DNA from: Methanobacteriota archaeon
GTDB taxonomy: Archaea; Thermoplasmatota; Thermoplasmata; SG8-5; JACRNV01
DNA: 64,000 nt
Assembly (NCBI GenBank): GCA_016214785.1
Contig: JACRNV010000028.1
Span: 3,445-67,444 of the forward strand
Reading direction: 5' to 3'
The first letter of the stretch is position 1; each line of letters opens with the position of its first letter. This document shows, one piece after another, positions 1 to 64,000 of this stretch. A program made the translations under genes and the position numbers. Under the pieces are notes generated by a model, which saw nothing but the letters and a program-made list of their open reading frames with translations, was not told where the DNA came from and searched no databases.

Positions 1-159
1 TTCCAGGAAGGGGTCTTCGCGCTCCCCATAGTCTTCCCGATGGTAGCAAAGGACAAGGCGCGCATCCGCACGATAATGAACGCGGGCCTGACCAAGGACG
101 ACCTGAACGAGGCGCTGCGCGCCTTTGAAAAGGTCGGGAAGGAACTGAAGGCCATCTAA
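1..159 (+). CDS. C-terminal fragment of a PLP-dependent class-II aminotransferase-family acyltransferase (2-amino-3-ketobutyrate CoA ligase / 8-amino-7-oxononanoate synthase family). The 5' end lies outside the window.
   Basis: The frame-1 translation is ...[49 protein letters not shown] (TAA at 157-159). This matches the conserved C-terminus of Kbl/BioF-type enzymes (E. coli Kbl: ...FSFPVVPKGQARIRTQMSAAHTPEQITRAVEAFTRIGKQLGVIA). Confidence 0.55.
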
Positions 160-187
160 GGATAATCTTCAATAACACATTGCCTCA

Positions 188-371
188 ATCGATACTCCTT
201 AGCACCTCCCAAAGTTGAACACATCCGCATTCCGTGATGAAATCCTTTTGGGGGTCAAGGGGGTTTGCGGTCAAACCCCTTGATCGATACTCCTTAGCAC
301 CTCCCAAAGTTGAACACATCCGCATTCCGTGATGAAATCCTTTCCGTCGCAGGGGTCCAAGGGGAATTGCG
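188..371. repeat. Imperfect tandem direct repeat of about 95 nt in two copies. A 61-nt core is identical at 188-248 and 283-343, and the variable tails share a GGGGTC(C)AAGGGG motif.
   Basis: By eye, atcgatactccttagcacctcccaaagttgaacacatccgcattccgtgatgaaatccttt occurs twice with a 95-nt period. The tails are gggggtcaagggggtttgcgg versus ggggtccaaggggaattgcg. Confidence 0.8.
252..282 (+). other. Strong GC-rich hairpin (stem caagggggtttg / caaaccccttg, loop cggt) inside the first repeat copy, about 95 nt downstream of the upstream gene's stop codon. It could be a terminator or a structured RNA element.
   Basis: The inverted repeat is seen directly in the sequence: caagggggtttg-cggt-caaaccccttg. 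Confidence 0.4.
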
Positions 372-379
372 TTTATAAG
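372..379 (+). promoter_or_regulatory. Archaeal TATA-box candidate (tttataag) about 77 nt upstream of the NTPase start at 456.
   Basis: An AT-rich octamer matching the TTTAWATA consensus sits in an otherwise GC-rich spacer. Confidence 0.35.
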
Positions 380-455
380 AGATACGCAGCGGAGCAATGC
401 CCCTTGCAGGCCAGCAATTAAATACAGTTAATCCGTTCAGGTATTAGGGTGTGAA

Positions 456-2777
456 ATGGCCGCTGTAAAGTTCGTCGGCAGGTCGGTCGAGCTGGCCGCG
501 CTCAAGGCCCATCTCGACGCCGCGCGCAAGGGGGGGAGCAGGTTCGCGCTCGTCTCGGGGGAGGCGGGCGCGGGGAAGGCCCGGCTCGTCGAGGAGCTCG
601 TGGCCAAGCACGCGAAAGGGCTCATCGTCGCCAAGCACTTCACGCTCGAGAGGGAGCGCCGCGTGCCCTTCTCGGCCTTTGCCGACATCATCGCGCAGCT
701 CTCCAGGGCCGGGCACGCGCCCGGCGACGCGGTCAGGGGGCTGAGCGGGGACGGGCGGCGCTCGTCCGAGTCGCTCTCGAAGGAGCGGGACCGCCTCTTC
801 AGGGGCGTGCAGGAGTTCTTCGAGGGGCTGCCCGCATCCATTATTTTCATGGCTGACATGAACAACCTCGACGACGGCTCCACGGCCATGTTCCAGTACC
901 TCGCATCGAACATGAAGGGCGGGAAGATGCTATTCGCCGGCACGTACGCCCCCGACATGCTCGAGGACCCGACGGGCGCGATGCACCCGCTCGCCGAGGC
1001 CCTGGCCTCCATCATGGTCGAGGGGAAGGTCGCCACGCTGCCGCTGGACAGGATGTCCAGGGACGATGTGTCCAAGCTCACCGCGGCCAGGCTCGACGTG
1101 AAGTCCGTGCCGGCCAGCTTCCTGGAGGTCGTATGGAAGGTCACAGAGGGCAACCCGCTGTACGTCGTCGAGACGCTCGACGCCCTCGTGGAGCAGGGGC
1201 TCGACGTTGCCCTGAAGGACTGGGCGCGGAAGTTCGACCCTTCCAGGACGCCGATCCCGGCGAGCATCAAGGACGCCATCTCGGCGAGGTTCTCCAAGCT
1301 CGACGACAGGGAGCGCGCGGTCCTCCGGACGGCTGCGGTAATGGGGGCGGAGTTCAGGGCCGGACCGCTGCTGGAGGTGTCGGGCCTTCCGAAGGACGAT
1401 TTGCAGCAGGTCATGCAGTCGCTGGTCAGCCACAAGTTCGTCTACGAGGTCACCGAGGCAGCCGAGGAGACGTACCGGTTCGAGCATTCGCAGGTCAGGG
1501 ACATCGTGTGCGAGAGCGTCGGCGCAGACGCCAAGGGTTTGCACGGCAAGATTGCGCCTGTCCTCGAGCGGCTCGCGGGGAGGAGGCCGTTCGACGACGC
1601 GTACAGCCTCGCGTACCACTTCGACCTCGCGGACATCCACGACAAGGCTGCGATGTACGGCCTCATGGCCGGGCAGAAGGCCTTCGGGGTGAGCGCCGCC
1701 AGCGAGGGCCTGCGCTACGCCGAGGCGGGGCTGAGGCACGTGAAGCTCGTCGAGCCTTCGAAGAACAACACCTTCCTGGAGCTCAGCCTGCGCAAGCTCG
1801 CCGGCGACCTCAGGTTCCACCTCGGCGACTGGGACGCCTCGCTGAGGGACCTGGACACCGCCTTCCACCTTGCGGAGAAGGTAGTCTCCCCCGAGATGAT
1901 GTCCGCGGCCTCTTCGAGCATGGGGGACTTGCAGCGGTTCAGGGGCAACTATGAGGATGCCGAGAGAAACTTCGCGCGCGCCCTCGACATCGCGGAGGGC
2001 GCGGAGGATGCCCGTGGCAAGGCCATGGCCCTGAGAGGGCTCGGGTACTGCGCGTGGCGCACCGGCGACTACGGCGGGGCCGAGCGCAGGTTCTCCGAGT
2101 GCGTGCCCGTGGCCGAGAAGCTCGGCGACATGGCGCTGAAGGGCTCGCTCCTCCTCGAGATGGGGAACGTCCACACGTCGCGCGGGGACCTTGACGAGGC
2201 CGAGCGCAGCTACAAGTCGAGCATCGAGTTCACGGAGAAGGCCGGCGCGTTCTACGACATGGCCAGGGCGTACAACAACATCGGCGACATCTACCTCCAG
2301 CGCGAGAGGTGGGAAGAGGCGATAGGATATTTCGAGAAGTGCGCGGGCCTGGCCGATCGCCTGGGCAACAGGGACATGCTGGGGTGGGCGCACTTCAACC
2401 TCGGCGAGGCCTACGCCAAGAAGGGCGAGCTGGACAAGGCCGAGAAGGAGTGCCTCCTCGCGCTCGAGATACTGGCGAGGATGGACGACATGGTCGGCAT
2501 GGCCGGCATCTACAAGAACCTCGGCATCGTCAACAGGTTCAGGAAGGACTGGGACAAGTCCGAGGCGATGTTCAGGAAGAGCGCGGACATGGAGGAGGAG
2601 ATGAAGACCCCGCACCCGCTCGCAGAGACCCTCATAGAGTGGGGCGCCATGCGCATCGAAAGGGGCGACAAGGGCGGCGCCGCCGAGATACTGCGCAAGG
2701 CGGAGGACATCGCAGCCTCTATAAAGGCCGAGAAGCTCCTAGAGAGGGCACGCGCGGCCCTGAAGAAGGTCGGGTGA
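456..2777 (+). CDS. STAND-type P-loop NTPase (AAA_16/MalT-like N-terminus) with a long C-terminal TPR-repeat array, 773 aa. No HTH is evident.
   Basis: Walker A is SGEAGAGKARLV and Walker B is IIFMADMNNLDD. The C-terminal about 300 aa is made of repeated TPR-like units (e.g. ALRGLGYCAWRTGDYGGAERRF, MARAYNNIGDIYLQRERWEEAIGYF, NLGEAYAKKGELDKAEKECLLALEI). An RBS-like gggtg lies upstream of the ATG. Confidence 0.75.
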   Translation: MAAVKFVGRSVELAALKAHLDAARKGGSRFALVSGEAGAGKARLVEELVAKHAKGLIVAKHFTLERERRVPFSAFADIIAQLSRAGHAPGDAVRGLSGDGRRSSESLSKERDRLFRGVQEFFEGLPASIIFMADMNNLDDGSTAMFQYLASNMKGGKMLFAGTYAPDMLEDPTGAMHPLAEALASIMVEGKVATLPLDRMSRDDVSKLTAARLDVKSVPASFLEVVWKVTEGNPLYVVETLDALVEQGLDVALKDWARKFDPSRTPIPASIKDAISARFSKLDDRERAVLRTAAVMGAEFRAGPLLEVSGLPKDDLQQVMQSLVSHKFVYEVTEAAEETYRFEHSQVRDIVCESVGADAKGLHGKIAPVLERLAGRRPFDDAYSLAYHFDLADIHDKAAMYGLMAGQKAFGVSAASEGLRYAEAGLRHVKLVEPSKNNTFLELSLRKLAGDLRFHLGDWDASLRDLDTAFHLAEKVVSPEMMSAASSSMGDLQRFRGNYEDAERNFARALDIAEGAEDARGKAMALRGLGYCAWRTGDYGGAERRFSECVPVAEKLGDMALKGSLLLEMGNVHTSRGDLDEAERSYKSSIEFTEKAGAFYDMARAYNNIGDIYLQRERWEEAIGYFEKCAGLADRLGNRDMLGWAHFNLGEAYAKKGELDKAEKECLLALEILARMDDMVGMAGIYKNLGIVNRFRKDWDKSEAMFRKSADMEEEMKTPHPLAETLIEWGAMRIERGDKGGAAEILRKAEDIAASIKAEKLLERARAALKKVG

Positions 2778-2818
2778 TCTCAACGACGTCCGAGATAAGC
2801 CGGAAGGTGCAGAACATC

Positions 2819-3028
2819 ATGGCGCGCGAGATGGGGCACCTCGGCAAGTTCATAGTCCAGAAGCAGTGCAAGGACATCGGCATGGACCCCGAGGAGATTG
2901 ACGAGAAGCGCGTCCCCGAGCTCGCGAGGGCCCTGGGCAAGGTCATGCTCACCTTCGGGGGCGAGGAGAAGGCGCGCAGGATCGAGCAGGAGATCCGCAG
3001 GCTGGGAAAGAGCGAGCCGGTCCCCTGA
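2819..3028 (+). CDS. Small hypothetical protein of 69 aa, MAREMGHLGKFIVQKQCKDIGMDPEEIDEKRVPELARALGKVMLTFGGEEKARRIEQEIRRLGKSEPVP, lying 41 nt downstream of the NTPase.
   Basis: The ATG at 2819 is preceded by ggaaggtg (RBS) at a 9-nt spacing. The ORF is in the same orientation as the upstream NTPase and is separated from it by 41 nt. I recognise no family. Confidence 0.45.
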   Translation: MAREMGHLGKFIVQKQCKDIGMDPEEIDEKRVPELARALGKVMLTFGGEEKARRIEQEIRRLGKSEPVP

Positions 3029-3161
3029 GTTTGTGGTCCAAAGGCGCGATAGAACGCATCGATGCCATTGAGAACGGACCTCTTTTTGCGTCGAGAATTA
3101 TGCGACAATTATTATTTATCATTTTTATTAAAATGTCATATTTTAATTAGCGCACAAAACG

Positions 3162-3169
3162 TTTATATG
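3162..3169 (+). promoter_or_regulatory. TATA box (tttatatg) in an AT-rich intergenic tract, roughly 25-30 nt upstream of the GGAGGT/ATG of the micro-ORF.
   Basis: There is a BRE-like purine-rich cacaaaac immediately 5' of it, and the spacing fits an archaeal promoter. Confidence 0.4.
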
Positions 3170-3206
3170 CAATCACGTCTATATACCCCGACGGAGGTAT
3201 CACAAA

Positions 3207-3257
3207 ATGCCAAAGAAGAAGGTCGCAAAGAAGAAGGCAGCCAAGAAGAAGAAGTGA
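3207..3257 (+). CDS. Micro-ORF encoding a 16-aa lysine-rich peptide, MPKKKVAKKKAAKKKK.
   Basis: GGAGGT sits 8 nt upstream of the ATG, the TATA box at 3162-3169 lies upstream, and a T-tract (ggttttattttaa) follows about 30 nt downstream. No homolog is recognised; it could be a real micropeptide or a leader. Confidence 0.3.
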   Translation: MPKKKVAKKKAAKKKK

Positions 3258-3360
3258 CGGCTGCCTTTGGCATGCCGGGGGGAGTCTGGTTTTATTTTAA
3301 ACCCATTTTCCAGGATTTGAACGTCGCAACCTTATTATCCACAATGCGATACGCGCGCCG

Positions 3361-5340
3361 ATGGACTACGGCGAGGCTGTCCGCTACCTGTACGATTTGC
3401 AGTACCTGGGAGTCAAGTTCGGGCTCGAGAACACGGCCGAGCTGCTCTTTCGCCTCGGCGGCCCGCACACCAGGTACAAGACCGTGCATGTCGCAGGCAC
3501 GAACGGCAAGGGCTCGGTCTGCGCGCTCGTCTCCTCGGTGCTCACAGCCGCGGGATACCGGACGGGCTTGTACACATCCCCGCATCTGATAGATTTCACA
3601 GAGCGCGTCAAGGTCGACGGCAAGGCCGCTGCCAGGGAGGATATCGCCCGACTCACCGCGGAGATTATCCCGCACCTGGAGGCGATGCGCAAGTCCCCCG
3701 AGGAAAGGCTCTGCACGTTCTTCGAGGCGACGACGGCCCTGGCGTTCAAGCATTTCGAAAATGAGGGCGTGGATGTCGCCGTCATGGAGACGGGGATGGG
3801 CGGGAGGCTCGATTCAACCAACGTCATCGTCCCGGAGGCCTCGGTCATTACCCGCCTCGGCATGGACCACATGAAATACCTCGGGGGTACGCTTGCGAAG
3901 ATAGCGCGCGAGAAGGCAGGCATAATCAAGCCCGGCGTCCCGGTCGTCAGCGCCGCGCAGGAGGGCGACGCCCTGCACGTCATTCGGCAAACCGCCGCGG
4001 AGCGAGGGTCGAAGCTTCGCGTCGAAGGGATTGATTTCCATTGCTCGCGCAAATCCTTTGGCATCGGAGGGCAGCGCCTTTCGTACAGGGGTTCGAGGGG
4101 GAGGCCGTTCGATGTCGATATCTCCCTGCTCGGCAAGTTCCAGGTCGAGAACGCCGGGCTGGCGCTGTGCGCCATCGAAGTTCTAAGAGAGCGGGGATTC
4201 GGCATTCCGGACGGCGCGATCCGCAAGGGCATGAAAGGCGCCAGGTGGCCCGCCCGCCTGCAGGTTGTCAGAAAGAATCCGCTCGTCGTCGTGGATGGCA
4301 TGCACAACCCCAACGCCGCTCAGGCGGTGGCCGACAGCTGGGGCGAGGTCTTCGGGAAGCGGAAAGTGAGACTCGTCCTCGGCATAATGGCAGACAAGGA
4401 CTACCCGAGGACGGCCAGCACAGTCTCGTCGAAGGCGAGCATGACGATAGCCACCGCCCCGGCGTTCCAGCGCGCGCTCCCGGCGGACAGGCTGGCGAGG
4501 GACATAGGCGCCGCAGAATATTACGATATCCCAGCGGATGCGATAGTCTCCGCCATCCGCGGGGCCGGGGATTCAAGCGCCGTCCTCATCGCGGGCTCGC
4601 TCTACCTTGCCGGCGAAGCGCTCATGTTCCTGGGGGATGCACCGCCGGACTCGGTCGACGTCTTCGAGCGCCTGCAGAAAGAATATTCGATCGGCGCGTT
4701 CCCCGGCCACGACGTCGGCGGGAACGAGGCCGTCGAGCCCGGCGGGCGCGAGCCGTTCCATGTTTTGATTTCAACGATACTCTCCCACCGGACCAGGGAC
4801 GAGAACACGCACAGGGCGTCGTCGGCGCTCCTCGCCAGGTACGGGACGCCCGAATCGCTCGCGAAGGCGCCCGTCGCGGAGGTTGAGCGGCTGGTGCGCC
4901 CTTCCGGGTTCTACAGGATGAAGGCCCGCTATGTCAAGGCGGCCGCCAAAGCCGTCGTCGATGACTTTGGCGGCAATGTCCCGCGCGACATCGGGTCGCT
5001 GATGGCCATCCCCGCCGTCGGGCGCAAGACCGCCAACTGCGTGCTTGTCTACGGCTTTGGCATACCGGCGATTCCCGTGGACGTGCATGTGCACAGGGTC
5101 TCGAACAGGCTCGGCCTCGTCAAAACGAAAACGCCCGACGATACAGAAACCATCCTAGCAACCGTCGTGCCAAAGTCCCTCTGGATAGACATCAACAGGC
5201 TCCTCGTGCGCCACGGCCAGGAAGTCTGCCAGCCTCGGAGGCCGCGCTGCCCGAAGTGCGTGCTGAGGGGCGTATGCATGCTTTGGCGGAGGGAATCTCT
5301 CCCCGTTTCGCAGAAGAAGAAGGGAAAGGGAGGCCGGTGA
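3361..5340 (+). CDS. Bifunctional fusion of a FolC-family (Mur-ligase) folylpolyglutamate synthase / dihydrofolate synthase-like N-terminal domain (about aa 1-420) with a C-terminal endonuclease III (Nth, HhH-GPD with [4Fe-4S] cluster loop) domain (about aa 435-659).
   Basis: N-terminal FolC motifs are YLYDLQYLGVKFGLENTAELLFRLGGP, HVAGTNGKGS (P-loop), YTSPHLIDFTERVKVDG and ETGMGGRLDSTN. C-terminal Nth motifs are FHVLISTILSHRTRDE, the HhH-GPD region PAVGRKTANCVLVYGFG...VDVHVHRV, and the cluster loop CQPRRPRCPKCVLRGVC. The frame is continuous with no stop. There is an internal in-frame ATG at 4624 at the domain junction. Confidence 0.7.
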   Translation: MDYGEAVRYLYDLQYLGVKFGLENTAELLFRLGGPHTRYKTVHVAGTNGKGSVCALVSSVLTAAGYRTGLYTSPHLIDFTERVKVDGKAAAREDIARLTAEIIPHLEAMRKSPEERLCTFFEATTALAFKHFENEGVDVAVMETGMGGRLDSTNVIVPEASVITRLGMDHMKYLGGTLAKIAREKAGIIKPGVPVVSAAQEGDALHVIRQTAAERGSKLRVEGIDFHCSRKSFGIGGQRLSYRGSRGRPFDVDISLLGKFQVENAGLALCAIEVLRERGFGIPDGAIRKGMKGARWPARLQVVRKNPLVVVDGMHNPNAAQAVADSWGEVFGKRKVRLVLGIMADKDYPRTASTVSSKASMTIATAPAFQRALPADRLARDIGAAEYYDIPADAIVSAIRGAGDSSAVLIAGSLYLAGEALMFLGDAPPDSVDVFERLQKEYSIGAFPGHDVGGNEAVEPGGREPFHVLISTILSHRTRDENTHRASSALLARYGTPESLAKAPVAEVERLVRPSGFYRMKARYVKAAAKAVVDDFGGNVPRDIGSLMAIPAVGRKTANCVLVYGFGIPAIPVDVHVHRVSNRLGLVKTKTPDDTETILATVVPKSLWIDINRLLVRHGQEVCQPRRPRCPKCVLRGVCMLWRRESLPVSQKKKGKGGR

Positions 5341-5341
5341 T

Positions 5342-6394
5342 GTGAAAATCGAGTCTATCGAATTACGGCTGCTGGAGCTTCCAAGGCGCGAGCGCTTCGT
5401 CATCGCGACCGGCTCTTCCGACGTCGTGCGCAACTGGCTCGTCAAAGTCACAGTCGATGGTTCAACGGGGCACGGGTGCGCCGCTCCCAACAGCGTCACG
5501 CGCGAGACTGCCGAGGGCATCGAGACATCTCTCCTCAGGCTGCGCGACAGACTGCAGGGGCACGAAGTCGATGGCCCAACCGACCTGAGCAGGCGGATGG
5601 ACGAGGCGCTCAGCCGTGCATCCGCCGCGAAAGCCGGACTTGACCTCGCCTTCCATGACGCGCTTGCAAGGGGAAAAGGCCAGCCACTTGCTGAATTCCT
5701 GGGCGGGAAATGCGGGCCAGTGCTTACAGACATGACGATAGGTATAATGCCCCTTAAAGAGACGGTAGAGAAGGCCCGAGCCAACGTGAGCAACGGTTTC
5801 AAGGCGCTGAAGCTCAAGGTCGGCACGTCGATGAAGGACGACGTCGCGCGGGTGCTCGCGGTGAGGGCGACCATCGGAGAAAGCGTGGCCCTGCGCATCG
5901 ACGCCAACCAGGGATATTCGGAGAGGAAGGCGCTACGGTTCATAGAAGCAATCAAGGGCGCGGGCGTCGAGCTTGTCGAACAGCCCGTGAAGGCGGCCTG
6001 GTGGAACCCGATGGCGAGAATCTCTGCCGCGTCTCCGATACCTGTGATGGCCGACGAGACCGTGCGTTCGTTCGAGGACGTTGAGCGCGCGTTCGACCTC
6101 GGCATATCGCACATCAATGTCAAGCTCGCGAAGTGCGGGGGCATCCACCAGGCCCAGCGCATCGCGGAGCTCGCGAGAGAGCGCGGCGGGAAAATCATGG
6201 TCGGCTGCATGGGCGAGTCTGGGATATCGCTGGCGGGTGCGCTGCACTTCGCGTCGGCTTACAGCGACGTCGTGAGATGGGCCGACCTCGACTCCCAGTT
6301 CATGCTCGTCAGGGACGGGTGCAGGCCGCTGGACTTCAGGGACGGCATGCTGTGGCCGAAGGGGCCGGGGAACGGCGCAGAGTTACAAAGTTAG
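5342..6394 (+). CDS. Enolase-superfamily (mandelate racemase / muconate lactonizing enzyme family) protein, probably a dipeptide (L-Ala-D/L-Glu-type) epimerase or o-succinylbenzoate synthase-like enzyme. It has a GTG start overlapping the upstream stop.
   Basis: It has the KxK motif (ALKLKVG), metal-ligand-region motifs (RIDANQGY, VELVEQP, MADE) and the overall MR/MLE barrel pattern. The GTG at 5342 sits in tGAtGTG. Confidence 0.6.
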   Translation: MKIESIELRLLELPRRERFVIATGSSDVVRNWLVKVTVDGSTGHGCAAPNSVTRETAEGIETSLLRLRDRLQGHEVDGPTDLSRRMDEALSRASAAKAGLDLAFHDALARGKGQPLAEFLGGKCGPVLTDMTIGIMPLKETVEKARANVSNGFKALKLKVGTSMKDDVARVLAVRATIGESVALRIDANQGYSERKALRFIEAIKGAGVELVEQPVKAAWWNPMARISAASPIPVMADETVRSFEDVERAFDLGISHINVKLAKCGGIHQAQRIAELARERGGKIMVGCMGESGISLAGALHFASAYSDVVRWADLDSQFMLVRDGCRPLDFRDGMLWPKGPGNGAELQS

Positions 6395-6454
6395 AATGGC
6401 GAAAGGCGCCTCATTGATAATCAATGGGCACACTCGCCTTGTCTCATTCGCATT

Positions 6455-7504
6455 TCACAGCATTTTCCGAATTGCCTCGACGAGCTTCCCGCACCCTTGC
6501 CAGAGCGGGTCGCACGCCGGCAGGCCGTACTTCTTCTCCCATTCCTCGGCAGTTCGCTCGACCTCCCCCCTCGTCATCTGCTCGTGGTTGATCGTCAGCG
6601 CGACGACCTTCGAGCCCGAGAACGCCTCTATCAGCATCCTCTCTCGCTCGATGCCGGCCATCGGCAGCTTCAGCTCCGGGTGGTAATTTCGGGTCGTGCG
6701 CTTCGGCGCATGCTGGAGGACTATGCCCGAGGGCGCGCTCGCCGCCATTATCGCCCTGCTCCCGCACACGTAGGCCGGGTGCGACGCCGCGCCCTGCCCC
6801 TCGACGACTATGACCTGCGGGCTCTCCTGTTCGTAGGCTGCCATTATAGCGTTCTCGAGCTCCCCCACCATGTAGTCCCCGGGGATGGAATCGAGGGGCA
6901 CGCCGTACCATGCGCCCTGCAGGAGCCCTGTCTGGCCCGTCGCCACGAGAACGGCCTTTATCCCCGCCTCGTTCAGTGCGTCCACCAGCTCCCAGGCGCT
7001 CGTGCGCTTGCCTATCGCGCTGTCCGTGCCCAGGATGGGGATGCGCAACGCGCCGATGTGCCTCGCCCTGTCGCCGAAGGGATGCCTCTTATCGAGCGGC
7101 GGAGGCCGCCGGATGTCAGTGAGGGTCGCGCCATGCTTCTTGGCAAGGGCTTTGAACTCCTCGTCGTCCGAAAGGTACTCGTGAAGCCCCGACACGACAT
7201 CGATGCCCCGCACGAGCGCATCGGCAATCACCGGCCTGAACTCGGGCGGCAGCTTGCCGCCGACAGTGGCGACGCCGATGATGAGGCACTTCGGCTTGGT
7301 GTTCGAGAGCGCGTCCGCCACGTCCCTGAAGATGGGGATGCCATTCTTTTCGCCATTGAGGGACATCCCCGCGTCCTGGCCGGTTTTGGAGCTGTCGATG
7401 ACGCCGACGATGCGGTACTTGTGGGACCTGCGCACGAGGCCGTTGGCCGTCTTGCCGGTGGTCGTTCCGAACTTCCCCTCGCAGAGTATGAGGGCGTCGA
7501 TCAT
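6455..7504 (-). CDS. DUF1611 (COG3367) family protein, convergent with the epimerase gene.
   Basis: The translation from M20 of the ORF is MIDALILCEGKFGTTTGKTANGLVRRSHKYRIVGVIDS... This is a Rossmann-like N-terminus followed by a conserved C-terminal domain, typical of DUF1611. The upstream in-frame 19 codons were rejected. Confidence 0.55.
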   Translation of the reverse strand: MIDALILCEGKFGTTTGKTANGLVRRSHKYRIVGVIDSSKTGQDAGMSLNGEKNGIPIFRDVADALSNTKPKCLIIGVATVGGKLPPEFRPVIADALVRGIDVVSGLHEYLSDDEEFKALAKKHGATLTDIRRPPPLDKRHPFGDRARHIGALRIPILGTDSAIGKRTSAWELVDALNEAGIKAVLVATGQTGLLQGAWYGVPLDSIPGDYMVGELENAIMAAYEQESPQVIVVEGQGAASHPAYVCGSRAIMAASAPSGIVLQHAPKRTTRNYHPELKLPMAGIERERMLIEAFSGSKVVALTINHEQMTRGEVERTAEEWEKKYGLPACDPLWQGCGKLVEAIRKML

Positions 7505-7725
7505 CGGGGGGTATATGGAGATGCAAATATGAAAGTTAGCGCTAATCTCACAAGTGGGCACCTAGAACATATCATTTCTAAGTTCAAAATATGAGAAAAT
7601 GGAGATTGGTTTGTGTGGAATTTCAGGACATTTCCATATATCGATGTCTTTATATATAACAAGTCTTATACCTAATACGACAAATATGTTTACCAACACA
7701 AACGTAGGTAAATGAGGTCGTTGAT

Positions 7726-9138
7726 ATGAGACCACGTCCAGGTGGAATCCCTTCAGGAGAAGACTACTTCCCGAGAAGCGAAGAAGCTGAGCTCTGGCGA
7801 CGCATAGAGGAAAATTCCGCAATCCTTATTGCGCCAAGACGTTCTGGAAAGAGTACAATGCTCAACCACATGAAGGAGAAACCTGCGTCGAATTGGCAGG
7901 TTTATAATATCTTTTGTGAGGATATCGATAAAGAAGAGCAGATACGAATGAAGCTTGCATCCGTTCTCGTGAATTCTTCTAAAAAATCCGGAAATGTTCT
8001 AATAATCCTGGACGAGTTCCAAACTATGATTGTGCGTATGGCTAAAGGCAAGAATAGCACGAGGAAGATGAGGGAACTAGTCCGTGCTCTTCCTAAATTG
8101 AAATCACTTTCCGCTCCTGAAAAAAAAATCAGATTCGTGTACGCTGGTTCGAAAAGTTTTGATCTGGTCGCAAGGAAATATAATCTCGATGACTCATTTA
8201 AGGATTTACCGAGAATAATCCTCGCTCCACTATCCCGAGCCGATGCACTACGATACCTGACAAAGGTTCTGGGTGACGCGGGTGTTACTAATAAAAATGA
8301 GATTCCCCAATGGATATATCGTGAAGTGGGGTGTGGGTTTCTTTACTTCCTTGCGATACTCGCGGATAAAGCGATAGGTGCTCATGTGGATGGAACGGAA
8401 TTGACAGATGATGTGCTGGAAGAGCTCTATGAAAAATGTATTACCGGCGCAGTAGGTCGAGCCTATTTTCAGCACAACCATGAAGTATTGAAAATCTATA
8501 AAGAATTGGGTGGCGAGAAATATTTCGAAGCGGCTGAAGCAATCCTAGGGTACACGGCCACGCACTCGAAAATATCTCAGTCCACTGCCAATGAATTATT
8601 TAAGTTGCATTATCCGCACGCGAAGGATTGGCTATTTCAACAGCTCATGCTGGATCTTGAAAGTGATTTCTATCTTCGGTTAAAGGCCAAAGGAAATTAT
8701 GAATTCCAGGTGCACATTTTAGGAGACTGGTGGGGGAGGTATTATCCCTCAATGAGCGCGAAGGTCCTTGATGTGCTTCTCATCTGGCGTCCGAGTGGGA
8801 TTTTAATTTCCCATTTGCCATGTCCAGGTGGGGGGCTAAAGGGTGCTGATCAATCTGCGGCCCAACTCACCGCGACATACCAGGGACTGCGCAGTATAGA
8901 GTTCGAAGCTCCTGCGATCCAAGACCCTATGGGAAGAGGGACGTTCGTATTCCTGGAGAAAATGAAATATCTGCTTGTATGTAGAATAAATGGCAAGCCT
9001 ACTCGAAGGCTTGATTCGAAAATGAGGGACGCACTTAAAGGAATAAGTAAGCGTTATCCAAAGATGGATTGGGATGGAGATCGTGCTGTCTTTGACGGCA
9101 TTGAGGCATTTCTAAAGGAGCTATGTGGTGAGCATTAG
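7726..9138 (+). CDS. P-loop NTPase of the 'archaeal ATPase' (PF01637-like, AAA+/STAND) family, 470 aa, with an uncharacterised C-terminal half.
   Basis: The N-terminus FPRSEEAELWRRIEENSAILIAPRRSGKSTML carries Walker A and VLIILDEFQ is Walker B. The RBS is gaggt, 8 nt upstream of the ATG. Confidence 0.65.
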   Translation: MRPRPGGIPSGEDYFPRSEEAELWRRIEENSAILIAPRRSGKSTMLNHMKEKPASNWQVYNIFCEDIDKEEQIRMKLASVLVNSSKKSGNVLIILDEFQTMIVRMAKGKNSTRKMRELVRALPKLKSLSAPEKKIRFVYAGSKSFDLVARKYNLDDSFKDLPRIILAPLSRADALRYLTKVLGDAGVTNKNEIPQWIYREVGCGFLYFLAILADKAIGAHVDGTELTDDVLEELYEKCITGAVGRAYFQHNHEVLKIYKELGGEKYFEAAEAILGYTATHSKISQSTANELFKLHYPHAKDWLFQQLMLDLESDFYLRLKAKGNYEFQVHILGDWWGRYYPSMSAKVLDVLLIWRPSGILISHLPCPGGGLKGADQSAAQLTATYQGLRSIEFEAPAIQDPMGRGTFVFLEKMKYLLVCRINGKPTRRLDSKMRDALKGISKRYPKMDWDGDRAVFDGIEAFLKELCGEH

Positions 9139-9155
9139 CCGATGGAGGGATTGCA

Positions 9156-11477
9156 ATGGAAAAATCAAGAGAAATCGTAACCGCCATGAAGTGGGGCCCC
9201 GGGCAGGACGCCTTGTCCGCCAAAGCACGAGCAAGTCTCTTTGTGGGAAAAAGTAGAAAAGCACTCCTTGAAAAGTTTTTATTGGAATTAAAAGAATCGG
9301 CAAAGAGCAGAAGCATACAACACTATCTCGTTATAGGAACACGCGGAATGGGGAAATCGTTCTTCCTGTCAATCCTCTACGACAAGGTAAAAGAAGGGCA
9401 TGCTGGCGACGTGTGGGTTCCCATCAAAACCATGGAGAACGAGGATCAAATTACGAGCGCGCAGGCATTCATGGCTTCGATTATGAGATATCTGGGCAAC
9501 ACTCCTTTGAGCGGGGCTGTGGAACTCGCAAATGACATCCACAGAATAAAAGACGAGAATACTGCGGTTCAGCAGGCGACCGAACAGTTAGAGGAACTGT
9601 GCAAGAAAAATAAAAAAAGGATTTTGCTCCTAGTAAACAATTTCGACGAGATATATGAGAATATGTTCAAGGATACATCTAAGGCCGCGCTACGGGGAAT
9701 TCTCCAGCAACATTTCTGGCTCAAACTGATAGGTACAACCCGCAATATTACATTCTTAAAATTACTACAGGAAGAATACGAGGTTGAACTTTTCGGACAA
9801 CTATCTACCGAGGAGCTAGAACAACTCAGCGGGGATGAAGTTATTACGCTTCTCTATAAAATAGCCGAGGTTGAGGGCGATAAGGAAGTTTTAGAGAAAA
9901 TAGGTAGCGCCGAATGGCGCGAACGAAGGGTTAATGCAAAGGCTCTTGCAGAGCTGTGCTGCGGCGCGCCAAGAATGATTTACGTCATGTATCCATTTAT
10001 CGTGGAGAGCCGAACCGAAAGCGGACTGACCGTACTTCACAAGACGCTCGACGATCTAACGACTTACTACGAAGCGCAACGAATGTACCTTTCATCGCAA
10101 GAGCGGGCTGTTTATTCGGTCATCGCAAAATTAAATGGAAGTGCTTCTCCAAGCGAAATCGCGGAGGAGCTCCATATGGACATGAATGTTCTGAGCACTT
10201 ATTTAGCCCGATTGCAGGATAAAGATTACATTGAGAAGGTCCACGCTGACAGCGCAGATGCTCGAATCGTTCGATACCAGATACCAGATAAGATTTATGT
10301 CGTCTGGTATCAGAAGAATTACGGGGCGAAGGACGCGCGGTACAAGTGGCTGGTGGAGTTCTATAAAACAGCGTACAGCGCAGAGGAACTGGAACATGGC
10401 GTGGGCGAGCCGGAGGCTCCAGAGATCGTGAGAGAGAGCAAGCTCCGGGCGCTGTCGGAACTGAAGGCGCAGGTCTCTCAGACGATGATAGTTGAAACCG
10501 TACCAGAAGATAAAGAGTTAAGCGAATGGAACGCTGCCTTAGATAAAGGGATCGAAGCCTACCAGAAAGGAAAATTCAACGATGCTTTGTCAGAATGGAC
10601 AAGAGCCCAGAAAGCATGTGAAATCCTTGTGAAGAAATACCCCGATAATTTAATGTATCAGGAAAAACTGGCAGGATCCTTAAACAATCTAGGCCTCTTG
10701 ATGAATGACATGGGTAGATTTTTAGAATCGCTAAATTATAAAGAACGCGCACTAGCATTGTTCGAAGCATTATTAACCAGAGATCCAACGAACGCACGTT
10801 TTCAATCCTCTGTAGCTATGGCTTTGAACAACCTCGGCAACTTGTTGAGCGACCTCGGGAGACGGGAAGAGTCTTTGAAGCGCTACGAGTCCGCGCTTGA
10901 GATGAGAGAAACTTTATTGAACAGTGATCCAAAAAATATAAACTATCAATCAAGCGTCATAGGAACGACTACGAATCAGGTAGACCTTCTCACTACTATA
11001 GGAAGGCATCGCGATGCCATTAGGACTCTGGACGCGGCCATACGTATAATTCCAGAAAATCACGAATTGCTCCTCCTGCGCTCCTCGGCCAATCTCGCCT
11101 TGCAAAATGATGGGCTCGCAAGGGACGACCTCCGAGCCGCCCTTAATCTTCTCGAAAGCAAAGGCAATGGAGAATTTTTGACCGAGATACACCCTGCGCT
11201 CCTCTCGTACCTGAGGCATGGAACGCCCGGTTTTACCATTGAGGCTATCAAGATTGTCTGCGCGGTATTTGGGACGTCGCTGGAGGATGAGAAGGCAAAG
11301 CCATTGATCCCTTTCAAGATGGCCGCAGAGTTCCTGGCGTCCGACCGCAGTTCAGGCACGCTTTTCAATCTCGACCCGTTGACGCGCGATGCCACATACA
11401 AAGTGCTGCGCGATTCCGGTCATGAAGGGGATATCGAGGCACTGAATTACAAAGGGAAGCGGAAGAAACGGAAATGA
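9156..11477 (+). CDS. STAND-type P-loop NTPase (archaeal-ATPase-like), 773 aa, with a central winged-helix domain and a C-terminal TPR array.
   Basis: Walker A is VIGTRGMGKSFFLS and Walker B is ILLLVNNFDE. The wHTH-like segment is SPSEIAEELHMDMNVLSTYLARLQDKDYIEK. The TPRs include NLGLLMNDMGRFLESLNYKERALALFEALL and NLGNLLSDLGRREESLKRYESALEM. The RBS ggaggg is 6 nt upstream. Confidence 0.65.
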   Translation: MEKSREIVTAMKWGPGQDALSAKARASLFVGKSRKALLEKFLLELKESAKSRSIQHYLVIGTRGMGKSFFLSILYDKVKEGHAGDVWVPIKTMENEDQITSAQAFMASIMRYLGNTPLSGAVELANDIHRIKDENTAVQQATEQLEELCKKNKKRILLLVNNFDEIYENMFKDTSKAALRGILQQHFWLKLIGTTRNITFLKLLQEEYEVELFGQLSTEELEQLSGDEVITLLYKIAEVEGDKEVLEKIGSAEWRERRVNAKALAELCCGAPRMIYVMYPFIVESRTESGLTVLHKTLDDLTTYYEAQRMYLSSQERAVYSVIAKLNGSASPSEIAEELHMDMNVLSTYLARLQDKDYIEKVHADSADARIVRYQIPDKIYVVWYQKNYGAKDARYKWLVEFYKTAYSAEELEHGVGEPEAPEIVRESKLRALSELKAQVSQTMIVETVPEDKELSEWNAALDKGIEAYQKGKFNDALSEWTRAQKACEILVKKYPDNLMYQEKLAGSLNNLGLLMNDMGRFLESLNYKERALALFEALLTRDPTNARFQSSVAMALNNLGNLLSDLGRREESLKRYESALEMRETLLNSDPKNINYQSSVIGTTTNQVDLLTTIGRHRDAIRTLDAAIRIIPENHELLLLRSSANLALQNDGLARDDLRAALNLLESKGNGEFLTEIHPALLSYLRHGTPGFTIEAIKIVCAVFGTSLEDEKAKPLIPFKMAAEFLASDRSSGTLFNLDPLTRDATYKVLRDSGHEGDIEALNYKGKRKKRK

Positions 11478-11493
11478 TCATACTCGACGCTTC

Positions 11494-12054
11494 TCACACC
11501 CACTCTATCGTGTACTCGCAGTATTCCTTCCCCTTCGTATTGCAGGCTGTTTCAGTGACAGTCCCCTTCAGCCTGCAGAGCGCCAGCATCCCCTCGATGC
11601 TCCCCTTGAAGTACATGCACTTGGCGCGCTCCTGCGGGAAGTCGTGGTAGCGCAGGACTACCTTCCTCGTGCCTTCCTTCACGTACTCGAGCTCGCCGAA
11701 GGAGTATACGGAGCGCCAGTTCTTGGCCGCGCCCTCTATGAAGTCGTGGATGTTGGGCGCGCGAGCCAGGTAGCTCAGGTGGCCCAGGTGCTGCACGGTG
11801 TGCGAGCCCATCTCCTCGATGCGCGAGAGGTCGCCCCTGCCGACGACTTTGTCGGCCATCTTCAACAGGTCCAGGTAGGCGTCGTAGGAGTACATCTCCC
11901 TCTCGTCTATCTTGGAGAAGTCGAGCCGCGCGCCCTTGGGTTTCTTGGCGTTGTAGCCTTCCAGCAGCTCCTTTAAGCCGGCAGCGCCGCGCTTCTTGCG
12001 GACGAATTCCGCCACGTTCTTCAGGTGGACGCCCTTTACCAGCCTCTCCGCCAT
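11494..12054 (-). CDS. V4R-domain (COG1719-like) predicted small-molecule / hydrocarbon-binding protein, 186 aa.
   Basis: The C-terminal FKGSIEGMLALCRLKGTVTETACNTKGKEYCEYTIEWV resembles the V4R cysteine pattern. It lies immediately downstream of the glycoprotein gene on the same strand. Confidence 0.4.
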   Translation of the reverse strand: MAERLVKGVHLKNVAEFVRKKRGAAGLKELLEGYNAKKPKGARLDFSKIDEREMYSYDAYLDLLKMADKVVGRGDLSRIEEMGSHTVQHLGHLSYLARAPNIHDFIEGAAKNWRSVYSFGELEYVKEGTRKVVLRYHDFPQERAKCMYFKGSIEGMLALCRLKGTVTETACNTKGKEYCEYTIEWV

Positions 12055-12078
12055 TCCTTCACCCCCGCGCTCGCCTGC

Positions 12079-12834
12079 CTATGCCTTCTTCCTCCTCGCT
12101 ATGAGGATCATCCCGATGAGTATCGCGGCGACTGCGACCGCCAGCACTACGCCGTAGAACCAGTCGAAGCCTTCCTGCTTGAGGTAGAAAGTCTTCGCGG
12201 TGTAGATGTCCCCCGAGCCCGGGGATACTACGCCGTCGCCGTCAACGTCCCCCTTGATGACCAGGGTGTGCGCCCCGGCCGGAGGGTTGGCCACTATCCA
12301 GTCGGCGGTTATGTTCGTGCTCTGGCCGGCGGAAATAGAGATCCTCTGCGTATCCACGAGCACATCATCGATATATATTTGGACGGGGAGGCTGTCTATG
12401 TTAATCTTGGAGGGGTTTTCTACCTGGCACGAGACGCTCAGAGGCTGGACGACCTGGATGGTCTTGACCGCGTCGCGCCATTCCGTGCCTTTCGAGACGT
12501 TCACGTAAAGGTCGACCGCGCCCTTGACGCTCGGCGCGGTGACGTTTATCAGCACGGACGTCTCGGTGACGTTCCCCTTAAGGGGCGTGTTCTTGGTCGG
12601 CGTCGCGTTGGTGGTGTTGCCGTTCGTGAAGTACGCCTCGTACTTCCAGTCCGGCCCCTCGGCGCCCACGACCAGTACCTTGTACTCCCCGGACTTGTTC
12701 AGCCCCAGGGCGTTCGGGCCCTCGATGTAGACCCGGATCGTGGCATTGCCGGCCGCATGGGCCGCGCCTGCCTGGAGGAGCGTCATCGACAGGAGCGCAG
12801 CCAGCGCCACCGACGCCAGGAGCCTCCCGCTCAT
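12079..12834 (-). CDS. Secreted, C-terminally membrane-anchored surface protein of 251 aa, extremely rich in N-glycosylation sequons. It is translationally coupled to the upstream AglB-like gene by an ATGA overlap.
   Basis: It has a signal peptide (MSGRLLASVALAALLSMTLLQAGAAHAAG), at least 12 N-x-S/T sequons, and a C-terminal TM helix plus RRKKA. The start ATG at 12834 overlaps the AglB stop TGA at 12831-12833. Confidence 0.65.
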   Translation of the reverse strand: MSGRLLASVALAALLSMTLLQAGAAHAAGNATIRVYIEGPNALGLNKSGEYKVLVVGAEGPDWKYEAYFTNGNTTNATPTKNTPLKGNVTETSVLINVTAPSVKGAVDLYVNVSKGTEWRDAVKTIQVVQPLSVSCQVENPSKINIDSLPVQIYIDDVLVDTQRISISAGQSTNITADWIVANPPAGAHTLVIKGDVDGDGVVSPGSGDIYTAKTFYLKQEGFDWFYGVVLAVAVAAILIGMILIARRKKA

Positions 12835-15800
12835 CCGACCCACCTCCGGCGCTTGGCGATGTAGTAAAGCACGAGCACAATCGCTACCACAATGGCGGCT
12901 GTGCCGATGCCCTGAAGCTGTGCGTCCCACGGCGTCTGCGCCGTGACGAGGTCGCCCTTGACCTCCACCATCTGGACGTCGGCCGACATGAGCGGTACGG
13001 AGACGTCGAGCAGCGAGCGGGCGCCGTCCGGGTCGTCCAGCGACTTGCCGACAAGTTTTACGACCACTCCGGGCTCCGCATCGGCCCTGGCCTTCTTGAG
13101 GGTGAACCGGACCTCCTTGAACTCGCCGCCCTTCATCTGTGCCACAGTGGCCGTCGTGTTGTTAATCGTCCAGCCGACCGAGGGCTCCCACGAGAAGGTC
13201 CAGCCGAACCTTGCCAGCTCCTCCTCGTTCAGGCACGTTACCGAGCAGTTGTCGGGGCCGTTGCCTCCGTTGGTCATCGAGACGCCGAAGGAGACGTTCG
13301 AGCCCGAAACCGTTGGCGGGCTCGGGGAGAGGAAGGTGCTGACAGTGTAGTTGTGGTAGATGGGAACGTCTAGTGTCTTGGTGATGGACGCCGTCGAGCC
13401 GATGAGCTTGGACCTTGCGAGTACGTTGATCGGTGTGTGGTCGGTCTTCGCGTCAGCCGGGATGGTTATGACGGCGCGGACTGGCATGGACTCGCCGGAT
13501 CCTAGGGAGATCTGGCTCAGGTTGAGCTTGACGTCCCAGGTCGGCTCCTGGGATGTGGAAAGTGTGTATGTATCAGGGACGTTTCCCTTGTTGTTGACGT
13601 CAAAGGTGTAGATGGCCTCGCTGCCCTGCACGAATGTCCGCTTCTGGGCGGTGTCCCACACTATCTCGACCCCGTAGGTCTTCTCCTTGGACAGCTCGCT
13701 GCTCAGCCTCGTCGACCGGCTCATCTCGGCGGTGCTGCTCATCGAGTACGGGACCGTAATGCCGCCTTCGAGAACGTCGAGCGTTGCCGCGACTTCGTAC
13801 GTGGCCTGCGGCAGCCAGGTCTCGAAGTACCCGAGGCTGTCGGCGCTCAGCTTTCGCTCGACGCCCAGGAACTTGATGGATATGGACGCGTTGTCCGCCG
13901 GCGTCCCGGCCCCGTAATACAGGTTGCCGGAGAGCTTGAAGGCCTCCGTTGCCGCGAGGGCCAGTTCCGTGCCCTCCCTCGTCAAATTGAACGCTCGCAG
14001 CAGGCCCGCGCGCTCGTCCGGGGAGGCGAGATATGCCACGTAGCTGCCGGGCGCCAGCTCTGTCTGGAAGCTGCCGTTCGCGCTGAGATTGGCCTGCGAC
14101 GATATTCCGCCACCGCCCGAGGCGAAAAGCTGCAGGGCCGCGCTGGCCGGCGCCGCGAGGCCGCCAACGGCGCCTTTGACGGAAGCGTTGACTATGTCGC
14201 GCTGCGCGCGAACCGGGACGAACTGGCTCCCCACGGAGGCCGTTACGTTGTTTGTGACCCCCTTGTAATGGTATTCGCGCTCGACGCTTCCGTCGGTTGA
14301 GTTCTGCTTGAAGTCGCTCGTGAAGTTGTAAGTCTGGCGGGTAGGCAGGTAGAGCTTGAAGTCACCCGTCTCGTTGTCCGTGACGGCCGAGAAGGTCGCG
14401 CCCGTCTTTGCCTCGATGGCGCTTACCGGGACGTTCTTCATCTTGGCGCCCTGGAAATCGACGCTCCCCGTGACGAGCGAAGATTCGTTCAGGGCCACCG
14501 TTACGTTGCCTGCCGTCGGGACGAAGAAGCGCTCGTACCCGGTGACAACCGTACCGTTGGTGCCCGCGACCGCCGTGGCCGTGTAATTCCCGCCCTTGAG
14601 CGAGATCACAGTTTCGCCGAGGGCCGAGAGAGACAGGCTCTCCTCGCCGGTGAACGTATAGTTTGTGATATGTTGCTGGCCCGCCATCGCCGCGCTGACA
14701 TTTACGAGATACCGCATCTCGGCCAGCAAATCGATCATCACGGGCTCTTCGCTGAGGCCGAGCCGCAGCCCAAGGCTGCGCTCCCTGAGCTCGTACACAA
14801 CGGTGTCGCTGACCTTGAAAGACAAAGTGAGGTTATATTCGGCCGGGGGAAGTTCTCCGGAGTACGCATTGCCGATTATCGGCATCTCGTATACCTCCTT
14901 GCTGAACAGCCTCTCGGCCACAACCTTTCCGCCGTCCAGGGTCGTCCCGTCGTTCGTCCTCACACCGCCCGAAACGGATATGCGCCGGGGCGAGAGGTCG
15001 AAATACCAGTACACCGCATTCTCCGGATTGCGAGACATGGGCCGGGTCTCATCCGTATATGTCATTGATGCGTAGCCCGGGGAGTAGGCGGTCATCGTCG
15101 GGTTCTCGCCCAGGTACTTGACGAGGAACCGGCCACTCAGGTCGGTATATATATCTCTCGTGCCTGCCGCATCGACGACCTGGCCATAGCCTGGCAGCCC
15201 CTCTCCCTCGTCGAAGGCGCCGTTCCGGGTCGTGTCGTTGTAGATGATTCCGCCGTATTCCTGGGCGGCGCCGACGTCGACTTCGATTGTCGTGGTGGCC
15301 GCGCTGACTGACACGCGCTGCTTCATGCCGAGCCATATCGCGCCGAGGTCGTCGTTCATGACCGTGACGTTGTACTGCCCGTACGGGAGCAGGGCCGTGA
15401 AGCGGTCCGCCGGGTTGGTTCTGGTGTAGAAAGTGCCGCTCCCCTCTATCTGGACTTTGGCGTCGGGCGATGGCTCGAATGAGCCGCCTGTCAGCAGTCT
15501 CCCGTTCAGCCTGCCCGCTGGCTGCAGGGCAACGTCGATCGAGACTGCGTCGGTGACTCTCAGGTTGCCCAGGTACGCGAACTCCGAGCCGGACACCTCC
15601 CTCGATGCATATACGGAGTAAAAGCCGAAGGGAATCCTGTCTTCCAGCTTGCCAGCCCCGTCGGCGAAGAGCATGACCGACCGCTTCGGATCGTTGAGGT
15701 TCTGGAATGTCACGGACAGATTGGCCGCGGGCGCGCCCTGTATCGTGGCCTGGACCGTGAGCGGCGCTGCCGGATAGACCGTGATGTTAAGCGTGGAGTT

Positions 15801-18800
15801 GGTCAGCTTGCGCACCTCGATCGGCGCCGGGATGCTCCAGTAGTTGCCCGAGGATGCGCGGTAGGTGTAATTCCCGACCACCAGGGAGACGTTGAAGTTT
15901 CCGCTGCCGTCCGTGATGGCCGATTCGACGTTGTGGCCCTGGCTGTCGGTGATGTTCACCAGCGCCTGCCCGATCCCGAAATTGAGCTCGTCCGCGACGT
16001 GGCCCGAGAGGTTCACCGGCGTCGTCCCGATGTTCTTGACGAACCCGGTGTTGCTGTAGGTCACAGACACGGAGTCCTCCGAGGCTATGTTGACGCCGTT
16101 GTACGTGACAATGAGCCGGTAGTTGCCCTGCGCCATGCCTGGTATGGAGTAGTTGCCCGCGCTGTCGGTCTTTGCGGCGTAGCTCATGTTGAACGCAAGC
16201 GCGCCATAGTCCAGGTCGGCGCCGGGGAGCGTGGTCTCATCGGGGTTCCTGTTTCCGTCCCCGTTGCTGTCGATGTAGACGATTCCAGACACGTTCGCGG
16301 GCTCGAGGACCGGGCTGTGGGTGATGATGTAGTCGGGTATGCCGTTCCCGTCCAGGTCGAGCTGCTCGCGCATGGCCTGGTCGTCCCTGATGAACATCTT
16401 CGTGTTGTTGAGCTCGGTGCCGACCATGGTCATCTTCAGCGGCTCTCCGGACGAGACGATTATCGAAACGTTGCCCATGGGCGCAAGGAGCGAGTACCTG
16501 CCATCCGAGTCCGTCAGGACCGAGTCGTGGGGTATCTGGTACATGTCCTGCACGGTCACTCGCAGGCCCTCCACGGGCGGCCCGCCCCTGAGCCTTATCT
16601 GGCCCTGGACGATGGCTCCGTCGTAATACTTCAGCATGTTCACGCCCTGATAAAGGCTGGACTGCGTAGACAGGTCGACGACGCCCTCGGCCTCGCCAGC
16701 CTGTATCTTGGCCTGGAGGGCGACAGCGTCGTCGTAGTTCATGGCCGTCCATGCGTCCGTGTGGTTGCGCACCTGTTCCATCGGGTAGGGGTTGTAGTAT
16801 GCAGTGCGGTGGAATATCCTGAAATTCTTCATCATGTAGCCCGGCATCGCGGGCTGGTTCTGGAGGCTCCCGGAAAGGCCTGGTATGCCCGAGTCGTTCG
16901 ACTGCCCCACGTCGGGGCCCGAGTATCCGATGAAGCACTTGTAGAGCATGGTCTTGTAGAACATGTCGTGGTACACTAGCTTGTAGTCCGTGATTTGAAC
17001 ATCTTTGGGAACGTCGTTGATGTCGTATTCGCCGCCGTACTCTCCGACCCCCTTGATCTCCCAGAAGTCGTAGGGCATGTTCGGGGTCTTTATCCTGTGG
17101 TCGGATAGCTTGGCCGGGGCGTAGAAGATGCCGGTGTTGTCGGCCGAGAACGGGAAGAGCCTGCTGTCGACTGCGAAGTACCTGATGCTCTTGCCGGTGG
17201 CGTCCCTCAGGTCGTGGTACAGGCCTGTTACCTGCGTCTGGTTCATGCTCATTGAGATTATGGCCATGGCCTTCAGGATCCTCGCGTTCTCGTCCTGCAC
17301 CCTCGAGTCGCGCGGCCCGTATATCTCGGGGTGGGCGAGTATCTCGGCCTTGTAGTTCTGCGGGTTGCGGAAGGCGTCGTCCACGGCAGCGGGGTCAATG
17401 TTGTATTTAACGAGGACATCCCTCACTCCGGGGCTGAATGCCATGTCCTTCTTCTCGGTGTACAGCGGAGCGTACCAGTCTCCCTGCAGTAATCTCATGC
17501 AGAACAGGGATATCGCGTTGGACTCGTTCTGCGCCATCAGGAAATTGCCCGCGACGTTGTGCCCGCCAAGGAAGTTGTCCGCGACCGTGGGATGCTCCCC
17601 CTGGTTGATGACCTCGAACCCGTAGTCCCACCAGCTTATGAACGCAGGTCGCTCAGAGAACGGATATGTGCCGTTGTCCTGCGTGGCGAGCCAGCGGTAG
17701 GCAGAAGGCCAGTATCGATTGTTGAGCGGCATAGAGTAACCGTGCCCTCCGAGGTACCACGTGGACCCGTTAACTTCGTCGTATGTGGCCGATGCCGTGA
17801 ATGAGGGCATGACCTGGTAAAGCCTCTTGTCGTAATCGGTCTTGACCTCGTAAGGCATGCCGCCGTCCAGCCCTGCCCAAACATTGGGGACGACGACCAT
17901 GAACGCAAGGAAGAGGACGCCAGCCACCACCCGCACGCGCGTTTCCCTCATTATGAAGAACAGGACGCCCAGATAGAACGCCGTTATGACCGGCACCCAT
18001 GCGTGGTCCACCGTGCGCTTGAAGCCGGAATAGTAGGCGATGTAGAGGGCCAGCGCCACCAGCAGCGGTATCATCGCCGCCAGGTAGTACCTGTCCTTTG
18101 CCCTGAGTCCGTAGGTGTACAGCATGAAGAGGATCACCAATACCGCGCTGACGCCGAGCGCGACCGGCGCGAGGTTGTTGAGGTAGTAGTACCCGGCGAC
18201 CGCGCCAGCGATGGCTAAGCCCATTGCGAGCAGCGCCACCATTATCCCACTGGTGCCGAAGATGGTCGCGCCCCTGAACCTCGACTGGCGCGATATCTCG
18301 CCCTTCAGGTCGAGCTTGTCCAGGAGCATCGCGATGACCCATCCGGCCATTATTGCGAAACCGGGCGCGGCGTTGAACATGAAGCGGGCGGATATCACGG
18401 CCATGTATATCGAGAATATCATGAGGAGGATGATGAAGATGAAGTCCGGCTTGAGCTTCTTCGGCAGCTGGTAGAGGCCGAGGCCCAATCCCGCGATGGA
18501 GAGCCAGAACGTGATGAGGCCGAACGAGGTGGCGAGGTTGCTGAAGGGCGGAGCCTGCGCCTCGGCGATGGTCTCGTACTGCTTGCTCGTGATGAAGTAG
18601 CCGCTCGCGCTCGCAATCTTGTCGACGAGCGAGCCGTACAATGTCGGGCTGGCCACGAAAATCGCCGCGACGGCGATGACTGCCAGCAGGGCCATGGAAG
18701 CAAGGACCAATGTCCAGGGGTATTTCCGGGTGAGCATCAGGATTGCGGCTATCCCGGTCGTGCCCAGGTAAATGTACCCGGGCAGGTCCCACCACCCGGC

Positions 18801-19835
18801 AACGAGGCCGGCTATATGGTAATACGGGAATGCCAGAAGCAGCGGTAGGGCGAAAATCATCGTATAGATGACCATTAGGCCCAGTATCTCGCGGTTACGC
18901 AACCTGTTCATCAGCACCTGTACCAGCAGATAGGCGGTCAGGATGACATAAGCGTAGATGAAACCGGTCCATGTGAACATGACGGCGAGGAAACAGAAGC
19001 CGCCCATCATGGAATACAGCACGGAACTCCTATTCTCCTTGAAGAAGTCCCTGATGCCGCCAAGAGCCTCGCGCGGCTTGCCCCACGAAGGCACGTAGTC
19101 CCTCTCACCCAGCAGCTTCAGAGCCCTGAGCAGGAAGTAGAACCCCATCATGATCATGAGGAGAGCGAGCGCGTCGTGGTCGGCGTCGCTCAGGACGCTC
19201 CTCTGGAGGTGGCCGGGGCTGAGGGCAAGCAGGAACGCGCCTATGAGGCCCGCCTTCTTGCCGAAGCTCTCCTTCCCGATAAGGTAGGTCGGGAATATCG
19301 TCAGCGCGCCGGCTATGGCAGTGGAGAAGAGGAACGACCACCAGATTGCCACGACATAGTCTCCGCCGAAGAAGGGGGTGAGCATGTAGCCTGCGATTAC
19401 AGTCGTGAAGGGGTACATCGGGGGCCTGGGGTTAACGCCGCTCAGCGGGTAGCTGAGCATCCCGTCCCGGTGCAGGTAATTGCCCGTCTCGTAAGTGTAT
19501 CGGATCGTCCAGTGGTAGTAATAAGAATCGGACCCTCCCGACAGGAGGAACCCGTTCTCGCTCTCTGGCGCTATCCCGAAATACGACCGGATGAAGACGG
19601 CGAGGAGGAAGATGAAGACCAGCGCCACGATGGTGTTCCACTGCTCGGGCCTCAGGCCAATCTTCACCTTGCGGCCCAGCCTCTTGCCCAGGGACTCCCC
19701 TGCGGGGGATGCCCTGGATTGGGCCGGGCGCTCATCGGGCCGGGCGGCTCCTTCTGTGGATGCCTCCGGCTCTTCATCGGTGTCCTTACGCAGGTCAAAG
19801 CTCATCAGGTTCACCGTTTGGGTGCCCGTGCTCAT
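12831..19835 (-). CDS. aglB: Giant AglB/STT3-family oligosaccharyltransferase paralog, 2334 aa if the first ATG is used. It has a polytopic N-terminal membrane domain with the WWDYG catalytic motif, followed by about 1500 aa of beta-sandwich/Ig-like repeats and a C-terminal TM anchor. The likelier start is the second ATG at 19805.
   Basis: FISWWDYGFEVINQGEHP is the STT3 WWDYG motif. Many predicted TM helices lie within about aa 60-700. The C-terminus is ...GIGTAAIVVAIVLVLYYIAKRRRWVG. A TATA-like catatata sits 14 nt upstream of the first ATG, and GGTGA 6 nt upstream of the second ATG (MSFDLRK) favours a start at 19805. Confidence 0.75.
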   Translation of the reverse strand: MSTGTQTVNLMSFDLRKDTDEEPEASTEGAARPDERPAQSRASPAGESLGKRLGRKVKIGLRPEQWNTIVALVFIFLLAVFIRSYFGIAPESENGFLLSGGSDSYYYHWTIRYTYETGNYLHRDGMLSYPLSGVNPRPPMYPFTTVIAGYMLTPFFGGDYVVAIWWSFLFSTAIAGALTIFPTYLIGKESFGKKAGLIGAFLLALSPGHLQRSVLSDADHDALALLMIMMGFYFLLRALKLLGERDYVPSWGKPREALGGIRDFFKENRSSVLYSMMGGFCFLAVMFTWTGFIYAYVILTAYLLVQVLMNRLRNREILGLMVIYTMIFALPLLLAFPYYHIAGLVAGWWDLPGYIYLGTTGIAAILMLTRKYPWTLVLASMALLAVIAVAAIFVASPTLYGSLVDKIASASGYFITSKQYETIAEAQAPPFSNLATSFGLITFWLSIAGLGLGLYQLPKKLKPDFIFIILLMIFSIYMAVISARFMFNAAPGFAIMAGWVIAMLLDKLDLKGEISRQSRFRGATIFGTSGIMVALLAMGLAIAGAVAGYYYLNNLAPVALGVSAVLVILFMLYTYGLRAKDRYYLAAMIPLLVALALYIAYYSGFKRTVDHAWVPVITAFYLGVLFFIMRETRVRVVAGVLFLAFMVVVPNVWAGLDGGMPYEVKTDYDKRLYQVMPSFTASATYDEVNGSTWYLGGHGYSMPLNNRYWPSAYRWLATQDNGTYPFSERPAFISWWDYGFEVINQGEHPTVADNFLGGHNVAGNFLMAQNESNAISLFCMRLLQGDWYAPLYTEKKDMAFSPGVRDVLVKYNIDPAAVDDAFRNPQNYKAEILAHPEIYGPRDSRVQDENARILKAMAIISMSMNQTQVTGLYHDLRDATGKSIRYFAVDSRLFPFSADNTGIFYAPAKLSDHRIKTPNMPYDFWEIKGVGEYGGEYDINDVPKDVQITDYKLVYHDMFYKTMLYKCFIGYSGPDVGQSNDSGIPGLSGSLQNQPAMPGYMMKNFRIFHRTAYYNPYPMEQVRNHTDAWTAMNYDDAVALQAKIQAGEAEGVVDLSTQSSLYQGVNMLKYYDGAIVQGQIRLRGGPPVEGLRVTVQDMYQIPHDSVLTDSDGRYSLLAPMGNVSIIVSSGEPLKMTMVGTELNNTKMFIRDDQAMREQLDLDGNGIPDYIITHSPVLEPANVSGIVYIDSNGDGNRNPDETTLPGADLDYGALAFNMSYAAKTDSAGNYSIPGMAQGNYRLIVTYNGVNIASEDSVSVTYSNTGFVKNIGTTPVNLSGHVADELNFGIGQALVNITDSQGHNVESAITDGSGNFNVSLVVGNYTYRASSGNYWSIPAPIEVRKLTNSTLNITVYPAAPLTVQATIQGAPAANLSVTFQNLNDPKRSVMLFADGAGKLEDRIPFGFYSVYASREVSGSEFAYLGNLRVTDAVSIDVALQPAGRLNGRLLTGGSFEPSPDAKVQIEGSGTFYTRTNPADRFTALLPYGQYNVTVMNDDLGAIWLGMKQRVSVSAATTTIEVDVGAAQEYGGIIYNDTTRNGAFDEGEGLPGYGQVVDAAGTRDIYTDLSGRFLVKYLGENPTMTAYSPGYASMTYTDETRPMSRNPENAVYWYFDLSPRRISVSGGVRTNDGTTLDGGKVVAERLFSKEVYEMPIIGNAYSGELPPAEYNLTLSFKVSDTVVYELRERSLGLRLGLSEEPVMIDLLAEMRYLVNVSAAMAGQQHITNYTFTGEESLSLSALGETVISLKGGNYTATAVAGTNGTVVTGYERFFVPTAGNVTVALNESSLVTGSVDFQGAKMKNVPVSAIEAKTGATFSAVTDNETGDFKLYLPTRQTYNFTSDFKQNSTDGSVEREYHYKGVTNNVTASVGSQFVPVRAQRDIVNASVKGAVGGLAAPASAALQLFASGGGGISSQANLSANGSFQTELAPGSYVAYLASPDERAGLLRAFNLTREGTELALAATEAFKLSGNLYYGAGTPADNASISIKFLGVERKLSADSLGYFETWLPQATYEVAATLDVLEGGITVPYSMSSTAEMSRSTRLSSELSKEKTYGVEIVWDTAQKRTFVQGSEAIYTFDVNNKGNVPDTYTLSTSQEPTWDVKLNLSQISLGSGESMPVRAVITIPADAKTDHTPINVLARSKLIGSTASITKTLDVPIYHNYTVSTFLSPSPPTVSGSNVSFGVSMTNGGNGPDNCSVTCLNEEELARFGWTFSWEPSVGWTINNTTATVAQMKGGEFKEVRFTLKKARADAEPGVVVKLVGKSLDDPDGARSLLDVSVPLMSADVQMVEVKGDLVTAQTPWDAQLQGIGTAAIVVAIVLVLYYIAKRRRWVG

Positions 19836-20100
19836 AATGCTGGTTCTATATATGCCTTGCCTTTAAGTGAGATAATAGCTCACACACCACAACCATCTAA
19901 AAAGCATAGACCCATCCTGCCCTAGACCACCTGTGCAATTAGCGTTGGTCTGGGTATTGGTCAGGCAATAAATAGTATGGTTCTTCCTGACCTTCGGCTC
20001 GCTCGGCTCTTTCAGTTGTTTCTAGAAATCCTTTTGTCCTATGGCGCATTGTTATATGCGCAACACATGGATTGAGGGCGACCGCAATTAGAATAGGTAG

Positions 20101-20925
20101 GTGCAAAAAGTGCCTAACAGTATTAAGTCCTGCTACGGAAAAGAGGCTCGGAAGGAATGGAATAGGCTCGCGAAGGACACATTCCACAGGCTCGAGTTCG
20201 ATACCACCATGCATTTCCTGGAGCGTTATCTCCCAAGGAAGGGGATAATATTGGACGCGGGCTGCGGTCCGGGCAGATATTCGATTGAGCTCACAAAGAG
20301 AGGCTACGATGTCGTATTGCTGGATATTACCCCGGAAATGCTTGATTTCGCTAAGCAGGAAGTTAAAAAGGCTCGCACCAGCCAAAGGGTGAAGGGGGTT
20401 GTTGAGGGCTCTATCCTTGACCTAGCGGATTTCCAGGACGGTGAATTCGAGGCAGTCCTTTGTCTTGGCTCGGTTTTAGGGCATATCAAAGGGGCTGGGA
20501 GGCGTGCGAATGCAATGTGCGAGCTGAGACGGGTCGCGAAGAAAGGCGCGCCCATCTTCGTTTCCGTTGTTGGGAAGGTGGCTGTGCTGAAAGCCATGCA
20601 ACTATACTGGCAGGGGGAAATAATGGCAACGCGCAATTTCAAAAGGATTGTCGAGACCGGCGACGACCATCACTGGCACACCGGTTTCTACTGCCACTTC
20701 TTTATGCTGGACGAATTGCAGAAAATATTCGAAAACGCGGGGATTAAAGTACTGGCATCCGCCGGTCTTGAGGGAATCTCGATAAGGGGGGAGCACGGCA
20801 TAAACAAACATTCTGGAAATGCGAAAATCATGGACAACTGGATGTGGGCGCATGGCAAGCTCTGCACCGATCCCACGGTCGCCGGAGGAAGCGAGCACAT
20901 CCTGATTGTTGGAAGGAAGGTTTAA
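20101..20925 (+). CDS. Class I SAM-dependent methyltransferase, 274 aa, with a GTG start.
   Basis: Motif I is ILDAGCGPGRYS, with acidic post-I DVVLLD. The RBS-like aggtag precedes the GTG. Confidence 0.7.
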   Translation: MQKVPNSIKSCYGKEARKEWNRLAKDTFHRLEFDTTMHFLERYLPRKGIILDAGCGPGRYSIELTKRGYDVVLLDITPEMLDFAKQEVKKARTSQRVKGVVEGSILDLADFQDGEFEAVLCLGSVLGHIKGAGRRANAMCELRRVAKKGAPIFVSVVGKVAVLKAMQLYWQGEIMATRNFKRIVETGDDHHWHTGFYCHFFMLDELQKIFENAGIKVLASAGLEGISIRGEHGINKHSGNAKIMDNWMWAHGKLCTDPTVAGGSEHILIVGRKV

Positions 20926-20928
20926 ACG

Positions 20929-21585
20929 ATGGATGTAGATATCAAGCATGCAATGCGCCCCTACGTCATCATCAACTGCGCCTCCTCCGCGGACGGCAAG
21001 CTCGCGTTAAAGACCAGAAAGCAGACGCGCATCTCCTCCGAACAGGACATAGAGCGCGTCCAGAGGCTGCGCGCGAGCTGCGACGCCATTCTCGTGGGCG
21101 TCGGAACCGTCCTGGCGGACGACCCATCGCTCCTCGTCAACCCCAAGTTCATGACGGGGGGGAAGCAGCCGATTCGCGTCGTCCTCGACTCAAGGCTCAG
21201 AACACCGCCTTCGGCCAAGGTCCTCTCGGGGGGCGCCAAGACGATCATCTTCGTCTCCGAAGGCCACAGAGGCAATCAGAAGGGCGCCGATGTCGTCGAA
21301 GCCGGAAAAGGCCCTGTGGACATCGGCGCCGCGCTCGCCCACCTATCTAGACTGGGGGTACGGCGGCTCATGGTCGAGGGGGGCGGCACGGTCATATGGT
21401 CGTTCCTCCGAAGCGGGTTCTGGGACGAGCTCAAGGTCTTCGTGGGCTGCATCGCGCTCGGCGGCGGCGGGCCGACCGTGGCCGATGGCGAAGGCGCGGC
21501 CAGCCTTGCCGGGGCTGTGCGGATGAGGCTTGCCAAATCCACGCCCATGGAGGGCGGCATACTGCTGGAGTACGCGCCCGCATGA
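20929..21585 (+). CDS. RibD C-terminal-domain reductase (archaeal 2,5-diamino-6-ribosylamino-4(3H)-pyrimidinone 5'-phosphate reductase-type, COG1985).
   Basis: YVIINCASSADGKLA...RVQRLRASCDAILVGVGTVLADDP...RLMVEGGGTV matches the DHFR-like RibD-C fold. A strong RBS ggaaggaagg precedes the ATG. Confidence 0.65.
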   Translation: MDVDIKHAMRPYVIINCASSADGKLALKTRKQTRISSEQDIERVQRLRASCDAILVGVGTVLADDPSLLVNPKFMTGGKQPIRVVLDSRLRTPPSAKVLSGGAKTIIFVSEGHRGNQKGADVVEAGKGPVDIGAALAHLSRLGVRRLMVEGGGTVIWSFLRSGFWDELKVFVGCIALGGGGPTVADGEGAASLAGAVRMRLAKSTPMEGGILLEYAPA

Positions 21586-22046
21586 CGCGCCTTCTCGTCG
21601 ACACCATGCTCGGCACCCTGGCGAAGTGGCTCAGGGCGGCGGGCTTCGACACCGCGTACATGCCCCACGCCAGGGACGACCGGCTCCTTCAAATCGCGGA
21701 GAGCGAGGGTAGAATATTGCTAACGCGAGACAGGGGGCTGGCGACGCGCGCGCCCCCTGGCAAGTCCCTGCACGTCCCGGCGGCGGACCTGGACGGCCAG
21801 CTCCGGTTCGTGATTGAAAAACTGCGGCTGGAAATGGACGCGCCGCTCTCCCGTTGCCTCGTGTGCAATGCGCCGCTCGAAACTCTCCCCAAAGAAAAAG
21901 CGAGGGGCATGGTCCCCGAGGGCGTGCTGGAAAAGCAGTCCGAGTTCTGGCGCTGCCCCCGATGCGACAAGGCGTACTGGCCGGGCAGCCACCACTCCGC
22001 CATGCAGGCGAAGCTTCAGGCCTTCTTCGGGCGCTCCTCCGAGTAA
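21582..22046 (+). CDS. Mut7-C (DUF82) domain protein: a PIN-like nuclease fold with a C-terminal zinc ribbon, 154 aa. Its ATG overlaps the upstream stop (ATGA).
   Basis: MTRLLVDTMLGTLAKWLRAAGFDTAY...RCLVCNAPL...CPRCDKAYW has the Mut7-C architecture. Confidence 0.6.
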   Translation: MTRLLVDTMLGTLAKWLRAAGFDTAYMPHARDDRLLQIAESEGRILLTRDRGLATRAPPGKSLHVPAADLDGQLRFVIEKLRLEMDAPLSRCLVCNAPLETLPKEKARGMVPEGVLEKQSEFWRCPRCDKAYWPGSHHSAMQAKLQAFFGRSSE

Positions 22047-22987
22047 AACTCCTCGCTGACGACCTTGCCGGTTGCAGCATTCAAAATCATCACGCCGCGC
22101 AGCCCCTCTATGCACCACATCGGGACGAAGACCAGCCCCTTGGGCGAGAGGGTGATGTCCCCCCTGTCCGGGCGGACCACAACGCGCTCGACGACGGTGG
22201 AATGTTCCTTCTCGGTCAGCAGCTCGACGTTCTCGGTGTTGAGCTCGGCGGCCCGGACGAGCGCGGCCCTCTCCGCGCCCTGGGCGTCTATCTTGGGCTC
22301 CAGGCGGACATGCGCGTCCTGGACATCGGTGACGACGTCGCCAATCGCTCCCCACGCGCTGGCCTCGCCGGTGAGGCCGTTGACGCCTATCGTGCCCGCG
22401 CGCTTGTCCATGCTCTCGACGCCCTTGATGCGCACGACGCAGAGGTACTCGTAGAAGAAGAAGGGCACGAGCTCCATGTGCTGCCTGAACCCGGAGATGG
22501 TCTTGTCCCCTATCTCCTTGGCGTGCTCGGCCCCGAGTATGGGCCTCATTATCATCTCGCGCTCCGCCCCGCCGCTCTCGACGAGTAGCGGGAGCTTCGC
22601 CCCTCCGTTCGCAGGCTCGGCGGCCGCATTGATGTCGGGGGAGCTCAGCGCCTCGAAGATGCTCCCCTCGCTCCCGTCCACGTGCGAGACGATGGCCCTG
22701 CCCAGCTCCTCCTCTATCGCCGCCTTGTCCCATACAGTGATGGAGCGCTTCTCCAGGCGCTCCCTCGTCTCCTGCGTAACGTCATCCAGAAAGGCGGCGA
22801 TTTTTCCCCCGTCCCTTTCCCGCACGGCCTCGATGAAGCGGCCGACATCCTCCTTGGCCGCGCCCTGGAAAACGCCAACGGTGACGGTCGCGCCGTCCTT
22901 CGTCCCCTCTATCAGCCCGTCCCGTGCGCTGACCTCGAATCCGTACCGCTGGAGGACGCGCACGACCAGGTTGTGGAAGCTTACCAT
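22016..22987 (-). CDS. Hypothetical protein of 323 aa with an N-terminal Mrr-cat-like (restriction-endonuclease-fold) region and an unrecognised C-terminal domain. It is convergent with the Mut7-C gene and overlaps it by 31 nt.
   Basis: The N-terminal FHNLVVRVLQRYGFEVSARDGLIEGTKDGATVTVGVFQGAAKEDVGRFIEAVRERDGGKIAAF resembles the Mrr N-terminal nuclease-fold topology. The remainder has no recognised motifs. Confidence 0.35.
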   Translation of the reverse strand: MVSFHNLVVRVLQRYGFEVSARDGLIEGTKDGATVTVGVFQGAAKEDVGRFIEAVRERDGGKIAAFLDDVTQETRERLEKRSITVWDKAAIEEELGRAIVSHVDGSEGSIFEALSSPDINAAAEPANGGAKLPLLVESGGAEREMIMRPILGAEHAKEIGDKTISGFRQHMELVPFFFYEYLCVVRIKGVESMDKRAGTIGVNGLTGEASAWGAIGDVVTDVQDAHVRLEPKIDAQGAERAALVRAAELNTENVELLTEKEHSTVVERVVVRPDRGDITLSPKGLVFVPMWCIEGLRGVMILNAATGKVVSEEFYSEERPKKA

Positions 22988-23177
22988 GCCAAAGGGCGAA
23001 GGCGATTAAGGTTTTAAATGGTTTGCGCCGTGGCGTGCTGGAAGGCCCTCCAGAGCGTGTAATTCCCTTTCGAAATCTATATATATGAACCGACTATTAC
23101 GATGCTTTCGGAAAGCGCCTCTCTCAAACCGCGCGGGTTTTTTGCCTGTAGGGGCTTGGGAAATGGAGGGAAAAACA

Positions 23178-25994
23178 ATGAGAAAAGACAGTTCGAACTT
23201 GGGGGTTCGATGTATTGCGCTGGCGATCGCGGTTGTACTACTGGCAGGCCCTATCGCTGCATTTTCCATGCAGAGGGCGGCCGGGGACAGCGCCACCCTT
23301 GGCGGCAAGTACGGGGGGGTCCTCAGGGTCGCCTTGCGTGGAGTGCCTGGCCCCATCAGCCCGCTCGCCTCGAACGACGCGGACACGGGCAAGATCGTGG
23401 ACCTCGTCTACGACTCCCTCGCGCGCGTCGATTCCACGTCTCTCGCGGTAATCCCATGGGTCGCAGACTCTTGGAACATCACGAACGAGACGTGGATGAA
23501 CGTCACGGTCTTCGTCAAGAACTACGTCAAGTGGCACGACGGCTCCGCGCTCACTCTCAGGGACATCAAGTGGACGTACAACCTCTCCGGTTACGCCCCG
23601 TCCTATATAACGGAAATGCTGCTCAACGAGACGGCCAACACGATAACGTTCTGCATGCAGAACCCGAACGGCTCGTTCCTCGTCGATGGCCTACAGCTCA
23701 AGCTCGTCCCGTACGGGTTCGGCAACGGCAGCGCGCCAAAGGGGTGCGGCCCGTACAAGTTCAGGGCCAATGCGACAGGCTATGTCGAGCTGGAGACGTT
23801 CGAGGACTATTTCAAGGGACGCGCGTACCTGGACGGCATCAACTTCACCTACTACAACCAGCCGACGAACAGGACCGAGTTCGCGATGGTGGACCTCATG
23901 AACGACACGCTTGACACGATTGGCTGGAACCTCGACCCGCTCGAGGCGAGCCAGAACGTCCTCGTCAACGGCAACGCGACCAACCTCAAGGCGCACAACA
24001 ACACGGCCGAGGTCACGCCGCCGAGCCTCAGGCAGCTCGTGCTCGGGCTGAACTGCGGGCAGGGGATGTACCTGAGCGAGCTCGCAGTGAGGAGGGCCAT
24101 AGCCTACGCAACGGACAAGGACGCGCTCTGGAAGTTCAACCAGGGGGACACCCTTGTCGCGAAAACGGTTATCCCGTCCGAGGACTTCACCTGGTTCAAC
24201 TCGACGACGGCGAGCATCCCCCTCGACACGACCATGGCCAACGACATACTCAACCAGGCCGGCTATTACGACGTTAACTTCGACGGATACAGGGAGCTCC
24301 CCAACGGAACAAAGTTCTTCATGAGGTTCCTTGCCCCGACGTCCGAGGAGAACCTCCAGATATACGGCTTCGCGGACATCATACAGAAAGGGCTCGACAA
24401 GATTGGCCTGAACGTCACGCTCGTATTCGACACGCCCGCCAACAGGACCGCGATGGTAAACGCCGACAACTACGACCTCTTCATTGGCTTCGAGGAGAGA
24501 TTGACAGTGAAGCCGCTGTCGCTCTTCCCGATGTTCTACTCGCCCGACATCGCGGCGGGGTCGAACCTCTACAACTTCAAGGGTGCCGCGAACGTGACCA
24601 ACGTGACGGTCAGGACCGACAGCGCTACCTCCACGGGCATGCTCGCCCACACCAACATAGTCGGGACCAAGCCCATCGTGGCATGGAGGAACGGGGTGCT
24701 GTGGGGCAGCGCCGTAAACCAGACCATCATGGCGTACAACGGGACGGACTACGTCCTCCTGCGGAACGTCAGCATCGCCTCCGCCAGTGTTTCATTCTAC
24801 AAATGGGCCGGGGGCCTCTCCACGCTCGTCCCGACCACGAACTTCACTCTCAACCTGGGCACCGGGAACGTCAGCTTCTCGGCAGGCTATCTCCAGGCCG
24901 GCGACATAGTCACCGCTTTCTACAACTACACGACTTACCAGATGCTCGACCTCATAGCGGGGAAGATACAGATACTCAACAACTTCGACATCCAGAACGA
25001 CACCCTGACCATGAGCTACTCGTACATCGCGTTCGACGACGCCGTCCAGAAGGTCTGGAGGGACAACAGCACGGCGGCCGTGGTCGCGCACTACAAGGAG
25101 GCGCAGGGCGCAGTCGCCGACCTGGTGCCGGTCGTCCCGCTGCTCACTTACAAGTTCGTCAACTCCTATGACAGGCGCGTGTACACCGGCTGGGTCGAGA
25201 TGCTCGACGGCATTCACAACTTCTGGTCCTTCATACGCGTGCACGCGATAATGACCGACGCCGCGCTCATCTTCTCGGCGAGCGCGTTCCCCGGCTACGC
25301 GACGTCCGGCGGCACGCTCAGCGTCAAGATGAGGCTCGACGACGAGAACGGCGCGGCGGTCTCCGGGGCGCACATCAGCTTCACGCCGTCCGACGGCTTC
25401 TCGAACATCACCGACAACGGCGACGGGACATACACGGCGACGTTCACGGCGCCGGAGGTCTCCGAAGCGGAGACGATCACCACGACGGTACATGCGGCGA
25501 AGCGCAGCTACGAGCCGGTTGATGTGTCAATGCCGATAACGGTGCACCCGGTCCAGTGCTACTTCGCAATCGAGGTCAAGTTCGACAACAGCACCGCCGC
25601 CTCAGATACTTTGATGGGCGTGACCGTTACCGTCCGCGACGACACCAACAGGTCGCTTATAACGAACGCCAACGTGACGCTGACGATATCGCCGTCCGGG
25701 GTTGGCGCCACGCTCGACAACATCACAGGCGTCACGAACTCGGCCGGCCAGTTCAAGGCCAAGGTCAACGTCAGCAAGGTCACGGTCGACACCTACTTCA
25801 GGGTGACGGCGAGCGTGTCCAAGGCCGGATACCTCTCGGACAGCGGCACCGCGACGCTCTTCGTCCCCAAGTATGGCGGCGAGCAGCCGAACAACGGCAT
25901 CCTCGGTCTTTCGGGGCCATCCCCGCTGATGGTCATTAGTGTACTTGGTCTGGTCGCGGTCGCGATGGCCCTGGCGCGGAGAAGGCGCAGGTAA
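23178..25994 (+). CDS. Surface-anchored ABC-transporter substrate-binding protein of family 5 (OppA/DppA-like), with a C-terminal Ig-like extension and C-terminal TM anchor. It is heavily sequon-rich and 938 aa long from the RBS-supported ATG.
   Basis: SBP_bac_5 signatures are VYDSLARVDSTSLAVIPWVADSW and VKNYVKWHDGSALTLRDIKWTYN. There are many N-x-T/S sequons. The C-terminus is ...LMVISVLGLVAVAMALARRRRR. GGAGGG lies 6 nt upstream of the ATG at 23178. Confidence 0.7.
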   Translation: MRKDSSNLGVRCIALAIAVVLLAGPIAAFSMQRAAGDSATLGGKYGGVLRVALRGVPGPISPLASNDADTGKIVDLVYDSLARVDSTSLAVIPWVADSWNITNETWMNVTVFVKNYVKWHDGSALTLRDIKWTYNLSGYAPSYITEMLLNETANTITFCMQNPNGSFLVDGLQLKLVPYGFGNGSAPKGCGPYKFRANATGYVELETFEDYFKGRAYLDGINFTYYNQPTNRTEFAMVDLMNDTLDTIGWNLDPLEASQNVLVNGNATNLKAHNNTAEVTPPSLRQLVLGLNCGQGMYLSELAVRRAIAYATDKDALWKFNQGDTLVAKTVIPSEDFTWFNSTTASIPLDTTMANDILNQAGYYDVNFDGYRELPNGTKFFMRFLAPTSEENLQIYGFADIIQKGLDKIGLNVTLVFDTPANRTAMVNADNYDLFIGFEERLTVKPLSLFPMFYSPDIAAGSNLYNFKGAANVTNVTVRTDSATSTGMLAHTNIVGTKPIVAWRNGVLWGSAVNQTIMAYNGTDYVLLRNVSIASASVSFYKWAGGLSTLVPTTNFTLNLGTGNVSFSAGYLQAGDIVTAFYNYTTYQMLDLIAGKIQILNNFDIQNDTLTMSYSYIAFDDAVQKVWRDNSTAAVVAHYKEAQGAVADLVPVVPLLTYKFVNSYDRRVYTGWVEMLDGIHNFWSFIRVHAIMTDAALIFSASAFPGYATSGGTLSVKMRLDDENGAAVSGAHISFTPSDGFSNITDNGDGTYTATFTAPEVSEAETITTTVHAAKRSYEPVDVSMPITVHPVQCYFAIEVKFDNSTAASDTLMGVTVTVRDDTNRSLITNANVTLTISPSGVGATLDNITGVTNSAGQFKAKVNVSKVTVDTYFRVTASVSKAGYLSDSGTATLFVPKYGGEQPNNGILGLSGPSPLMVISVLGLVAVAMALARRRRR

Positions 25995-26028
25995 ATGGTA
26001 TAAACAAGTACGCCTTCCCAGTGCCCTG

Positions 26029-28086
26029 ATGGCGACGCTGGTCATAGCCGAGAAGAACGACGCCGCGAGGCGCATAGCCTCCATCCTTTCCCAGGGCAGC
26101 CTCAAGCGCTCCGCGATATCCAAGGTCCCTGTCTACAGCTTCGAGAGGGGAGGCGAGGAATACTCGGTCGTGGGCCTGCGCGGCCACATACTCAGGCTCG
26201 ATTATCCCAAGCGCTTCGCGCGCTGGCACGCCGACGACATCTCCGCCCTTGTATGGGCCGAGCCGGAGCGCAACGTGGCCGCGCACTCAATTGTCGGCGC
26301 GCTCGAGGTGCTCGGGCAGAAGTGCGGGAAGGCGATCCTGGCCACGGACTACGACCGGGAGGGGGAGCTCATCGGCGTCGAGGCGCTGTGGATCGTCCTG
26401 AAGAAGAACCCGGACATCGCGGTCAAGAGGGCGCGCTTCAGCGCGTTCACGAGGTACGAGGTCGAGACAGCATTTTCCAGCCTGACCGAGGTCGACCACG
26501 CGCTCGCTCGGGCCGCGGAGGCGCGGCAGATAATCGACCTCGCATGGGGGGCGGCCCTCACGCGGTTCATGTCTTTGACGACGGGGCAATATGGCCGCGA
26601 CTTCCTATCGGTCGGGCGGGTGCAGAGCCCCACTCTGGCGCTCATCGCCGACCGGGAGAAGGAGATCGCGGCGTTCGTCCCGAAACCGTACTGGGAGGTC
26701 ATCGCCACACTCAAAAAGGAGCGCGACTTCACAGCCAAGCACGAGAGGGGCTCGATCTGGGAGAAGCCCGAGGTAGACGCGCTGATGGCGCAGTTGGCCG
26801 GCGCTGCGAGCGGCACGGTCGCTGCCCTCCAGGTGCAGGAGAAGAAGGACTATCCCCCGTCGCCGTTCAACACCACCACATTCCTAGCCGAGGCCAGCAG
26901 GCTCGGCCTCTCGGCCACGATGGCGATGTCCATCGCCGAGAAGCTGTACATCGACGGCTACATCAGCTACCCCAGGACCGACAATACGGTCTATCCGCCG
27001 TCTATCAACCTCGACAACGTGCTCAAGGAGCTGCAGGGCTCGGAGTTCAAGGCCGAGGCCGCGCGCCTGTTGAAGGAGCGCAGGCAATATCCCTCGCGGG
27101 GCAAGGTGACGGCGACCGACCACCCGCCGATATATCCGGTCGCGGCAGCCACCAAGAAGAAGCTCAAGGCCGATACATGGCAGATATACGAGCTGGTCGT
27201 TCGGCGCTTCTTCGCCACCGTAGCTCCCGATGCGTTGGCTAGGGAGACTCGCGCAGTCATCGACATCCTCGGAGAGAAGTTCGAGGCGAGCGGCAGGGAA
27301 ATCCTCTTCAAGGGCTGGTACGAGTACTATCCGTACTATTCCCCGCGCGAGGCGTTCATTCCCGCGCTTTCGACCGGCGAGAAGCTTCCCGTCGCCAAGA
27401 TGGAGGCCATCGAGAACAGGACCCGGCCCCCGAACCGCTACTCCCAGGGCAACCTGATACAGGAGATGGAGCGCCTCGGCCTGGGCACGAAGAGCACGAG
27501 GCACGAGATAGTCCAGAAGCTCTTCGAGCGCCGGTACGTGGAGGGGAACCCGCTGCGGGCGACGGAGGGCGGCATCGCCGTCGTGAACGCGCTCGAGACC
27601 AGCGCCGAACACATCACGCAGCACGAGATGACCGCCCTGCTCGAGGAGGAGATGACGCGCATAGCGGAGGGGAAGAAGGAGCTGGACGTCGTCGTCACCG
27701 AGTCTCAGGAGATACTCTCCAAGGCCCTTGTGGCGCTCGAGTCCAACAAGCACCAGATACGCGAGAGCGTCAGGGGCGCGCTGGCGGCGCAGAAGCGCAT
27801 AGGCCGGTGCCAGTCATGCGGCAGCGACCTCGTCGTGCGCTGGTCGAAGAGGAAGAAGCGCTTCGTGGGCTGCTCGGCGTACCCGAAGTGCAAGACCACC
27901 TACCCATTGCCGCAGAACGGCCTCATCGTCCCCATGGACGACACCTGCGACCACTGCAAGGCGCCGATGATAAAGCTCGTCATGAGGGGCAGGAGCCCGC
28001 GCCGCCTGTGCATAAACATGGAGTGCACCGACGAGAGGAAGCAGCAAGCTATCAAAGCAAGTGCCGCCAGAAAAGCTTCCAAGTAA
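26029..28086 (+). CDS. topA: DNA topoisomerase I (type IA) with C-terminal C4 zinc-ribbon motifs, 685 aa.
   Basis: The Toprim N-terminus is MATLVIAEKNDAARRIASIL and ILATDYDREGELIG is present. The active-site region is YISYPRTDN. The C-terminal ribbons are CQSCGSDL...CSAYPKC and CDHCKAPM...C. Confidence 0.85.
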   Translation: MATLVIAEKNDAARRIASILSQGSLKRSAISKVPVYSFERGGEEYSVVGLRGHILRLDYPKRFARWHADDISALVWAEPERNVAAHSIVGALEVLGQKCGKAILATDYDREGELIGVEALWIVLKKNPDIAVKRARFSAFTRYEVETAFSSLTEVDHALARAAEARQIIDLAWGAALTRFMSLTTGQYGRDFLSVGRVQSPTLALIADREKEIAAFVPKPYWEVIATLKKERDFTAKHERGSIWEKPEVDALMAQLAGAASGTVAALQVQEKKDYPPSPFNTTTFLAEASRLGLSATMAMSIAEKLYIDGYISYPRTDNTVYPPSINLDNVLKELQGSEFKAEAARLLKERRQYPSRGKVTATDHPPIYPVAAATKKKLKADTWQIYELVVRRFFATVAPDALARETRAVIDILGEKFEASGREILFKGWYEYYPYYSPREAFIPALSTGEKLPVAKMEAIENRTRPPNRYSQGNLIQEMERLGLGTKSTRHEIVQKLFERRYVEGNPLRATEGGIAVVNALETSAEHITQHEMTALLEEEMTRIAEGKKELDVVVTESQEILSKALVALESNKHQIRESVRGALAAQKRIGRCQSCGSDLVVRWSKRKKRFVGCSAYPKCKTTYPLPQNGLIVPMDDTCDHCKAPMIKLVMRGRSPRRLCINMECTDERKQQAIKASAARKASK

Positions 28087-28239
28087 TATTCGTTTTATGT
28101 GGACATAAATCCTTTATCGGGGTCCTAGGGGAATTCGCTTTTCAGCAAACACTCAGCGAAGAATGCCCCTAGAGAGGAAGAAGGATTCGAAAGCTTAATA
28201 ATCCCTTCCGCGCATGTATATCGCACAGAGGGCATAAAA

Positions 28240-31200
28240 GTGGGCGGCGCAACGGGGAAGGGCATCGCGATTTCCGTCGGGATATTGATGATGTTGAGCG
28301 CCGTTGTTATAGGCAGCCAGCAGACAGGAGAAGGTGCGCAATCCCCGCCAGGAAAGGCGCCCGCATCTCTTTTACCGATATCTTCGAATTATGTGGCGCA
28401 CGCGCCGATAAGGATAAACTCGGACGTAGAGTTCGCGAGCATGGCAGCGAGCGAGGGATGGGCAGGAGATGGAACACAGGGGAACCCGTATATCATCGAG
28501 AATTACGACATATCCGGCTCAGGATATCGAGGTTGCATTTATATCGGCAATACAACGAGTTACTTTGTCTTGAGGAATTGTTACCTACACCATGCTACCG
28601 GAACATTCAGTGAGCCGTACTTTACGGATTCCGGTTTGGCGTTGTGCAATGCTCAAAACGGTTCGATAACCAACAACATAGTTATGTACGATGTCGAAGG
28701 GATTTACGGAAATTTAGCATCACATAACATATTCTCCAACAATACAGTAAAACAGAATAGCGATGGGGGCATTTATTTCCTCTCTTGTTCAAGTAATACC
28801 TTCATGTATAATAACTGTTCAAATAACGCAGCGGGAATAAGTCTAAAGAGCGGTTCAAATTCAAACAATGTAGTTAACAATACGTTCAACTCAACTTCGT
28901 ATTGGGGATTAGATGTGACGAGCTCACTCAATAATTTTATTTCAAATAATACTGCATCCGCGAATAGTAAATACGGGTTTTACCTTAGAACCTCAAGCAA
29001 TAGTAATACTATCGTCAACAATACAATATCAGCTAACATTCAGTATGGCATCGTCCTCGAATTGTCGTCCAGCAACACCATCTACCAGAACAATTTCATC
29101 AACAATACGAACCACGCCTCTGACAATCGCAACGACAATTGGTGGAACGCATCCTATCCTACTGGAGGTAACTACTGGTCTAATTATGCTGGTGTAGACC
29201 TGCTCTCTGGTCCCAGCCAGGACCAACCTGGTTCCGACGGTTTCAGCGATACTCCATACAACATCGACGCCGATTCGAAAGACGCTTATCCTATTGTGAT
29301 CGATGTTATAATTGCCTGCACATATCCCATTGACGGCTCGATTTTACCTAATACTGCTCCCAGTACATATATCATTCAATTCAACAAGGTTATGGACAAA
29401 ATGGTCGGTATAATATCGACCAACCTGCCGGGAGTCACATGGACATGGAGTGCAGATGGGATATGGTACAACGGGACCTATGGAGCATTACAATTATCAA
29501 CGACGTATTACGTAGACCTGATCGGCGGTGGTTTTATGGATTACACAGGGAGTCCATTGACTGGGGACAACTATAAAAATTTCACTACTTGGGATGGAAT
29601 CCACTGTCCCCCTTTCAGGATAAACTCGGATGCAGAGTTCGCGAGCATGGCAACGAGCGAAGGATGGGCGGGGGACGGGACGCAGGGGAACCCGTATATA
29701 ATCGAGAACTACGACATCGACGGGACTGGATTCGGGTATTGTATCTACGTCGGAAACACGACAGATTACTTCGTGGTGAGGAATTGCTACCTGCACCATG
29801 CAAGCGGTAACTCCGGAACTTACTATTGGAATTCCGGAATAGTTTTTTACAATGTCCAGAACGGCATCATCGCCAACAACACCGCTTCCTCGAACAACGA
29901 CCTAGGCATCTATCTCTACTCCTCCAGCAGCAACATCATCGCCAACAACACAGCGTCCTCGAACAACTACTACGGCATCCTCCTCGAATCCTCCACCAGC
30001 AACACCATCGTCAACAACACAGCGTCCTCGAACAACGACCTAGGCATCTATCTCTACTCCTCCAGCAGCAACACCATCACCAACAACACCGCCTCGAACA
30101 ATTTCAATGGCATTCTTCTGTCAACTAGTTCATATAATGTTATTGAAAATAATACTGCATTTTCTAATCTAGGGGGTGCGGGTGTCAACTTATCAACTAG
30201 TGATAACAACCTCATTACAAACAATTCAGCATGTTCAAATGGCCAGGGTATTTTCCTATCTCGTTCTAATTGGAATACAATTATCTTTAATGAACTATCA
30301 GACAATCAATATAGTGATGGGCCATGTGGAATTTGGTTCCGTGATAAATCAGATTATAATGACATTGCATATAACAATATAACAAATAATTTTTTTGGAA
30401 TTTGGATTCAGTATCGTGGGGAGCCTATAGGAAGTAATGGTAATAATATAACTAATAACACTTTTCTATCAAATTACGCTGGAATAAACATTGCGGCAAA
30501 TTTCGCTACAGCAAATCGTATTATTCATAATAATTTTATTAACAATATAAATTATCAGGCATCCACTGTGGCTTCCAATTACTGGTATGCTTCCTATCCC
30601 TATGGGGGTAACTACTGGAGCGATTACAACGGGCTCGATGTAAAGTCCGGTTCCAGCCAAAGTCTTCCAGGCGCAGATGGGATCGGTGACACGCCTTACA
30701 CGAATATCCAGGGAGGAACCGGCGCGGCAGACAAATATCCGCTCATGGTTCCATGTGGCTCGACATCATCGTATTTCAAGATTCCAGTCCACCTAGGCTG
30801 GAACCTGATATCAACGCCACTTTTGCCATCAAGTAAATCTTTGCCCTCAGTATTTATAGATACCGATGGCAATACGTCCTGGGACCGCGTGCAATCTTAC
30901 AGCCCTTCGACTCCGACCAATCTCTGGATGCAGTATTATACCGGTTGGGCCTCGTCGCTAAACGATTTGAAGAGCGCAGATCAAACTATAGGTGTGTGGC
31001 TCAACGTCACAAACCTTGGCGATGGTTATATCAATGTTAGCGGAAATATAACGCCATTCACGACTATTCCTCTTTACGCCGGTTGGAACCTCATCGGGTA
31101 TCCCGCGAAGAACGATTCAGCGTACACAATTGCAAACCTGATGTCAGCAACGGGCGCGACCATCGTTGAGGGCTATGATGGGCTCGCCACTTACCGAACA

Positions 31201-31290
31201 TCGCCACTTTCAGACACTTACGTCCTGAAGCGCGGGGAAGGCTACTGGGTCTATATGTCATCCCCAACGACGTGGGTCGTGGACTGGTAG
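28240..31290 (+). CDS. Secreted right-handed parallel beta-helix repeat protein (NosD/pectate-lyase-like), 1016 aa. It contains two tandem beta-helix modules from an internal duplication. It has a GTG start and a signal peptide.
   Basis: IRINSDVEFASMAASEGWAGDGTQGNPYIIENYDISGSG and FRINSDAEFASMATSEGWAGDGTQGNPYIIENYDIDGTG recur about 400 aa apart. About 20-aa rungs (NNTASSNNDLGIYLYSSSSN...) repeat. The gene is visibly AT-richer than its neighbours. Confidence 0.7.
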   Translation: MGGATGKGIAISVGILMMLSAVVIGSQQTGEGAQSPPGKAPASLLPISSNYVAHAPIRINSDVEFASMAASEGWAGDGTQGNPYIIENYDISGSGYRGCIYIGNTTSYFVLRNCYLHHATGTFSEPYFTDSGLALCNAQNGSITNNIVMYDVEGIYGNLASHNIFSNNTVKQNSDGGIYFLSCSSNTFMYNNCSNNAAGISLKSGSNSNNVVNNTFNSTSYWGLDVTSSLNNFISNNTASANSKYGFYLRTSSNSNTIVNNTISANIQYGIVLELSSSNTIYQNNFINNTNHASDNRNDNWWNASYPTGGNYWSNYAGVDLLSGPSQDQPGSDGFSDTPYNIDADSKDAYPIVIDVIIACTYPIDGSILPNTAPSTYIIQFNKVMDKMVGIISTNLPGVTWTWSADGIWYNGTYGALQLSTTYYVDLIGGGFMDYTGSPLTGDNYKNFTTWDGIHCPPFRINSDAEFASMATSEGWAGDGTQGNPYIIENYDIDGTGFGYCIYVGNTTDYFVVRNCYLHHASGNSGTYYWNSGIVFYNVQNGIIANNTASSNNDLGIYLYSSSSNIIANNTASSNNYYGILLESSTSNTIVNNTASSNNDLGIYLYSSSSNTITNNTASNNFNGILLSTSSYNVIENNTAFSNLGGAGVNLSTSDNNLITNNSACSNGQGIFLSRSNWNTIIFNELSDNQYSDGPCGIWFRDKSDYNDIAYNNITNNFFGIWIQYRGEPIGSNGNNITNNTFLSNYAGINIAANFATANRIIHNNFINNINYQASTVASNYWYASYPYGGNYWSDYNGLDVKSGSSQSLPGADGIGDTPYTNIQGGTGAADKYPLMVPCGSTSSYFKIPVHLGWNLISTPLLPSSKSLPSVFIDTDGNTSWDRVQSYSPSTPTNLWMQYYTGWASSLNDLKSADQTIGVWLNVTNLGDGYINVSGNITPFTTIPLYAGWNLIGYPAKNDSAYTIANLMSATGATIVEGYDGLATYRTSPLSDTYVLKRGEGYWVYMSSPTTWVVDW
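29860..30100 (+). repeat. Intragenic tandem nucleotide repeats, in about 60-nt units encoding 20-aa beta-helix rungs. A 49-nt exact duplicate occurs at 29889-29937 and 30029-30077.
   Basis: tcctcgaacaacgacctaggcatctatctctactcctccagcagcaaca occurs twice, 140 nt apart. Confidence 0.7.
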
Positions 31291-31359
31291 CAACTGTGAG
31301 TCATGCATATTAGGTTGATTTAAGAGAATAAACTTCTAGCGCATTTGGAATGGCCTGGC

Positions 31360-31509
31360 TTACTTCTTTCTAGATTCCTTCGCCTTCGGTCTCAGTCCGT
31401 CGTAGCCGCACTTCCTGCAGCGCGTGGCCCTCTGCGCGTTGCGGGCGTAGCAGCTCATGCATATCTTCTTGTTGAACATGCGCGCGTCGGCTTCCGGGAA
31501 TCTGGTCAT
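31360..31509 (-). CDS. rpl40e: Ribosomal protein L40e, 49 aa. It was missed by the ORF track.
   Basis: The minus-strand translation is [49 protein letters not shown]. This closely matches archaeal L40e (MARFPEAEARIF.K.ICMRC.A.N......CRKCG...LRPKA). It lies 25 nt downstream of rfcS. Confidence 0.85.
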
Positions 31510-31534
31510 CGCCGCCCGATGCAGGAGCCCGTAT

Positions 31535-32503
31535 TTAAGCTGTGCGCTTGACCCTGGCAGACGCTATCCAGGCAAGAAGGGATTCTAGCTGTATGCGGTC
31601 GCTGCCGCCCTGTATCAGGCGGTACTCGACCTCCCCCAGGCGCTCGATTATCCTTATCCTGTCCTCCTCGGAGATGTTTATATCCCCCTCCAGGACCTCG
31701 CGGTGGAGCTGCTTGAGGATGTCCTCCCCGGAGAGCCCCAGGTCGATGAGGAGTTTGTCGAGCTTGCCGCGCGCCCCCGAGAAGTTCCCGGCCACGGCCT
31801 CCTTGACCATCGCGGCAATCTCCTCGGGCCGCGCCAGCGCGGACGTCTTGTGCACGACGTCGTCATCGATGCTCTTCGCCATCGCCGCTGCGGCTTGAAG
31901 CGAGTTAGTCGCCCTGCGCAGGTCGCCCATCGCGTGGTAGGCGATGATATCGTAAGCGCTCTCCGATACCTTGAGCTTCTCCGCCTCGGCGATCTTCTTC
32001 AGGTAGGAGATGACCTCCGCGTCCTCGAGCGGCCTGAACCTGAAGACGGCGCAGCGCGACTGTATCGGCTCGATGATCTTGGACGAATAGTTGCAGGACA
32101 GCACGAACCTGCACGTCGCGGTGTAGCGCTCCATAGTCCTGCGGAGCGCGGCCTGGGCGTCCGACGTCAGCGCGTCGGCCTCATCGAGGAATATGACCTT
32201 GAACGGCACCTTGCCGAAGGGCGCAGTGCGGGCGAAGTCCTTTATCTTGCCCCGGACGATGTCTATGCCCCTCTCGTCCGAGGCGTTCAGCTCGTGGAAG
32301 TTGTTGCGCCAGTTCTCGCCGAAGAGCTGGCGGGCGAGCGCGATCGCGCACGTGGTCTTCCCGGTCCCCGCAGGACCGGCGAACATGAGGTGGGGAAGGC
32401 TGCCGCCCTGCGCATAGGCCTTCAGGCGCTTGACGGCCTCGGCCTGCCCCACGACCTCGTCAAGGTTCTTGGGGCGGTATTTCTCGACCCAGATGTCGTT
32501 CAT
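31535..32503 (-). CDS. rfcS: Replication factor C small subunit, 322 aa.
   Basis: PWVEKYRPK-type N-terminus is [16 protein letters not shown]. Walker A is GPAGTGKTT. Also present are [10 protein letters not shown] (sensor-1 region) and [20 protein letters not shown]. Confidence 0.9.
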
Positions 32504-32512
32504 TATCTCCCC

Positions 32513-34291
32513 CTAGCCGACCAGGGCGGCGAACTCGGGCGTACCCTTCGCCGCCGCGAAGGCCTCCTCCTCCTTGGCCGTCTCCTTGTAGCTGGCGTCT
32601 ATCTCGACGGCCCTCTTGAGGAACGGGATGACGAGCTTGGCGTTGCCCTTCTTGGCCTCTGAGCAGGCCTTGTAGTACCAGGCGGCGGCCTCGTTCATGT
32701 CCCTCTTGACCACGTTGTTGAGGGCGGCGATGGCGTCGTCCCAGCGCCCGAGCTTGTAGAGCGAGACGCCCTTCGTGAGCCACGCGACGGTGTCGTCCTG
32801 GCTGAAGGACAGCAGCCTGTCGAAGCATGCGACGGCGTCCTCGAACCTCTTCAGCTGGTAGAGGGTCGCGCCCTTGTTGTGCCAGACGTTCTCGTCGCTG
32901 GGCGTCAGGGCGGAGAGCTTCTCGAAGGCCTCCAGGGCCTTTGCCAGGTTCCCCTGCTCGTAGGCGGCGTCCCCCTTGGACGTTAAAAGCGCGATGTCGT
33001 CGGGCAGGAACTTGAGGAGCGCGTCGATGTACTCGAGCTTCGCCGGCGCCTTGGCGTAGAGAGTGCGCCAGAGCTTGATGGCGCCGGCCTTCTCCCCCTT
33101 GGCCTCTAGGAGGCCGGCCTTCTTCGCCAGGAGCCCCTCGTCGTTGGGGCGCTTGGCCAGCTCCGCGTCGATCACGGCCATCTCGTCCGGCTGCAGCTCC
33201 CGCAGCTTCGCGGCATGCTCCTGGTTTGCCGGGTCGAGCTTCGCCAGCTCCTGGTACTCGGCCAGCGCCTCCTCCTTGCGGCCGTAGACGACCAGCTCGG
33301 ACGCCCGGCGCGCCCTTATCGCGAGGTTGTGCGGCTGGATCTGGAGGATGCGGTCCATGGCCGTTAAATTGCGCGGGTTGAGCGCGAGGATCCTCTCGAA
33401 ATGCGCGGGGTTCTGCGGCTCGACCTCGCCCATCCTGAAATATATATCAATGGCGTCGGAAATGCGCCCCTTGCCCTTCAGGACCTCGGCCTTGCGGGAC
33501 AGGTAGTCCATGTTCTTCGGCGATTGCTCCAGCAGGGCGTTCAGGGCGTCGACGTTGGACGGCTGCAGGGAAAGGGCCTTCTCGTACCAGGAGGCGTCCT
33601 TCTTCAGCCTGCCGACCTTGACGTACAGCTCGGCCGCCCCGGAGGAATCGCCCTTCCTGGAAAGGAGGTCGGCTTTCTTTGTCAGCGCGTCTAGGTTGTT
33701 CGGGTTCTTCGCCAGCGCGGCCGTCAGTGCCTCGACGGACGCTGGCGCAAGCTCGTCGACCTTCGCCGCGTACTTCTTGTTGTCGGGGAAGAGCTCGGAG
33801 AGCTTCCTGTAGCACTCGACGGCCTCGTCCTTCTTGCCGTCGAGCGTGAGGGCCTCGGCCTTGTACTCCAGGGCCTCGCTGTTGTCCGGCTTGAGCTTCA
33901 ATACCTCGTTGAAGCAGAGGACCGCGAAGTTGAGCAGCTGCTTGGTCTTGAGGTGCGCGATGCCCTTCGACAGCCATGCGTCCACGTTCGCCTTGTCGAA
34001 CTGCGTGGCCTTGTCGAAGCACTCTATCGAGCGGTCGATCTCGTCGACCTCGAAGTATCCCTGGCCGACGGCCGCATACAGCCTGGAGGAGTCCTGGGGG
34101 GTCTCGGAGAGCTTCTCCTCGGAGGCGAGGTACCTGTAGGCGCGGTTGTACTCCTTCGCTGCGTTGTCAATGTCGCCGTTCTTGAGAAACTTGTCCGCCT
34201 CGGAGATGATTTCATCGATCTGGGCGACGGCCTTGGTCTTCTTCTTGCCCGTGTCCTTGCCGGTTTCCTTTTTACCCCCAAAAAGAGGCAT
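32513..34291 (-). CDS. TPR-repeat protein of 593 aa (start at MPLFGGKKETGK...), divergent from the arcTGT gene.
   Basis: Tandem TPR-like units run throughout (e.g. AWLSKGIAHLKTKQLLNFAVLCFNEVLKLKP). The upstream in-frame extension to 34630 was rejected. Confidence 0.6.
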   Translation of the reverse strand: MPLFGGKKETGKDTGKKKTKAVAQIDEIISEADKFLKNGDIDNAAKEYNRAYRYLASEEKLSETPQDSSRLYAAVGQGYFEVDEIDRSIECFDKATQFDKANVDAWLSKGIAHLKTKQLLNFAVLCFNEVLKLKPDNSEALEYKAEALTLDGKKDEAVECYRKLSELFPDNKKYAAKVDELAPASVEALTAALAKNPNNLDALTKKADLLSRKGDSSGAAELYVKVGRLKKDASWYEKALSLQPSNVDALNALLEQSPKNMDYLSRKAEVLKGKGRISDAIDIYFRMGEVEPQNPAHFERILALNPRNLTAMDRILQIQPHNLAIRARRASELVVYGRKEEALAEYQELAKLDPANQEHAAKLRELQPDEMAVIDAELAKRPNDEGLLAKKAGLLEAKGEKAGAIKLWRTLYAKAPAKLEYIDALLKFLPDDIALLTSKGDAAYEQGNLAKALEAFEKLSALTPSDENVWHNKGATLYQLKRFEDAVACFDRLLSFSQDDTVAWLTKGVSLYKLGRWDDAIAALNNVVKRDMNEAAAWYYKACSEAKKGNAKLVIPFLKRAVEIDASYKETAKEEEAFAAAKGTPEFAALVG

Positions 34292-34402
34292 GGCCCTTAT
34301 CTCCGATATGCGCGGAACTATGTGGATTGGAATAGAAATTGGGTTAATAAAGCCTTCGAAATCGTGGCGCGACCTTTTTATCACCCAGGCCGATTCGGAG
34401 GC

Positions 34403-36337
34403 GTGTTCGAGATAAGGCAAAGGGACGGGCTCGCGCGGGTCTGCCGCATGGTGACTGCCCACGGCACGGTCGATACCCCGGCGCTGCTGCCGGTCATCAA
34501 CCCCAACAGGCCTCTCATTTCCCCGCGCGAGATGAAATCGACGTTCGGCGCCCAGGCCATAATCACGAACTCGTACATCATCTGGCGCACGCCCGGGCTG
34601 AGGGAGGCCGCGCTGTCGAAGGGCGTGCACTCGCTCGCGGATTTCGACGGGACGGTCATGACCGATTCGGGGACCTTCCAGTCGTACATGTACGGCAGGG
34701 TCGAGGTCGGCGCGAAGGAGATCGTGGAATTCCAGAGGTCCGTCCGCACGGACATCGGGACGATACTCGATATATTCACAGAGCCTGCGGCGACGAGGGA
34801 CGACGTCGCCTCAGCCATAGAAGAAACCATCAAGCGCGGCGCGGAAGCAATCCCTGGCAAGGGGGAGATGCTCCTCGCGGGAACGGTTCAGGGCGGTGTC
34901 TATGCGGACTTGAGGGAGGATTGCGCGCGCAGGATGTCCGACATGGCCTTCGACATACATCCGATAGGCGGCGTTGTACCACTTATGGAGGGCTACAGGT
35001 ACGCGGACCTCGTGGACGTCGTCATCGCGAGCAAGAAGGGGCTCAGGCCCTCCAGGCCCGTGCATTTGTTCGGCGCCGGCCACCCGATGCTCTTCCCACT
35101 GGCCGCGCTCATGGGCTGCGACCTCTTCGATTCGTCGTCCTACGCCAAGTACGCCGCCGACGGGCGCATCCTCACGCCGGCCGGCACTCTACGGGTCAAC
35201 GAGTTGGCCGAAATGCCATGCGCTTGCCCTGTATGCTCGAGGCACAGCGCGAAGGAGATGGCGGAGTCTCAGCGCCTGATGGCCGAGCACAATCTGCACA
35301 TCAGCTTCACTGAATTGCGCAGGGTCCGCGAGGCGATACGCGGCGGCCACCTCTGGGAGCTAGTGGAGGAGAGGGCGCGGGCGCACCCGTCGCTCATAGA
35401 GGCGCTGCGAAGGCTGGCCACGCACTCGGAATATCTGGAGCGGTTCGAGCCGCTGAGCAGGGCGTCGGCATTGTTTTACACCGGGCCGGAGACGATCCAG
35501 CGCCCTACGGTCAAGCGCGTCAGGGCGCGTCTGAGGGAGCGCGCCCTTCCGTTCGTGAATAAACCCCTCGTCGTCCTCCCCGAAGTCGAGAAGCCCTATT
35601 CGCGGCACCACATTGAAACAATAGAGAAGATATGGAAGGCTGCGGACGCGCGCATCGCCGTCGCCGGCTATTTCGGCCTCGTGCCGATAGAGCTGGACGA
35701 GGTTTATCCGATCTCTCAGTCCATCATCCCGCAACAGACCGACCTTGAGACGCAGGCCGACGCGGAGCGGGAAATCAGGGGCGAGGCCAGTGCAATCGAC
35801 CCGGCTATGCCAGTGTTTTGGGACTGGCAGGAAGAGATGACGGGCCTGCGTGAGGGCTACCCCGCCAAGGGCGCGCCGGACCGCGACGTCGGGCGCGTGC
35901 GCGCCGTCGCGGACTACCAGTTCGGTGCCGGGGCGGGGGGCGCTTTGACGCGCGGGGCAGTTGCAATCGTTAAGTCGAAGCGCACCGGAAGAATAAGGAA
36001 CGCGATGCTCGACGGCAAGCACGTCCTGTCGATGCGCGCCCACGACGGATTCTTCACCTTGAAACCGGCCGGCGCAACAGTCCTGCATGCGGCGCTGAAG
36101 GCCCCGAGGATGAGGGTCGTCGTCGCCGAGGACGCTGTCCCCTTTGTCAAAGCCGGCAAGAACCTCTTCGCCAAGTTCGCTTTGTCGTGCGACCCGGAGC
36201 TGAGGCCCGGCGACGAGGCGCTGCTCGTCGATTCCAGCGATAAATTGCTGGGGCTGGGGCAGGTCTTGCTGGTCTCGGGCGAGATAGGCGCATTCGAGCG
36301 CGGCGTGGCGGTCAGCGCGCGCGACGGGATTCCTTGA
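34403..36337 (+). CDS. tgtA: Archaeosine tRNA-guanine transglycosylase (arcTGT) with C-terminal PUA-type domains, 645 aa. It has a GTG start.
   Basis: The N-terminus (V)FEIRQRDGLARVCRMVTAHGTVDTPALLPV matches the arcTGT consensus MFEIRDRDGLARIGRL.TPHG.VETP. It has the zinc motif CxCxxC (CACPVCS) plus H. Confidence 0.8.
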   Translation: MFEIRQRDGLARVCRMVTAHGTVDTPALLPVINPNRPLISPREMKSTFGAQAIITNSYIIWRTPGLREAALSKGVHSLADFDGTVMTDSGTFQSYMYGRVEVGAKEIVEFQRSVRTDIGTILDIFTEPAATRDDVASAIEETIKRGAEAIPGKGEMLLAGTVQGGVYADLREDCARRMSDMAFDIHPIGGVVPLMEGYRYADLVDVVIASKKGLRPSRPVHLFGAGHPMLFPLAALMGCDLFDSSSYAKYAADGRILTPAGTLRVNELAEMPCACPVCSRHSAKEMAESQRLMAEHNLHISFTELRRVREAIRGGHLWELVEERARAHPSLIEALRRLATHSEYLERFEPLSRASALFYTGPETIQRPTVKRVRARLRERALPFVNKPLVVLPEVEKPYSRHHIETIEKIWKAADARIAVAGYFGLVPIELDEVYPISQSIIPQQTDLETQADAEREIRGEASAIDPAMPVFWDWQEEMTGLREGYPAKGAPDRDVGRVRAVADYQFGAGAGGALTRGAVAIVKSKRTGRIRNAMLDGKHVLSMRAHDGFFTLKPAGATVLHAALKAPRMRVVVAEDAVPFVKAGKNLFAKFALSCDPELRPGDEALLVDSSDKLLGLGQVLLVSGEIGAFERGVAVSARDGIP

Positions 36338-36548
36338 CGGCCTTCTCCGCAGTCGTCGCGCAGGCCAGCCAGTCGTCCAGGGTGTGGAGGAGCGCCATCG
36401 GGTCCTTCGCCTCCGCGGAAGCGACGACCTCTTTCCCTTTAAGCTCCGTTTCGATGAATCCGCCGTCGTCTATCTTGAGCGCGGAGGCCACGGCAGACGC
36501 TTCCGCGTCGTCCTTGAACTGGAGTGATAGTGTGGCGCGGGATTTCAA
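36312..36548 (-). CDS. Pcc1-like small protein (KEOPS subunit family), 78 aa. It has a TTG start inside a ccTTGAaa stop-start overlap, and overlaps the arcTGT 3' end convergently.
   Basis: (L)KSRATLSLQFKDDAEASAVASALKIDDGG...DPMALLHTLDDWLACATTAEKAV has Pcc1-like size and hydrophobic pattern. The start codon is non-ATG, so confidence is limited. Confidence 0.35.
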   Translation of the reverse strand: MKSRATLSLQFKDDAEASAVASALKIDDGGFIETELKGKEVVASAEAKDPMALLHTLDDWLACATTAEKAVKESRRAR

Positions 36549-36682
36549 GGGGCGCCTCCCTTTCCGAGATGCTCGGCCGCGCGGTGTTTGATTAGCGCGT
36601 TGGCGAACGCCGCCACGGCCCAGACCTCCAGCAGTGCGTCCGGCGGCTCCCCGTGTGCGGCGATTGCCCGGACGACCTTCAC
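36545..36682 (-). CDS. Possible 45-aa ORF, (V)KVVRAIAAHGEPPDALLEVWAVAAFANALIKHRAAEHLGKGGAP. Its GTG start overlaps the flotillin stop (aaGTGAag) and its stop overlaps the Pcc1-like TTG start.
   Basis: It is the only frame open across the 134-nt gap between the flotillin and Pcc1-like genes. No homology is recognised. Confidence 0.2.
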   Translation of the reverse strand: MKVVRAIAAHGEPPDALLEVWAVAAFANALIKHRAAEHLGKGGAP

Positions 36683-38133
36683 TTCATCATCTCTTTTATC
36701 TTGAGCGCGAGCTCCTCGACGCTCAACCCTGTCAGGGCCTTCACCAGCGCAGGGCCCTGGGCCGCGATGTCCACGACGTTCCCTACCAGCTGGTTCGGGC
36801 CGTCCTTGCCCATGATTATTATCTTCTGCGTGTTCTGGAGCGGGGACGCCGCCTCCCTGACTATTTCTGGCAGCTTCTCGACGATGAGCTGGGTGACCGC
36901 GGCCTTTCCGTACTTCTCCCAAGCCTCGGCCTTCTTCTGCATCGCCTCTGCTTCCGCAAGCCCCTTGGCCAGGATGGCCGCGCCCTCCGCCTCTCCCTTC
37001 AGCTTGATGATGTCCGCCTCGGCCGTTCCCTCCTGCCTGATTTTCTCCGCCTGGCCCTTGGCGACGAGCATCAGCCTCTCCTGCTCGCCCTCCGCTACGA
37101 GTATGAGCCGCTGCCTCTCGGCTTCCGCCAGCGTGATTTCCTTGCGCTTGTTCCCTTCCGCCTCGGCAGCCACGGCCTGCGCCCTGGCCTTGGCGGGTAT
37201 GATCTGCTCCGCAGCCTGCTCCTGCTCCCTGCGGAGGACCTCCTTTTGCTGTATCTCGATCTGCTTCTCCTTCTCGCGTATCTCGATGGTCCTCTGCTCG
37301 ACGATCAGCTCCTGCTTCCTCTTGGCGTCCTGGAGCGAGAAGGATATCTCCTTGTTCGCGCGCTCGAGCTCCACCTCGGTCTCGGCCTTCTGGCGCGTGA
37401 TGTCCCTGTCCCTGTGGAAAACCGCCACCTGGGCCTCGGCGCTGGCGTTGGCCTGCTCCCCGTCCTGGGCGGCCTTCGCCTCGGCTATTGTCGCCTCCCT
37501 GTTCGCGGCGGCCTTGCCGATCCTGGCGTCCCTCTTGACCTCCTCGGTCCTCTTGATCCCCAGTGCGTCCAGGTATCCGTAGGCGTCCTCTATCTCCTTG
37601 ATGACGAAGGACCTGATCTCTATTCCCATGTTCTTGAGGTCGTTGCCCGCCATGTTCTGGATCTTAGTCGCTATCGAGTCCCGGTCGCTGTTGATCTCCT
37701 CTATGGTCAGCACGGCGCAGACGCCACGGACGTGCCCCTCCAGGGTCTTGAGGGCTATCTCGTTGATGGCGATGTCGGTCTTGTGCAGCAGGTTCTCCGC
37801 GGCGGTCCTGAGGATGGCGACGTCGTTCGCGATCTTGACCTGGGCGACCGACTTGATGTTGACCTTCGCCCCGCTCCTCTTGACGTCGGTGACGATGTCC
37901 TGGACGTGCATCTCAAGAGTGCGCACGTCGAGCGGGAGGAACTCGTACGACTGGACGACGGGCCAGATGAACTTGGCGCCCCCGGTTATAAGCTGGAACC
38001 CCCCCCTCCCGTACACGACCATCGCCTTGTCCGGCGGCACTTTCTTCAGGCGGCTGGCGTATATCACGAAAATCGACATTATCGCGGCCGCTATCACTAC
38101 CCCCATCAGCACTATCACTGGGTCCATTATCAT
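36679..38133 (-). CDS. Flotillin (SPFH / band-7 family, FloT/YuaG-like), 484 aa.
   Basis: An N-terminal TM helix is followed by an SPFH domain and a long EA-rich coiled-coil (AEAEGNKRKEITLAEAERQRL...). The ATG overlaps the NfeD stop (ATGA). Confidence 0.85.
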   Translation of the reverse strand: MIMDPVIVLMGVVIAAAIMSIFVIYASRLKKVPPDKAMVVYGRGGFQLITGGAKFIWPVVQSYEFLPLDVRTLEMHVQDIVTDVKRSGAKVNIKSVAQVKIANDVAILRTAAENLLHKTDIAINEIALKTLEGHVRGVCAVLTIEEINSDRDSIATKIQNMAGNDLKNMGIEIRSFVIKEIEDAYGYLDALGIKRTEEVKRDARIGKAAANREATIAEAKAAQDGEQANASAEAQVAVFHRDRDITRQKAETEVELERANKEISFSLQDAKRKQELIVEQRTIEIREKEKQIEIQQKEVLRREQEQAAEQIIPAKARAQAVAAEAEGNKRKEITLAEAERQRLILVAEGEQERLMLVAKGQAEKIRQEGTAEADIIKLKGEAEGAAILAKGLAEAEAMQKKAEAWEKYGKAAVTQLIVEKLPEIVREAASPLQNTQKIIIMGKDGPNQLVGNVVDIAAQGPALVKALTGLSVEELALKIKEMMK

Positions 38134-38705
38134 CCCTCCTTTTTCTTCTCTACCATCACGGCATCCCCGGCGATGCCTATGACCTTCACGGGCGTGTTGG
38201 ATTCGATGTCCTCGTTGGCGGTCGCGGGGATCGGCACGCGTCCGCGCTTCTCGGTGTTGACTACGACCTGCCCGGGCTCCTTGTTCCTTATGGCCACCGT
38301 GAGCAGGCCCTCGAGACCGACGAACTCATTGACGGAGATGTGGGTGCTCGCCTGGCTCTTGACCAGGAACACATACACCAGACCGTACATCCCTCCAGCG
38401 ACGATGATGCCGATGATTACCGCGGCAACGACGGTCCATATCTCGTCGAACAGTACCTCCGTCAGTATCGCACCGACAGCGCCGAAAGTCGCCCCGAACG
38501 CCAGCAGGATCGGCAGGCTCAGCGGGCTGAGATGCGAACCCGTATAGTCTCCGTGCCCGGCGTCGTAGTGCCCCATGTCCATATCGTGCCCTCCGACACC
38601 CGCGTCGTGGTCCAGGCCGAATCCCCCGAGCGAGGCCATGACGACGAGCAGGATGACGCACACGATAGCTATTACCAGGTATACGCTGATCATCATTTCG
38701 TTCAA
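38130..38705 (-). CDS. NfeD-like membrane protein (flotillin-associated), with TM helices and a C-terminal OB-fold domain. The start is either a TTG at 38705 (GAGGTGA 5 nt upstream) or the ATG at 38696.
   Basis: It has a His/Asp/Gly-rich loop and TM segments, with a C-terminal VVNTEKRGRVPIPATANEDIESNTPVKVIGIAGDAVMV beta-rich domain. It is in the conserved NfeD-flotillin order. Confidence 0.7.
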   Translation of the reverse strand: MNEMMISVYLVIAIVCVILLVVMASLGGFGLDHDAGVGGHDMDMGHYDAGHGDYTGSHLSPLSLPILLAFGATFGAVGAILTEVLFDEIWTVVAAVIIGIIVAGGMYGLVYVFLVKSQASTHISVNEFVGLEGLLTVAIRNKEPGQVVVNTEKRGRVPIPATANEDIESNTPVKVIGIAGDAVMVEKKKEG

Positions 38706-38710
38706 CTATC

Positions 38711-39382
38711 TCACCTCTTGCTCCAGTAGTCTCTCTCTTCCTCCACTATCTTTAGTGGCGGCTCCTTCTTTTTCTCCGGCGTGCCGATTGTACGGTACCC
38801 GACCCCCTCGCCTCTGTAACTGACGGGGGGCTGGGCGTGTTTCCAGGCGTTCCCGCGAGCATGCGCCGAAATGGGGCTGCCGCATTGAGGACAGTAATCG
38901 CTATCGCTGGCCACCTTGAGGTCGCAGCCGGGACAGAAAACAACGCCCATTGCCGGTGGTGGCGGCGGGGGCGGCGCGCTGGAGCTGAAAAGGGTCCCGC
39001 ACTTGCCGCATTGGCGAGCGCCGACTGGGAGAGACGCGTTGCAGCGCACGCAAGCGAAATACCTCGCCTTTTGCGCGGATTTTACCACATTGGGCGATCG
39101 AGGCGGAGGCACCCGGGCGGCATCTTCGATCACGAATAGCGTTCCACACTGGTCGCAGCTTTTTGCATCTGGAAGCACGGCCACGCTGCAAACCGGGCAT
39201 ACGTAACCGCGGAATGTAACGCCGCGCTTCCCGAAAGGCACGCCTCTCCTGAAATCAAAGTTGAGGGGGCGATTCGTGCTGAAGGCGAGTTCCCTTCTGA
39301 AATCGAAATCCAATGGCCTCGAGGTTTGGAAAGTAAGGCTGCGCCGTGTCTTGAAGCTTAGGTAAATCGCGCTGTCGTCCAT
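38711..39382 (-). CDS. Triple zinc-ribbon protein of 223 aa with two N-terminal 16-aa tandem repeats. It is the first gene of the NfeD-flotillin chain.
   Basis: There are three CPxC...CxxCG ribbons (CPVCS...CDQCG; CVRCN...CGKCG; CPGCD...CPQCG), a PPPPPPP linker, and repeats SLTFQTSRPLDFDFRR / ELAFSTNRPLNFDFRR. Confidence 0.55.
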   Translation of the reverse strand: MDDSAIYLSFKTRRSLTFQTSRPLDFDFRRELAFSTNRPLNFDFRRGVPFGKRGVTFRGYVCPVCSVAVLPDAKSCDQCGTLFVIEDAARVPPPRSPNVVKSAQKARYFACVRCNASLPVGARQCGKCGTLFSSSAPPPPPPPAMGVVFCPGCDLKVASDSDYCPQCGSPISAHARGNAWKHAQPPVSYRGEGVGYRTIGTPEKKKEPPLKIVEEERDYWSKR

Positions 39383-39691
39383 TTGGAACCCCCTGCGGTG
39401 TGTGATTTACGTTCATGATTTTAATAGTATCTATGGAGTACCATGGGAATACCCAATCATCACCAACCCGACTCCCCGGACACGGACCGCCTACGCACGT
39501 TTGTGACAGGCCTATCCGGGATGTATTGCTGAATGATTATCGACTCCCGGACATCGATGCAAGAGATGGGAATCGTTTGCTAGAAATATATATTGAGGGA
39601 GACGCAAACGAGGACACGGACCCCTTGGTTAGTTATCCAGTTGGCTAGCGGTGGATGGTCCTATCCGGGAGTCTCGTAAATAATGGGAATA

Positions 39692-39804
39692 TGGTCCCGA
39701 CTCCCGGATTTGAACCGGGGGCCTGCTGATTTCAGCGACCGAGCCGGCCTGCGCCGGTTCTCATACTACAGTCAGCCGCTCCAGCCAGTCTGAGCTAAGT
39801 CGGG
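39692..39804 (-). tRNA. tRNA-Tyr (anticodon GTA) with a 35-nt intron at the canonical 37/38 position and a genomically encoded CCA end.
   Basis: Hand-folded, the acceptor stem is cccgact/agtcggg (7 bp), the D-stem gctc/gagc, the anticodon stem gctga/tcagc with loop ctGTAgt, the T-arm cccgg-ttcaaat-ccggg, the discriminator a, then cca. The intron is tatgagaaccggcgcaggccggctcggtcgctgaa. Confidence 0.7.
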
Positions 39805-39846
39805 GCTATGACCAAAAACAGGCTCCCTGTATTAAATGTTTGCCGA

Positions 39847-40419
39847 CTAAAGCGCCCTTTCGTTCTTCTTCCCCCTGGCTTTCAAATGGTATGCCAGCTC
39901 CAGCCTGACCTCGCACCTACCGACGTCGTCGTTGCGGTAGTTCGTCGCGTCCATGCCGGCTAGCTCGAAGCCCTGGCTGAGGTAGAAAGCGATGGCGCCG
40001 GCGTTCGAGGTCTGGGTCTCGAGCACGATCCTCCGCGCACCCTTTCCCATCGCCAATTCCTTGCACTTGTCCATGAGGGCCGCTCCCACGCCCTTCCTTT
40101 GGAATTTAGGCCAGACCGCGAAGTCCCAGACGCGCAGGCTGTTGTTCCACTCCTGCAGCTCCACTTGCATCAAACCAGCTTCCTTCACTCCGAAGAATGC
40201 CGCGAAAATTTGAGAACGCCCCTTGTAATCGCTCAGAAGAGGCTCCGCATCGCGCTTCCTGAAAGGCCTTGCGAACGGCGTTTTCACGAGGGAAATGGCC
40301 CATCCGTTCGCTCTTTTCTTTACGCTCGCCTTGTAATGACTGTCGGAAACGTACTCAAAGGGAATCTTCCTCCTCCTTAAGCGTCGTTTGGAAAGCTGCC
40401 TTATCTCTATCTCTTGCAT
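39847..40419 (-). CDS. GNAT-family N-acetyltransferase, 190 aa.
   Basis: The acetyl-CoA binding motif is VWPKFQRKGVGAALMDKCKELA (Q/RxxGxG/A) and the GNAT core is present. Confidence 0.7.
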   Translation of the reverse strand: MQEIEIRQLSKRRLRRRKIPFEYVSDSHYKASVKKRANGWAISLVKTPFARPFRKRDAEPLLSDYKGRSQIFAAFFGVKEAGLMQVELQEWNNSLRVWDFAVWPKFQRKGVGAALMDKCKELAMGKGARRIVLETQTSNAGAIAFYLSQGFELAGMDATNYRNDDVGRCEVRLELAYHLKARGKKNERAL

Positions 40420-40467
40420 TGCGGGGAGAATGCGATGGATGACATATCTGCCTTTTGGTCTCGGTAT

Positions 40468-40938
40468 TCAAAGCTCCTTTGCCTGGACATGCGTCCCGTT
40501 GGAGCCGCTGATGCATTCCATCTGTACCTGGTGCTTCCCCGCGCTCAGGTAGAGGGCAGTTCCTGTTGGTGTCGTAATCTGCACGAAGGTATTGCCCGAC
40601 GTCATGCGCTGCTCGGCGCCGCCGACCATCCTGTACCTGACCGAAGAGGCATCGAGCGTGCCCAACGCCCCGCCAATGGCGAAATATTCGACGTGGCCGA
40701 GGACGCCGTTCGGGATGTCAATGGTCAGCGTGTCGGAGTTGCCAGGCCCGCCGGCGTAGAGGAGCGCGGCCAGGCTCATCGCGCGGCTTGCCTCGGTCCT
40801 GGCCGCGGAATCGACGCGGCTCTTGTCGTAGTTGTCGAATCCTGCGTAGGCAATTGGCAGAGAGATGCCCAGGATGACGGCGACAATCAGCAGTTGGAGC
40901 GGCAGGCCCTCGAGCCCTCTCCCGTCCCAGCGCCTCAT
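40468..40938 (-). CDS. Archaeal type-IV-pilin-like / FlaF-FlaG-like protein with an N-terminal class-III signal-peptide-like hydrophobic segment, 156 aa.
   Basis: The N-terminus is MRRWDGRGLEGLPLQLLIVAVILGISLPIAYAGF and the remainder is beta-rich. It is a tandem paralog of the next gene. Confidence 0.45.
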   Translation of the reverse strand: MRRWDGRGLEGLPLQLLIVAVILGISLPIAYAGFDNYDKSRVDSAARTEASRAMSLAALLYAGGPGNSDTLTIDIPNGVLGHVEYFAIGGALGTLDASSVRYRMVGGAEQRMTSGNTFVQITTPTGTALYLSAGKHQVQMECISGSNGTHVQAKEL

Positions 40939-40940
40939 GA

Positions 40941-41360
40941 CTACGGCGTGACCGTCACCTGGGCGGTCTTCTGGATGAGTATCGTGCCGGTGTAGGACGC
41001 GGTCACGTATATCGTAGCCGAAGATTGCCCCGATGGAATGGACGGACTTACCGTGAACGTGGCAGTGCCGGTGCTATCCGTCGTCTTGGCTTGAGTCACG
41101 ATGCCGGCGCCTTCTATCGTCACGCTCACGCCGGAGAGCAGGTTGCTCTTCGAGTCCCATGCCTTGATGGTTATCTGCCGGTTCGAGCCCGCCTGCACCG
41201 AGGCAGGCGCTTCGATCGAGTTCAGGTCCACCTTGGCCTTCCAAGGCTGCATCCAGGCAACCAGGATTGTGATGGCTATGCCCGCTATCACTATCATGAT
41301 GATCAGCTGCAGAGGCAATCCCTCAATCGCACCTTTCGCGTCCCATTTTCTCTTTATCAT
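40941..41360 (-). CDS. Archaeal type-IV-pilin-like / FlaF-FlaG-like protein, 139 aa, paralogous to the gene above.
   Basis: The N-terminus is MIKRKWDAKGAIEGLPLQLIIMIVIAGIAITILVAW, followed by a T/S-rich beta domain. Confidence 0.45.
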   Translation of the reverse strand: MIKRKWDAKGAIEGLPLQLIIMIVIAGIAITILVAWMQPWKAKVDLNSIEAPASVQAGSNRQITIKAWDSKSNLLSGVSVTIEGAGIVTQAKTTDSTGTATFTVSPSIPSGQSSATIYVTASYTGTILIQKTAQVTVTP

Positions 41361-41490
41361 GGTATGTTCCCCCTGGTCATTATCGCAGGGAAAATAAATT
41401 CAGGGTATAAATAACATTATGTTCAGGCCTGTACACCGCGCCCCTGTCGGCATATTTTAATAGCCCGCCAATCTATGACGCGCAGAGTCT

Positions 41491-43245
41491 ATGCCGATAC
41501 GTCAGCCGATAGTGAGCGTCCTCGGTCATGTCGACCACGGGAAGACCACCCTCCTGGACACCATCAGGGGCACTACCGTCGCTTCCAGGGAGGCAGGGGC
41601 AATCACGCAGCACATCGGCGCGACCGAGGTCCCTTTGAAGGTCATCAACTCCATCTGCGGCGAGATGACTGGCGGAAAGAAGTTCTCCGTGCCCGGGCTC
41701 CTGTTCATCGACACGCCGGGCCACCAGTCGTTCAGGGAGATGCGCAGGCGCGGCGGCACCCTCGCGGACATCGCCGTCCTGGTCATAGACATCAACGAGG
41801 GGCTCAAGCCGCAGACGCAGGAGTCGATATCGATCCTCAGGCGCTGCGGCACGCCGTTCATCGTCGCGCTAAACAAGATTGACCTCATCCCTGGCTGGAG
41901 GCGCGGGGAGGGGGTCGGGCCGCTGTCGAAGTCGTTGGAACGGCAGACCGAGGCCATGCGCGGGCAGCTCGACGAGAGGATATACAAGATAATCGGGAAG
42001 CTCCACGACCTCGGCGTACAGGCTGACAAGTACACGCAGATAACCGACTTCAAGGCGATGAACGCCATGGTGCCGGTCGTCGCGCGCACGGGCGAGGGCA
42101 TACCGGACCTTCTTCTGGTGCTGATTGGAATCGCCCAGCGCTTCATGGAGGAGTCGCTGACCATCGAGGAGGAAGGCCCCGGCGAGGGCACCATCCTCGA
42201 AGTCAAGGAGGAGAAGGGGCTCGGCCCCACGCTCGACGTCATCCTCTACAAGGGCGTCCTGAGGCTCGGCGACACCATAGCCGTGGGCACGGCCAGCGAG
42301 CCGAAGATAACCAAGGTCCGCGCCATCCTGAAGCCCAAGCCGCTCGACGAGATTCGCGACCCGAAGGAGAGGTTCGACCCCCGCAGCGAGATAAGCGCCG
42401 CCGCGGGGATAAAGGTCGTCGGCCAGGACGTCACGGGAGCGATAGCGGGCGGCCCCATCAGGGTCATGTCCGGCGACCTCGCGAAGATTATGAAGGAGAT
42501 GGAGAACGAGGCGAAGGTCTCCATCAAGACCACCGAGGGCGGCATAATCATCAAGGCCGACGCGCTCGGCTCGCTGGAGGCGATTTGCTTCGAGGCCGAG
42601 AACGCTGGCATCAAGATATCCAAGGCCGAGGTCGGCGACGTCTCCAGGCGCGACATCGTGGGCGCGGGGACGTGCGGCGACGCGATGAACCACGTCATCC
42701 TGGGGTTCAACGTCCAGGTCCTGCCGGACGCGAAGGAGGAGATGCTGAGCTGCGACGTCCAGATAATCACCGGGGACATCATCTACAGGCTCATCCAGGA
42801 CTACCAGGCGTGGCTGGGGAAGGCGAAGAGGGTCAAGGACGCCGACCTGCGCGAGGAGATAGTCCACCCCGGGAAGGTGCTGCTCCTGCCTGATTGCGTC
42901 TTCCGCGTCAGCAAGCCAGCCATAGTCGGCGTGCGCGTCCTCGCCGGGAGGGTGAGGCCCGGCCAGAAGCTAATCAAGAGCGATGGCAAGGAAGGGGGGA
43001 AGATAAAGTCCATCCGCAGCGGCGAGAACACCATCAAGGAGGCGCTACAGGGGGCGGAGGTCGCGCTCGCGCTCGAGGGGCCGACGGTCGGGCGCCAGAT
43101 AAACGTCGGCGACGTCATGTACGTGGACATGCCCGAGGAGCACGCCAGGCGCCTGCAGACCGCGGCGCTGAACGTCGACGAGAAGGACGCGCTCGCATCG
43201 CTGTACAAAATCAAGGAGAAGGAGAAGAGGTACTGGGGCAGGTAG
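41491..43245 (+). CDS. infB: Translation initiation factor aIF5B (archaeal IF2), 584 aa.
   Basis: The GTPase motifs are [17 protein letters not shown] and NKID, with domain II-IV conservation. A TATA-like atattttaata lies about 33 nt upstream. Confidence 0.9.
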   Translation: MPIRQPIVSVLGHVDHGKTTLLDTIRGTTVASREAGAITQHIGATEVPLKVINSICGEMTGGKKFSVPGLLFIDTPGHQSFREMRRRGGTLADIAVLVIDINEGLKPQTQESISILRRCGTPFIVALNKIDLIPGWRRGEGVGPLSKSLERQTEAMRGQLDERIYKIIGKLHDLGVQADKYTQITDFKAMNAMVPVVARTGEGIPDLLLVLIGIAQRFMEESLTIEEEGPGEGTILEVKEEKGLGPTLDVILYKGVLRLGDTIAVGTASEPKITKVRAILKPKPLDEIRDPKERFDPRSEISAAAGIKVVGQDVTGAIAGGPIRVMSGDLAKIMKEMENEAKVSIKTTEGGIIIKADALGSLEAICFEAENAGIKISKAEVGDVSRRDIVGAGTCGDAMNHVILGFNVQVLPDAKEEMLSCDVQIITGDIIYRLIQDYQAWLGKAKRVKDADLREEIVHPGKVLLLPDCVFRVSKPAIVGVRVLAGRVRPGQKLIKSDGKEGGKIKSIRSGENTIKEALQGAEVALALEGPTVGRQINVGDVMYVDMPEEHARRLQTAALNVDEKDALASLYKIKEKEKRYWGR

Positions 43246-43249
43246 GCGT

Positions 43250-46174
43250 TCAATAATTGTACGCGAGCCAGGTCGTCTTCGAACTAACATATAACCAATA
43301 CGCCTGGCCGGGCTGCATGATGTCCGTTCCGGAGAGGACGATGGTCCTGTATGTTTGCGACGGGTCGAACCCTTCGATGAGAGAGCAGGCTGGGCCGATG
43401 AGTCCCATCACGTCCGAGGCGAGCATACCGGTCGCATAGGGCATCGCTACGAGGTTCCAGCCCGACTCCAGCTCGGTCGTGCTGTTCGCTATCCTCCCCA
43501 CTGCCACGTAAATTTCCCCGATGGCAGAGCGCACCCACAGCCCCTGCCGCGCCTCGACGAAGGTCAAGTCGTCCAGGAAGTCTTCGCGACCCGTGTAGTT
43601 AGTCTTCCAGTAGTTGGCAGGTTCGTGCGCGTCGTATGCCATCACATATTCCCAATAGACGGTAGCCAGATGCTCGGTAATCAGCGCGCCCGAGCCGAAC
43701 GGGCTCCCCAGCAATGCCCAGTCGGAAACGAAGCCGTAACCGACCTTCCCAAGGATATCCCAGCTCTCGGACACGTGCCCGACTCTGTCCACAGAGGATA
43801 CCCGTGCATAAAATGAGGACGAGTTCCCATCCCCCGAATTCGGCAGGGCGAAAGCATTGCCGCTGGCAAAGACCAGCTCTCCAGAGGCTCCCTTTATAGC
43901 TTGGAGAGACTGGCTGAAACGCACTCTATACTGAGGGACATCGGTGGATGTGGAATCGTCAAACTCTAATATCAATGCCGTCTTGGGCGACGTGGCATTC
44001 TGGGTAGCGAGGAAAATCCTTCTTTTTTGGGGCTCGAGATAGTCTTGCCCTGAGTAATATACATATGTTGTGCCATTCACGATAATCGCACCAGGCGACT
44101 CTATTCTGCCAGAATCTAGCTCTCCAATGGGTGCAGAGTTCACGCACAGCCCTTTTTTAATCCAATCAATACCGTTGGAGGATGACGCGTATAATACGTA
44201 GTCGGTGCTTCCATTGTGCCCCGTGTACCACATTCGGTATTGTGCGCCGGAGTGAAGCACCACTGGAGCAGAAGCTCCAAGGCGATCGAAATCGTTGAAG
44301 GCGCCAACGTCCAAAGCGACTCGGTTTTTAACCCACGTAAGGCCATCAGAAGACTCTGCATACAGGATGCGCTGCGCAATGCCGTCCCATCCAGTATACC
44401 ACATCTTGTATGTTGTTCCATCTAGGATGACAGAAGGAGAGTATGCCCTCATGGAATCGCAATCGCTGCTATTCCCGATGTCGAGCACGACCCCGTGCTT
44501 GTTCCAGCTCAGGCCATCTGAGGAATTGGCATACATGATTCGCCAGGTCGTTTCGTTCGAGCCCGAGTACCACATCTGATATTCCGCGTTCCACAATACC
44601 GAACACCAGGCGACATGCACCCCATCCGGTGTGTCCGGTTCGCCGATGTCCAAAACGACGCCATATTTTGTCCAGGTAAGGCCATCAGTGGAATTGGCAT
44701 AATGGATCCGGTATTGGTATGAGCCGTCCGCCCCCGAGTACCACATCTTGAACTCGCTGTCCTGATTGAGGACGGAAGGTCGCTCTGCGTGTAAAAGGTC
44801 CGAGTTGTCAGGGCCCCTATCTACAACCATCCCGAGCTTGTCTGCAAGGACTGCTTCGAGGCGTATCGTTAGGTTTTCCGGCGGTGCCGGCGGCACTCCA
44901 TCGACCGCGAACGTCCAGTTATAGATCCAAGCTCGGCGAAAGATGGCGTCAGCCAGATCAGTAACCCAAACACTGCACCTGACGCTGGCGCCGTTCATGA
45001 ACGCTCCTTGGTGCCAATATGAAACATTGTAACCGAGGGGTATTCTGGTCAAGTTAGGAATGACCCTGTATCCCTTCACATAAAGCCGGATGGACGAGGC
45101 ATCGATGTCCGAGGCGTCGGAGACACAGACCGAAATTACCGGGGTCTGGTTCCCCCAACCACCCGGTTCCGGGAACATAGAATAATGAGAAGGGCGGGAA
45201 TCATCTATACGGGCCATTCCCGCCATCTCGCAGAGGGTCGCCACGGCCATCTGCGTATTGTTCGCTGCGTAAGTCATGTTGAGTTTGTCGATGGTATCTT
45301 GTGGCGTGTGGTAGTCGTCGTTGAAATTCTGGTTGAATACTTCAATCAACATCACTCCGTCGTATCCAACGGCCCAGAACGAGGCGTGGTCGCTGTATGG
45401 AAATCCTACTATTTCCTGACCTTGAATCCCGATGATGTCCGAATATTTCTTGCAGATGTTTGAAGTGTTGTTCGCCAACCAAACAGATTCACTATTGGTA
45501 CAGATAGACGTTGTATTGAATGTGGGGTCAGGATTGTGGCCGATCATGTCGAGATTGAAAACCCCGGCGATATCTGCCCCCTCGTTCAGCATCTTTTCAG
45601 CATATGGCTGGCTCCCCCTCATCATCAGCTCCTCTCCCCCCCAGGCAATGAATCGGATGGTATCGTTGAACCTGTAATCGCTCAATATCTCGGCCGCGGC
45701 AAGGACTCCGGCAACTCCGCTGGCATCGTCGTCTGCCCCGGGAGCCGCCCAGTACCTTGATGATGAGGAATAAGAGTCATAATGCGCGCATATAATCCAT
45801 ATTTGCGTCGAATTGGGGTCTGTTCCAGGCAATTCGCCTATCACGTTCCGGATGATGTGGTCGTTGTACAAGTTGTCGTCATAGGTTACATTGAGTTCGA
45901 AGCGTTCCATCACGCTTCCGATCCATCCAGCCGCTTCAATCGAATAATGCGTATATGCATATCTTGTGTCAAAGTCCTGCAAAGGCTGGATGAAACTGGC
46001 CATCAACCCCTCGTCAATCTGCCGGAGTATCGAACGGATTTCGGAATCCTGATCTATTGACGTGGCCAATGAAATGTCGTCACTTCCACCATCCTTGGAA
46101 TGTCCTTGAGTGAACCCCAATGTGACGGTCGAGGTAATGAGTGCGAAGGTCAGCAACATGACCAATGTCTTCAT
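43250..46174 (-). CDS. Secreted multidomain protein of 974 aa: an M28-family zinc aminopeptidase domain followed by repeated beta-propeller blades (GH43/GH32-like 'MWYSG...DG..W.K.G' repeats) and a C-terminal domain. Its GC content is lower than that of neighbouring genes.
   Basis: M28 motifs are ICAHYDS, GADDDASGVA and WGGEEL. The repeats are KMWYSGADGSYQYRIHYANSTDGLTWTKYGVVLD, YQMWYSGSNETTWRIMYANSSDGLSWNKHGVVLD and YKMWYTGWDGIAQRILYAESSDGLTWVKNRVALD. Confidence 0.6.
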   Translation of the reverse strand: MKTLVMLLTFALITSTVTLGFTQGHSKDGGSDDISLATSIDQDSEIRSILRQIDEGLMASFIQPLQDFDTRYAYTHYSIEAAGWIGSVMERFELNVTYDDNLYNDHIIRNVIGELPGTDPNSTQIWIICAHYDSYSSSSRYWAAPGADDDASGVAGVLAAAEILSDYRFNDTIRFIAWGGEELMMRGSQPYAEKMLNEGADIAGVFNLDMIGHNPDPTFNTTSICTNSESVWLANNTSNICKKYSDIIGIQGQEIVGFPYSDHASFWAVGYDGVMLIEVFNQNFNDDYHTPQDTIDKLNMTYAANNTQMAVATLCEMAGMARIDDSRPSHYSMFPEPGGWGNQTPVISVCVSDASDIDASSIRLYVKGYRVIPNLTRIPLGYNVSYWHQGAFMNGASVRCSVWVTDLADAIFRRAWIYNWTFAVDGVPPAPPENLTIRLEAVLADKLGMVVDRGPDNSDLLHAERPSVLNQDSEFKMWYSGADGSYQYRIHYANSTDGLTWTKYGVVLDIGEPDTPDGVHVAWCSVLWNAEYQMWYSGSNETTWRIMYANSSDGLSWNKHGVVLDIGNSSDCDSMRAYSPSVILDGTTYKMWYTGWDGIAQRILYAESSDGLTWVKNRVALDVGAFNDFDRLGASAPVVLHSGAQYRMWYTGHNGSTDYVLYASSSNGIDWIKKGLCVNSAPIGELDSGRIESPGAIIVNGTTYVYYSGQDYLEPQKRRIFLATQNATSPKTALILEFDDSTSTDVPQYRVRFSQSLQAIKGASGELVFASGNAFALPNSGDGNSSSFYARVSSVDRVGHVSESWDILGKVGYGFVSDWALLGSPFGSGALITEHLATVYWEYVMAYDAHEPANYWKTNYTGREDFLDDLTFVEARQGLWVRSAIGEIYVAVGRIANSTTELESGWNLVAMPYATGMLASDVMGLIGPACSLIEGFDPSQTYRTIVLSGTDIMQPGQAYWLYVSSKTTWLAYNY

Positions 46175-46279
46175 GGATGCACATATGAAACCGACCCGTT
46201 ATAAATCTTCCCCACAATCATCGAAGGCCATCCCCAGCAAAGCTCAACCTTTATATGGCCAATGATTTATGGGTTGGCC

Positions 46280-46681
46280 ATGGTAGAATACAGGGCCATC
46301 ATCGCGGACCCCAAATCGGGGAAATGCTACAACAAGGAGATAACCAGCAAGAACGCGAGCTCGCTCATCGGTAAGAAGATATCTGACAAGATCGACGGGA
46401 TTTTCGTCGAGATGCCGGGCTACAAGCTCGAGATAACCGGGGGCTCGGACAAGGAGGGCTTCCCGATGCGCCCGGAGCTGCCGGGCCCGCGCAGGCGCCC
46501 GGTGCTCGTGGCAGGAGGCGTCGGGTTCAACCCGCGCAGGAAGGGCGAGAGGCGCAAGAAGGCCTTCAGGGGGAACACGATATCCGGCGACATCGTCCAG
46601 CTCAACCTCAGGATAGTGCAGTACGGGCCGCGGCCGCCCGAGGACTTGCTGAGACCCAAGGAGGCCGAGGCCAAGAAATGA
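46280..46681 (+). CDS. rps6e: Ribosomal protein S6e.
   Basis: [21 protein letters not shown]...[44 protein letters not shown] matches S6e. The upstream in-frame ATG at 46262 was rejected in favour of the canonical N-terminus. TATA ctttatatgg lies about 33 nt upstream. Confidence 0.8.
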
Positions 46682-47910
46682 AGGTCCCCAGGCAGCCTGA
46701 GGTCAATATCGGGATGATAGGCCACGTGGACCATGGCAAGACCACTCTGACAAAGACAATCACTGGCGAATGGACCGACCGGCACTCCGAGGAGATCAAG
46801 CGCGGGATATCGATAAGGCTCGGCTACGCGGACGTGGCTTTCTACAAGTGCCCGGCATGCAACGTGCCCGAGGCCTATTCAACCAAGGACAAATGCCCGC
46901 ACTGCGGCGCAAAGACCGAGATACAGAGGGCCGTCTCTTTCGTGGACGCGCCCGGCCACGAGACCCTGATGGCGACGATGCTGTCTGGCGCGGCCATAAT
47001 GAACGGCGCGCTCCTGCTAATAGCGGCCAACGAGAAGTGCCCGCAGCCGCAGACGAAGGAGCATCTGATGGCCCTCACCATCAGCGACGTGAAGAACATC
47101 ATCATCGTTCAGAACAAGATCGACATCCTCACCGACGCGCAGGTCGAGGACAACCACAACCAGATCATCGAGTTCACGAAGGGCACCATCGCGGAGAACG
47201 CGCCGATAATACCTGTCTGCGCGCACCACGAGGCCAACATCGACGTCGTCCTAGAGATGATACAGGAAAGGATTCCGACCCCGCCGAGGGACCCGGCCAA
47301 GAGGACGAGGCTGTTCGTTGCGAGGTCGTTCGACGTGAACCCCCCAGGCACGGCTCCGGACAAGCTGCTCGGCGGCGTCATCGGCGGCACGCTCATCTCG
47401 GGCTCGATATCCGTCGGCGACGACATCGAGATCGCCCCCGGCAGGAAGGTCGAGGAGAAGGGGAAGACGATGTGGAAGCCAATAACGACCAAGGTGCGCT
47501 CCCTGTTCGCCGGAACGATGCCCCTCGAAAACGCCCACCCCGGCGGCCTCATCGCCATCGGGACGGGGCTCGACCCGTTCCTCACGAAGTCCGATTCGCT
47601 GATAGGGAACGTCGTGGGGAAGCCCGGCACGCTCCCTCCGGTGCTCTCGAAGTTCACCATGGAGACCCACCTGCTCGAACGGGTCGTGGGGCACACGAAG
47701 GAGATGGCCGTCGACAACCTGAAGAGCAACGAGCCGCTGATGCTCAGCGTCGGGACCGCGAAGACAGTGGGGCTCGTGACAAGCGCAAGGACCGGCTCCG
47801 CGGAAGTAGCCCTTAAAATGCCCGTCTGCGCGGAGAAGGGGCAGCGCGTGGCGGTGAGCAGGAAGATTTCCGGCATTTGGCGGCTCATCGGCTTCGGCGT
47901 GGTGAAGTAG
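46678..47910 (+). CDS. eif2g: Translation initiation factor aIF2 gamma subunit, 410 aa. Its ATG overlaps the rps6e stop.
   Basis: [10 protein letters not shown] is present. The zinc knuckle is [26 protein letters not shown] and NKID are present, followed by the C-terminal beta-barrel domains. Confidence 0.9.
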
Positions 47911-47919
47911 GGGGATGCG

Positions 47920-48312
47920 ATGCGCGCCATCGTGGCTGACGCGAACGGCCTCCTGATGCCATTCCAGTTCAATTTCAACCTGCAGGCCGAGCTCCAGCGC
48001 GTCATGGGGGAGTGCGAGCTTCTCGTCCCGTCGTCGGTCATGTGGGAGATGCGCAAGCTCGCGGAGAGGATGCCCGAGGCCCGCACCGCGCTCTCGCTCG
48101 TCGAATCCCTGAAAGCCTCGAGGGGCGGCATACGCGCCAGGGTCGTGGAGACCACCCTCCCTGGCGACGAGGCCGTCCTCCACTTCTCGGTGCTTTACAG
48201 GGCGCCGGCGCTGACTTCGGACAAGGGGCTGATAGGCAAGCTGCAGGCGCACGGCATGCCGGTCATCAGGCTGAAGGCCGGGCGATACCTTGAGATATCG
48301 GGGGCGCTCTGA
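47920..48312 (+). CDS. Small PIN-domain protein (COG1412/Fcf1-like) in the conserved archaeal position downstream of eif2g.
   Basis: MRAIVADANGLLMPFQFNFNL has an N-terminal Asp in a PIN-like context. The protein is 130 aa. Gene order S6e-eIF2gamma-PIN is conserved in archaea. Confidence 0.5.
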   Translation: MRAIVADANGLLMPFQFNFNLQAELQRVMGECELLVPSSVMWEMRKLAERMPEARTALSLVESLKASRGGIRARVVETTLPGDEAVLHFSVLYRAPALTSDKGLIGKLQAHGMPVIRLKAGRYLEISGAL

Positions 48313-48998
48313 TGCCGCGGCTTGAGCCCAGGCTGCTCGCGGTGCTGAAGGAGCTGGCGCTCATGGGCGCGCTCGACGGCTGCGTCTCAATCCGCTCGGA
48401 AGAGCTGGGGAGGCGGATGGGAGTGAGCCAGCAGAGCGCCTCGTCGTACCTGTTAAAACTAGCGGAAGGCGGATATATATCGCGCCAGATGCGCGCCCGC
48501 GGCCAGTCCGTGAGGCTCGCGCCGAAGGGGAAGGGCGCTCTCGGCGCGGAGCACGAGGCGTACCGGCGCATATTCTCGGGGGCGGGTTCCCTGGAGATAG
48601 CCGGGCGCGTCGTCAGCGGCATGGGGGAGGGGCAGTACTACCTCTCCCGCGCACCATACAAGCGCCGGATGAGGGAGATCCTGGGGGCAGAGCCGTTCAA
48701 GGGGACGCTCAACCTCCGTATCTCGGGGCGGGACGGGGCCAAGGTGGAGATGCTGCGCTCGTCGGAAGGGGAGGCCGTCGCGGGGTTCGAGGAGGACGGC
48801 AGGACCTTCGGCGCCGTGAGATGCTTTCGCGCCGAGATTGGGGGCATCGCGGCGCTCGTGGTGATGCCCGTGCGCTCCCATTATTCCGACGTGCTCGAGG
48901 TCGTGGCTGCTGTGCACCTCAGGGCCGCGCTGGGGCTCAGGGACGATGACGAAGTCTCCCTCAAGGTGATTCTGCCAGGGCTGTCGGATAAAGAATAA
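48312..48998 (+). CDS. ribK: Winged-helix DNA-binding domain fused to CTP-dependent riboflavin kinase (archaeal RibK, COG1339). Its start overlaps the upstream stop (TGATG).
   Basis: The N-terminal wHTH is LLAVLKELALMGALDGCVSIRSEELGRRMGVSQQSASSYLLKLAEGGYI. The RibK core is GRVVSGMGEGQYYLSRAPYKRRMREILGAEPFKGTLNLRI. Confidence 0.7.
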   Translation: MPRLEPRLLAVLKELALMGALDGCVSIRSEELGRRMGVSQQSASSYLLKLAEGGYISRQMRARGQSVRLAPKGKGALGAEHEAYRRIFSGAGSLEIAGRVVSGMGEGQYYLSRAPYKRRMREILGAEPFKGTLNLRISGRDGAKVEMLRSSEGEAVAGFEEDGRTFGAVRCFRAEIGGIAALVVMPVRSHYSDVLEVVAAVHLRAALGLRDDDEVSLKVILPGLSDKE

Positions 48999-49050
48999 TA
49001 ACGGACAAAGGATAAATAGAGGCCTGGCGATAGAGTATCAGGTGTGTCAA

Positions 49051-51300
49051 ATGGCGCATTGCCAATTCTGCGGGACGTGGAGCGAGACCGGATACTGCCC
49101 GAACTGCGGGGCGCCTATGCCTGCCGCGCAGCAGCCAGCCTACCAGCCATCGCCGACGTACCAGCAGCCGTCCCAGCCGCCGCCGGTTTACCTGCAGCAG
49201 CCTTACTATCCGCCGCAAGGACCGGCCCAGGCGCTGCATACGCCGCCCCCTCAGAAACCGGGGCCGAGCATGAAGCTCTTCGCCATCATCATCGTCGCCG
49301 TGGTCGTCATAGCCGCGGTCGGCGGGGCCATCCTCTTCTTCATAATCCTAAAGTCGCCGATCTTCAACCCGTTCGGGAACGCGCAGGAGATTTCCAAGGG
49401 CTCCGTGATCGAGAAGAGCTTCGACCAGAGCGGCGCCGACCACTTCTACAAGATCAAGCTCCAGCCCGGCGACCTGCTGTCCGCCACGCTGACCGGCGCG
49501 GCCGGCACAGATTACGACCTTTACGTTTACAGGTACACGCTCTTCACAGATAGCGACATCATCGGCAGCAGCCAGAACCAGAGCAGCACGGAGAGCGTGA
49601 ACGTCGTCGCGTGGGAGAGCGCATACTACGTCGTCGACGTGTATTCTTACAGCGGCACGGGCGGCTACAGGCTCTCCGTGGACGTGCCAAAAACCGTATC
49701 TATCGATGATGGGAACAATGACAGGGACAGCGCCGCTCCCGTCTCCAGCGGCCAGACAATCAGCCAGGAGGCCAACGAATACTACGACCAGGACGACTAC
49801 TTCAAGGTGCAGGCGGGCGCGAACGGCGTCGTCAGCGCGCTCCTGAAGGTCCCGCAGGGCTCGGACTTCGACCTCTACCTTTATGACAGCGGCGGCTCGA
49901 AGCTCGCAGCCTCTGAGAATTACTACGGCAACGACGAGGTCAAGACGCAGGTTTCCTCGGCGGGATCCTATTACTTGAAGGTGCACGCGTACAAGGGCAT
50001 CGGCTCGTACATGCTCACTGTGACAGTGGGCGATTCGACGCCGACCGACAGCGACAACAGCCTCTCCGCGGCCACTTCGCTGGCGCCGCCGAAGACGGTC
50101 ACGAGCACGCTCGACGAGTTCTCCGACCCGGACGATTATTACTCGCTCCCGCTACAGTCGGGGCAGACGCTCAGCGCGTCCCTCTCTGGGCCGGCCAGCG
50201 CGGACTTCGACCTCTGGCTCTACGATAGCGGTGGCAACGCCCTGAAGGATTATTCCTCCGCCGGCTACAGTTCGACGGAGCAGATAACCTTCCCAGTGAC
50301 CACGGCAGGCACCTATTACGTCAACCCTTACGCATACTCCGGCTCCGGGACGTACTCGCTCTCCGTCTCGACCTCCGGCTCCTCCGGCGGCCCTGTGGCC
50401 AACGCAGGCGGCGACAAGGAGGGGGAGGCGGGCGCGACCATCTCATTTGACGGCTCGCGGTCCGTGGGCACGGGCCTCACGTACTCCTGGGAATTCGGGG
50501 ACAGCCAGAGCGGGACGGGAGCGACCGCGACGCACTCGTACACTGCGGCGGGCACATATGCTGTGAAGCTTACAGTAACGGACTCGCAATCGAGGACGGA
50601 CGTGGACTCGGCGACGGTCAAGGTCTTCGCCGCAGGGGCGAGGCCGAACAAGTACGCCGTCGTCGTGGGGATATCCGACTACCAGACCATCAACGACCTC
50701 AGCTACTGCCACCTCGACGCGCAGTCGTGGAAGGGCTACCTCGAGAACAAGGGCTACACGGTCCACCTGCTCATCGACTCGCAAGGCACGGAAGCGGGCA
50801 TCATGTCAGAGATAGAATGGATGAAGGGCCAGGAGACCCCGACGAGCTACTGCGCCTTCGTCTTCTCGGGGCATGGCGGGCTCGACACGCACAAGAGAGA
50901 GTCCTACCTTGACACCTACGAGATAAGCAGTGGCGGGAGCGGCTTCCTCTACGACAGCGAGCTGGCCGCGGCCTTCCAGGGCTTCGAGAGCAAGCACATC
51001 TTCATCTTCTTCGACAGCTGCCACAGCGGCGGCATGGACTCGTCGGCGGGCGAGGGCAGGTACCTCTCGGAGACGTGCAGCAAGGAGACGTTCGGGCTGG
51101 ACATATCGAGATATAGCCACGGCCTCTGGACGTACTGGTTCCTGGAATGGGGCCTGAAGAGCCAGGGATACGAGGACCTGAGGACATGCTTCAGCGAGGC
51201 CTCCAAGAAGGTCGCAGCGGATCCGAGCGCCCAATACACCGAGGGCGGGCGCATGACCCCCGAGCAGGAGTACGGCGGCTCGGTGCCGTTCTACCTCTGA
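49051..51300 (+). CDS. Membrane-anchored orthocaspase / metacaspase-like protein (peptidase C14). It has an N-terminal zinc ribbon, a P/Q-rich linker, one TM helix, three pre-peptidase C-terminal (PPC) domains, one PKD domain and a C-terminal caspase-like catalytic domain with the His-Cys dyad.
   Basis: The zinc ribbon is CQFCGTW...CPNCG and the TM helix is LFAIIIVAVVVIAAVGGAILFFIIL. The three PPC domains share the D.YKI/YKV...DLYVY/DLYLY/DLWLYD...GSY.L.V pattern. The PKD domain is ISFDGSRSVGTGLTYSWEFGDSQSGTGATATHSYTAAGTYAVKLTVTD. The caspase region is YAVVVGISDYQ...FVFSGHGG...IFFDSCHSGG. The RBS aggtg is 7 nt upstream of the ATG at 49051, and the ORF track's GTG at 49042 is the alternative start. 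Confidence 0.7.
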   Translation: MAHCQFCGTWSETGYCPNCGAPMPAAQQPAYQPSPTYQQPSQPPPVYLQQPYYPPQGPAQALHTPPPQKPGPSMKLFAIIIVAVVVIAAVGGAILFFIILKSPIFNPFGNAQEISKGSVIEKSFDQSGADHFYKIKLQPGDLLSATLTGAAGTDYDLYVYRYTLFTDSDIIGSSQNQSSTESVNVVAWESAYYVVDVYSYSGTGGYRLSVDVPKTVSIDDGNNDRDSAAPVSSGQTISQEANEYYDQDDYFKVQAGANGVVSALLKVPQGSDFDLYLYDSGGSKLAASENYYGNDEVKTQVSSAGSYYLKVHAYKGIGSYMLTVTVGDSTPTDSDNSLSAATSLAPPKTVTSTLDEFSDPDDYYSLPLQSGQTLSASLSGPASADFDLWLYDSGGNALKDYSSAGYSSTEQITFPVTTAGTYYVNPYAYSGSGTYSLSVSTSGSSGGPVANAGGDKEGEAGATISFDGSRSVGTGLTYSWEFGDSQSGTGATATHSYTAAGTYAVKLTVTDSQSRTDVDSATVKVFAAGARPNKYAVVVGISDYQTINDLSYCHLDAQSWKGYLENKGYTVHLLIDSQGTEAGIMSEIEWMKGQETPTSYCAFVFSGHGGLDTHKRESYLDTYEISSGGSGFLYDSELAAAFQGFESKHIFIFFDSCHSGGMDSSAGEGRYLSETCSKETFGLDISRYSHGLWTYWFLEWGLKSQGYEDLRTCFSEASKKVAADPSAQYTEGGRMTPEQEYGGSVPFYL

Positions 51301-51319
51301 GCACGCGGTGGAAATCCAC

Positions 51320-52114
51320 ATGGCAGTTCGCGGCAAGACAGAGAAGGCCAACCGCCTCTACGACGACCTCTCGTGGCTGTGGCCATTATGGGGGACGGTC
51401 GATGAATACAAACGGGAGAGCGAACTGTTCGCCAGGCTTGTCAAGAGACATTCGGGGATCCCAGTAAGGACACTGCTGGACATCACCTGCGGCGGAGGCA
51501 AGAACGATTTCCACTTCAAGAGATGGTTCGAAGTGACTGGGCTCGACATCAGCAAGAAGATGCTGGCGCTGGCCCGAAAGCTGAATCCTGAGTGCGCGTA
51601 CGTCCTGGGAGACATGAGGGGCTTCGACCTGGGAAAGCAGTTCGATTCCGTCCTCATGAACGACGGCATCGTATACATGGCGAGCGAGGAGGACCTGATT
51701 GCAGCGTTCCGGAGCGCTTTCAGGCACTTGCGAACCGGAGGCGTCCTGCTCGCCTACGTCGAGGCTTGGAAGGAAACTTTCCACCGCGACCAGAAGGGGC
51801 GGAAGCGCGGACGCGCGCCCGCGCCGTACAGCTGGCACAACGCGACGCGCGTCTCGGCGGGCGAATCGGGGAGCACTATAATCACGTTCGTGGAGCACGA
51901 CTACGATCCCGACAGGTCGGACGACAGCTACGAATCGGCGCACGTTTACCTAATCAGGAAGGGCGGAGAGCTGAGGATTGAAGCCGATGTCCATACGCTA
52001 GGCCTCTTCTCCATCCGTTTCTGGAGAAGGGCATTGAAGATGGCGGGGTTCGAGATTGTAGAGGAAGATACATTCGAGGACGGGCTCCCCATCTTCGTGT
52101 GCAGGAAGCCCTGA
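51320..52114 (+). CDS. Class I SAM-dependent methyltransferase, 264 aa, lying 19 nt downstream of the orthocaspase gene.
   Basis: Motif I is LLDITCGGGKND, with an acidic residue after beta-2 (GLDISKKM) and VLMNDGIVYMA. Confidence 0.65.
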   Translation: MAVRGKTEKANRLYDDLSWLWPLWGTVDEYKRESELFARLVKRHSGIPVRTLLDITCGGGKNDFHFKRWFEVTGLDISKKMLALARKLNPECAYVLGDMRGFDLGKQFDSVLMNDGIVYMASEEDLIAAFRSAFRHLRTGGVLLAYVEAWKETFHRDQKGRKRGRAPAPYSWHNATRVSAGESGSTIITFVEHDYDPDRSDDSYESAHVYLIRKGGELRIEADVHTLGLFSIRFWRRALKMAGFEIVEEDTFEDGLPIFVCRKP

Positions 52115-52355
52115 GTGGATTGCTGTCCACCTATAGCCGTTGATGTTGGACGCATCCTTCTAATTTTACTGAAAAATAAAATCATCGGTGCAGTACGAGA
52201 TATGGACAGTCAGCCATTCTATGTCCCTGCAATCGAGGGCGCAGCAGTACGCGCGCATCGGAGCGGTTTGATAACAATTGTGGTGGAATAATTGGTAGGA
52301 ATTCTTGGGTTGTGCAGGAAGGCGAGCGTGATGTCCTTGGTTGGGATGTGCGGTG

Positions 52356-52943
52356 CTACGTTTTATCCTTCTCAACCATGTGATCGACTAGGCGCGTTAT
52401 CTGCTTGGTGAGTTCCTTAATGTCGCTTTCCATCGTGTTTACTTTTTGCCCGATTGCGTCATAGCGGGTCAGCGCACCGCCCAGTTGATTGCTTATGTTG
52501 TCCAGCTTGGCGTTCATTCCGTCTTGTTTTTCGGTCATGATCCCGATGCCGGACTTAGTGCCACCAAGCAATAAGATTCCGACCTCCGAGCGGGTGAGGG
52601 TCGCTTTCTGAAATGGGTCTATTTCCATTCCGTAATCTATCTTAAAGACCTTGAAGTCGGTCTTGGGGTCGCCATACTCCTTCGAGCCTTCCTCGTAGAT
52701 TTTTATGGATTCCACATTCAGTATGAACATGTCCTCGGTGGATGATTTCTTCTCGATGTTTTTGCAGAACTTCGTCACTATTTCCTTGTTCGCGCACTCG
52801 CAATAGACCTCGACGTTGCCGTCCTCCAGATTTCTGACAATCCCGTTCACCTTCATCTTGTTGGCTACTTTTCGTATTAGCGTTCTGTAGCCAACGTCCT
52901 GAACGTTGCCGGATATTACGAGGCGGGCGCGTACTGCCATCAA
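52356..52943 (-). CDS. Acylphosphatase-like domain protein with a C-terminal coiled-coil extension, 195 aa. It sits in an AT-rich islet.
   Basis: The N-terminus VRARLVISGNVQDVGYRTLIRKVANKMKVNGIVRNLEDGNVEVYCE matches the acylphosphatase fold signature (V.G.VQGV.FR...A...G..G.V.N..DG.VE). The C-terminal 90 aa are heptad-rich. Confidence 0.5.
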   Translation of the reverse strand: MMAVRARLVISGNVQDVGYRTLIRKVANKMKVNGIVRNLEDGNVEVYCECANKEIVTKFCKNIEKKSSTEDMFILNVESIKIYEEGSKEYGDPKTDFKVFKIDYGMEIDPFQKATLTRSEVGILLLGGTKSGIGIMTEKQDGMNAKLDNISNQLGGALTRYDAIGQKVNTMESDIKELTKQITRLVDHMVEKDKT

Positions 52944-53162
52944 TGCACCATATCCTCATTCTCACAGAGATATATAAACATGCCGCCAACGGATATGCTC
53001 GTAACCAGCCTCCTGAAAACCGTAAAAAGCGGCTTCGTGAATTACAACCTCAGCCTTCTTTTTAGGGTTTTTGGCCTTCGGCCCTGTTTCTATCCCGTTC
53101 TCAATTTCAACAATTCCGCTACCGGGACTCGCCATTTCCTCCCGACATACATCGGTGAGTAA

Positions 53163-53363
53163 ATGGCTACGCCCAACTCATGCAGCCGCCCAGAGGTTGC
53201 ACAGGAGGATTCTGGGGAGTTCGAACGCATCATAGGCCAGATGATACTGAGCCTGTCAGATGAAGTATGCCCAATAACGGGGTTCATAATCTGCGTCGAT
53301 CCCGACGAGTGCCCGGGCTGCAAGCCTATCATGGAAGAGATGCTCAGGAGCGCGCTCGAATGA
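53163..53363 (+). CDS. Small Cys-rich protein of 66 aa (C..C......CPGC cluster). It is the first gene of an overlapping two-gene pair in the AT-rich islet.
   Basis: GGTGAG RBS sits about 5 nt upstream of the ATG. The C-terminus is VCPITGFIICVDPDECPGCKP. Its stop overlaps the next ATG (gaATGAag). Confidence 0.35.
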   Translation: MATPNSCSRPEVAQEDSGEFERIIGQMILSLSDEVCPITGFIICVDPDECPGCKPIMEEMLRSALE

Positions 53364-53599
53364 AGCGAATCATCGACCACAGGGGATACAGGCAGCGCGG
53401 ACTGATATATCTTCCGCAGCACGTCAACACGCTCAAGGCGCACCCGCACGAGACTTTGGATCACTGGCTCGCGAAGGCGCTCGTATTCAGAATCCTGCGC
53501 GAGATGAACCACGAAGTCGTTACAGAGTTCGAGATAACGGGCATGGGCGTAGGCGACATCTTCGACCTTACGACATCAGTCCAATATCAACAAATATGA
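53360..53599 (+). CDS. Small hypothetical protein of 79 aa (MKRIIDHRGYRQRGLIYLPQHVNTLKAHPHETLDHWLAKALVFRILREMNHEVVTEFEITGMGVGDIFDL...). It is translationally coupled to the preceding small ORF.
   Basis: ATGA overlap. There is no recognised family. The longer in-frame version from 53267 was rejected as a read-through. Confidence 0.3.
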   Translation: MKRIIDHRGYRQRGLIYLPQHVNTLKAHPHETLDHWLAKALVFRILREMNHEVVTEFEITGMGVGDIFDLTTSVQYQQI

Positions 53600-53641
53600 G
53601 AATATACAGTTTAAATATAGGAATATGAAGCCCTGAGAGCC

Positions 53642-55021
53642 TTATTTTATGATGTATGTCTTCGGCGCCGAGTACTCCATCAGCCCCGCCATCCCCAGCT
53701 CCCTTCCCAACCCGCTACCCTTGAAGCCGCCGAAGGGCGCGGCGTTGTCGAGGGCCATGTGCGCGTTCACCCACGCGACGCCCGCGTCGAGCCGCTCGGC
53801 GATGCCAAGCGCCCTCTTCCTGTCCTCCGACCAGACCGACGCGCCGAGCGCAAGGCCGCAGTCGTTTGCCATCTCTACCGCGTCGTCGGCCTTGCCGAAC
53901 GGGATTATCGGAAGCGCCGGCCCGAACTGCTCCTCCTGGACAAGCGAGGCGTCGTTGCCGAGCCCTGTGACTATGGCCGGGTCGTAGAAGAGGCCGTGCG
54001 CGAGCGCGCCTCCGGGCCTCCTGCCGCCTCGCACGGTTTTTCCGCCATCCTTCTGCGCCATCGAGACGAGCCGCGAGACCTTCCGCAGCTGCGCCCCGTT
54101 GTTGACCGGCCCCATGTCCGTGGCCTCGTCCATGCCGTTCCCGAGCCGCAGGGCGTCCGCGCGCCCTGCGAACCTCCTGACGACTTCGTCGTAAATTTTC
54201 TCGTGGACGTAGAGGCGTTTCACCGCAATGCAGACCTGCCCGGCGTTCCTGAAGGCCGACCAGAAGAGGCTCTCGAACCTCTTGCTTAGGTCGGCATCGG
54301 GCATTACGATGGCCGGGTCGTTGCCGCCGAGCTCGAGTGTGACGCGCGCCATCCTGCCGGCGGCCTGGCGCAGGAGCTTCGGCCCCGTGGCCGCCGAGCC
54401 TGTGAGCGAGACCATGGCGACCTTGCGATGGGAGGACAGTGCCTCTCCCACCGAATCTCCCCCGCAAATTATCTGAACGGCTCCGTTCGGCAAATGGTTG
54501 GCAACAATCTTCGTCGCGAGCAAATTCGTCAGCGGAGTGTATTCCGAGGGTTTGACGATGGCTGCGTTGCCCGCGAGGAGCGCGGGCGCGAGCTTCCAGC
54601 TCATCACGAGCAGCGGGTAGTTCCACGGAAGTATGAGCGCGGCAACGCCAAGTGGTTGATGGGTGTAGAACGTGACGTTCTCTCCCTCCTCGCGCGCCAC
54701 CGTGCGCCCGTCGAACTCGATTGCAGAATAATATCTCAGCACTCCAATCGAGCCAGCGACCTCGCCGCGCGCCTCCTTCAACGGTTTTCCCACTTCGTCG
54801 ACGAGCGAGCGCGCGAGCGCGTCCCCCTCCGCCTCGAAGGCGTCGGCGATTTTGGACAGCGCCTTGCCGCGCTCGCGCATCGGGACGGACGACCAGCATT
54901 CGAAGCCGCCCCCCGCGGCGTCGACGGCGCGCTTGACGTCCTCCGGGGACGCGATCGGCGCCTCGCCGACCTTCCGCCTCCGGTCGGCGGGGTTGAGGAT
55001 TACGAGCCTACCCTGTGGCAT
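53642..55021 (-). CDS. NAD(P)-dependent aldehyde dehydrogenase, 459 aa.
   Basis: ALDH motifs are LELGGNDP (catalytic Glu region), the Cys region GQVCIAVKRLYV, the NAD-binding GSAATG and EEQFGP. Confidence 0.85.
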   Translation of the reverse strand: MPQGRLVILNPADRRRKVGEAPIASPEDVKRAVDAAGGGFECWSSVPMRERGKALSKIADAFEAEGDALARSLVDEVGKPLKEARGEVAGSIGVLRYYSAIEFDGRTVAREEGENVTFYTHQPLGVAALILPWNYPLLVMSWKLAPALLAGNAAIVKPSEYTPLTNLLATKIVANHLPNGAVQIICGGDSVGEALSSHRKVAMVSLTGSAATGPKLLRQAAGRMARVTLELGGNDPAIVMPDADLSKRFESLFWSAFRNAGQVCIAVKRLYVHEKIYDEVVRRFAGRADALRLGNGMDEATDMGPVNNGAQLRKVSRLVSMAQKDGGKTVRGGRRPGGALAHGLFYDPAIVTGLGNDASLVQEEQFGPALPIIPFGKADDAVEMANDCGLALGASVWSEDRKRALGIAERLDAGVAWVNAHMALDNAAPFGGFKGSGLGRELGMAGLMEYSAPKTYIIK

Positions 55022-55134
55022 CGAGCGATGATGATTGCCGGGGATTAAAAGGTATCAGGAGGTGGGACGTAAGCTAGGGCGCGAGCCCACCAAAGATTTT
55101 TAGTCTATGCGGCAATATACGCTTCCCGATAGAC

Positions 55135-56064
55135 ATGAACTTCAGGGGCCGGGACGTGGTGTCCATCCGGGAATTCTCGAGGCAGGAGATCGAGCGCGTC
55201 CTTCACGTGGCGAGGGACATGCTGCCCGTCGCCGAGCGCAGGAAGCGGAGCAATATGCTCGACGGCTACGTCCTGTCGACCTTCTTCTACGAGCCGAGCA
55301 CGCGCACGCGCCTGTCCTTCCAGAGCGCCATCTGCAGGCTCGGCGGCAGGTACATCGGCTTTGCCGACCCGGCCGTGACTTCGATGAAGAAGGGCGAGAC
55401 GCTGGCCGACACCGTGAAGATGGCCGAGGCATACTCCGACGCGATGGTCCTCAGGCACCCGCACGAGGGCGCGGCCAGGCTCGCGGCCGAGTTCTGCTCC
55501 AAGCCGGTGATCAACGCCGGCGACGGAGCGGGCCAGCACCCGACGCAGACGATGCTCGACCTCTTCACCATCAAAGAGGAGCTAGGCTCCATCGACGGCA
55601 AGACCGTGGCCATGGTCGGCGACCTCAAGTACGGCAGGACGGTACACTCGCTCTCGTACGCGCTTGCAATGTTCGGCGCGGAGCTCATCTTCGTATCCCC
55701 GAGGGAGCTGCAGATGCCCAAGGACATAGTCGAGTCGCTGTCCGAGCAGGGGGCGAAGCTCAAGAGCACGACGAGGCTCGACGAGGCCGTCAAGGAAGCG
55801 GACGCCGTCTACGTCACGCGCATCCAGAAGGAGCGGTTCCCGGACCCGAACGAGTACCAGAAGGTCGCCGGCATCTACCAGATAAACGCCGCGCTTCTCA
55901 AGGACGCTCCGGAGGATCTCATAGTCATGCACCCCCTGCCGAGGGTGACTGAGATATCCCCCGAGGTCGATCCCACGAAGCACGCGCTATACTTCAAGCA
56001 GGCTTTCTACGGGGTCCCGGTGAGAATGGCGCTGCTGGCCTTGGTCCTGGGGGAGGTGGAATAG
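55135..56064 (+). CDS. pyrB: Aspartate carbamoyltransferase catalytic subunit.
   Basis: STRTR, HPTQ and HPLP motifs are present (YEPSTRTRLSF; GQHPTQTMLD; MHPLPRV). Confidence 0.9.
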   Translation: MNFRGRDVVSIREFSRQEIERVLHVARDMLPVAERRKRSNMLDGYVLSTFFYEPSTRTRLSFQSAICRLGGRYIGFADPAVTSMKKGETLADTVKMAEAYSDAMVLRHPHEGAARLAAEFCSKPVINAGDGAGQHPTQTMLDLFTIKEELGSIDGKTVAMVGDLKYGRTVHSLSYALAMFGAELIFVSPRELQMPKDIVESLSEQGAKLKSTTRLDEAVKEADAVYVTRIQKERFPDPNEYQKVAGIYQINAALLKDAPEDLIVMHPLPRVTEISPEVDPTKHALYFKQAFYGVPVRMALLALVLGEVE

Positions 56065-56529
56065 ATGGACAAGGACATGAAGCTCCCGCTCATCGAGAAC
56101 GGCAGCGTGATCGATCATATCGATTGCGGCATGGCCATCAAGGTGCTGAGGATCCTCGGGCTCACGTCCGGCGAGCCCGAGCAGACGGTCACAGTGCTCA
56201 TCAAAGCTGCCAGCCGAAAGCGCAAGTGGAAGGACATCGTGAAGGTCGAGGGGAAGGAGCTCAAGCCGCGCGAGGTGAACCAGATCGCGCTCGTGGCGCC
56301 GCACGCCACTATAAACATCATTAGAAACCACACGGTTGTGAAAAAGATAACGCCCGCGCTCCCCGACGACGTGAAGGGCATCGTGAAGTGCACCAACCTG
56401 TCATGCATATCGAACCTCAACGAGCCGATAGAGCCCTCGTTCAAGGTCGAGTGCCGCGAGCCCGTCAAGCTGCGCTGCCACTACTGCGACAGGGTCGTGG
56501 AGGACCCGGGTTCGCATCTGATAGAGTGA
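56065..56529 (+). CDS. pyrI: Aspartate carbamoyltransferase regulatory subunit.
   Basis: It is immediately downstream of pyrB, preceded by the strong RBS GGGAGGTGGA. The C-terminal zinc domain is CTNLSCIS...CHYCD. Confidence 0.85.
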   Translation: MDKDMKLPLIENGSVIDHIDCGMAIKVLRILGLTSGEPEQTVTVLIKAASRKRKWKDIVKVEGKELKPREVNQIALVAPHATINIIRNHTVVKKITPALPDDVKGIVKCTNLSCISNLNEPIEPSFKVECREPVKLRCHYCDRVVEDPGSHLIE

Positions 56530-56606
56530 GCCGCCGCACGACCTGCCTTGAGATTGGACGAGTCTCGCGCGTATTTTTGTAGCTGAAGCTCCATCCTGGC
56601 AGGACC

Positions 56607-57722
56607 ATGACCGAAGGCCCTCAAGCGTGCACTGACAATCCGCGAAGGAAGGGCCTCTCCTTCCTAGACCGGTACCTGACGCTCTGGATATTCATCGCGA
56701 TGGCGCTCGGCATCGGGCTTGGCTATGCTTTGCCGGACATATCGGACGGTCTCAACGCACTGAAGATTGACACGGTTTCCCTGCCGATAGCCATCGGCCT
56801 CCTCGTCATGATGTACCCGCCGCTGGCCAAGGTCCATTACGAGGACCTGAAAAAGCTCAGGGGGGCGAAGAGGATGTTCTCGGCGTCGCTCTTCCTCAAC
56901 TGGGTCGTCGGGCCGCTGCTGATGGTCGCGCTCGCCTGGCTTTTCCTGCCGGAGCCGTCGATGGCGCCCTACCGCTGGGGGCTCGTCCTGGTCGGGCTGG
57001 CGCGGTGCATAGCCATGGTTCTGGTATGGAACATGCTCGCGGACGGAGACTGCGACTACTGCGCCGTCCTTGTGGCGCTAAATTCCATCTTCCAGATTGC
57101 GATGTATTCAATTTTAGCTTACGCATACATCACGCTCCTCACGCCCGTCATATCGCCTGGCTCGCAGGCCATCGTGGTAAGCATCAGCATCGTGGGCATC
57201 GCAAAGAGCGTGGCGATATTCCTCGGCATCCCGTTTCTCGCCGGCTTCCTTACATGGTACCTGCTCGCCAGGCGCAAGGGGCTCGAGTGGTACGACAGGG
57301 TATTCGCCCCGAAGATAAGCCCGCTGGCGCTCATCGGCCTGCTTTTCACCATCGTGGTCATGTTCGCCATCCAGGGGGAGAAGATAATCGGCAACCCGCT
57401 CGACCTCGTGCGCGTGGCAATACCGCTGGTTGTATATTTCCTCCTGATGTTCTTCGCAAGCTTTGCGCTATCGCACAGGCTGGGGTTCAGCTACGCGCAG
57501 GGCGCGACCCAGTCCTTCACGGCGGCTAGCAACAACTTCGAGCTGGCGATAGCCGTGGCCATAGGCACCTTCGGGATAACGTCGGGCGAGGCATTCGCAA
57601 CAGTCATCGGGCCGCTGATGGAGGTGCCGGTGCTCATCGGACTGGTGAATGTCGCGCTGTGGATAAGGAAGCGGTACTACGGGGCGGACGGGATGCCGAA
57701 GAAAGGATTGAATGCCCGCTAA
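56607..57722 (+). CDS. arsB: Arsenite efflux transporter of the ACR3 family.
   Basis: The N-terminal LSFLDRYLTLWIFIAMALGIGLGY is the characteristic ACR3 signature. About 10 TM helices are predicted. Confidence 0.8.
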   Translation: MTEGPQACTDNPRRKGLSFLDRYLTLWIFIAMALGIGLGYALPDISDGLNALKIDTVSLPIAIGLLVMMYPPLAKVHYEDLKKLRGAKRMFSASLFLNWVVGPLLMVALAWLFLPEPSMAPYRWGLVLVGLARCIAMVLVWNMLADGDCDYCAVLVALNSIFQIAMYSILAYAYITLLTPVISPGSQAIVVSISIVGIAKSVAIFLGIPFLAGFLTWYLLARRKGLEWYDRVFAPKISPLALIGLLFTIVVMFAIQGEKIIGNPLDLVRVAIPLVVYFLLMFFASFALSHRLGFSYAQGATQSFTAASNNFELAIAVAIGTFGITSGEAFATVIGPLMEVPVLIGLVNVALWIRKRYYGADGMPKKGLNAR

Positions 57723-57728
57723 GGGATC

Positions 57729-58712
57729 CTATATCCACTCCTTTATCTTCTCCAGGTCTTCCTCGGTGTAGCAGGTCTCTATGCCGCACTTCCTCGCGCA
57801 CTCCGCGCACTTCTTCGGGTCGAACAGCGATGTGCTGATGTACCTTTCCCCGCCGTCGGGGAGGAGGACGACTATGACGCCACGCTCCATCTCCCACGCC
57901 TTCTCCACCGCGACGTGCATGGCCGCGCCCGAGCTGATTCCCGCGAATATGCCCTCCTCCAGCGCGAGCCTCCGGGCCATCTCGAAGGCGTCGTCGTCCT
58001 TTACCTTTACCTTCTCGTCGAGGCGCTTCGGGTCGAATATCCCCGGGACGTACTGAGTGTCCAGGTTCTTGAGCCCCTGTATCTTCGAGCCGGGGTAGGG
58101 TTCGACGGCGACTATCCTGACCGAGGGGTTGATATCCTTGAGCCTCCGGGAGACGCCCATGAGCGTGCCTGTCGTTCCGAGGCCGGCGACGAACATGGCG
58201 ACTTCCCCTTCGGTGTCCTCCCATATCTCCTTCCCTGTCGTCTCGTAGTGTGCCTGCGCGTTGCTGGCGTTGTCGAACTGGTTCGGCCTGAAGTATTTCC
58301 CGGGGCCCTTCGCGACAATCTCCTTCACCAGGTCCTCGGCCCCGTCCATGCCCTTCGTCCCGTCGCTGAGAACTATCTTCGCCCCGTACGACAGCAGTAT
58401 CCTGCGCCGCTCCATGGTCATCGTGGAGGGCATGACGAGCTCGAGCCTGTAGCCCTTTATCGCGCACACGATGGCTAGGCCAATCCCCGTATTCCCGCTC
58501 GTCGGCTCGATGACGACTTTATCCTTCGTTAGCCTACCGTCCCTCTCGGCGCCCTCTATCATGTACTTGGCGATGCGGTCCTTCACGCTGCCGCCGGGGT
58601 TGAAGCGCTCGAGCTTTGCGTATAGCTCGACGTTGGGATTCTTGTTCAGGCGGTTGATGCGCACCATCGGCGTGCGGCCGACCAGATCGAGGATGTTCAG
58701 CGATGCATTCAT
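57729..58712 (-). CDS. cysK: Cysteine synthase / O-acetylserine sulfhydrylase-family PLP enzyme (CysK/CBS-like) with a short Cys-rich C-terminal tail.
   Basis: The PLP-lysine region is GRTPMVRINRL...KLERFNPGGSVKDR, the glycine loop is TSGNTGIGLA, and GTTGT is present. The C-terminal tail is KKCAECARKCGIETC. Confidence 0.8.
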   Translation of the reverse strand: MNASLNILDLVGRTPMVRINRLNKNPNVELYAKLERFNPGGSVKDRIAKYMIEGAERDGRLTKDKVVIEPTSGNTGIGLAIVCAIKGYRLELVMPSTMTMERRRILLSYGAKIVLSDGTKGMDGAEDLVKEIVAKGPGKYFRPNQFDNASNAQAHYETTGKEIWEDTEGEVAMFVAGLGTTGTLMGVSRRLKDINPSVRIVAVEPYPGSKIQGLKNLDTQYVPGIFDPKRLDEKVKVKDDDAFEMARRLALEEGIFAGISSGAAMHVAVEKAWEMERGVIVVLLPDGGERYISTSLFDPKKCAECARKCGIETCYTEEDLEKIKEWI

Positions 58713-58805
58713 GGAAGCTCACAGGCCCAGATGATGGCGAGGTGGTGCAAATAGAATGCCCCGATATGTACATTATAGTGGGGATTTCGACATTCGCTGC
58801 GCTAA

Positions 58806-58814
58806 TTATATATA
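58806..58814 (+). promoter_or_regulatory. TATA box (ttatatata) about 28 nt upstream of the ATG of the TPR gene, implying a leaderless transcript.
   Basis: The spacing TATA-centre-to-ATG is about 27 nt, the archaeal leaderless geometry. Confidence 0.45.
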
Positions 58815-58837
58815 CGCAGTTCCGATAGCGGCGTTCG

Positions 58838-59974
58838 ATGCCATCCGCGAGGGCCGAGGAGACGTTCAGGAAGGCAAAGGCGGCGTTCGACGAGCGCGCA
58901 TACGACGACTCCGAGAAGCTGTGCAAGGAGGCGCTCGCCCTAGCGGACAAGGAGATGACAAAGCCCGACGCTGCGCGGATGAGGGCCGATATTTTCTGGC
59001 TGCTGGCCGACGTCAAGAACATGAAGGGATCGTGGGTCGACGCCGTCATTTACCTAGATTCCGTGACGCAAGCCTCTTTCGACAGCAACAACACCAAGCG
59101 GGGGACAGAGTCGCTCATCAAGACAGCGACCATACTCAGCAGGAAGGGTAAGCAGAACGAGGCCCTGGCCAAGTTCCAGAAGGCATCGGAGATAGCGCGC
59201 AAGCACAACAACCAGAGGTTCATGGGCAGGGCGGCGTACGGCATCGGCACCGTCTTCTGGAGGCAGGGCAAGTACTCGGAGGCGCTCCTGCAGGCCGAAG
59301 GGGCCGTCACTGTCGGCAAGAAGGAGTCGGACTTCGACCTCCTGGGCCTCGCGTACGGGCTAGTGGCGATGATAAAGAACGACCAGGGGGACTACGACGT
59401 CTGCATCGAGAACTACAACAGGGCGATCGAGGCGCTCGAGCGGACCGACAACTACTACGACCTCGCCAGGCTGCTCAGCAACCTGGGCGAGACATACATG
59501 ACGGAGGGCGATTACGGGAAAGCCGTGAAGATGCTCGCGCGAGGATACGAGGTCGCCGACAAGAGCAGCAACCGCAGGACGATGGGCTACGCGCTCATCA
59601 ACATGGCCGAGTGCTACGTCCGGAGCGGCGACCTGAACATGGCGCGGAGCAAGATAGAGTCCGCGGGTGCGGTCCTGGAGAAGGTTGAGGACAAGTACGC
59701 CAAGACCACGCTCCAGAAGGTCTGGGGCATGATATACGCCAGCCAGGGGGACAGGGAGAAGGCCAACTCGAGCTTCGAGAAGGCAATCGCGTCGATGAAG
59801 GAGCTCGCCATCCCGTACGACACCGGCATGCTCCTGCTCGAGTACGGCAAGGCGCTGAAGAATCAGAGGGATGAACGCGCGAAGGAGATGGTCCAGGCCG
59901 CGATAGAGATATTCGAAGAGGCGGGGGCCAAGACGATGCTTGAGAAGGCTAAGAAGGAATTAACGGGATTATAG
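58838..59974 (+). CDS. TPR-repeat protein, 378 aa.
   Basis: There are about 8 consecutive TPR units (AAYGIGTVFWRQGKYSEALLQAEGA; LARLLSNLGETYMTEGDYGKAVKMLARG; GYALINMAECYVRSGDLNMARSKIE). Confidence 0.65.
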   Translation: MPSARAEETFRKAKAAFDERAYDDSEKLCKEALALADKEMTKPDAARMRADIFWLLADVKNMKGSWVDAVIYLDSVTQASFDSNNTKRGTESLIKTATILSRKGKQNEALAKFQKASEIARKHNNQRFMGRAAYGIGTVFWRQGKYSEALLQAEGAVTVGKKESDFDLLGLAYGLVAMIKNDQGDYDVCIENYNRAIEALERTDNYYDLARLLSNLGETYMTEGDYGKAVKMLARGYEVADKSSNRRTMGYALINMAECYVRSGDLNMARSKIESAGAVLEKVEDKYAKTTLQKVWGMIYASQGDREKANSSFEKAIASMKELAIPYDTGMLLLEYGKALKNQRDERAKEMVQAAIEIFEEAGAKTMLEKAKKELTGL

Positions 59975-60093
59975 ATGTCTTCTCGTGCCTCCATCCAACC
60001 GTCTCTATAACCTCATCACGCAAGTGTATGATTAACAAACTTTTCGTGATTAGGAGTGTAAGGGGTCTGAATGGTCTGCTCGTGATGAAGGGA

Positions 60094-61362
60094 TTACTTC
60101 CTCCTCATCTCGTCGAGCAATTCCTTCGCCCTGTCGATTCTAACCTTCTTCTCCTTCACCATTATCTCAACTATCCTGTCCACTTCCTCGGGCATCGCCC
60201 CCGCCATGACCGCGACGTTCTTCGCGTGCAGGGACATGTGGCCACGCTGTATGCCCTCCGTGCTCAGAGCCCTCAGCGCGGCGAAGTTCTGCGCCAGCCC
60301 GACAGACGCTATCACTTCCGCGAGCTCGTGCGCCTTCGTTATGCCGAGTATCCTGATGTTCAGCTTCGCGACCGGGTGGACGGCGGACGCGCCGCCGATG
60401 ATGCCGACCGCCATCGGCATCTCTAACGTGCCCACGAGGTCGCCGCCATCGCTCTTCTCGTAGCGCGTCAGGGGCTGGTATTTACCGGTGATGGCCGCGT
60501 AGGCGTGCGCGCCGGCCTCGATGGCCCGGTAGTCGTTGCCGGTCGCGAGGACGACGGCGTCGATGCCGTTCATGATGCCCTTGTTGTGGGTCGCGCACCT
60601 GTACGGGTCGGCGGCGGCGAAGGCCCATGCCTTGATTATGCCGTCCACGATTTCCTCGCCGCCGAGCTCCTCCTTCTTCCAGACGGCGGTCGCGCGCGCG
60701 AGCCTGTGCACGGCGAGGTTGGAGATAATCCTGAGGTAGACCTTGCCCCTCGTCAGCTCCTCGAGGTACGGTGCAACGGCCTCGGCCATCGTGTTGACGG
60801 CGTTGGCGCCCATGGCGTCCCGCGTGTCGACGAGCAGATGGACGACTACAAGCTGGCCGGTATGGGATTCCAGTATTCGCGCCTCGACGTCCCTGGCCCC
60901 CCCGCCGAACTTTACCAGCATCGGGTCCATGGCGTTGGCCCTCTCGATTATCTCCTGCTTGTGCGCGAGGACCTCGAACCTGGCGGCGTGGGGGTTCCTG
61001 ACGCCGGTTATCTGTATCTGGCCTATCATCACGGGCTGCGTGGTGCTCGCCCTGAAGCCGCCGCCCGCCCTGGCGAGCTTGGCGGCGTTCGAGGCGGCCG
61101 CGATGACCGACGGCTCCTCAGTGGCCATCGGGACGAAGAGCTCCCTGCCGTTCACGAGGAAATTGGTGGCGTAGCCCATCGGGACGGGGAGAGTGCCGAC
61201 GACGTTCTCCACCATCCGGTTCGCCAGCGCGGGGTCGAGCGCCCCGTAGTTCCCCAGCAGCCTCGCCTCGTCGTCGTTCAGACCGGCGAAGTCCCTGATT
61301 ATTCCCAAACGCTCGATGGCGGTCTTCTTGTAGAACCCGTCGACAGCGGAGGTCTTGCTCAT
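60094..61362 (-). CDS. hmgA: Class-I-type HMG-CoA reductase, 422 aa from MSKTSAVDG...
   Basis: ENVVGTLPVPMG, DAMGANAVN and ATGNDYRAIEAG HMGR motifs are present. The upstream 101-codon in-frame extension of the ORF track was rejected. Confidence 0.85.
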   Translation of the reverse strand: MSKTSAVDGFYKKTAIERLGIIRDFAGLNDDEARLLGNYGALDPALANRMVENVVGTLPVPMGYATNFLVNGRELFVPMATEEPSVIAAASNAAKLARAGGGFRASTTQPVMIGQIQITGVRNPHAARFEVLAHKQEIIERANAMDPMLVKFGGGARDVEARILESHTGQLVVVHLLVDTRDAMGANAVNTMAEAVAPYLEELTRGKVYLRIISNLAVHRLARATAVWKKEELGGEEIVDGIIKAWAFAAADPYRCATHNKGIMNGIDAVVLATGNDYRAIEAGAHAYAAITGKYQPLTRYEKSDGGDLVGTLEMPMAVGIIGGASAVHPVAKLNIRILGITKAHELAEVIASVGLAQNFAALRALSTEGIQRGHMSLHAKNVAVMAGAMPEEVDRIVEIMVKEKKVRIDRAKELLDEMRRK

Positions 61363-61485
61363 GATATCACGCCTCTCGCAATCGCGCCGTGGCATAAATC
61401 CTTTGCCCAACGTGAGCTGCGCAATCGACCGAAAAGCATTTATCGACCCACCAGGTTTGCAGCACGCACATGCCGGAGGGCTAAG

Positions 61486-62682
61486 ATGAAAAGGAACATA
61501 ATCGTCGAGACGCTCAACAGGACACCCATCGAGGAACAGACGACCGAGATCGTGGAGCGCAAGGGCATAGGGCACCCGGACAGCATCGCGGACGGCATAT
61601 CCGAGGCCGTGTCGGTCGGGCTGTGCAAGCTCTACCACGACTGCTACGGCAGGATACTCCACCACAACACCGACGAGACGATGGTCGTCGGCGGGCAGTC
61701 CGCGCCGAAGTTCGGCGGCGGCCAGATGCTCGACCCGATATATATCTTACTCGTCGGGAGGGCGACGACCGAAGTGAACGGCGAGCGCCTCCCGTACAGG
61801 TCCGTCGCCGTGAAGGCGGCTTTCGACTACGTCAAAAGGTACTGCAAGAACCTGAACGCGGACTGGGACGTCATGTTCGACTGCAGGATAGGCCAGGGGT
61901 CGGTCGACCTCCGCGGCGTCTACGAGACGCAGCGCCTCCTCGCCAACGACACGTCGTTCGGCGTGGGCTTCGCTCCGTTCTCCGAGACCGAACTGCTGAC
62001 GCTGAAGACAGAGCAGCTAATCAACGGGAAGCTCAAGAGCTCGCTCCCGGAGGTGGGCGAGGACGTGAAGGTCATGGCGGCTAGGATACACGACGACATC
62101 AGGCTTACAGTCGCCGCGGCAATGGTCGACTCCAAGATCCCCGACAAGGACCACTACATCAGCGTCGTCGAGGAGCTGGGCGAGAAGGTCAAGGAGAACG
62201 CCCACAAGTACACCGACAGGAGCGTGCGCGTGGACGTCAACACCGCCGACGACTACAAGCGCGGCATCTTCTACCTCACGGTCACGGGCCTCTCGATGGA
62301 GAACGGCGACGACGGCTCGGTCGGCAGGGGCAACAGGGCGAACGGCCTCATCACCCCCTACAGGCCCATGAGCCTGGAAGCCACGTCCGGAAAGAACCCC
62401 GTCACCCATGTCGGTAAGATTTACAACCTCCTGTCCATCCGCATCGCCGAGGACATCGCGAAGAAGCTCGACGGCTCGGTCAAGGAGGCGCACGTGCGCA
62501 TCCTGTCGCAGATCGGCAAGCCCATAGACGAGCCGCTCACGGCCAATGTCCAGATCATACCGGAGAAGGGCGCCAACTGGAACAAGGTCAGGACCGAGGC
62601 AGAGTCCATCACCGACGGCTGGCTGGCCGACATAAAGAAGATCACCAAGATGGTCGTCAGCTGCGAGCTGAGGACATTCTGA
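61486..62682 (+). CDS. mat: Archaeal-type S-adenosylmethionine synthetase, 398 aa.
   Basis: MKRNIIVETLNRTPIEEQTTEIVERKGIGHPDSIADGISE is the archaeal MAT N-terminus. GGAGGG lies 6 nt upstream. The long upstream in-frame extension was rejected. Confidence 0.9.
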   Translation: MKRNIIVETLNRTPIEEQTTEIVERKGIGHPDSIADGISEAVSVGLCKLYHDCYGRILHHNTDETMVVGGQSAPKFGGGQMLDPIYILLVGRATTEVNGERLPYRSVAVKAAFDYVKRYCKNLNADWDVMFDCRIGQGSVDLRGVYETQRLLANDTSFGVGFAPFSETELLTLKTEQLINGKLKSSLPEVGEDVKVMAARIHDDIRLTVAAAMVDSKIPDKDHYISVVEELGEKVKENAHKYTDRSVRVDVNTADDYKRGIFYLTVTGLSMENGDDGSVGRGNRANGLITPYRPMSLEATSGKNPVTHVGKIYNLLSIRIAEDIAKKLDGSVKEAHVRILSQIGKPIDEPLTANVQIIPEKGANWNKVRTEAESITDGWLADIKKITKMVVSCELRTF

Positions 62683-62683
62683 C

Positions 62684-63292
62684 ATGGCAAGGCGCGGAGC
62701 GCCTCCCGCTTACGAGACGCACCACGTGCTCGCCGCGTTGTATGCCGTCCAGGACGAGAGCCGCATCGGCAGGAAGGAGCTGGCGCGGCGATTGCTAATC
62801 GGCGAGGGGACATGCCGCGGGGTCGTCGAGGTTCTCAGGGGGCGCGGGCTCGTATCGGTCAGCAAGAGCGGGATAACGCTGTCCCGCAAGGGCAAGTACC
62901 TCATCGACAGCCTGCCTTTCGCGCAGGCGCAGGTCGAGCTCATCGCGCTCGGCCTCTCTGATTACGCCTACGCCATCGCCATGCGCGACCACGCGCGCTT
63001 CGTCCGCACGGGCATCGAGCAGCGGGACGACGCCGTGAAGGCAGGCGCGGTCGGCGCCACTTCGCTGGTATGCGAGAAGGGCCGGCTGCACTTCCCAGAC
63101 CACACGCCCCTGGCAGGGCAGTTCGAGGAGGACGAGGCCCTGCTGATCGCAGGCTTCAGGCCCATGGAAGGGGACCTGATAATCATCGGCTACGGCCGCA
63201 CGGAAGAGTCCGCTAGGCTAGGAGCCTTCGCCGCTGCGGTCGGAGTGATATATACTCCAATACTCTCTGAGGAAACCTGCGCGAAGGATTAA
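62684..63292 (+). CDS. Winged-helix-containing protein of unknown function, 202 aa, starting 1 nt after the MAT stop codon.
   Basis: The wHTH-like segment is ESRIGRKELARRLLIGEGTCRGVVEVLRGRGLV. The C-terminal domain is unrecognised. Confidence 0.4.
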   Translation: MARRGAPPAYETHHVLAALYAVQDESRIGRKELARRLLIGEGTCRGVVEVLRGRGLVSVSKSGITLSRKGKYLIDSLPFAQAQVELIALGLSDYAYAIAMRDHARFVRTGIEQRDDAVKAGAVGATSLVCEKGRLHFPDHTPLAGQFEEDEALLIAGFRPMEGDLIIIGYGRTEESARLGAFAAAVGVIYTPILSEETCAKD

Positions 63293-63341
63293 ATATCGCC
63301 GCGCGCTTCTGGTTGGATAATATATCCAACAGGTGGTGTAA

Positions 63342-63776
63342 ATGCTCTCGAAACCGCAAAAGGCGGCCCTGGCAGTCATCGTCGTGGCATTGCTGGCCAT
63401 GGCGTCGCTATTGCTGGCGCTTCCGATGCTTGAGAAGAAGCCAGCGACCTACTCGGCTGTAGTGGACGTGAAAATCTTCGGGCCTGGCTGGGTGATCGTG
63501 GCCGAGGACGTCGGCATCGACAACGCGACTGTTCTCGTCGCCCTTCAAACCGCAGGGCGGAACTATGGGTTTAACGTAAGCACTACCCACTACACTGGCA
63601 TGGGCGATTTGGTCACTGGGATCAATGGGACATCCGGCAACATGACGCATTTCTGGCTTTACGGAGTGAATGGCGTGTCCGGAGACGTGGGGGCAGACCA
63701 GAAGGTTGTTTATACGGGCGACGTGGTTGTCTGGTGGTACACCGACGACTTCTCCTCCCAGCCTCCGGGGGACTGA
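63342..63776 (+). CDS. DUF4430-domain (transcobalamin-like fold) secreted/lipoprotein-like protein, 144 aa.
   Basis: A signal/TM segment is followed by the DUF4430 signature HFWLYGVNGVSGDVGADQKVVYTGDVVVWWY. Confidence 0.55.
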   Translation: MLSKPQKAALAVIVVALLAMASLLLALPMLEKKPATYSAVVDVKIFGPGWVIVAEDVGIDNATVLVALQTAGRNYGFNVSTTHYTGMGDLVTGINGTSGNMTHFWLYGVNGVSGDVGADQKVVYTGDVVVWWYTDDFSSQPPGD

Positions 63777-63777
63777 G

Positions 63778-64000
63778 TTGGGAGTTCCAAACTGGCTCAG
63801 GTTCAAGCGGAGAGACCTGTCAACGGCCATCGTATTCGTCATCGCGGGAGTATGCGTTCGCCTGGCGCTCCTCGACTTCAACGTGCCGAACTTCGAACCG
63901 GTGATGGCGCTGACGATAATCGCGAGCATGGTGATGCCACTGGCGCTGGCAGTCATAGTCCCGATAGGGATAATGGCGGTCACGGACACGCTGATATACG
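63778..64000 (+). CDS. Polytopic membrane protein, N-terminal fragment with a TTG start. It is possibly an ECF-transporter-like S component partnered with the DUF4430 protein. It is truncated by the window end.
   Basis: (L)GVPNWLRFKRRDLSTAIVFVIAGVCVRLALLDFNVPNFEPVMALTIIASMVMPLALAVIVPIGIMAVTDTLIY consists of hydrophobic helices. Confidence 0.35.
   Translation, partial: MGVPNWLRFKRRDLSTAIVFVIAGVCVRLALLDFNVPNFEPVMALTIIASMVMPLALAVIVPIGIMAVTDTLIY

Follow-up and report, generated by a model that had tools for sequence, protein, structure and literature searches.

Prokaryotic caspase homologues have mostly been discussed in connection with programmed cell death and intracellular defence. Exported members were already recorded in surveys of peptidase family C14: among 671 prokaryotic C14 proteins, Asplund-Samuelsson 2012 (PMC3501461) counts 98 as membrane, 30 as extracellular and 7 as membrane-plus-extracellular, and Klemencic 2019 (PMC6426788) describes orthocaspases of archaea that carry Big_7 at the N-terminus. 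For Bradyrhizobium, too, a secreted protein of the C14-YARHG type has been described (PMC3355149). The exported C14 group of anaerobic archaea is large and, as far as the literature searched shows, uncharacterised, its general kind having been noted in the surveys; in that literature we found no biochemical characterisation of the archaeal Big_7-orthocaspases or of the survey-listed exported metacaspases. The archaeal protein described here shares with the survey-listed proteins a common plan, in which Ig-like modules and either a signal peptide or a transmembrane helix precede the C14 domain.

Four further groups of proteins invite comparison. The orthocaspases MaOC1 of Microcystis and GSU0716 of Geobacter (PDB 3BIJ) have the same p20-type domain, SGHG/DSCHSG dyad and acidic S1 pocket. 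MaOC1, however, is cytoplasmic and linked to a toxin-antitoxin module (PMC7935541), whereas the C14 domain reported here lies at the C-terminus of a multidomain protein predicted to be exported and membrane anchored. The second half of this domain is also very compact and closes with ...F-Y-L, a clade-specific ending. Gingipains (C25) and clostripain (C11), which harvest external protein and have been reported from sedimentary Thermoplasmata and Bathyarchaeota, share the caspase-like fold clan, Arg/Lys specificity (predicted here), export and Ig-like or adhesin modules. They belong to other peptidase families without a sequence-level match to our protein, so that the likeness is a functional analogy only, and gingipains, unlike it, are T9SS cargo with pro-domains.

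The clostridial collagenases ColG and ColH (M9B) and the PPC-bearing subtilisins carry the same PKD and PPC modules and supply the best PDB matches to residues 213-526. Their catalytic domains are metallo- or serine protease domains rather than C14 and are followed by the accessory modules; in our protein these modules instead come first, separating the C14 domain from the membrane anchor. PPC modules are named collagen-binding domains in the collagenase literature. In the paracaspase MALT1, an Arg-specific enzyme, Ig-like domains flank a caspase domain that remains one chain and undergoes no inter-subunit cleavage. It is our top structural match (query TM-score 0.75-0.77), but sequence similarity is marginal (E ~0.3-0.9), and MALT1 is a eukaryotic cytoplasmic signalling protein, unlike the surface protein proposed here. 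The 2019 survey found no paracaspases in prokaryotes (PMC6426788).

Gene and domain architecture

The window, by which we mean the whole 64-kb stretch of DNA that was analysed, contains a single open reading frame at 49042/49051-51300 on the forward strand, which from the ATG at 49051 encodes a 749-amino-acid protein. This is 100% identical to NCBI entry MBI5000765.1, labelled just "PKD domain-containing protein". The gene has a GC3 of 0.86, typical for genes of the window, and no further copy was found within the 64 kb. The TATA-box-like GATAAATA upstream may be an archaeal promoter of its own; a bacterial-type promoter and terminator scan of the locus was uninformative for an archaeal host. 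The features below, whose coordinates were checked by retranslation, include this element.

49011..49018, + strand: TATA-box-like GATAAATA, 33-40 nt 5' of the ATG, read off the sequence
49051..51300, + strand: whole gene, 749 aa, stop codon within the range, from the list of open reading frames
49060..49107, + strand: predicted cytoplasmic zinc ribbon CQFCGTWSETGYCPNC, residues 4-19, CxxC-x8-CxxC motif
49108..49275, + strand: P/Q/Y-rich low-complexity linker, predicted cytoplasmic, residues 20-75, ending in a K...K motif before the helix
49276..49350, + strand: single transmembrane helix, residues 76-100, predicted signal anchor, the sole segment with a Kyte-Doolittle 19-residue mean >1.6
49411..49686, + strand: PPC domain 1, ~residues 121-212, Pfam PPC, boundaries approximate
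49762..50028, + strand: PPC domain 2, ~residues 238-326, Pfam PPC and repeat motifs
50104..50373, + strand: PPC domain 3, ~residues 352-441, best Pfam PPC stretch 362-424, repeat motifs
50392..50625, + strand: PKD domain, residues 448-525, PKD_4 (PF18911), 67.2 bits against a cut-off of 27, E = 1.4e-18
50650..51297, + strand: C14 caspase-fold domain, residues 534-749, a compact and complete fold with the clade-typical ...PFYL at its C-terminus

The preliminary description had read the same order from the sequence (zinc ribbon, P/Q linker, transmembrane helix, three PPC modules, PKD, C14), and Pfam searches together with the sequence bear it out, the Peptidase_C14, PPC and PKD profiles all scoring above their gathering thresholds; the observation is confirmed. 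We did not find this arrangement in the parts of PMC6426788 and PMC3501461 that were searched or in a wider literature search.

Pfam PPC (PF04151) scores 59.1 bits (cut-off 25.9) over three stretches, and the sequence also shows the repeat motifs DYDLYVY and GTGGYRLSV. The collagenase entry PDB 5iku matches residues 213-440, the subtilisin C-terminal domains 3afg and 9ues match PPC domain 3, and the PKD domain resembles those of clostridial collagenases (E ~1e-10, PDB).

The N-terminal ribbon is less readily recognised by profile: Pfam DZR (PF12773) scores a sub-threshold 12 bits against a cut-off of 27.3, although the Cys4 pattern CxxC-x8-CxxC is present. In homologues DZR is found in P0073 with E = 4e-4 and among the precomputed matches of P0003 and P0010. 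One to three copies of CxxC..CxxC occur in nearly all complete Thermoplasmata members, L018 being without any; two apparently ribbon-less homologues, P0007 and P0009, proved to be gene-calling artefacts in which upstream extension restores the ribbon. The region up to residue 75, which includes the linker (20-75), holds 19 Pro, 12 Gln and 6 Tyr, and this linker composition is kept among homologues while its sequence and length vary. A simple nutritional protease would have no need of a conserved cytoplasmic zinc ribbon, whose retention may point to some form of regulation or to a partner inside the cell.

The catalytic domain and its predicted specificity

Peptidase_C14 (PF00656) matches residues 534-668 with 47.4 bits against a cut-off of 21.4. 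The residues that bear on activity and specificity are the following.

50707..50718, + strand: S1-pocket Cys553 and Asp556 in YCHLDA, corresponding to TbMCA2 Cys92 and Asp95
50866-50868, + strand: S1-pocket Ser606, corresponding to TbMCA2 Ser156/159
50872..50874, + strand: catalytic His608 in SGHG, codon verified
51013..51015, + strand: S1-pocket Asp655, the D of DSC, corresponding to TbMCA2 Asp211
51019..51021, + strand: catalytic Cys657 in DSCHSGG, codon verified

His608 is invariant in alignments A1, A2 and A3, as is Cys657 in A2 and A3 and nearly so in A1, which includes one truncated sequence. In profile alignments against PDB both residues coincide with the SGHG and DSCHSG motifs of Yca1, CgMCA1 and GSU0716, so that the intact His/Cys dyad read from the sequence matches the catalytic pair of solved metacaspases. 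The best sequence match in these searches was GSU0716 (6.6e-16), followed by Yca1 and CgMCA1 (~2e-13) and TbMCA2 (~4e-11).

The acidic S1 pocket that confers Arg/Lys specificity is defined by Cys92, Asp95, Ser156/159 and Asp211 of TbMCA2 (PMC6426788). All four positions of this T. brucei pocket are matched in our protein: profile alignment sets 'LsycdeDa' against LSGCCNDV and LRGCINDA, placing Cys553 and Asp556, and D556 is invariant in 32 clade members. From this complete, metacaspase-type pocket we predict that the enzyme should cleave after Arg or Lys, not after Asp.

An AlphaFold2 model of the domain, built from a 32-sequence alignment (pLDDT 94.9, pTM 0.91) and superseding a model from 14 sequences with pLDDT 67, has a complete and compact caspase fold. 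Foldseek relates it to MALT1, GSU0716, metacaspases and caspases with E-values of 1e-12 to 1e-9, and query TM-scores are 0.75 for GSU0716 and 0.67-0.71 for metacaspases. As modelled, the domain has no long inter-subunit linker, and the strands and helices that complete the fold come from its last 80 residues. The above-threshold score, the dyad in its canonical positions after beta3 and beta4 and the caspase/hemoglobinase fold place the domain in Peptidase family C14, and the predicted acidic S1 pocket is that of the metacaspases and orthocaspases (C14B-like). A type I metacaspase has an N-terminal prodomain immediately before p20 and a p10 domain bearing a Ca-binding Asp. Assignment to that type was rejected: the transmembrane helix and ~430 residues of PPC and PKD part the zinc ribbon and P/Q-rich region from C14, and no p10 match was seen in the Pfam and PDB-profile searches, whose matches end at about model position 142-146. 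Klemencic 2019 uses the term orthocaspase for proteins with a p20 domain but no p10 recognisable by sequence, a group to which our protein may belong.

Membrane topology

Helix 76-100 reaches a Kyte-Doolittle maximum of 3.1, and a scan of the 749-residue protein revealed no second hydrophobic segment. Across 14 family members the flanks of the helix are strongly asymmetric, with 33 K+R on the N side against 5 on the C side and 4 D+E against 46. Because of this family-wide positive-inside bias, the lone transmembrane segment without re-entry and the signal-peptide-bearing relatives of the same C14 clade, a type II, N-in/C-out protein with its catalytic domain outside the membrane is well supported by the positive-inside rule and comparative architecture. 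The preliminary description had likewise put the protease domain outside, and had named a cleaved signal peptide with C14 re-entry, or catalytic residues that fail to align, as findings that would speak against its view; the only hydrophobic segment begins at residue 76, no re-entry segment follows, and the residues align. Its remark that an extracellular C14 domain is unusual was too strong, because the 2012 and 2019 surveys had already listed such proteins.

An inverted topology (N-out/C-in), or no membrane insertion, would leave the C14 domain working in the cytoplasm like the classical orthocaspases. Most characterised C14 enzymes are indeed intracellular, and the protein has a single N-x-S/T sequon against 3.4 expected, whereas three other exported proteins of the window are more than 3-fold enriched. 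The strength of the charge bias across the family nevertheless argues against this arrangement, as do the PPC and PKD modules, which are domains of secreted proteins, and the homologous C14 domains that come after cleavable-type signal peptides; a Cys4 zinc ribbon, moreover, is expected on the reducing, cytoplasmic side. We consider a cytoplasmic C14 domain extremely improbable.

A clade of C14 proteins predicted to be exported

The C14 domain belongs to a clade of 283 clusters at 50% identity (E <= 1e-30), whose hosts are uncultured anaerobic lineages of Thermoplasmatota, Hadarchaeota, Asgard and Bathyarchaeia, with a few bacteria. In Hadesarchaea, Heimdall-, Thor- and Promethearchaeota, Dehalococcoidia and Pirellulales the same domain follows an N-terminal signal peptide, which takes the place of the ribbon and helix. 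Of 104 representative clusters that begin with Met and include the whole C-terminal domain, the N-terminus resembles a signal peptide in 61, and 9 have an internal transmembrane helix. About one third of the representatives in this crude screen lack a hydrophobic N-terminal segment; many of these look like fragments, and some may be cytoplasmic. Accessory domains in the clade are all of extracellular type (PPC, PKD, CUB, fn3 and Big_7), one member (P0087) is a signal peptide-Big_7-C14 protein, and a single metagenome-assembled genome holds up to three paralogues with differing ectodomains.

Genomic context

A methyltransferase gene begins 19 nt past the C14 stop codon (ATG at 51320, with an alternative GTG at 51308), the spacing originally noted. 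It gives no functional clue: none of the 15 homologous loci examined contains the methyltransferase, and it gives generic class-I matches only, together with a generic PADLOC 'mad2' domain match, so we rejected it as a functional partner. No neighbour is shared with the window across the 15 loci, and with no conserved gene partner among them the C14 protein would be a stand-alone enzyme; an M3 oligopeptidase lies downstream of the homologue in 3 of the 15. Housekeeping genes (aIF5B, S6e, aIF2-gamma, PIN, RibK and PyrB) lie nearby. So do secreted, sequon-rich proteins such as an M28 peptidase at 43250-46174, in keeping with the surface proteins first reported around the gene, and the window also encodes an oligopeptide-binding surface protein in addition to this exported peptidase.

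Proposed function

The most likely function, to which we give a probability of roughly 0.6, is that of a cell-surface Arg/Lys-specific C14 endopeptidase acting on external proteins. In this model the zinc ribbon and P/Q/Y-rich tail would stay in the cytoplasm, helix 76-100 would anchor the single-pass protein, and an external stalk of three PPC modules and one PKD module would hold a catalytically competent C14 endopeptidase at its tip, where it would cut external proteins after Arg or Lys. The stalk modules may serve as spacers or for substrate binding, as in secreted collagenases and subtilisins. For an archaeon that lives anaerobically and uses peptides, such cleavage would most plausibly, by analogy with gingipain and clostripain, yield peptides that the cell can take up. 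Sedimentary Thermoplasmata are reported to have extracellular Arg-specific peptidases of clan CD (C25, C11) and to express C14B peptidases (PMC6461988, PMC6752024), and the exported M28 peptidase and oligopeptide-binding surface protein of the window fit the same picture. We infer localisation, activity, P1 specificity and physiological substrate, reading the latter two from residue conservation alone.

Such an enzyme might instead, along the lines of the preliminary description, be dedicated to the cell's own envelope, cutting S-layer proteins, adhesins or pili after Arg/Lys at the membrane during maturation or remodelling. It is membrane-tethered, not freely secreted, in a window rich in large exported surface proteins, and the zinc ribbon could conceivably link it to secretion or assembly machinery. 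Yet the 15 loci have no conserved neighbour that encodes an envelope or S-layer protein and no candidate substrate presents itself, while signal-peptide relatives, very variable ectodomains and multiple paralogues are more typical of degradative enzymes; an envelope-maturation role is possible, if rather unlikely. The retention of the ribbon, in one to three copies, with its low-complexity tail would also suit a transmembrane signalling or conflict protein that relays to or from the cytoplasm during cell-cell interaction, fratricide, programmed cell death, or ligand sensing and cleavage. For the exported metacaspases of prokaryotes, PMC3501461 proposed that they act outside the cell in programmed cell death or fratricide, and PADLOC returns a generic 'caspase' match. 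That match, however, spans only the generic p20 core, the EACC1-associated caspase model (NCBIfam NF047832) scores 21.8 bits against a cut-off of 140, the locus is one of housekeeping genes and no defence island, no conserved partner gene emerged from the 15 loci, and sister clades have no cytoplasmic part at all. We rejected a defence or conflict system as the primary reading and regard signalling or conflict as quite unlikely.

A non-proteolytic adhesin, with C14 as a pseudo-protease or binding module, would fit the binding character of PPC and PKD and the frequency of pseudo-orthocaspases in bacteria (PMC6426788). The dyad of His608 and Cys657 is nonetheless intact and conserved in the clade, as are all four residues of the S1 pocket, and the 2019 survey found no archaeal pseudo-variants (PMC6426788), which makes a purely adhesive role very unlikely.

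Implications

The practical value of these findings is modest, a better annotation than the present one. For the family, they describe a clade of proteins with a complete caspase fold that are systematically exported or surface-anchored and, judging from their conserved residues, apparently active. If the proteins are active Arg/Lys surface proteases, archaea would be putting the caspase fold to a major use that is unrelated to cell death. Under the same condition, some of the Arg-directed extracellular peptidase activity that has been measured in anoxic sediments, and is now credited to gingipain- and clostripain-like enzymes, would come from these so far overlooked proteins.

More speculatively, and with little confidence, the ribbon-helix-ectodomain proteins may be regulated, non-digestive surface-processing machines, for example GPI8/legumain-like clan-CD transpeptidases or endopeptidases that cleave or attach envelope proteins or attack neighbouring cells, controlled from the cytoplasm through the ribbon and the P/Q/Y tail. 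Were that so, the caspase fold would have an ancestral function outside the cell and unconnected with apoptosis, represented by the exported clade of Asgard and other archaea.

Gene and domain organization

A single ORF on the forward strand (49042/49051-51300) occupies this region, and translation from the ATG at 49051 yields a product of 749 residues; this start is supported by homologues, which begin two or three residues ahead of the first Cys. The product is 100% identical to the database protein MBI5000765.1, "MAG: PKD domain-containing protein [Euryarchaeota archaeon]". All gene coordinates were confirmed by retranslation, and the features below bear out the domain order of the preliminary description, including the Pfam matches for Peptidase_C14 and PPC (both above their cutoffs) and PKD_4.

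Features of the C14 protein (residue numbers from the ATG at 49051)
Residues 4-19, +, N-terminal zinc ribbon CQFCGTWSETGYCPNC, read from the sequence
Window 49108-49275, +, P/Q/Y-rich stretch of 56 residues after the ribbon, by composition
Residues 76-100, +, the sole hydrophobic segment, by hydropathy
Three stretches, +, PPC, Pfam 59.1 bits (cutoff, 25.9)
Residues 448-525, +, PKD_4, Pfam 67.2 bits
Residues 534-668, +, Peptidase_C14, Pfam 47.4 bits (cutoff, 21.4)

In a search of solved structures, the PPC-PKD segment matched the corresponding modules of clostridial collagenases as well as the C-terminal domains of archaeal subtilisins. In collagenases and subtilisins these modules function in binding or as spacers.

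Membrane topology

Three independent lines of evidence, hydropathy, flanking charges, and comparative architecture, bear on the side of the membrane that the protease domain occupies. The hydrophobic segment begins at residue 76, too far from the N terminus for a cleavable signal peptide, and a hydropathy scan found no second segment able to return the chain to the cytoplasm; a cleaved signal peptide followed by cytoplasmic re-entry of the caspase domain is thereby ruled out. When charges were counted over 15 residues on each side of the helix in the C14 protein and 13 Thermoplasmata homologues, the N side held 33 K+R and 4 D+E and the C side 5 K+R and 46 D+E, a strong positive-inside bias across the family. 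With the signal peptides of more distant relatives in agreement, the extracellular placement proposed earlier for the C14 domain is well supported as a prediction from sequence.

A caveat to this reading is the sequon content of the C14 protein, with one N-x-S/T observed and 3.4 expected (close homologues have 0 to 7). Neither it nor its close homologues are enriched, unlike three other proteins of the window, each enriched more than 3-fold: an exported M28 peptidase with GH130-like repeats (43250-46174, -; 23 sequons versus 7.3 expected), an SBP_bac_5/Invasin_D3 surface protein (23085-25994, +; 33 versus 10.6), and a giant ORF of 2,334 residues (12831-19835, -; 43 versus 15) in which an N-terminal STT3/AglB oligosaccharyltransferase domain is fused to three CarboxypepD_reg domains and to Ig-like domains.

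Catalytic domain

Against solved structures, the C14-domain profile matched Geobacter GSU0716 (3BIJ) best (6.6e-16), followed by Candida and yeast metacaspase-1 (~2e-13), Trypanosoma brucei MCA2 (~4e-11), and then Arabidopsis MC4 and MC9. The motifs SGHG (His608) and DSCHSGG (Cys657) align onto the catalytic motifs of these structures, and among 32 aligned sequences from the wider clade Asp556, His608, and Cys657 are invariant and Asp655 nearly so; the His/Cys dyad recognized earlier is thus intact. The basic P1 pocket of TbMCA2 is set by Cys92, Asp95, Ser156/159, and Asp211 (summarized in PMC6426788), to which Cys553, Asp556, Ser606, and Asp655 correspond in our alignment.

AlphaFold modeling of the domain gave a mediocre result with 14 sequences (pLDDT 67) and, with 32, a pLDDT of 94.9 and a pTM of 0.91. 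The 32-sequence model contains the full caspase topology, beta1-alpha1-beta2-alpha2-beta3 ... beta4 | beta5-alpha4-alpha5-beta6, within about 215 residues, with the conserved C-terminal ...PFYL packed into the domain. The strand after the catalytic Cys begins only about 12 residues beyond it, so the domain lacks a long intersubunit linker. Foldseek query TM-scores were 0.75 to 0.77 for the MALT1 caspase domain, 0.75 for GSU0716, and 0.67 to 0.71 for metacaspases. We consider this a bona fide C14 peptidase of the orthocaspase/metacaspase-like type, probably active, with a specificity for Arg/Lys predicted from residue conservation. Arg670 (window 51058-51060), invariant within a GxGRY motif 13 residues past the catalytic Cys at the start of beta5, could be structural or an autoprocessing site of an Arg-specific enzyme.

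Family and distribution

A word-indexed search retrieved about 12 proteins of the same architecture (42 to 50% identity) and a second group in which a signal peptide, a PPC array, and a CUB-like domain precede the same C14 domain. In a genome scan, C14-domain identities of 46 to 52% were confined to Thermoplasmata and Methanomassiliicoccales MAGs; Hadesarchaea followed at 37 to 42%, then Heimdall-, Thor-, and Promethearchaeota, Methanomethylicia, and Bathyarchaeia at 32 to 38%, and more distantly a few bacteria (Myxococcota, Pirellulales, Dehalococcoidia). In nearly every complete Thermoplasmata member, one to three CxxC..CxxC ribbons and a P/Q-rich linker precede a TM helix (position 62 to 184), and the C14 domain is C-terminal; one member, L018, lacks the ribbon motif. 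Two seemingly truncated database entries, P0007 and P0009, recovered the ribbon once their ORFs were lengthened upstream, and their apparent lack of it is a gene-calling artifact. Two or three ribbons occur in some homologues, and the cytoplasmic linkers keep their P/Q/Y-rich composition while varying in sequence and length (~30 to 120 residues). Lineages outside the Thermoplasmata carry a classical N-terminal signal peptide in place of ribbon and helix, as in the Heimdall proteins, which start MKKLKTTFITLILLSSFLVILTPTTS.

An exhaustive profile search (E <= 1e-30) placed 283 clusters at 50% identity in the clade. Among 104 Met-initiated representatives with a full C14 domain at the C terminus, 61 have a signal-peptide-like N terminus and 9 an internal TM helix; the rest include many apparent fragments. 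Accessory modules across the clade (PPC, PKD, CUB, fn3, and Big_7) are all of secreted-protein types, and short forms consist of ribbon, TM helix, and C14 alone (P0073 and L017). One Methanomassiliicoccales MAG, CSMAG_2432, encodes three paralogues belonging to this predicted exported clade, with differing ectodomains.

Predicted exported C14 paralogues of MAG CSMAG_2432
L014, zinc ribbon, TM helix, long ectodomain resembling that of the window protein, then C14
L017, 364 residues, minimal zinc ribbon-TM-C14 form
L028, 1,897 residues, signal-peptide protein

Genomic context

The gene lies between an archaeal CTP-dependent riboflavin kinase and a class I SAM methyltransferase, among housekeeping genes (aIF5B, S6e, aIF2-gamma, a PIN-domain protein, aldehyde dehydrogenase, and PyrB). 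A TATA-like GATAAATA can be read 33 to 40 nt upstream of the ATG, and the methyltransferase starts 7 to 19 nt past the stop codon, making cotranscription plausible. None of these neighbors was found beside any of 15 homologues, so the C14 enzyme is a stand-alone gene and the methyltransferase, noted earlier, provides no functional clue. At the homologous loci, five related MAGs share gyrA and an aldo-keto reductase upstream, and three loci have an M3 oligopeptidase downstream. PADLOC and NCBIfam gave no evidence of a defense system at the window locus.

In two different MAGs, the opposite strand immediately upstream of the homologue carries a GNAT acetyltransferase gene together with two or three tiny ORFs of 42 to 56 residues (L001, 4458-5545; L004, 4683-5725). 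The window contains large NTPases of the AAA_16+TPR (MalT/STAND-like) type (e.g., 456-2777, +), and MAG UBA147 has a tandem pair (L004, 10157-14310) on the downstream side of the homologue, about 2 kb away; since genes of this kind seem common in these genomes, the proximity is probably coincidental.

Elsewhere in the window, two low-GC islands against a background of ~0.61 may be horizontally acquired; they are listed below with two further ORFs.

Other features of the window
8001-12000, island, GC 0.45 to 0.52, with an AAA_14 ATPase (7726-9138) and an AAA_16+HTH+TPR STAND-like protein (9156-11477)
28001-32000, island, GC 0.47 to 0.50, with a NosD/beta-helix protein of 1,016 residues (28240-31290)
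3361-5340, +, 659 residues, Mur-ligase middle and C-terminal domains plus an HhH-GPD DNA-glycosylase domain, which looks like an unusual fusion
52356-52943, -, acylphosphatase domain (residues 7-88) in a locally lower-GC stretch, with a C-terminal extension of ~105 residues for which no family match was found

Discussion

By HMM score, dyad, and modeled fold the protein belongs to Peptidase C14, and its aligned residues match those of a metacaspase-type S1 pocket; it fits neither the type I metacaspases nor the EACC1-associated caspases. An extracellular C14 domain had been called unusual, a label that earlier surveys do not sustain. Of the 671 prokaryotic C14 proteins considered by Asplund-Samuelsson et al., 15% contained TM helices, and the numbers assigned to the membrane, the extracellular space, or both were 98, 30, and 7, respectively (PMC3501461); Klemencic et al. 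recorded 93 C14 proteins from archaea, and in 15 of these a Big_7 domain stands at the N terminus (PMC6426788), an architecture that also occurs within the present clade; and a secreted Bradyrhizobium C14-YARHG protein is on record (PMC3355149). The general category is therefore not new. In the literature searched, neither the arrangement ribbon-P/Q linker-TM-PPCx3-PKD-C14 nor the systematic export of a coherent clade, mostly archaeal and with a fold both compact and complete, appears to have been reported, and no biochemical study of any member seems to exist.

The evidence best fits a type II membrane protein whose cytoplasmic ribbon and tail would anchor, and perhaps regulate, a stalk outside the cell, made of three PPC domains and a single PKD domain and bearing at its distal end a putative Arg/Lys-specific caspase-fold endopeptidase. 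We favor cleavage of external proteins, i.e., peptide scavenging, as its role. Strict anoxia in the habitats of the host lineages would be consistent with a free catalytic thiol outside the cell. The enzyme might instead mature the envelope proteins of its own cell, including the S-layer as suggested earlier, but the variable genomic context of the homologues and the diverse ectodomains, with multiple paralogues in a single MAG, make this less favored. The same observations favor action on external proteins, as do the exported M28 peptidase and oligopeptide-binding protein encoded in the window and an ecological precedent, the reported expression by sedimentary Thermoplasmata of extracellular clan-CD Arg-specific peptidases and C14B peptidases (PMC6461988, PMC6752024). 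A purely digestive role would leave the conserved cytoplasmic zinc ribbon unexplained. Less a surprise than a useful and testable addition, the finding bears on archaeal extracellular proteolysis and on nonapoptotic uses of the caspase fold.
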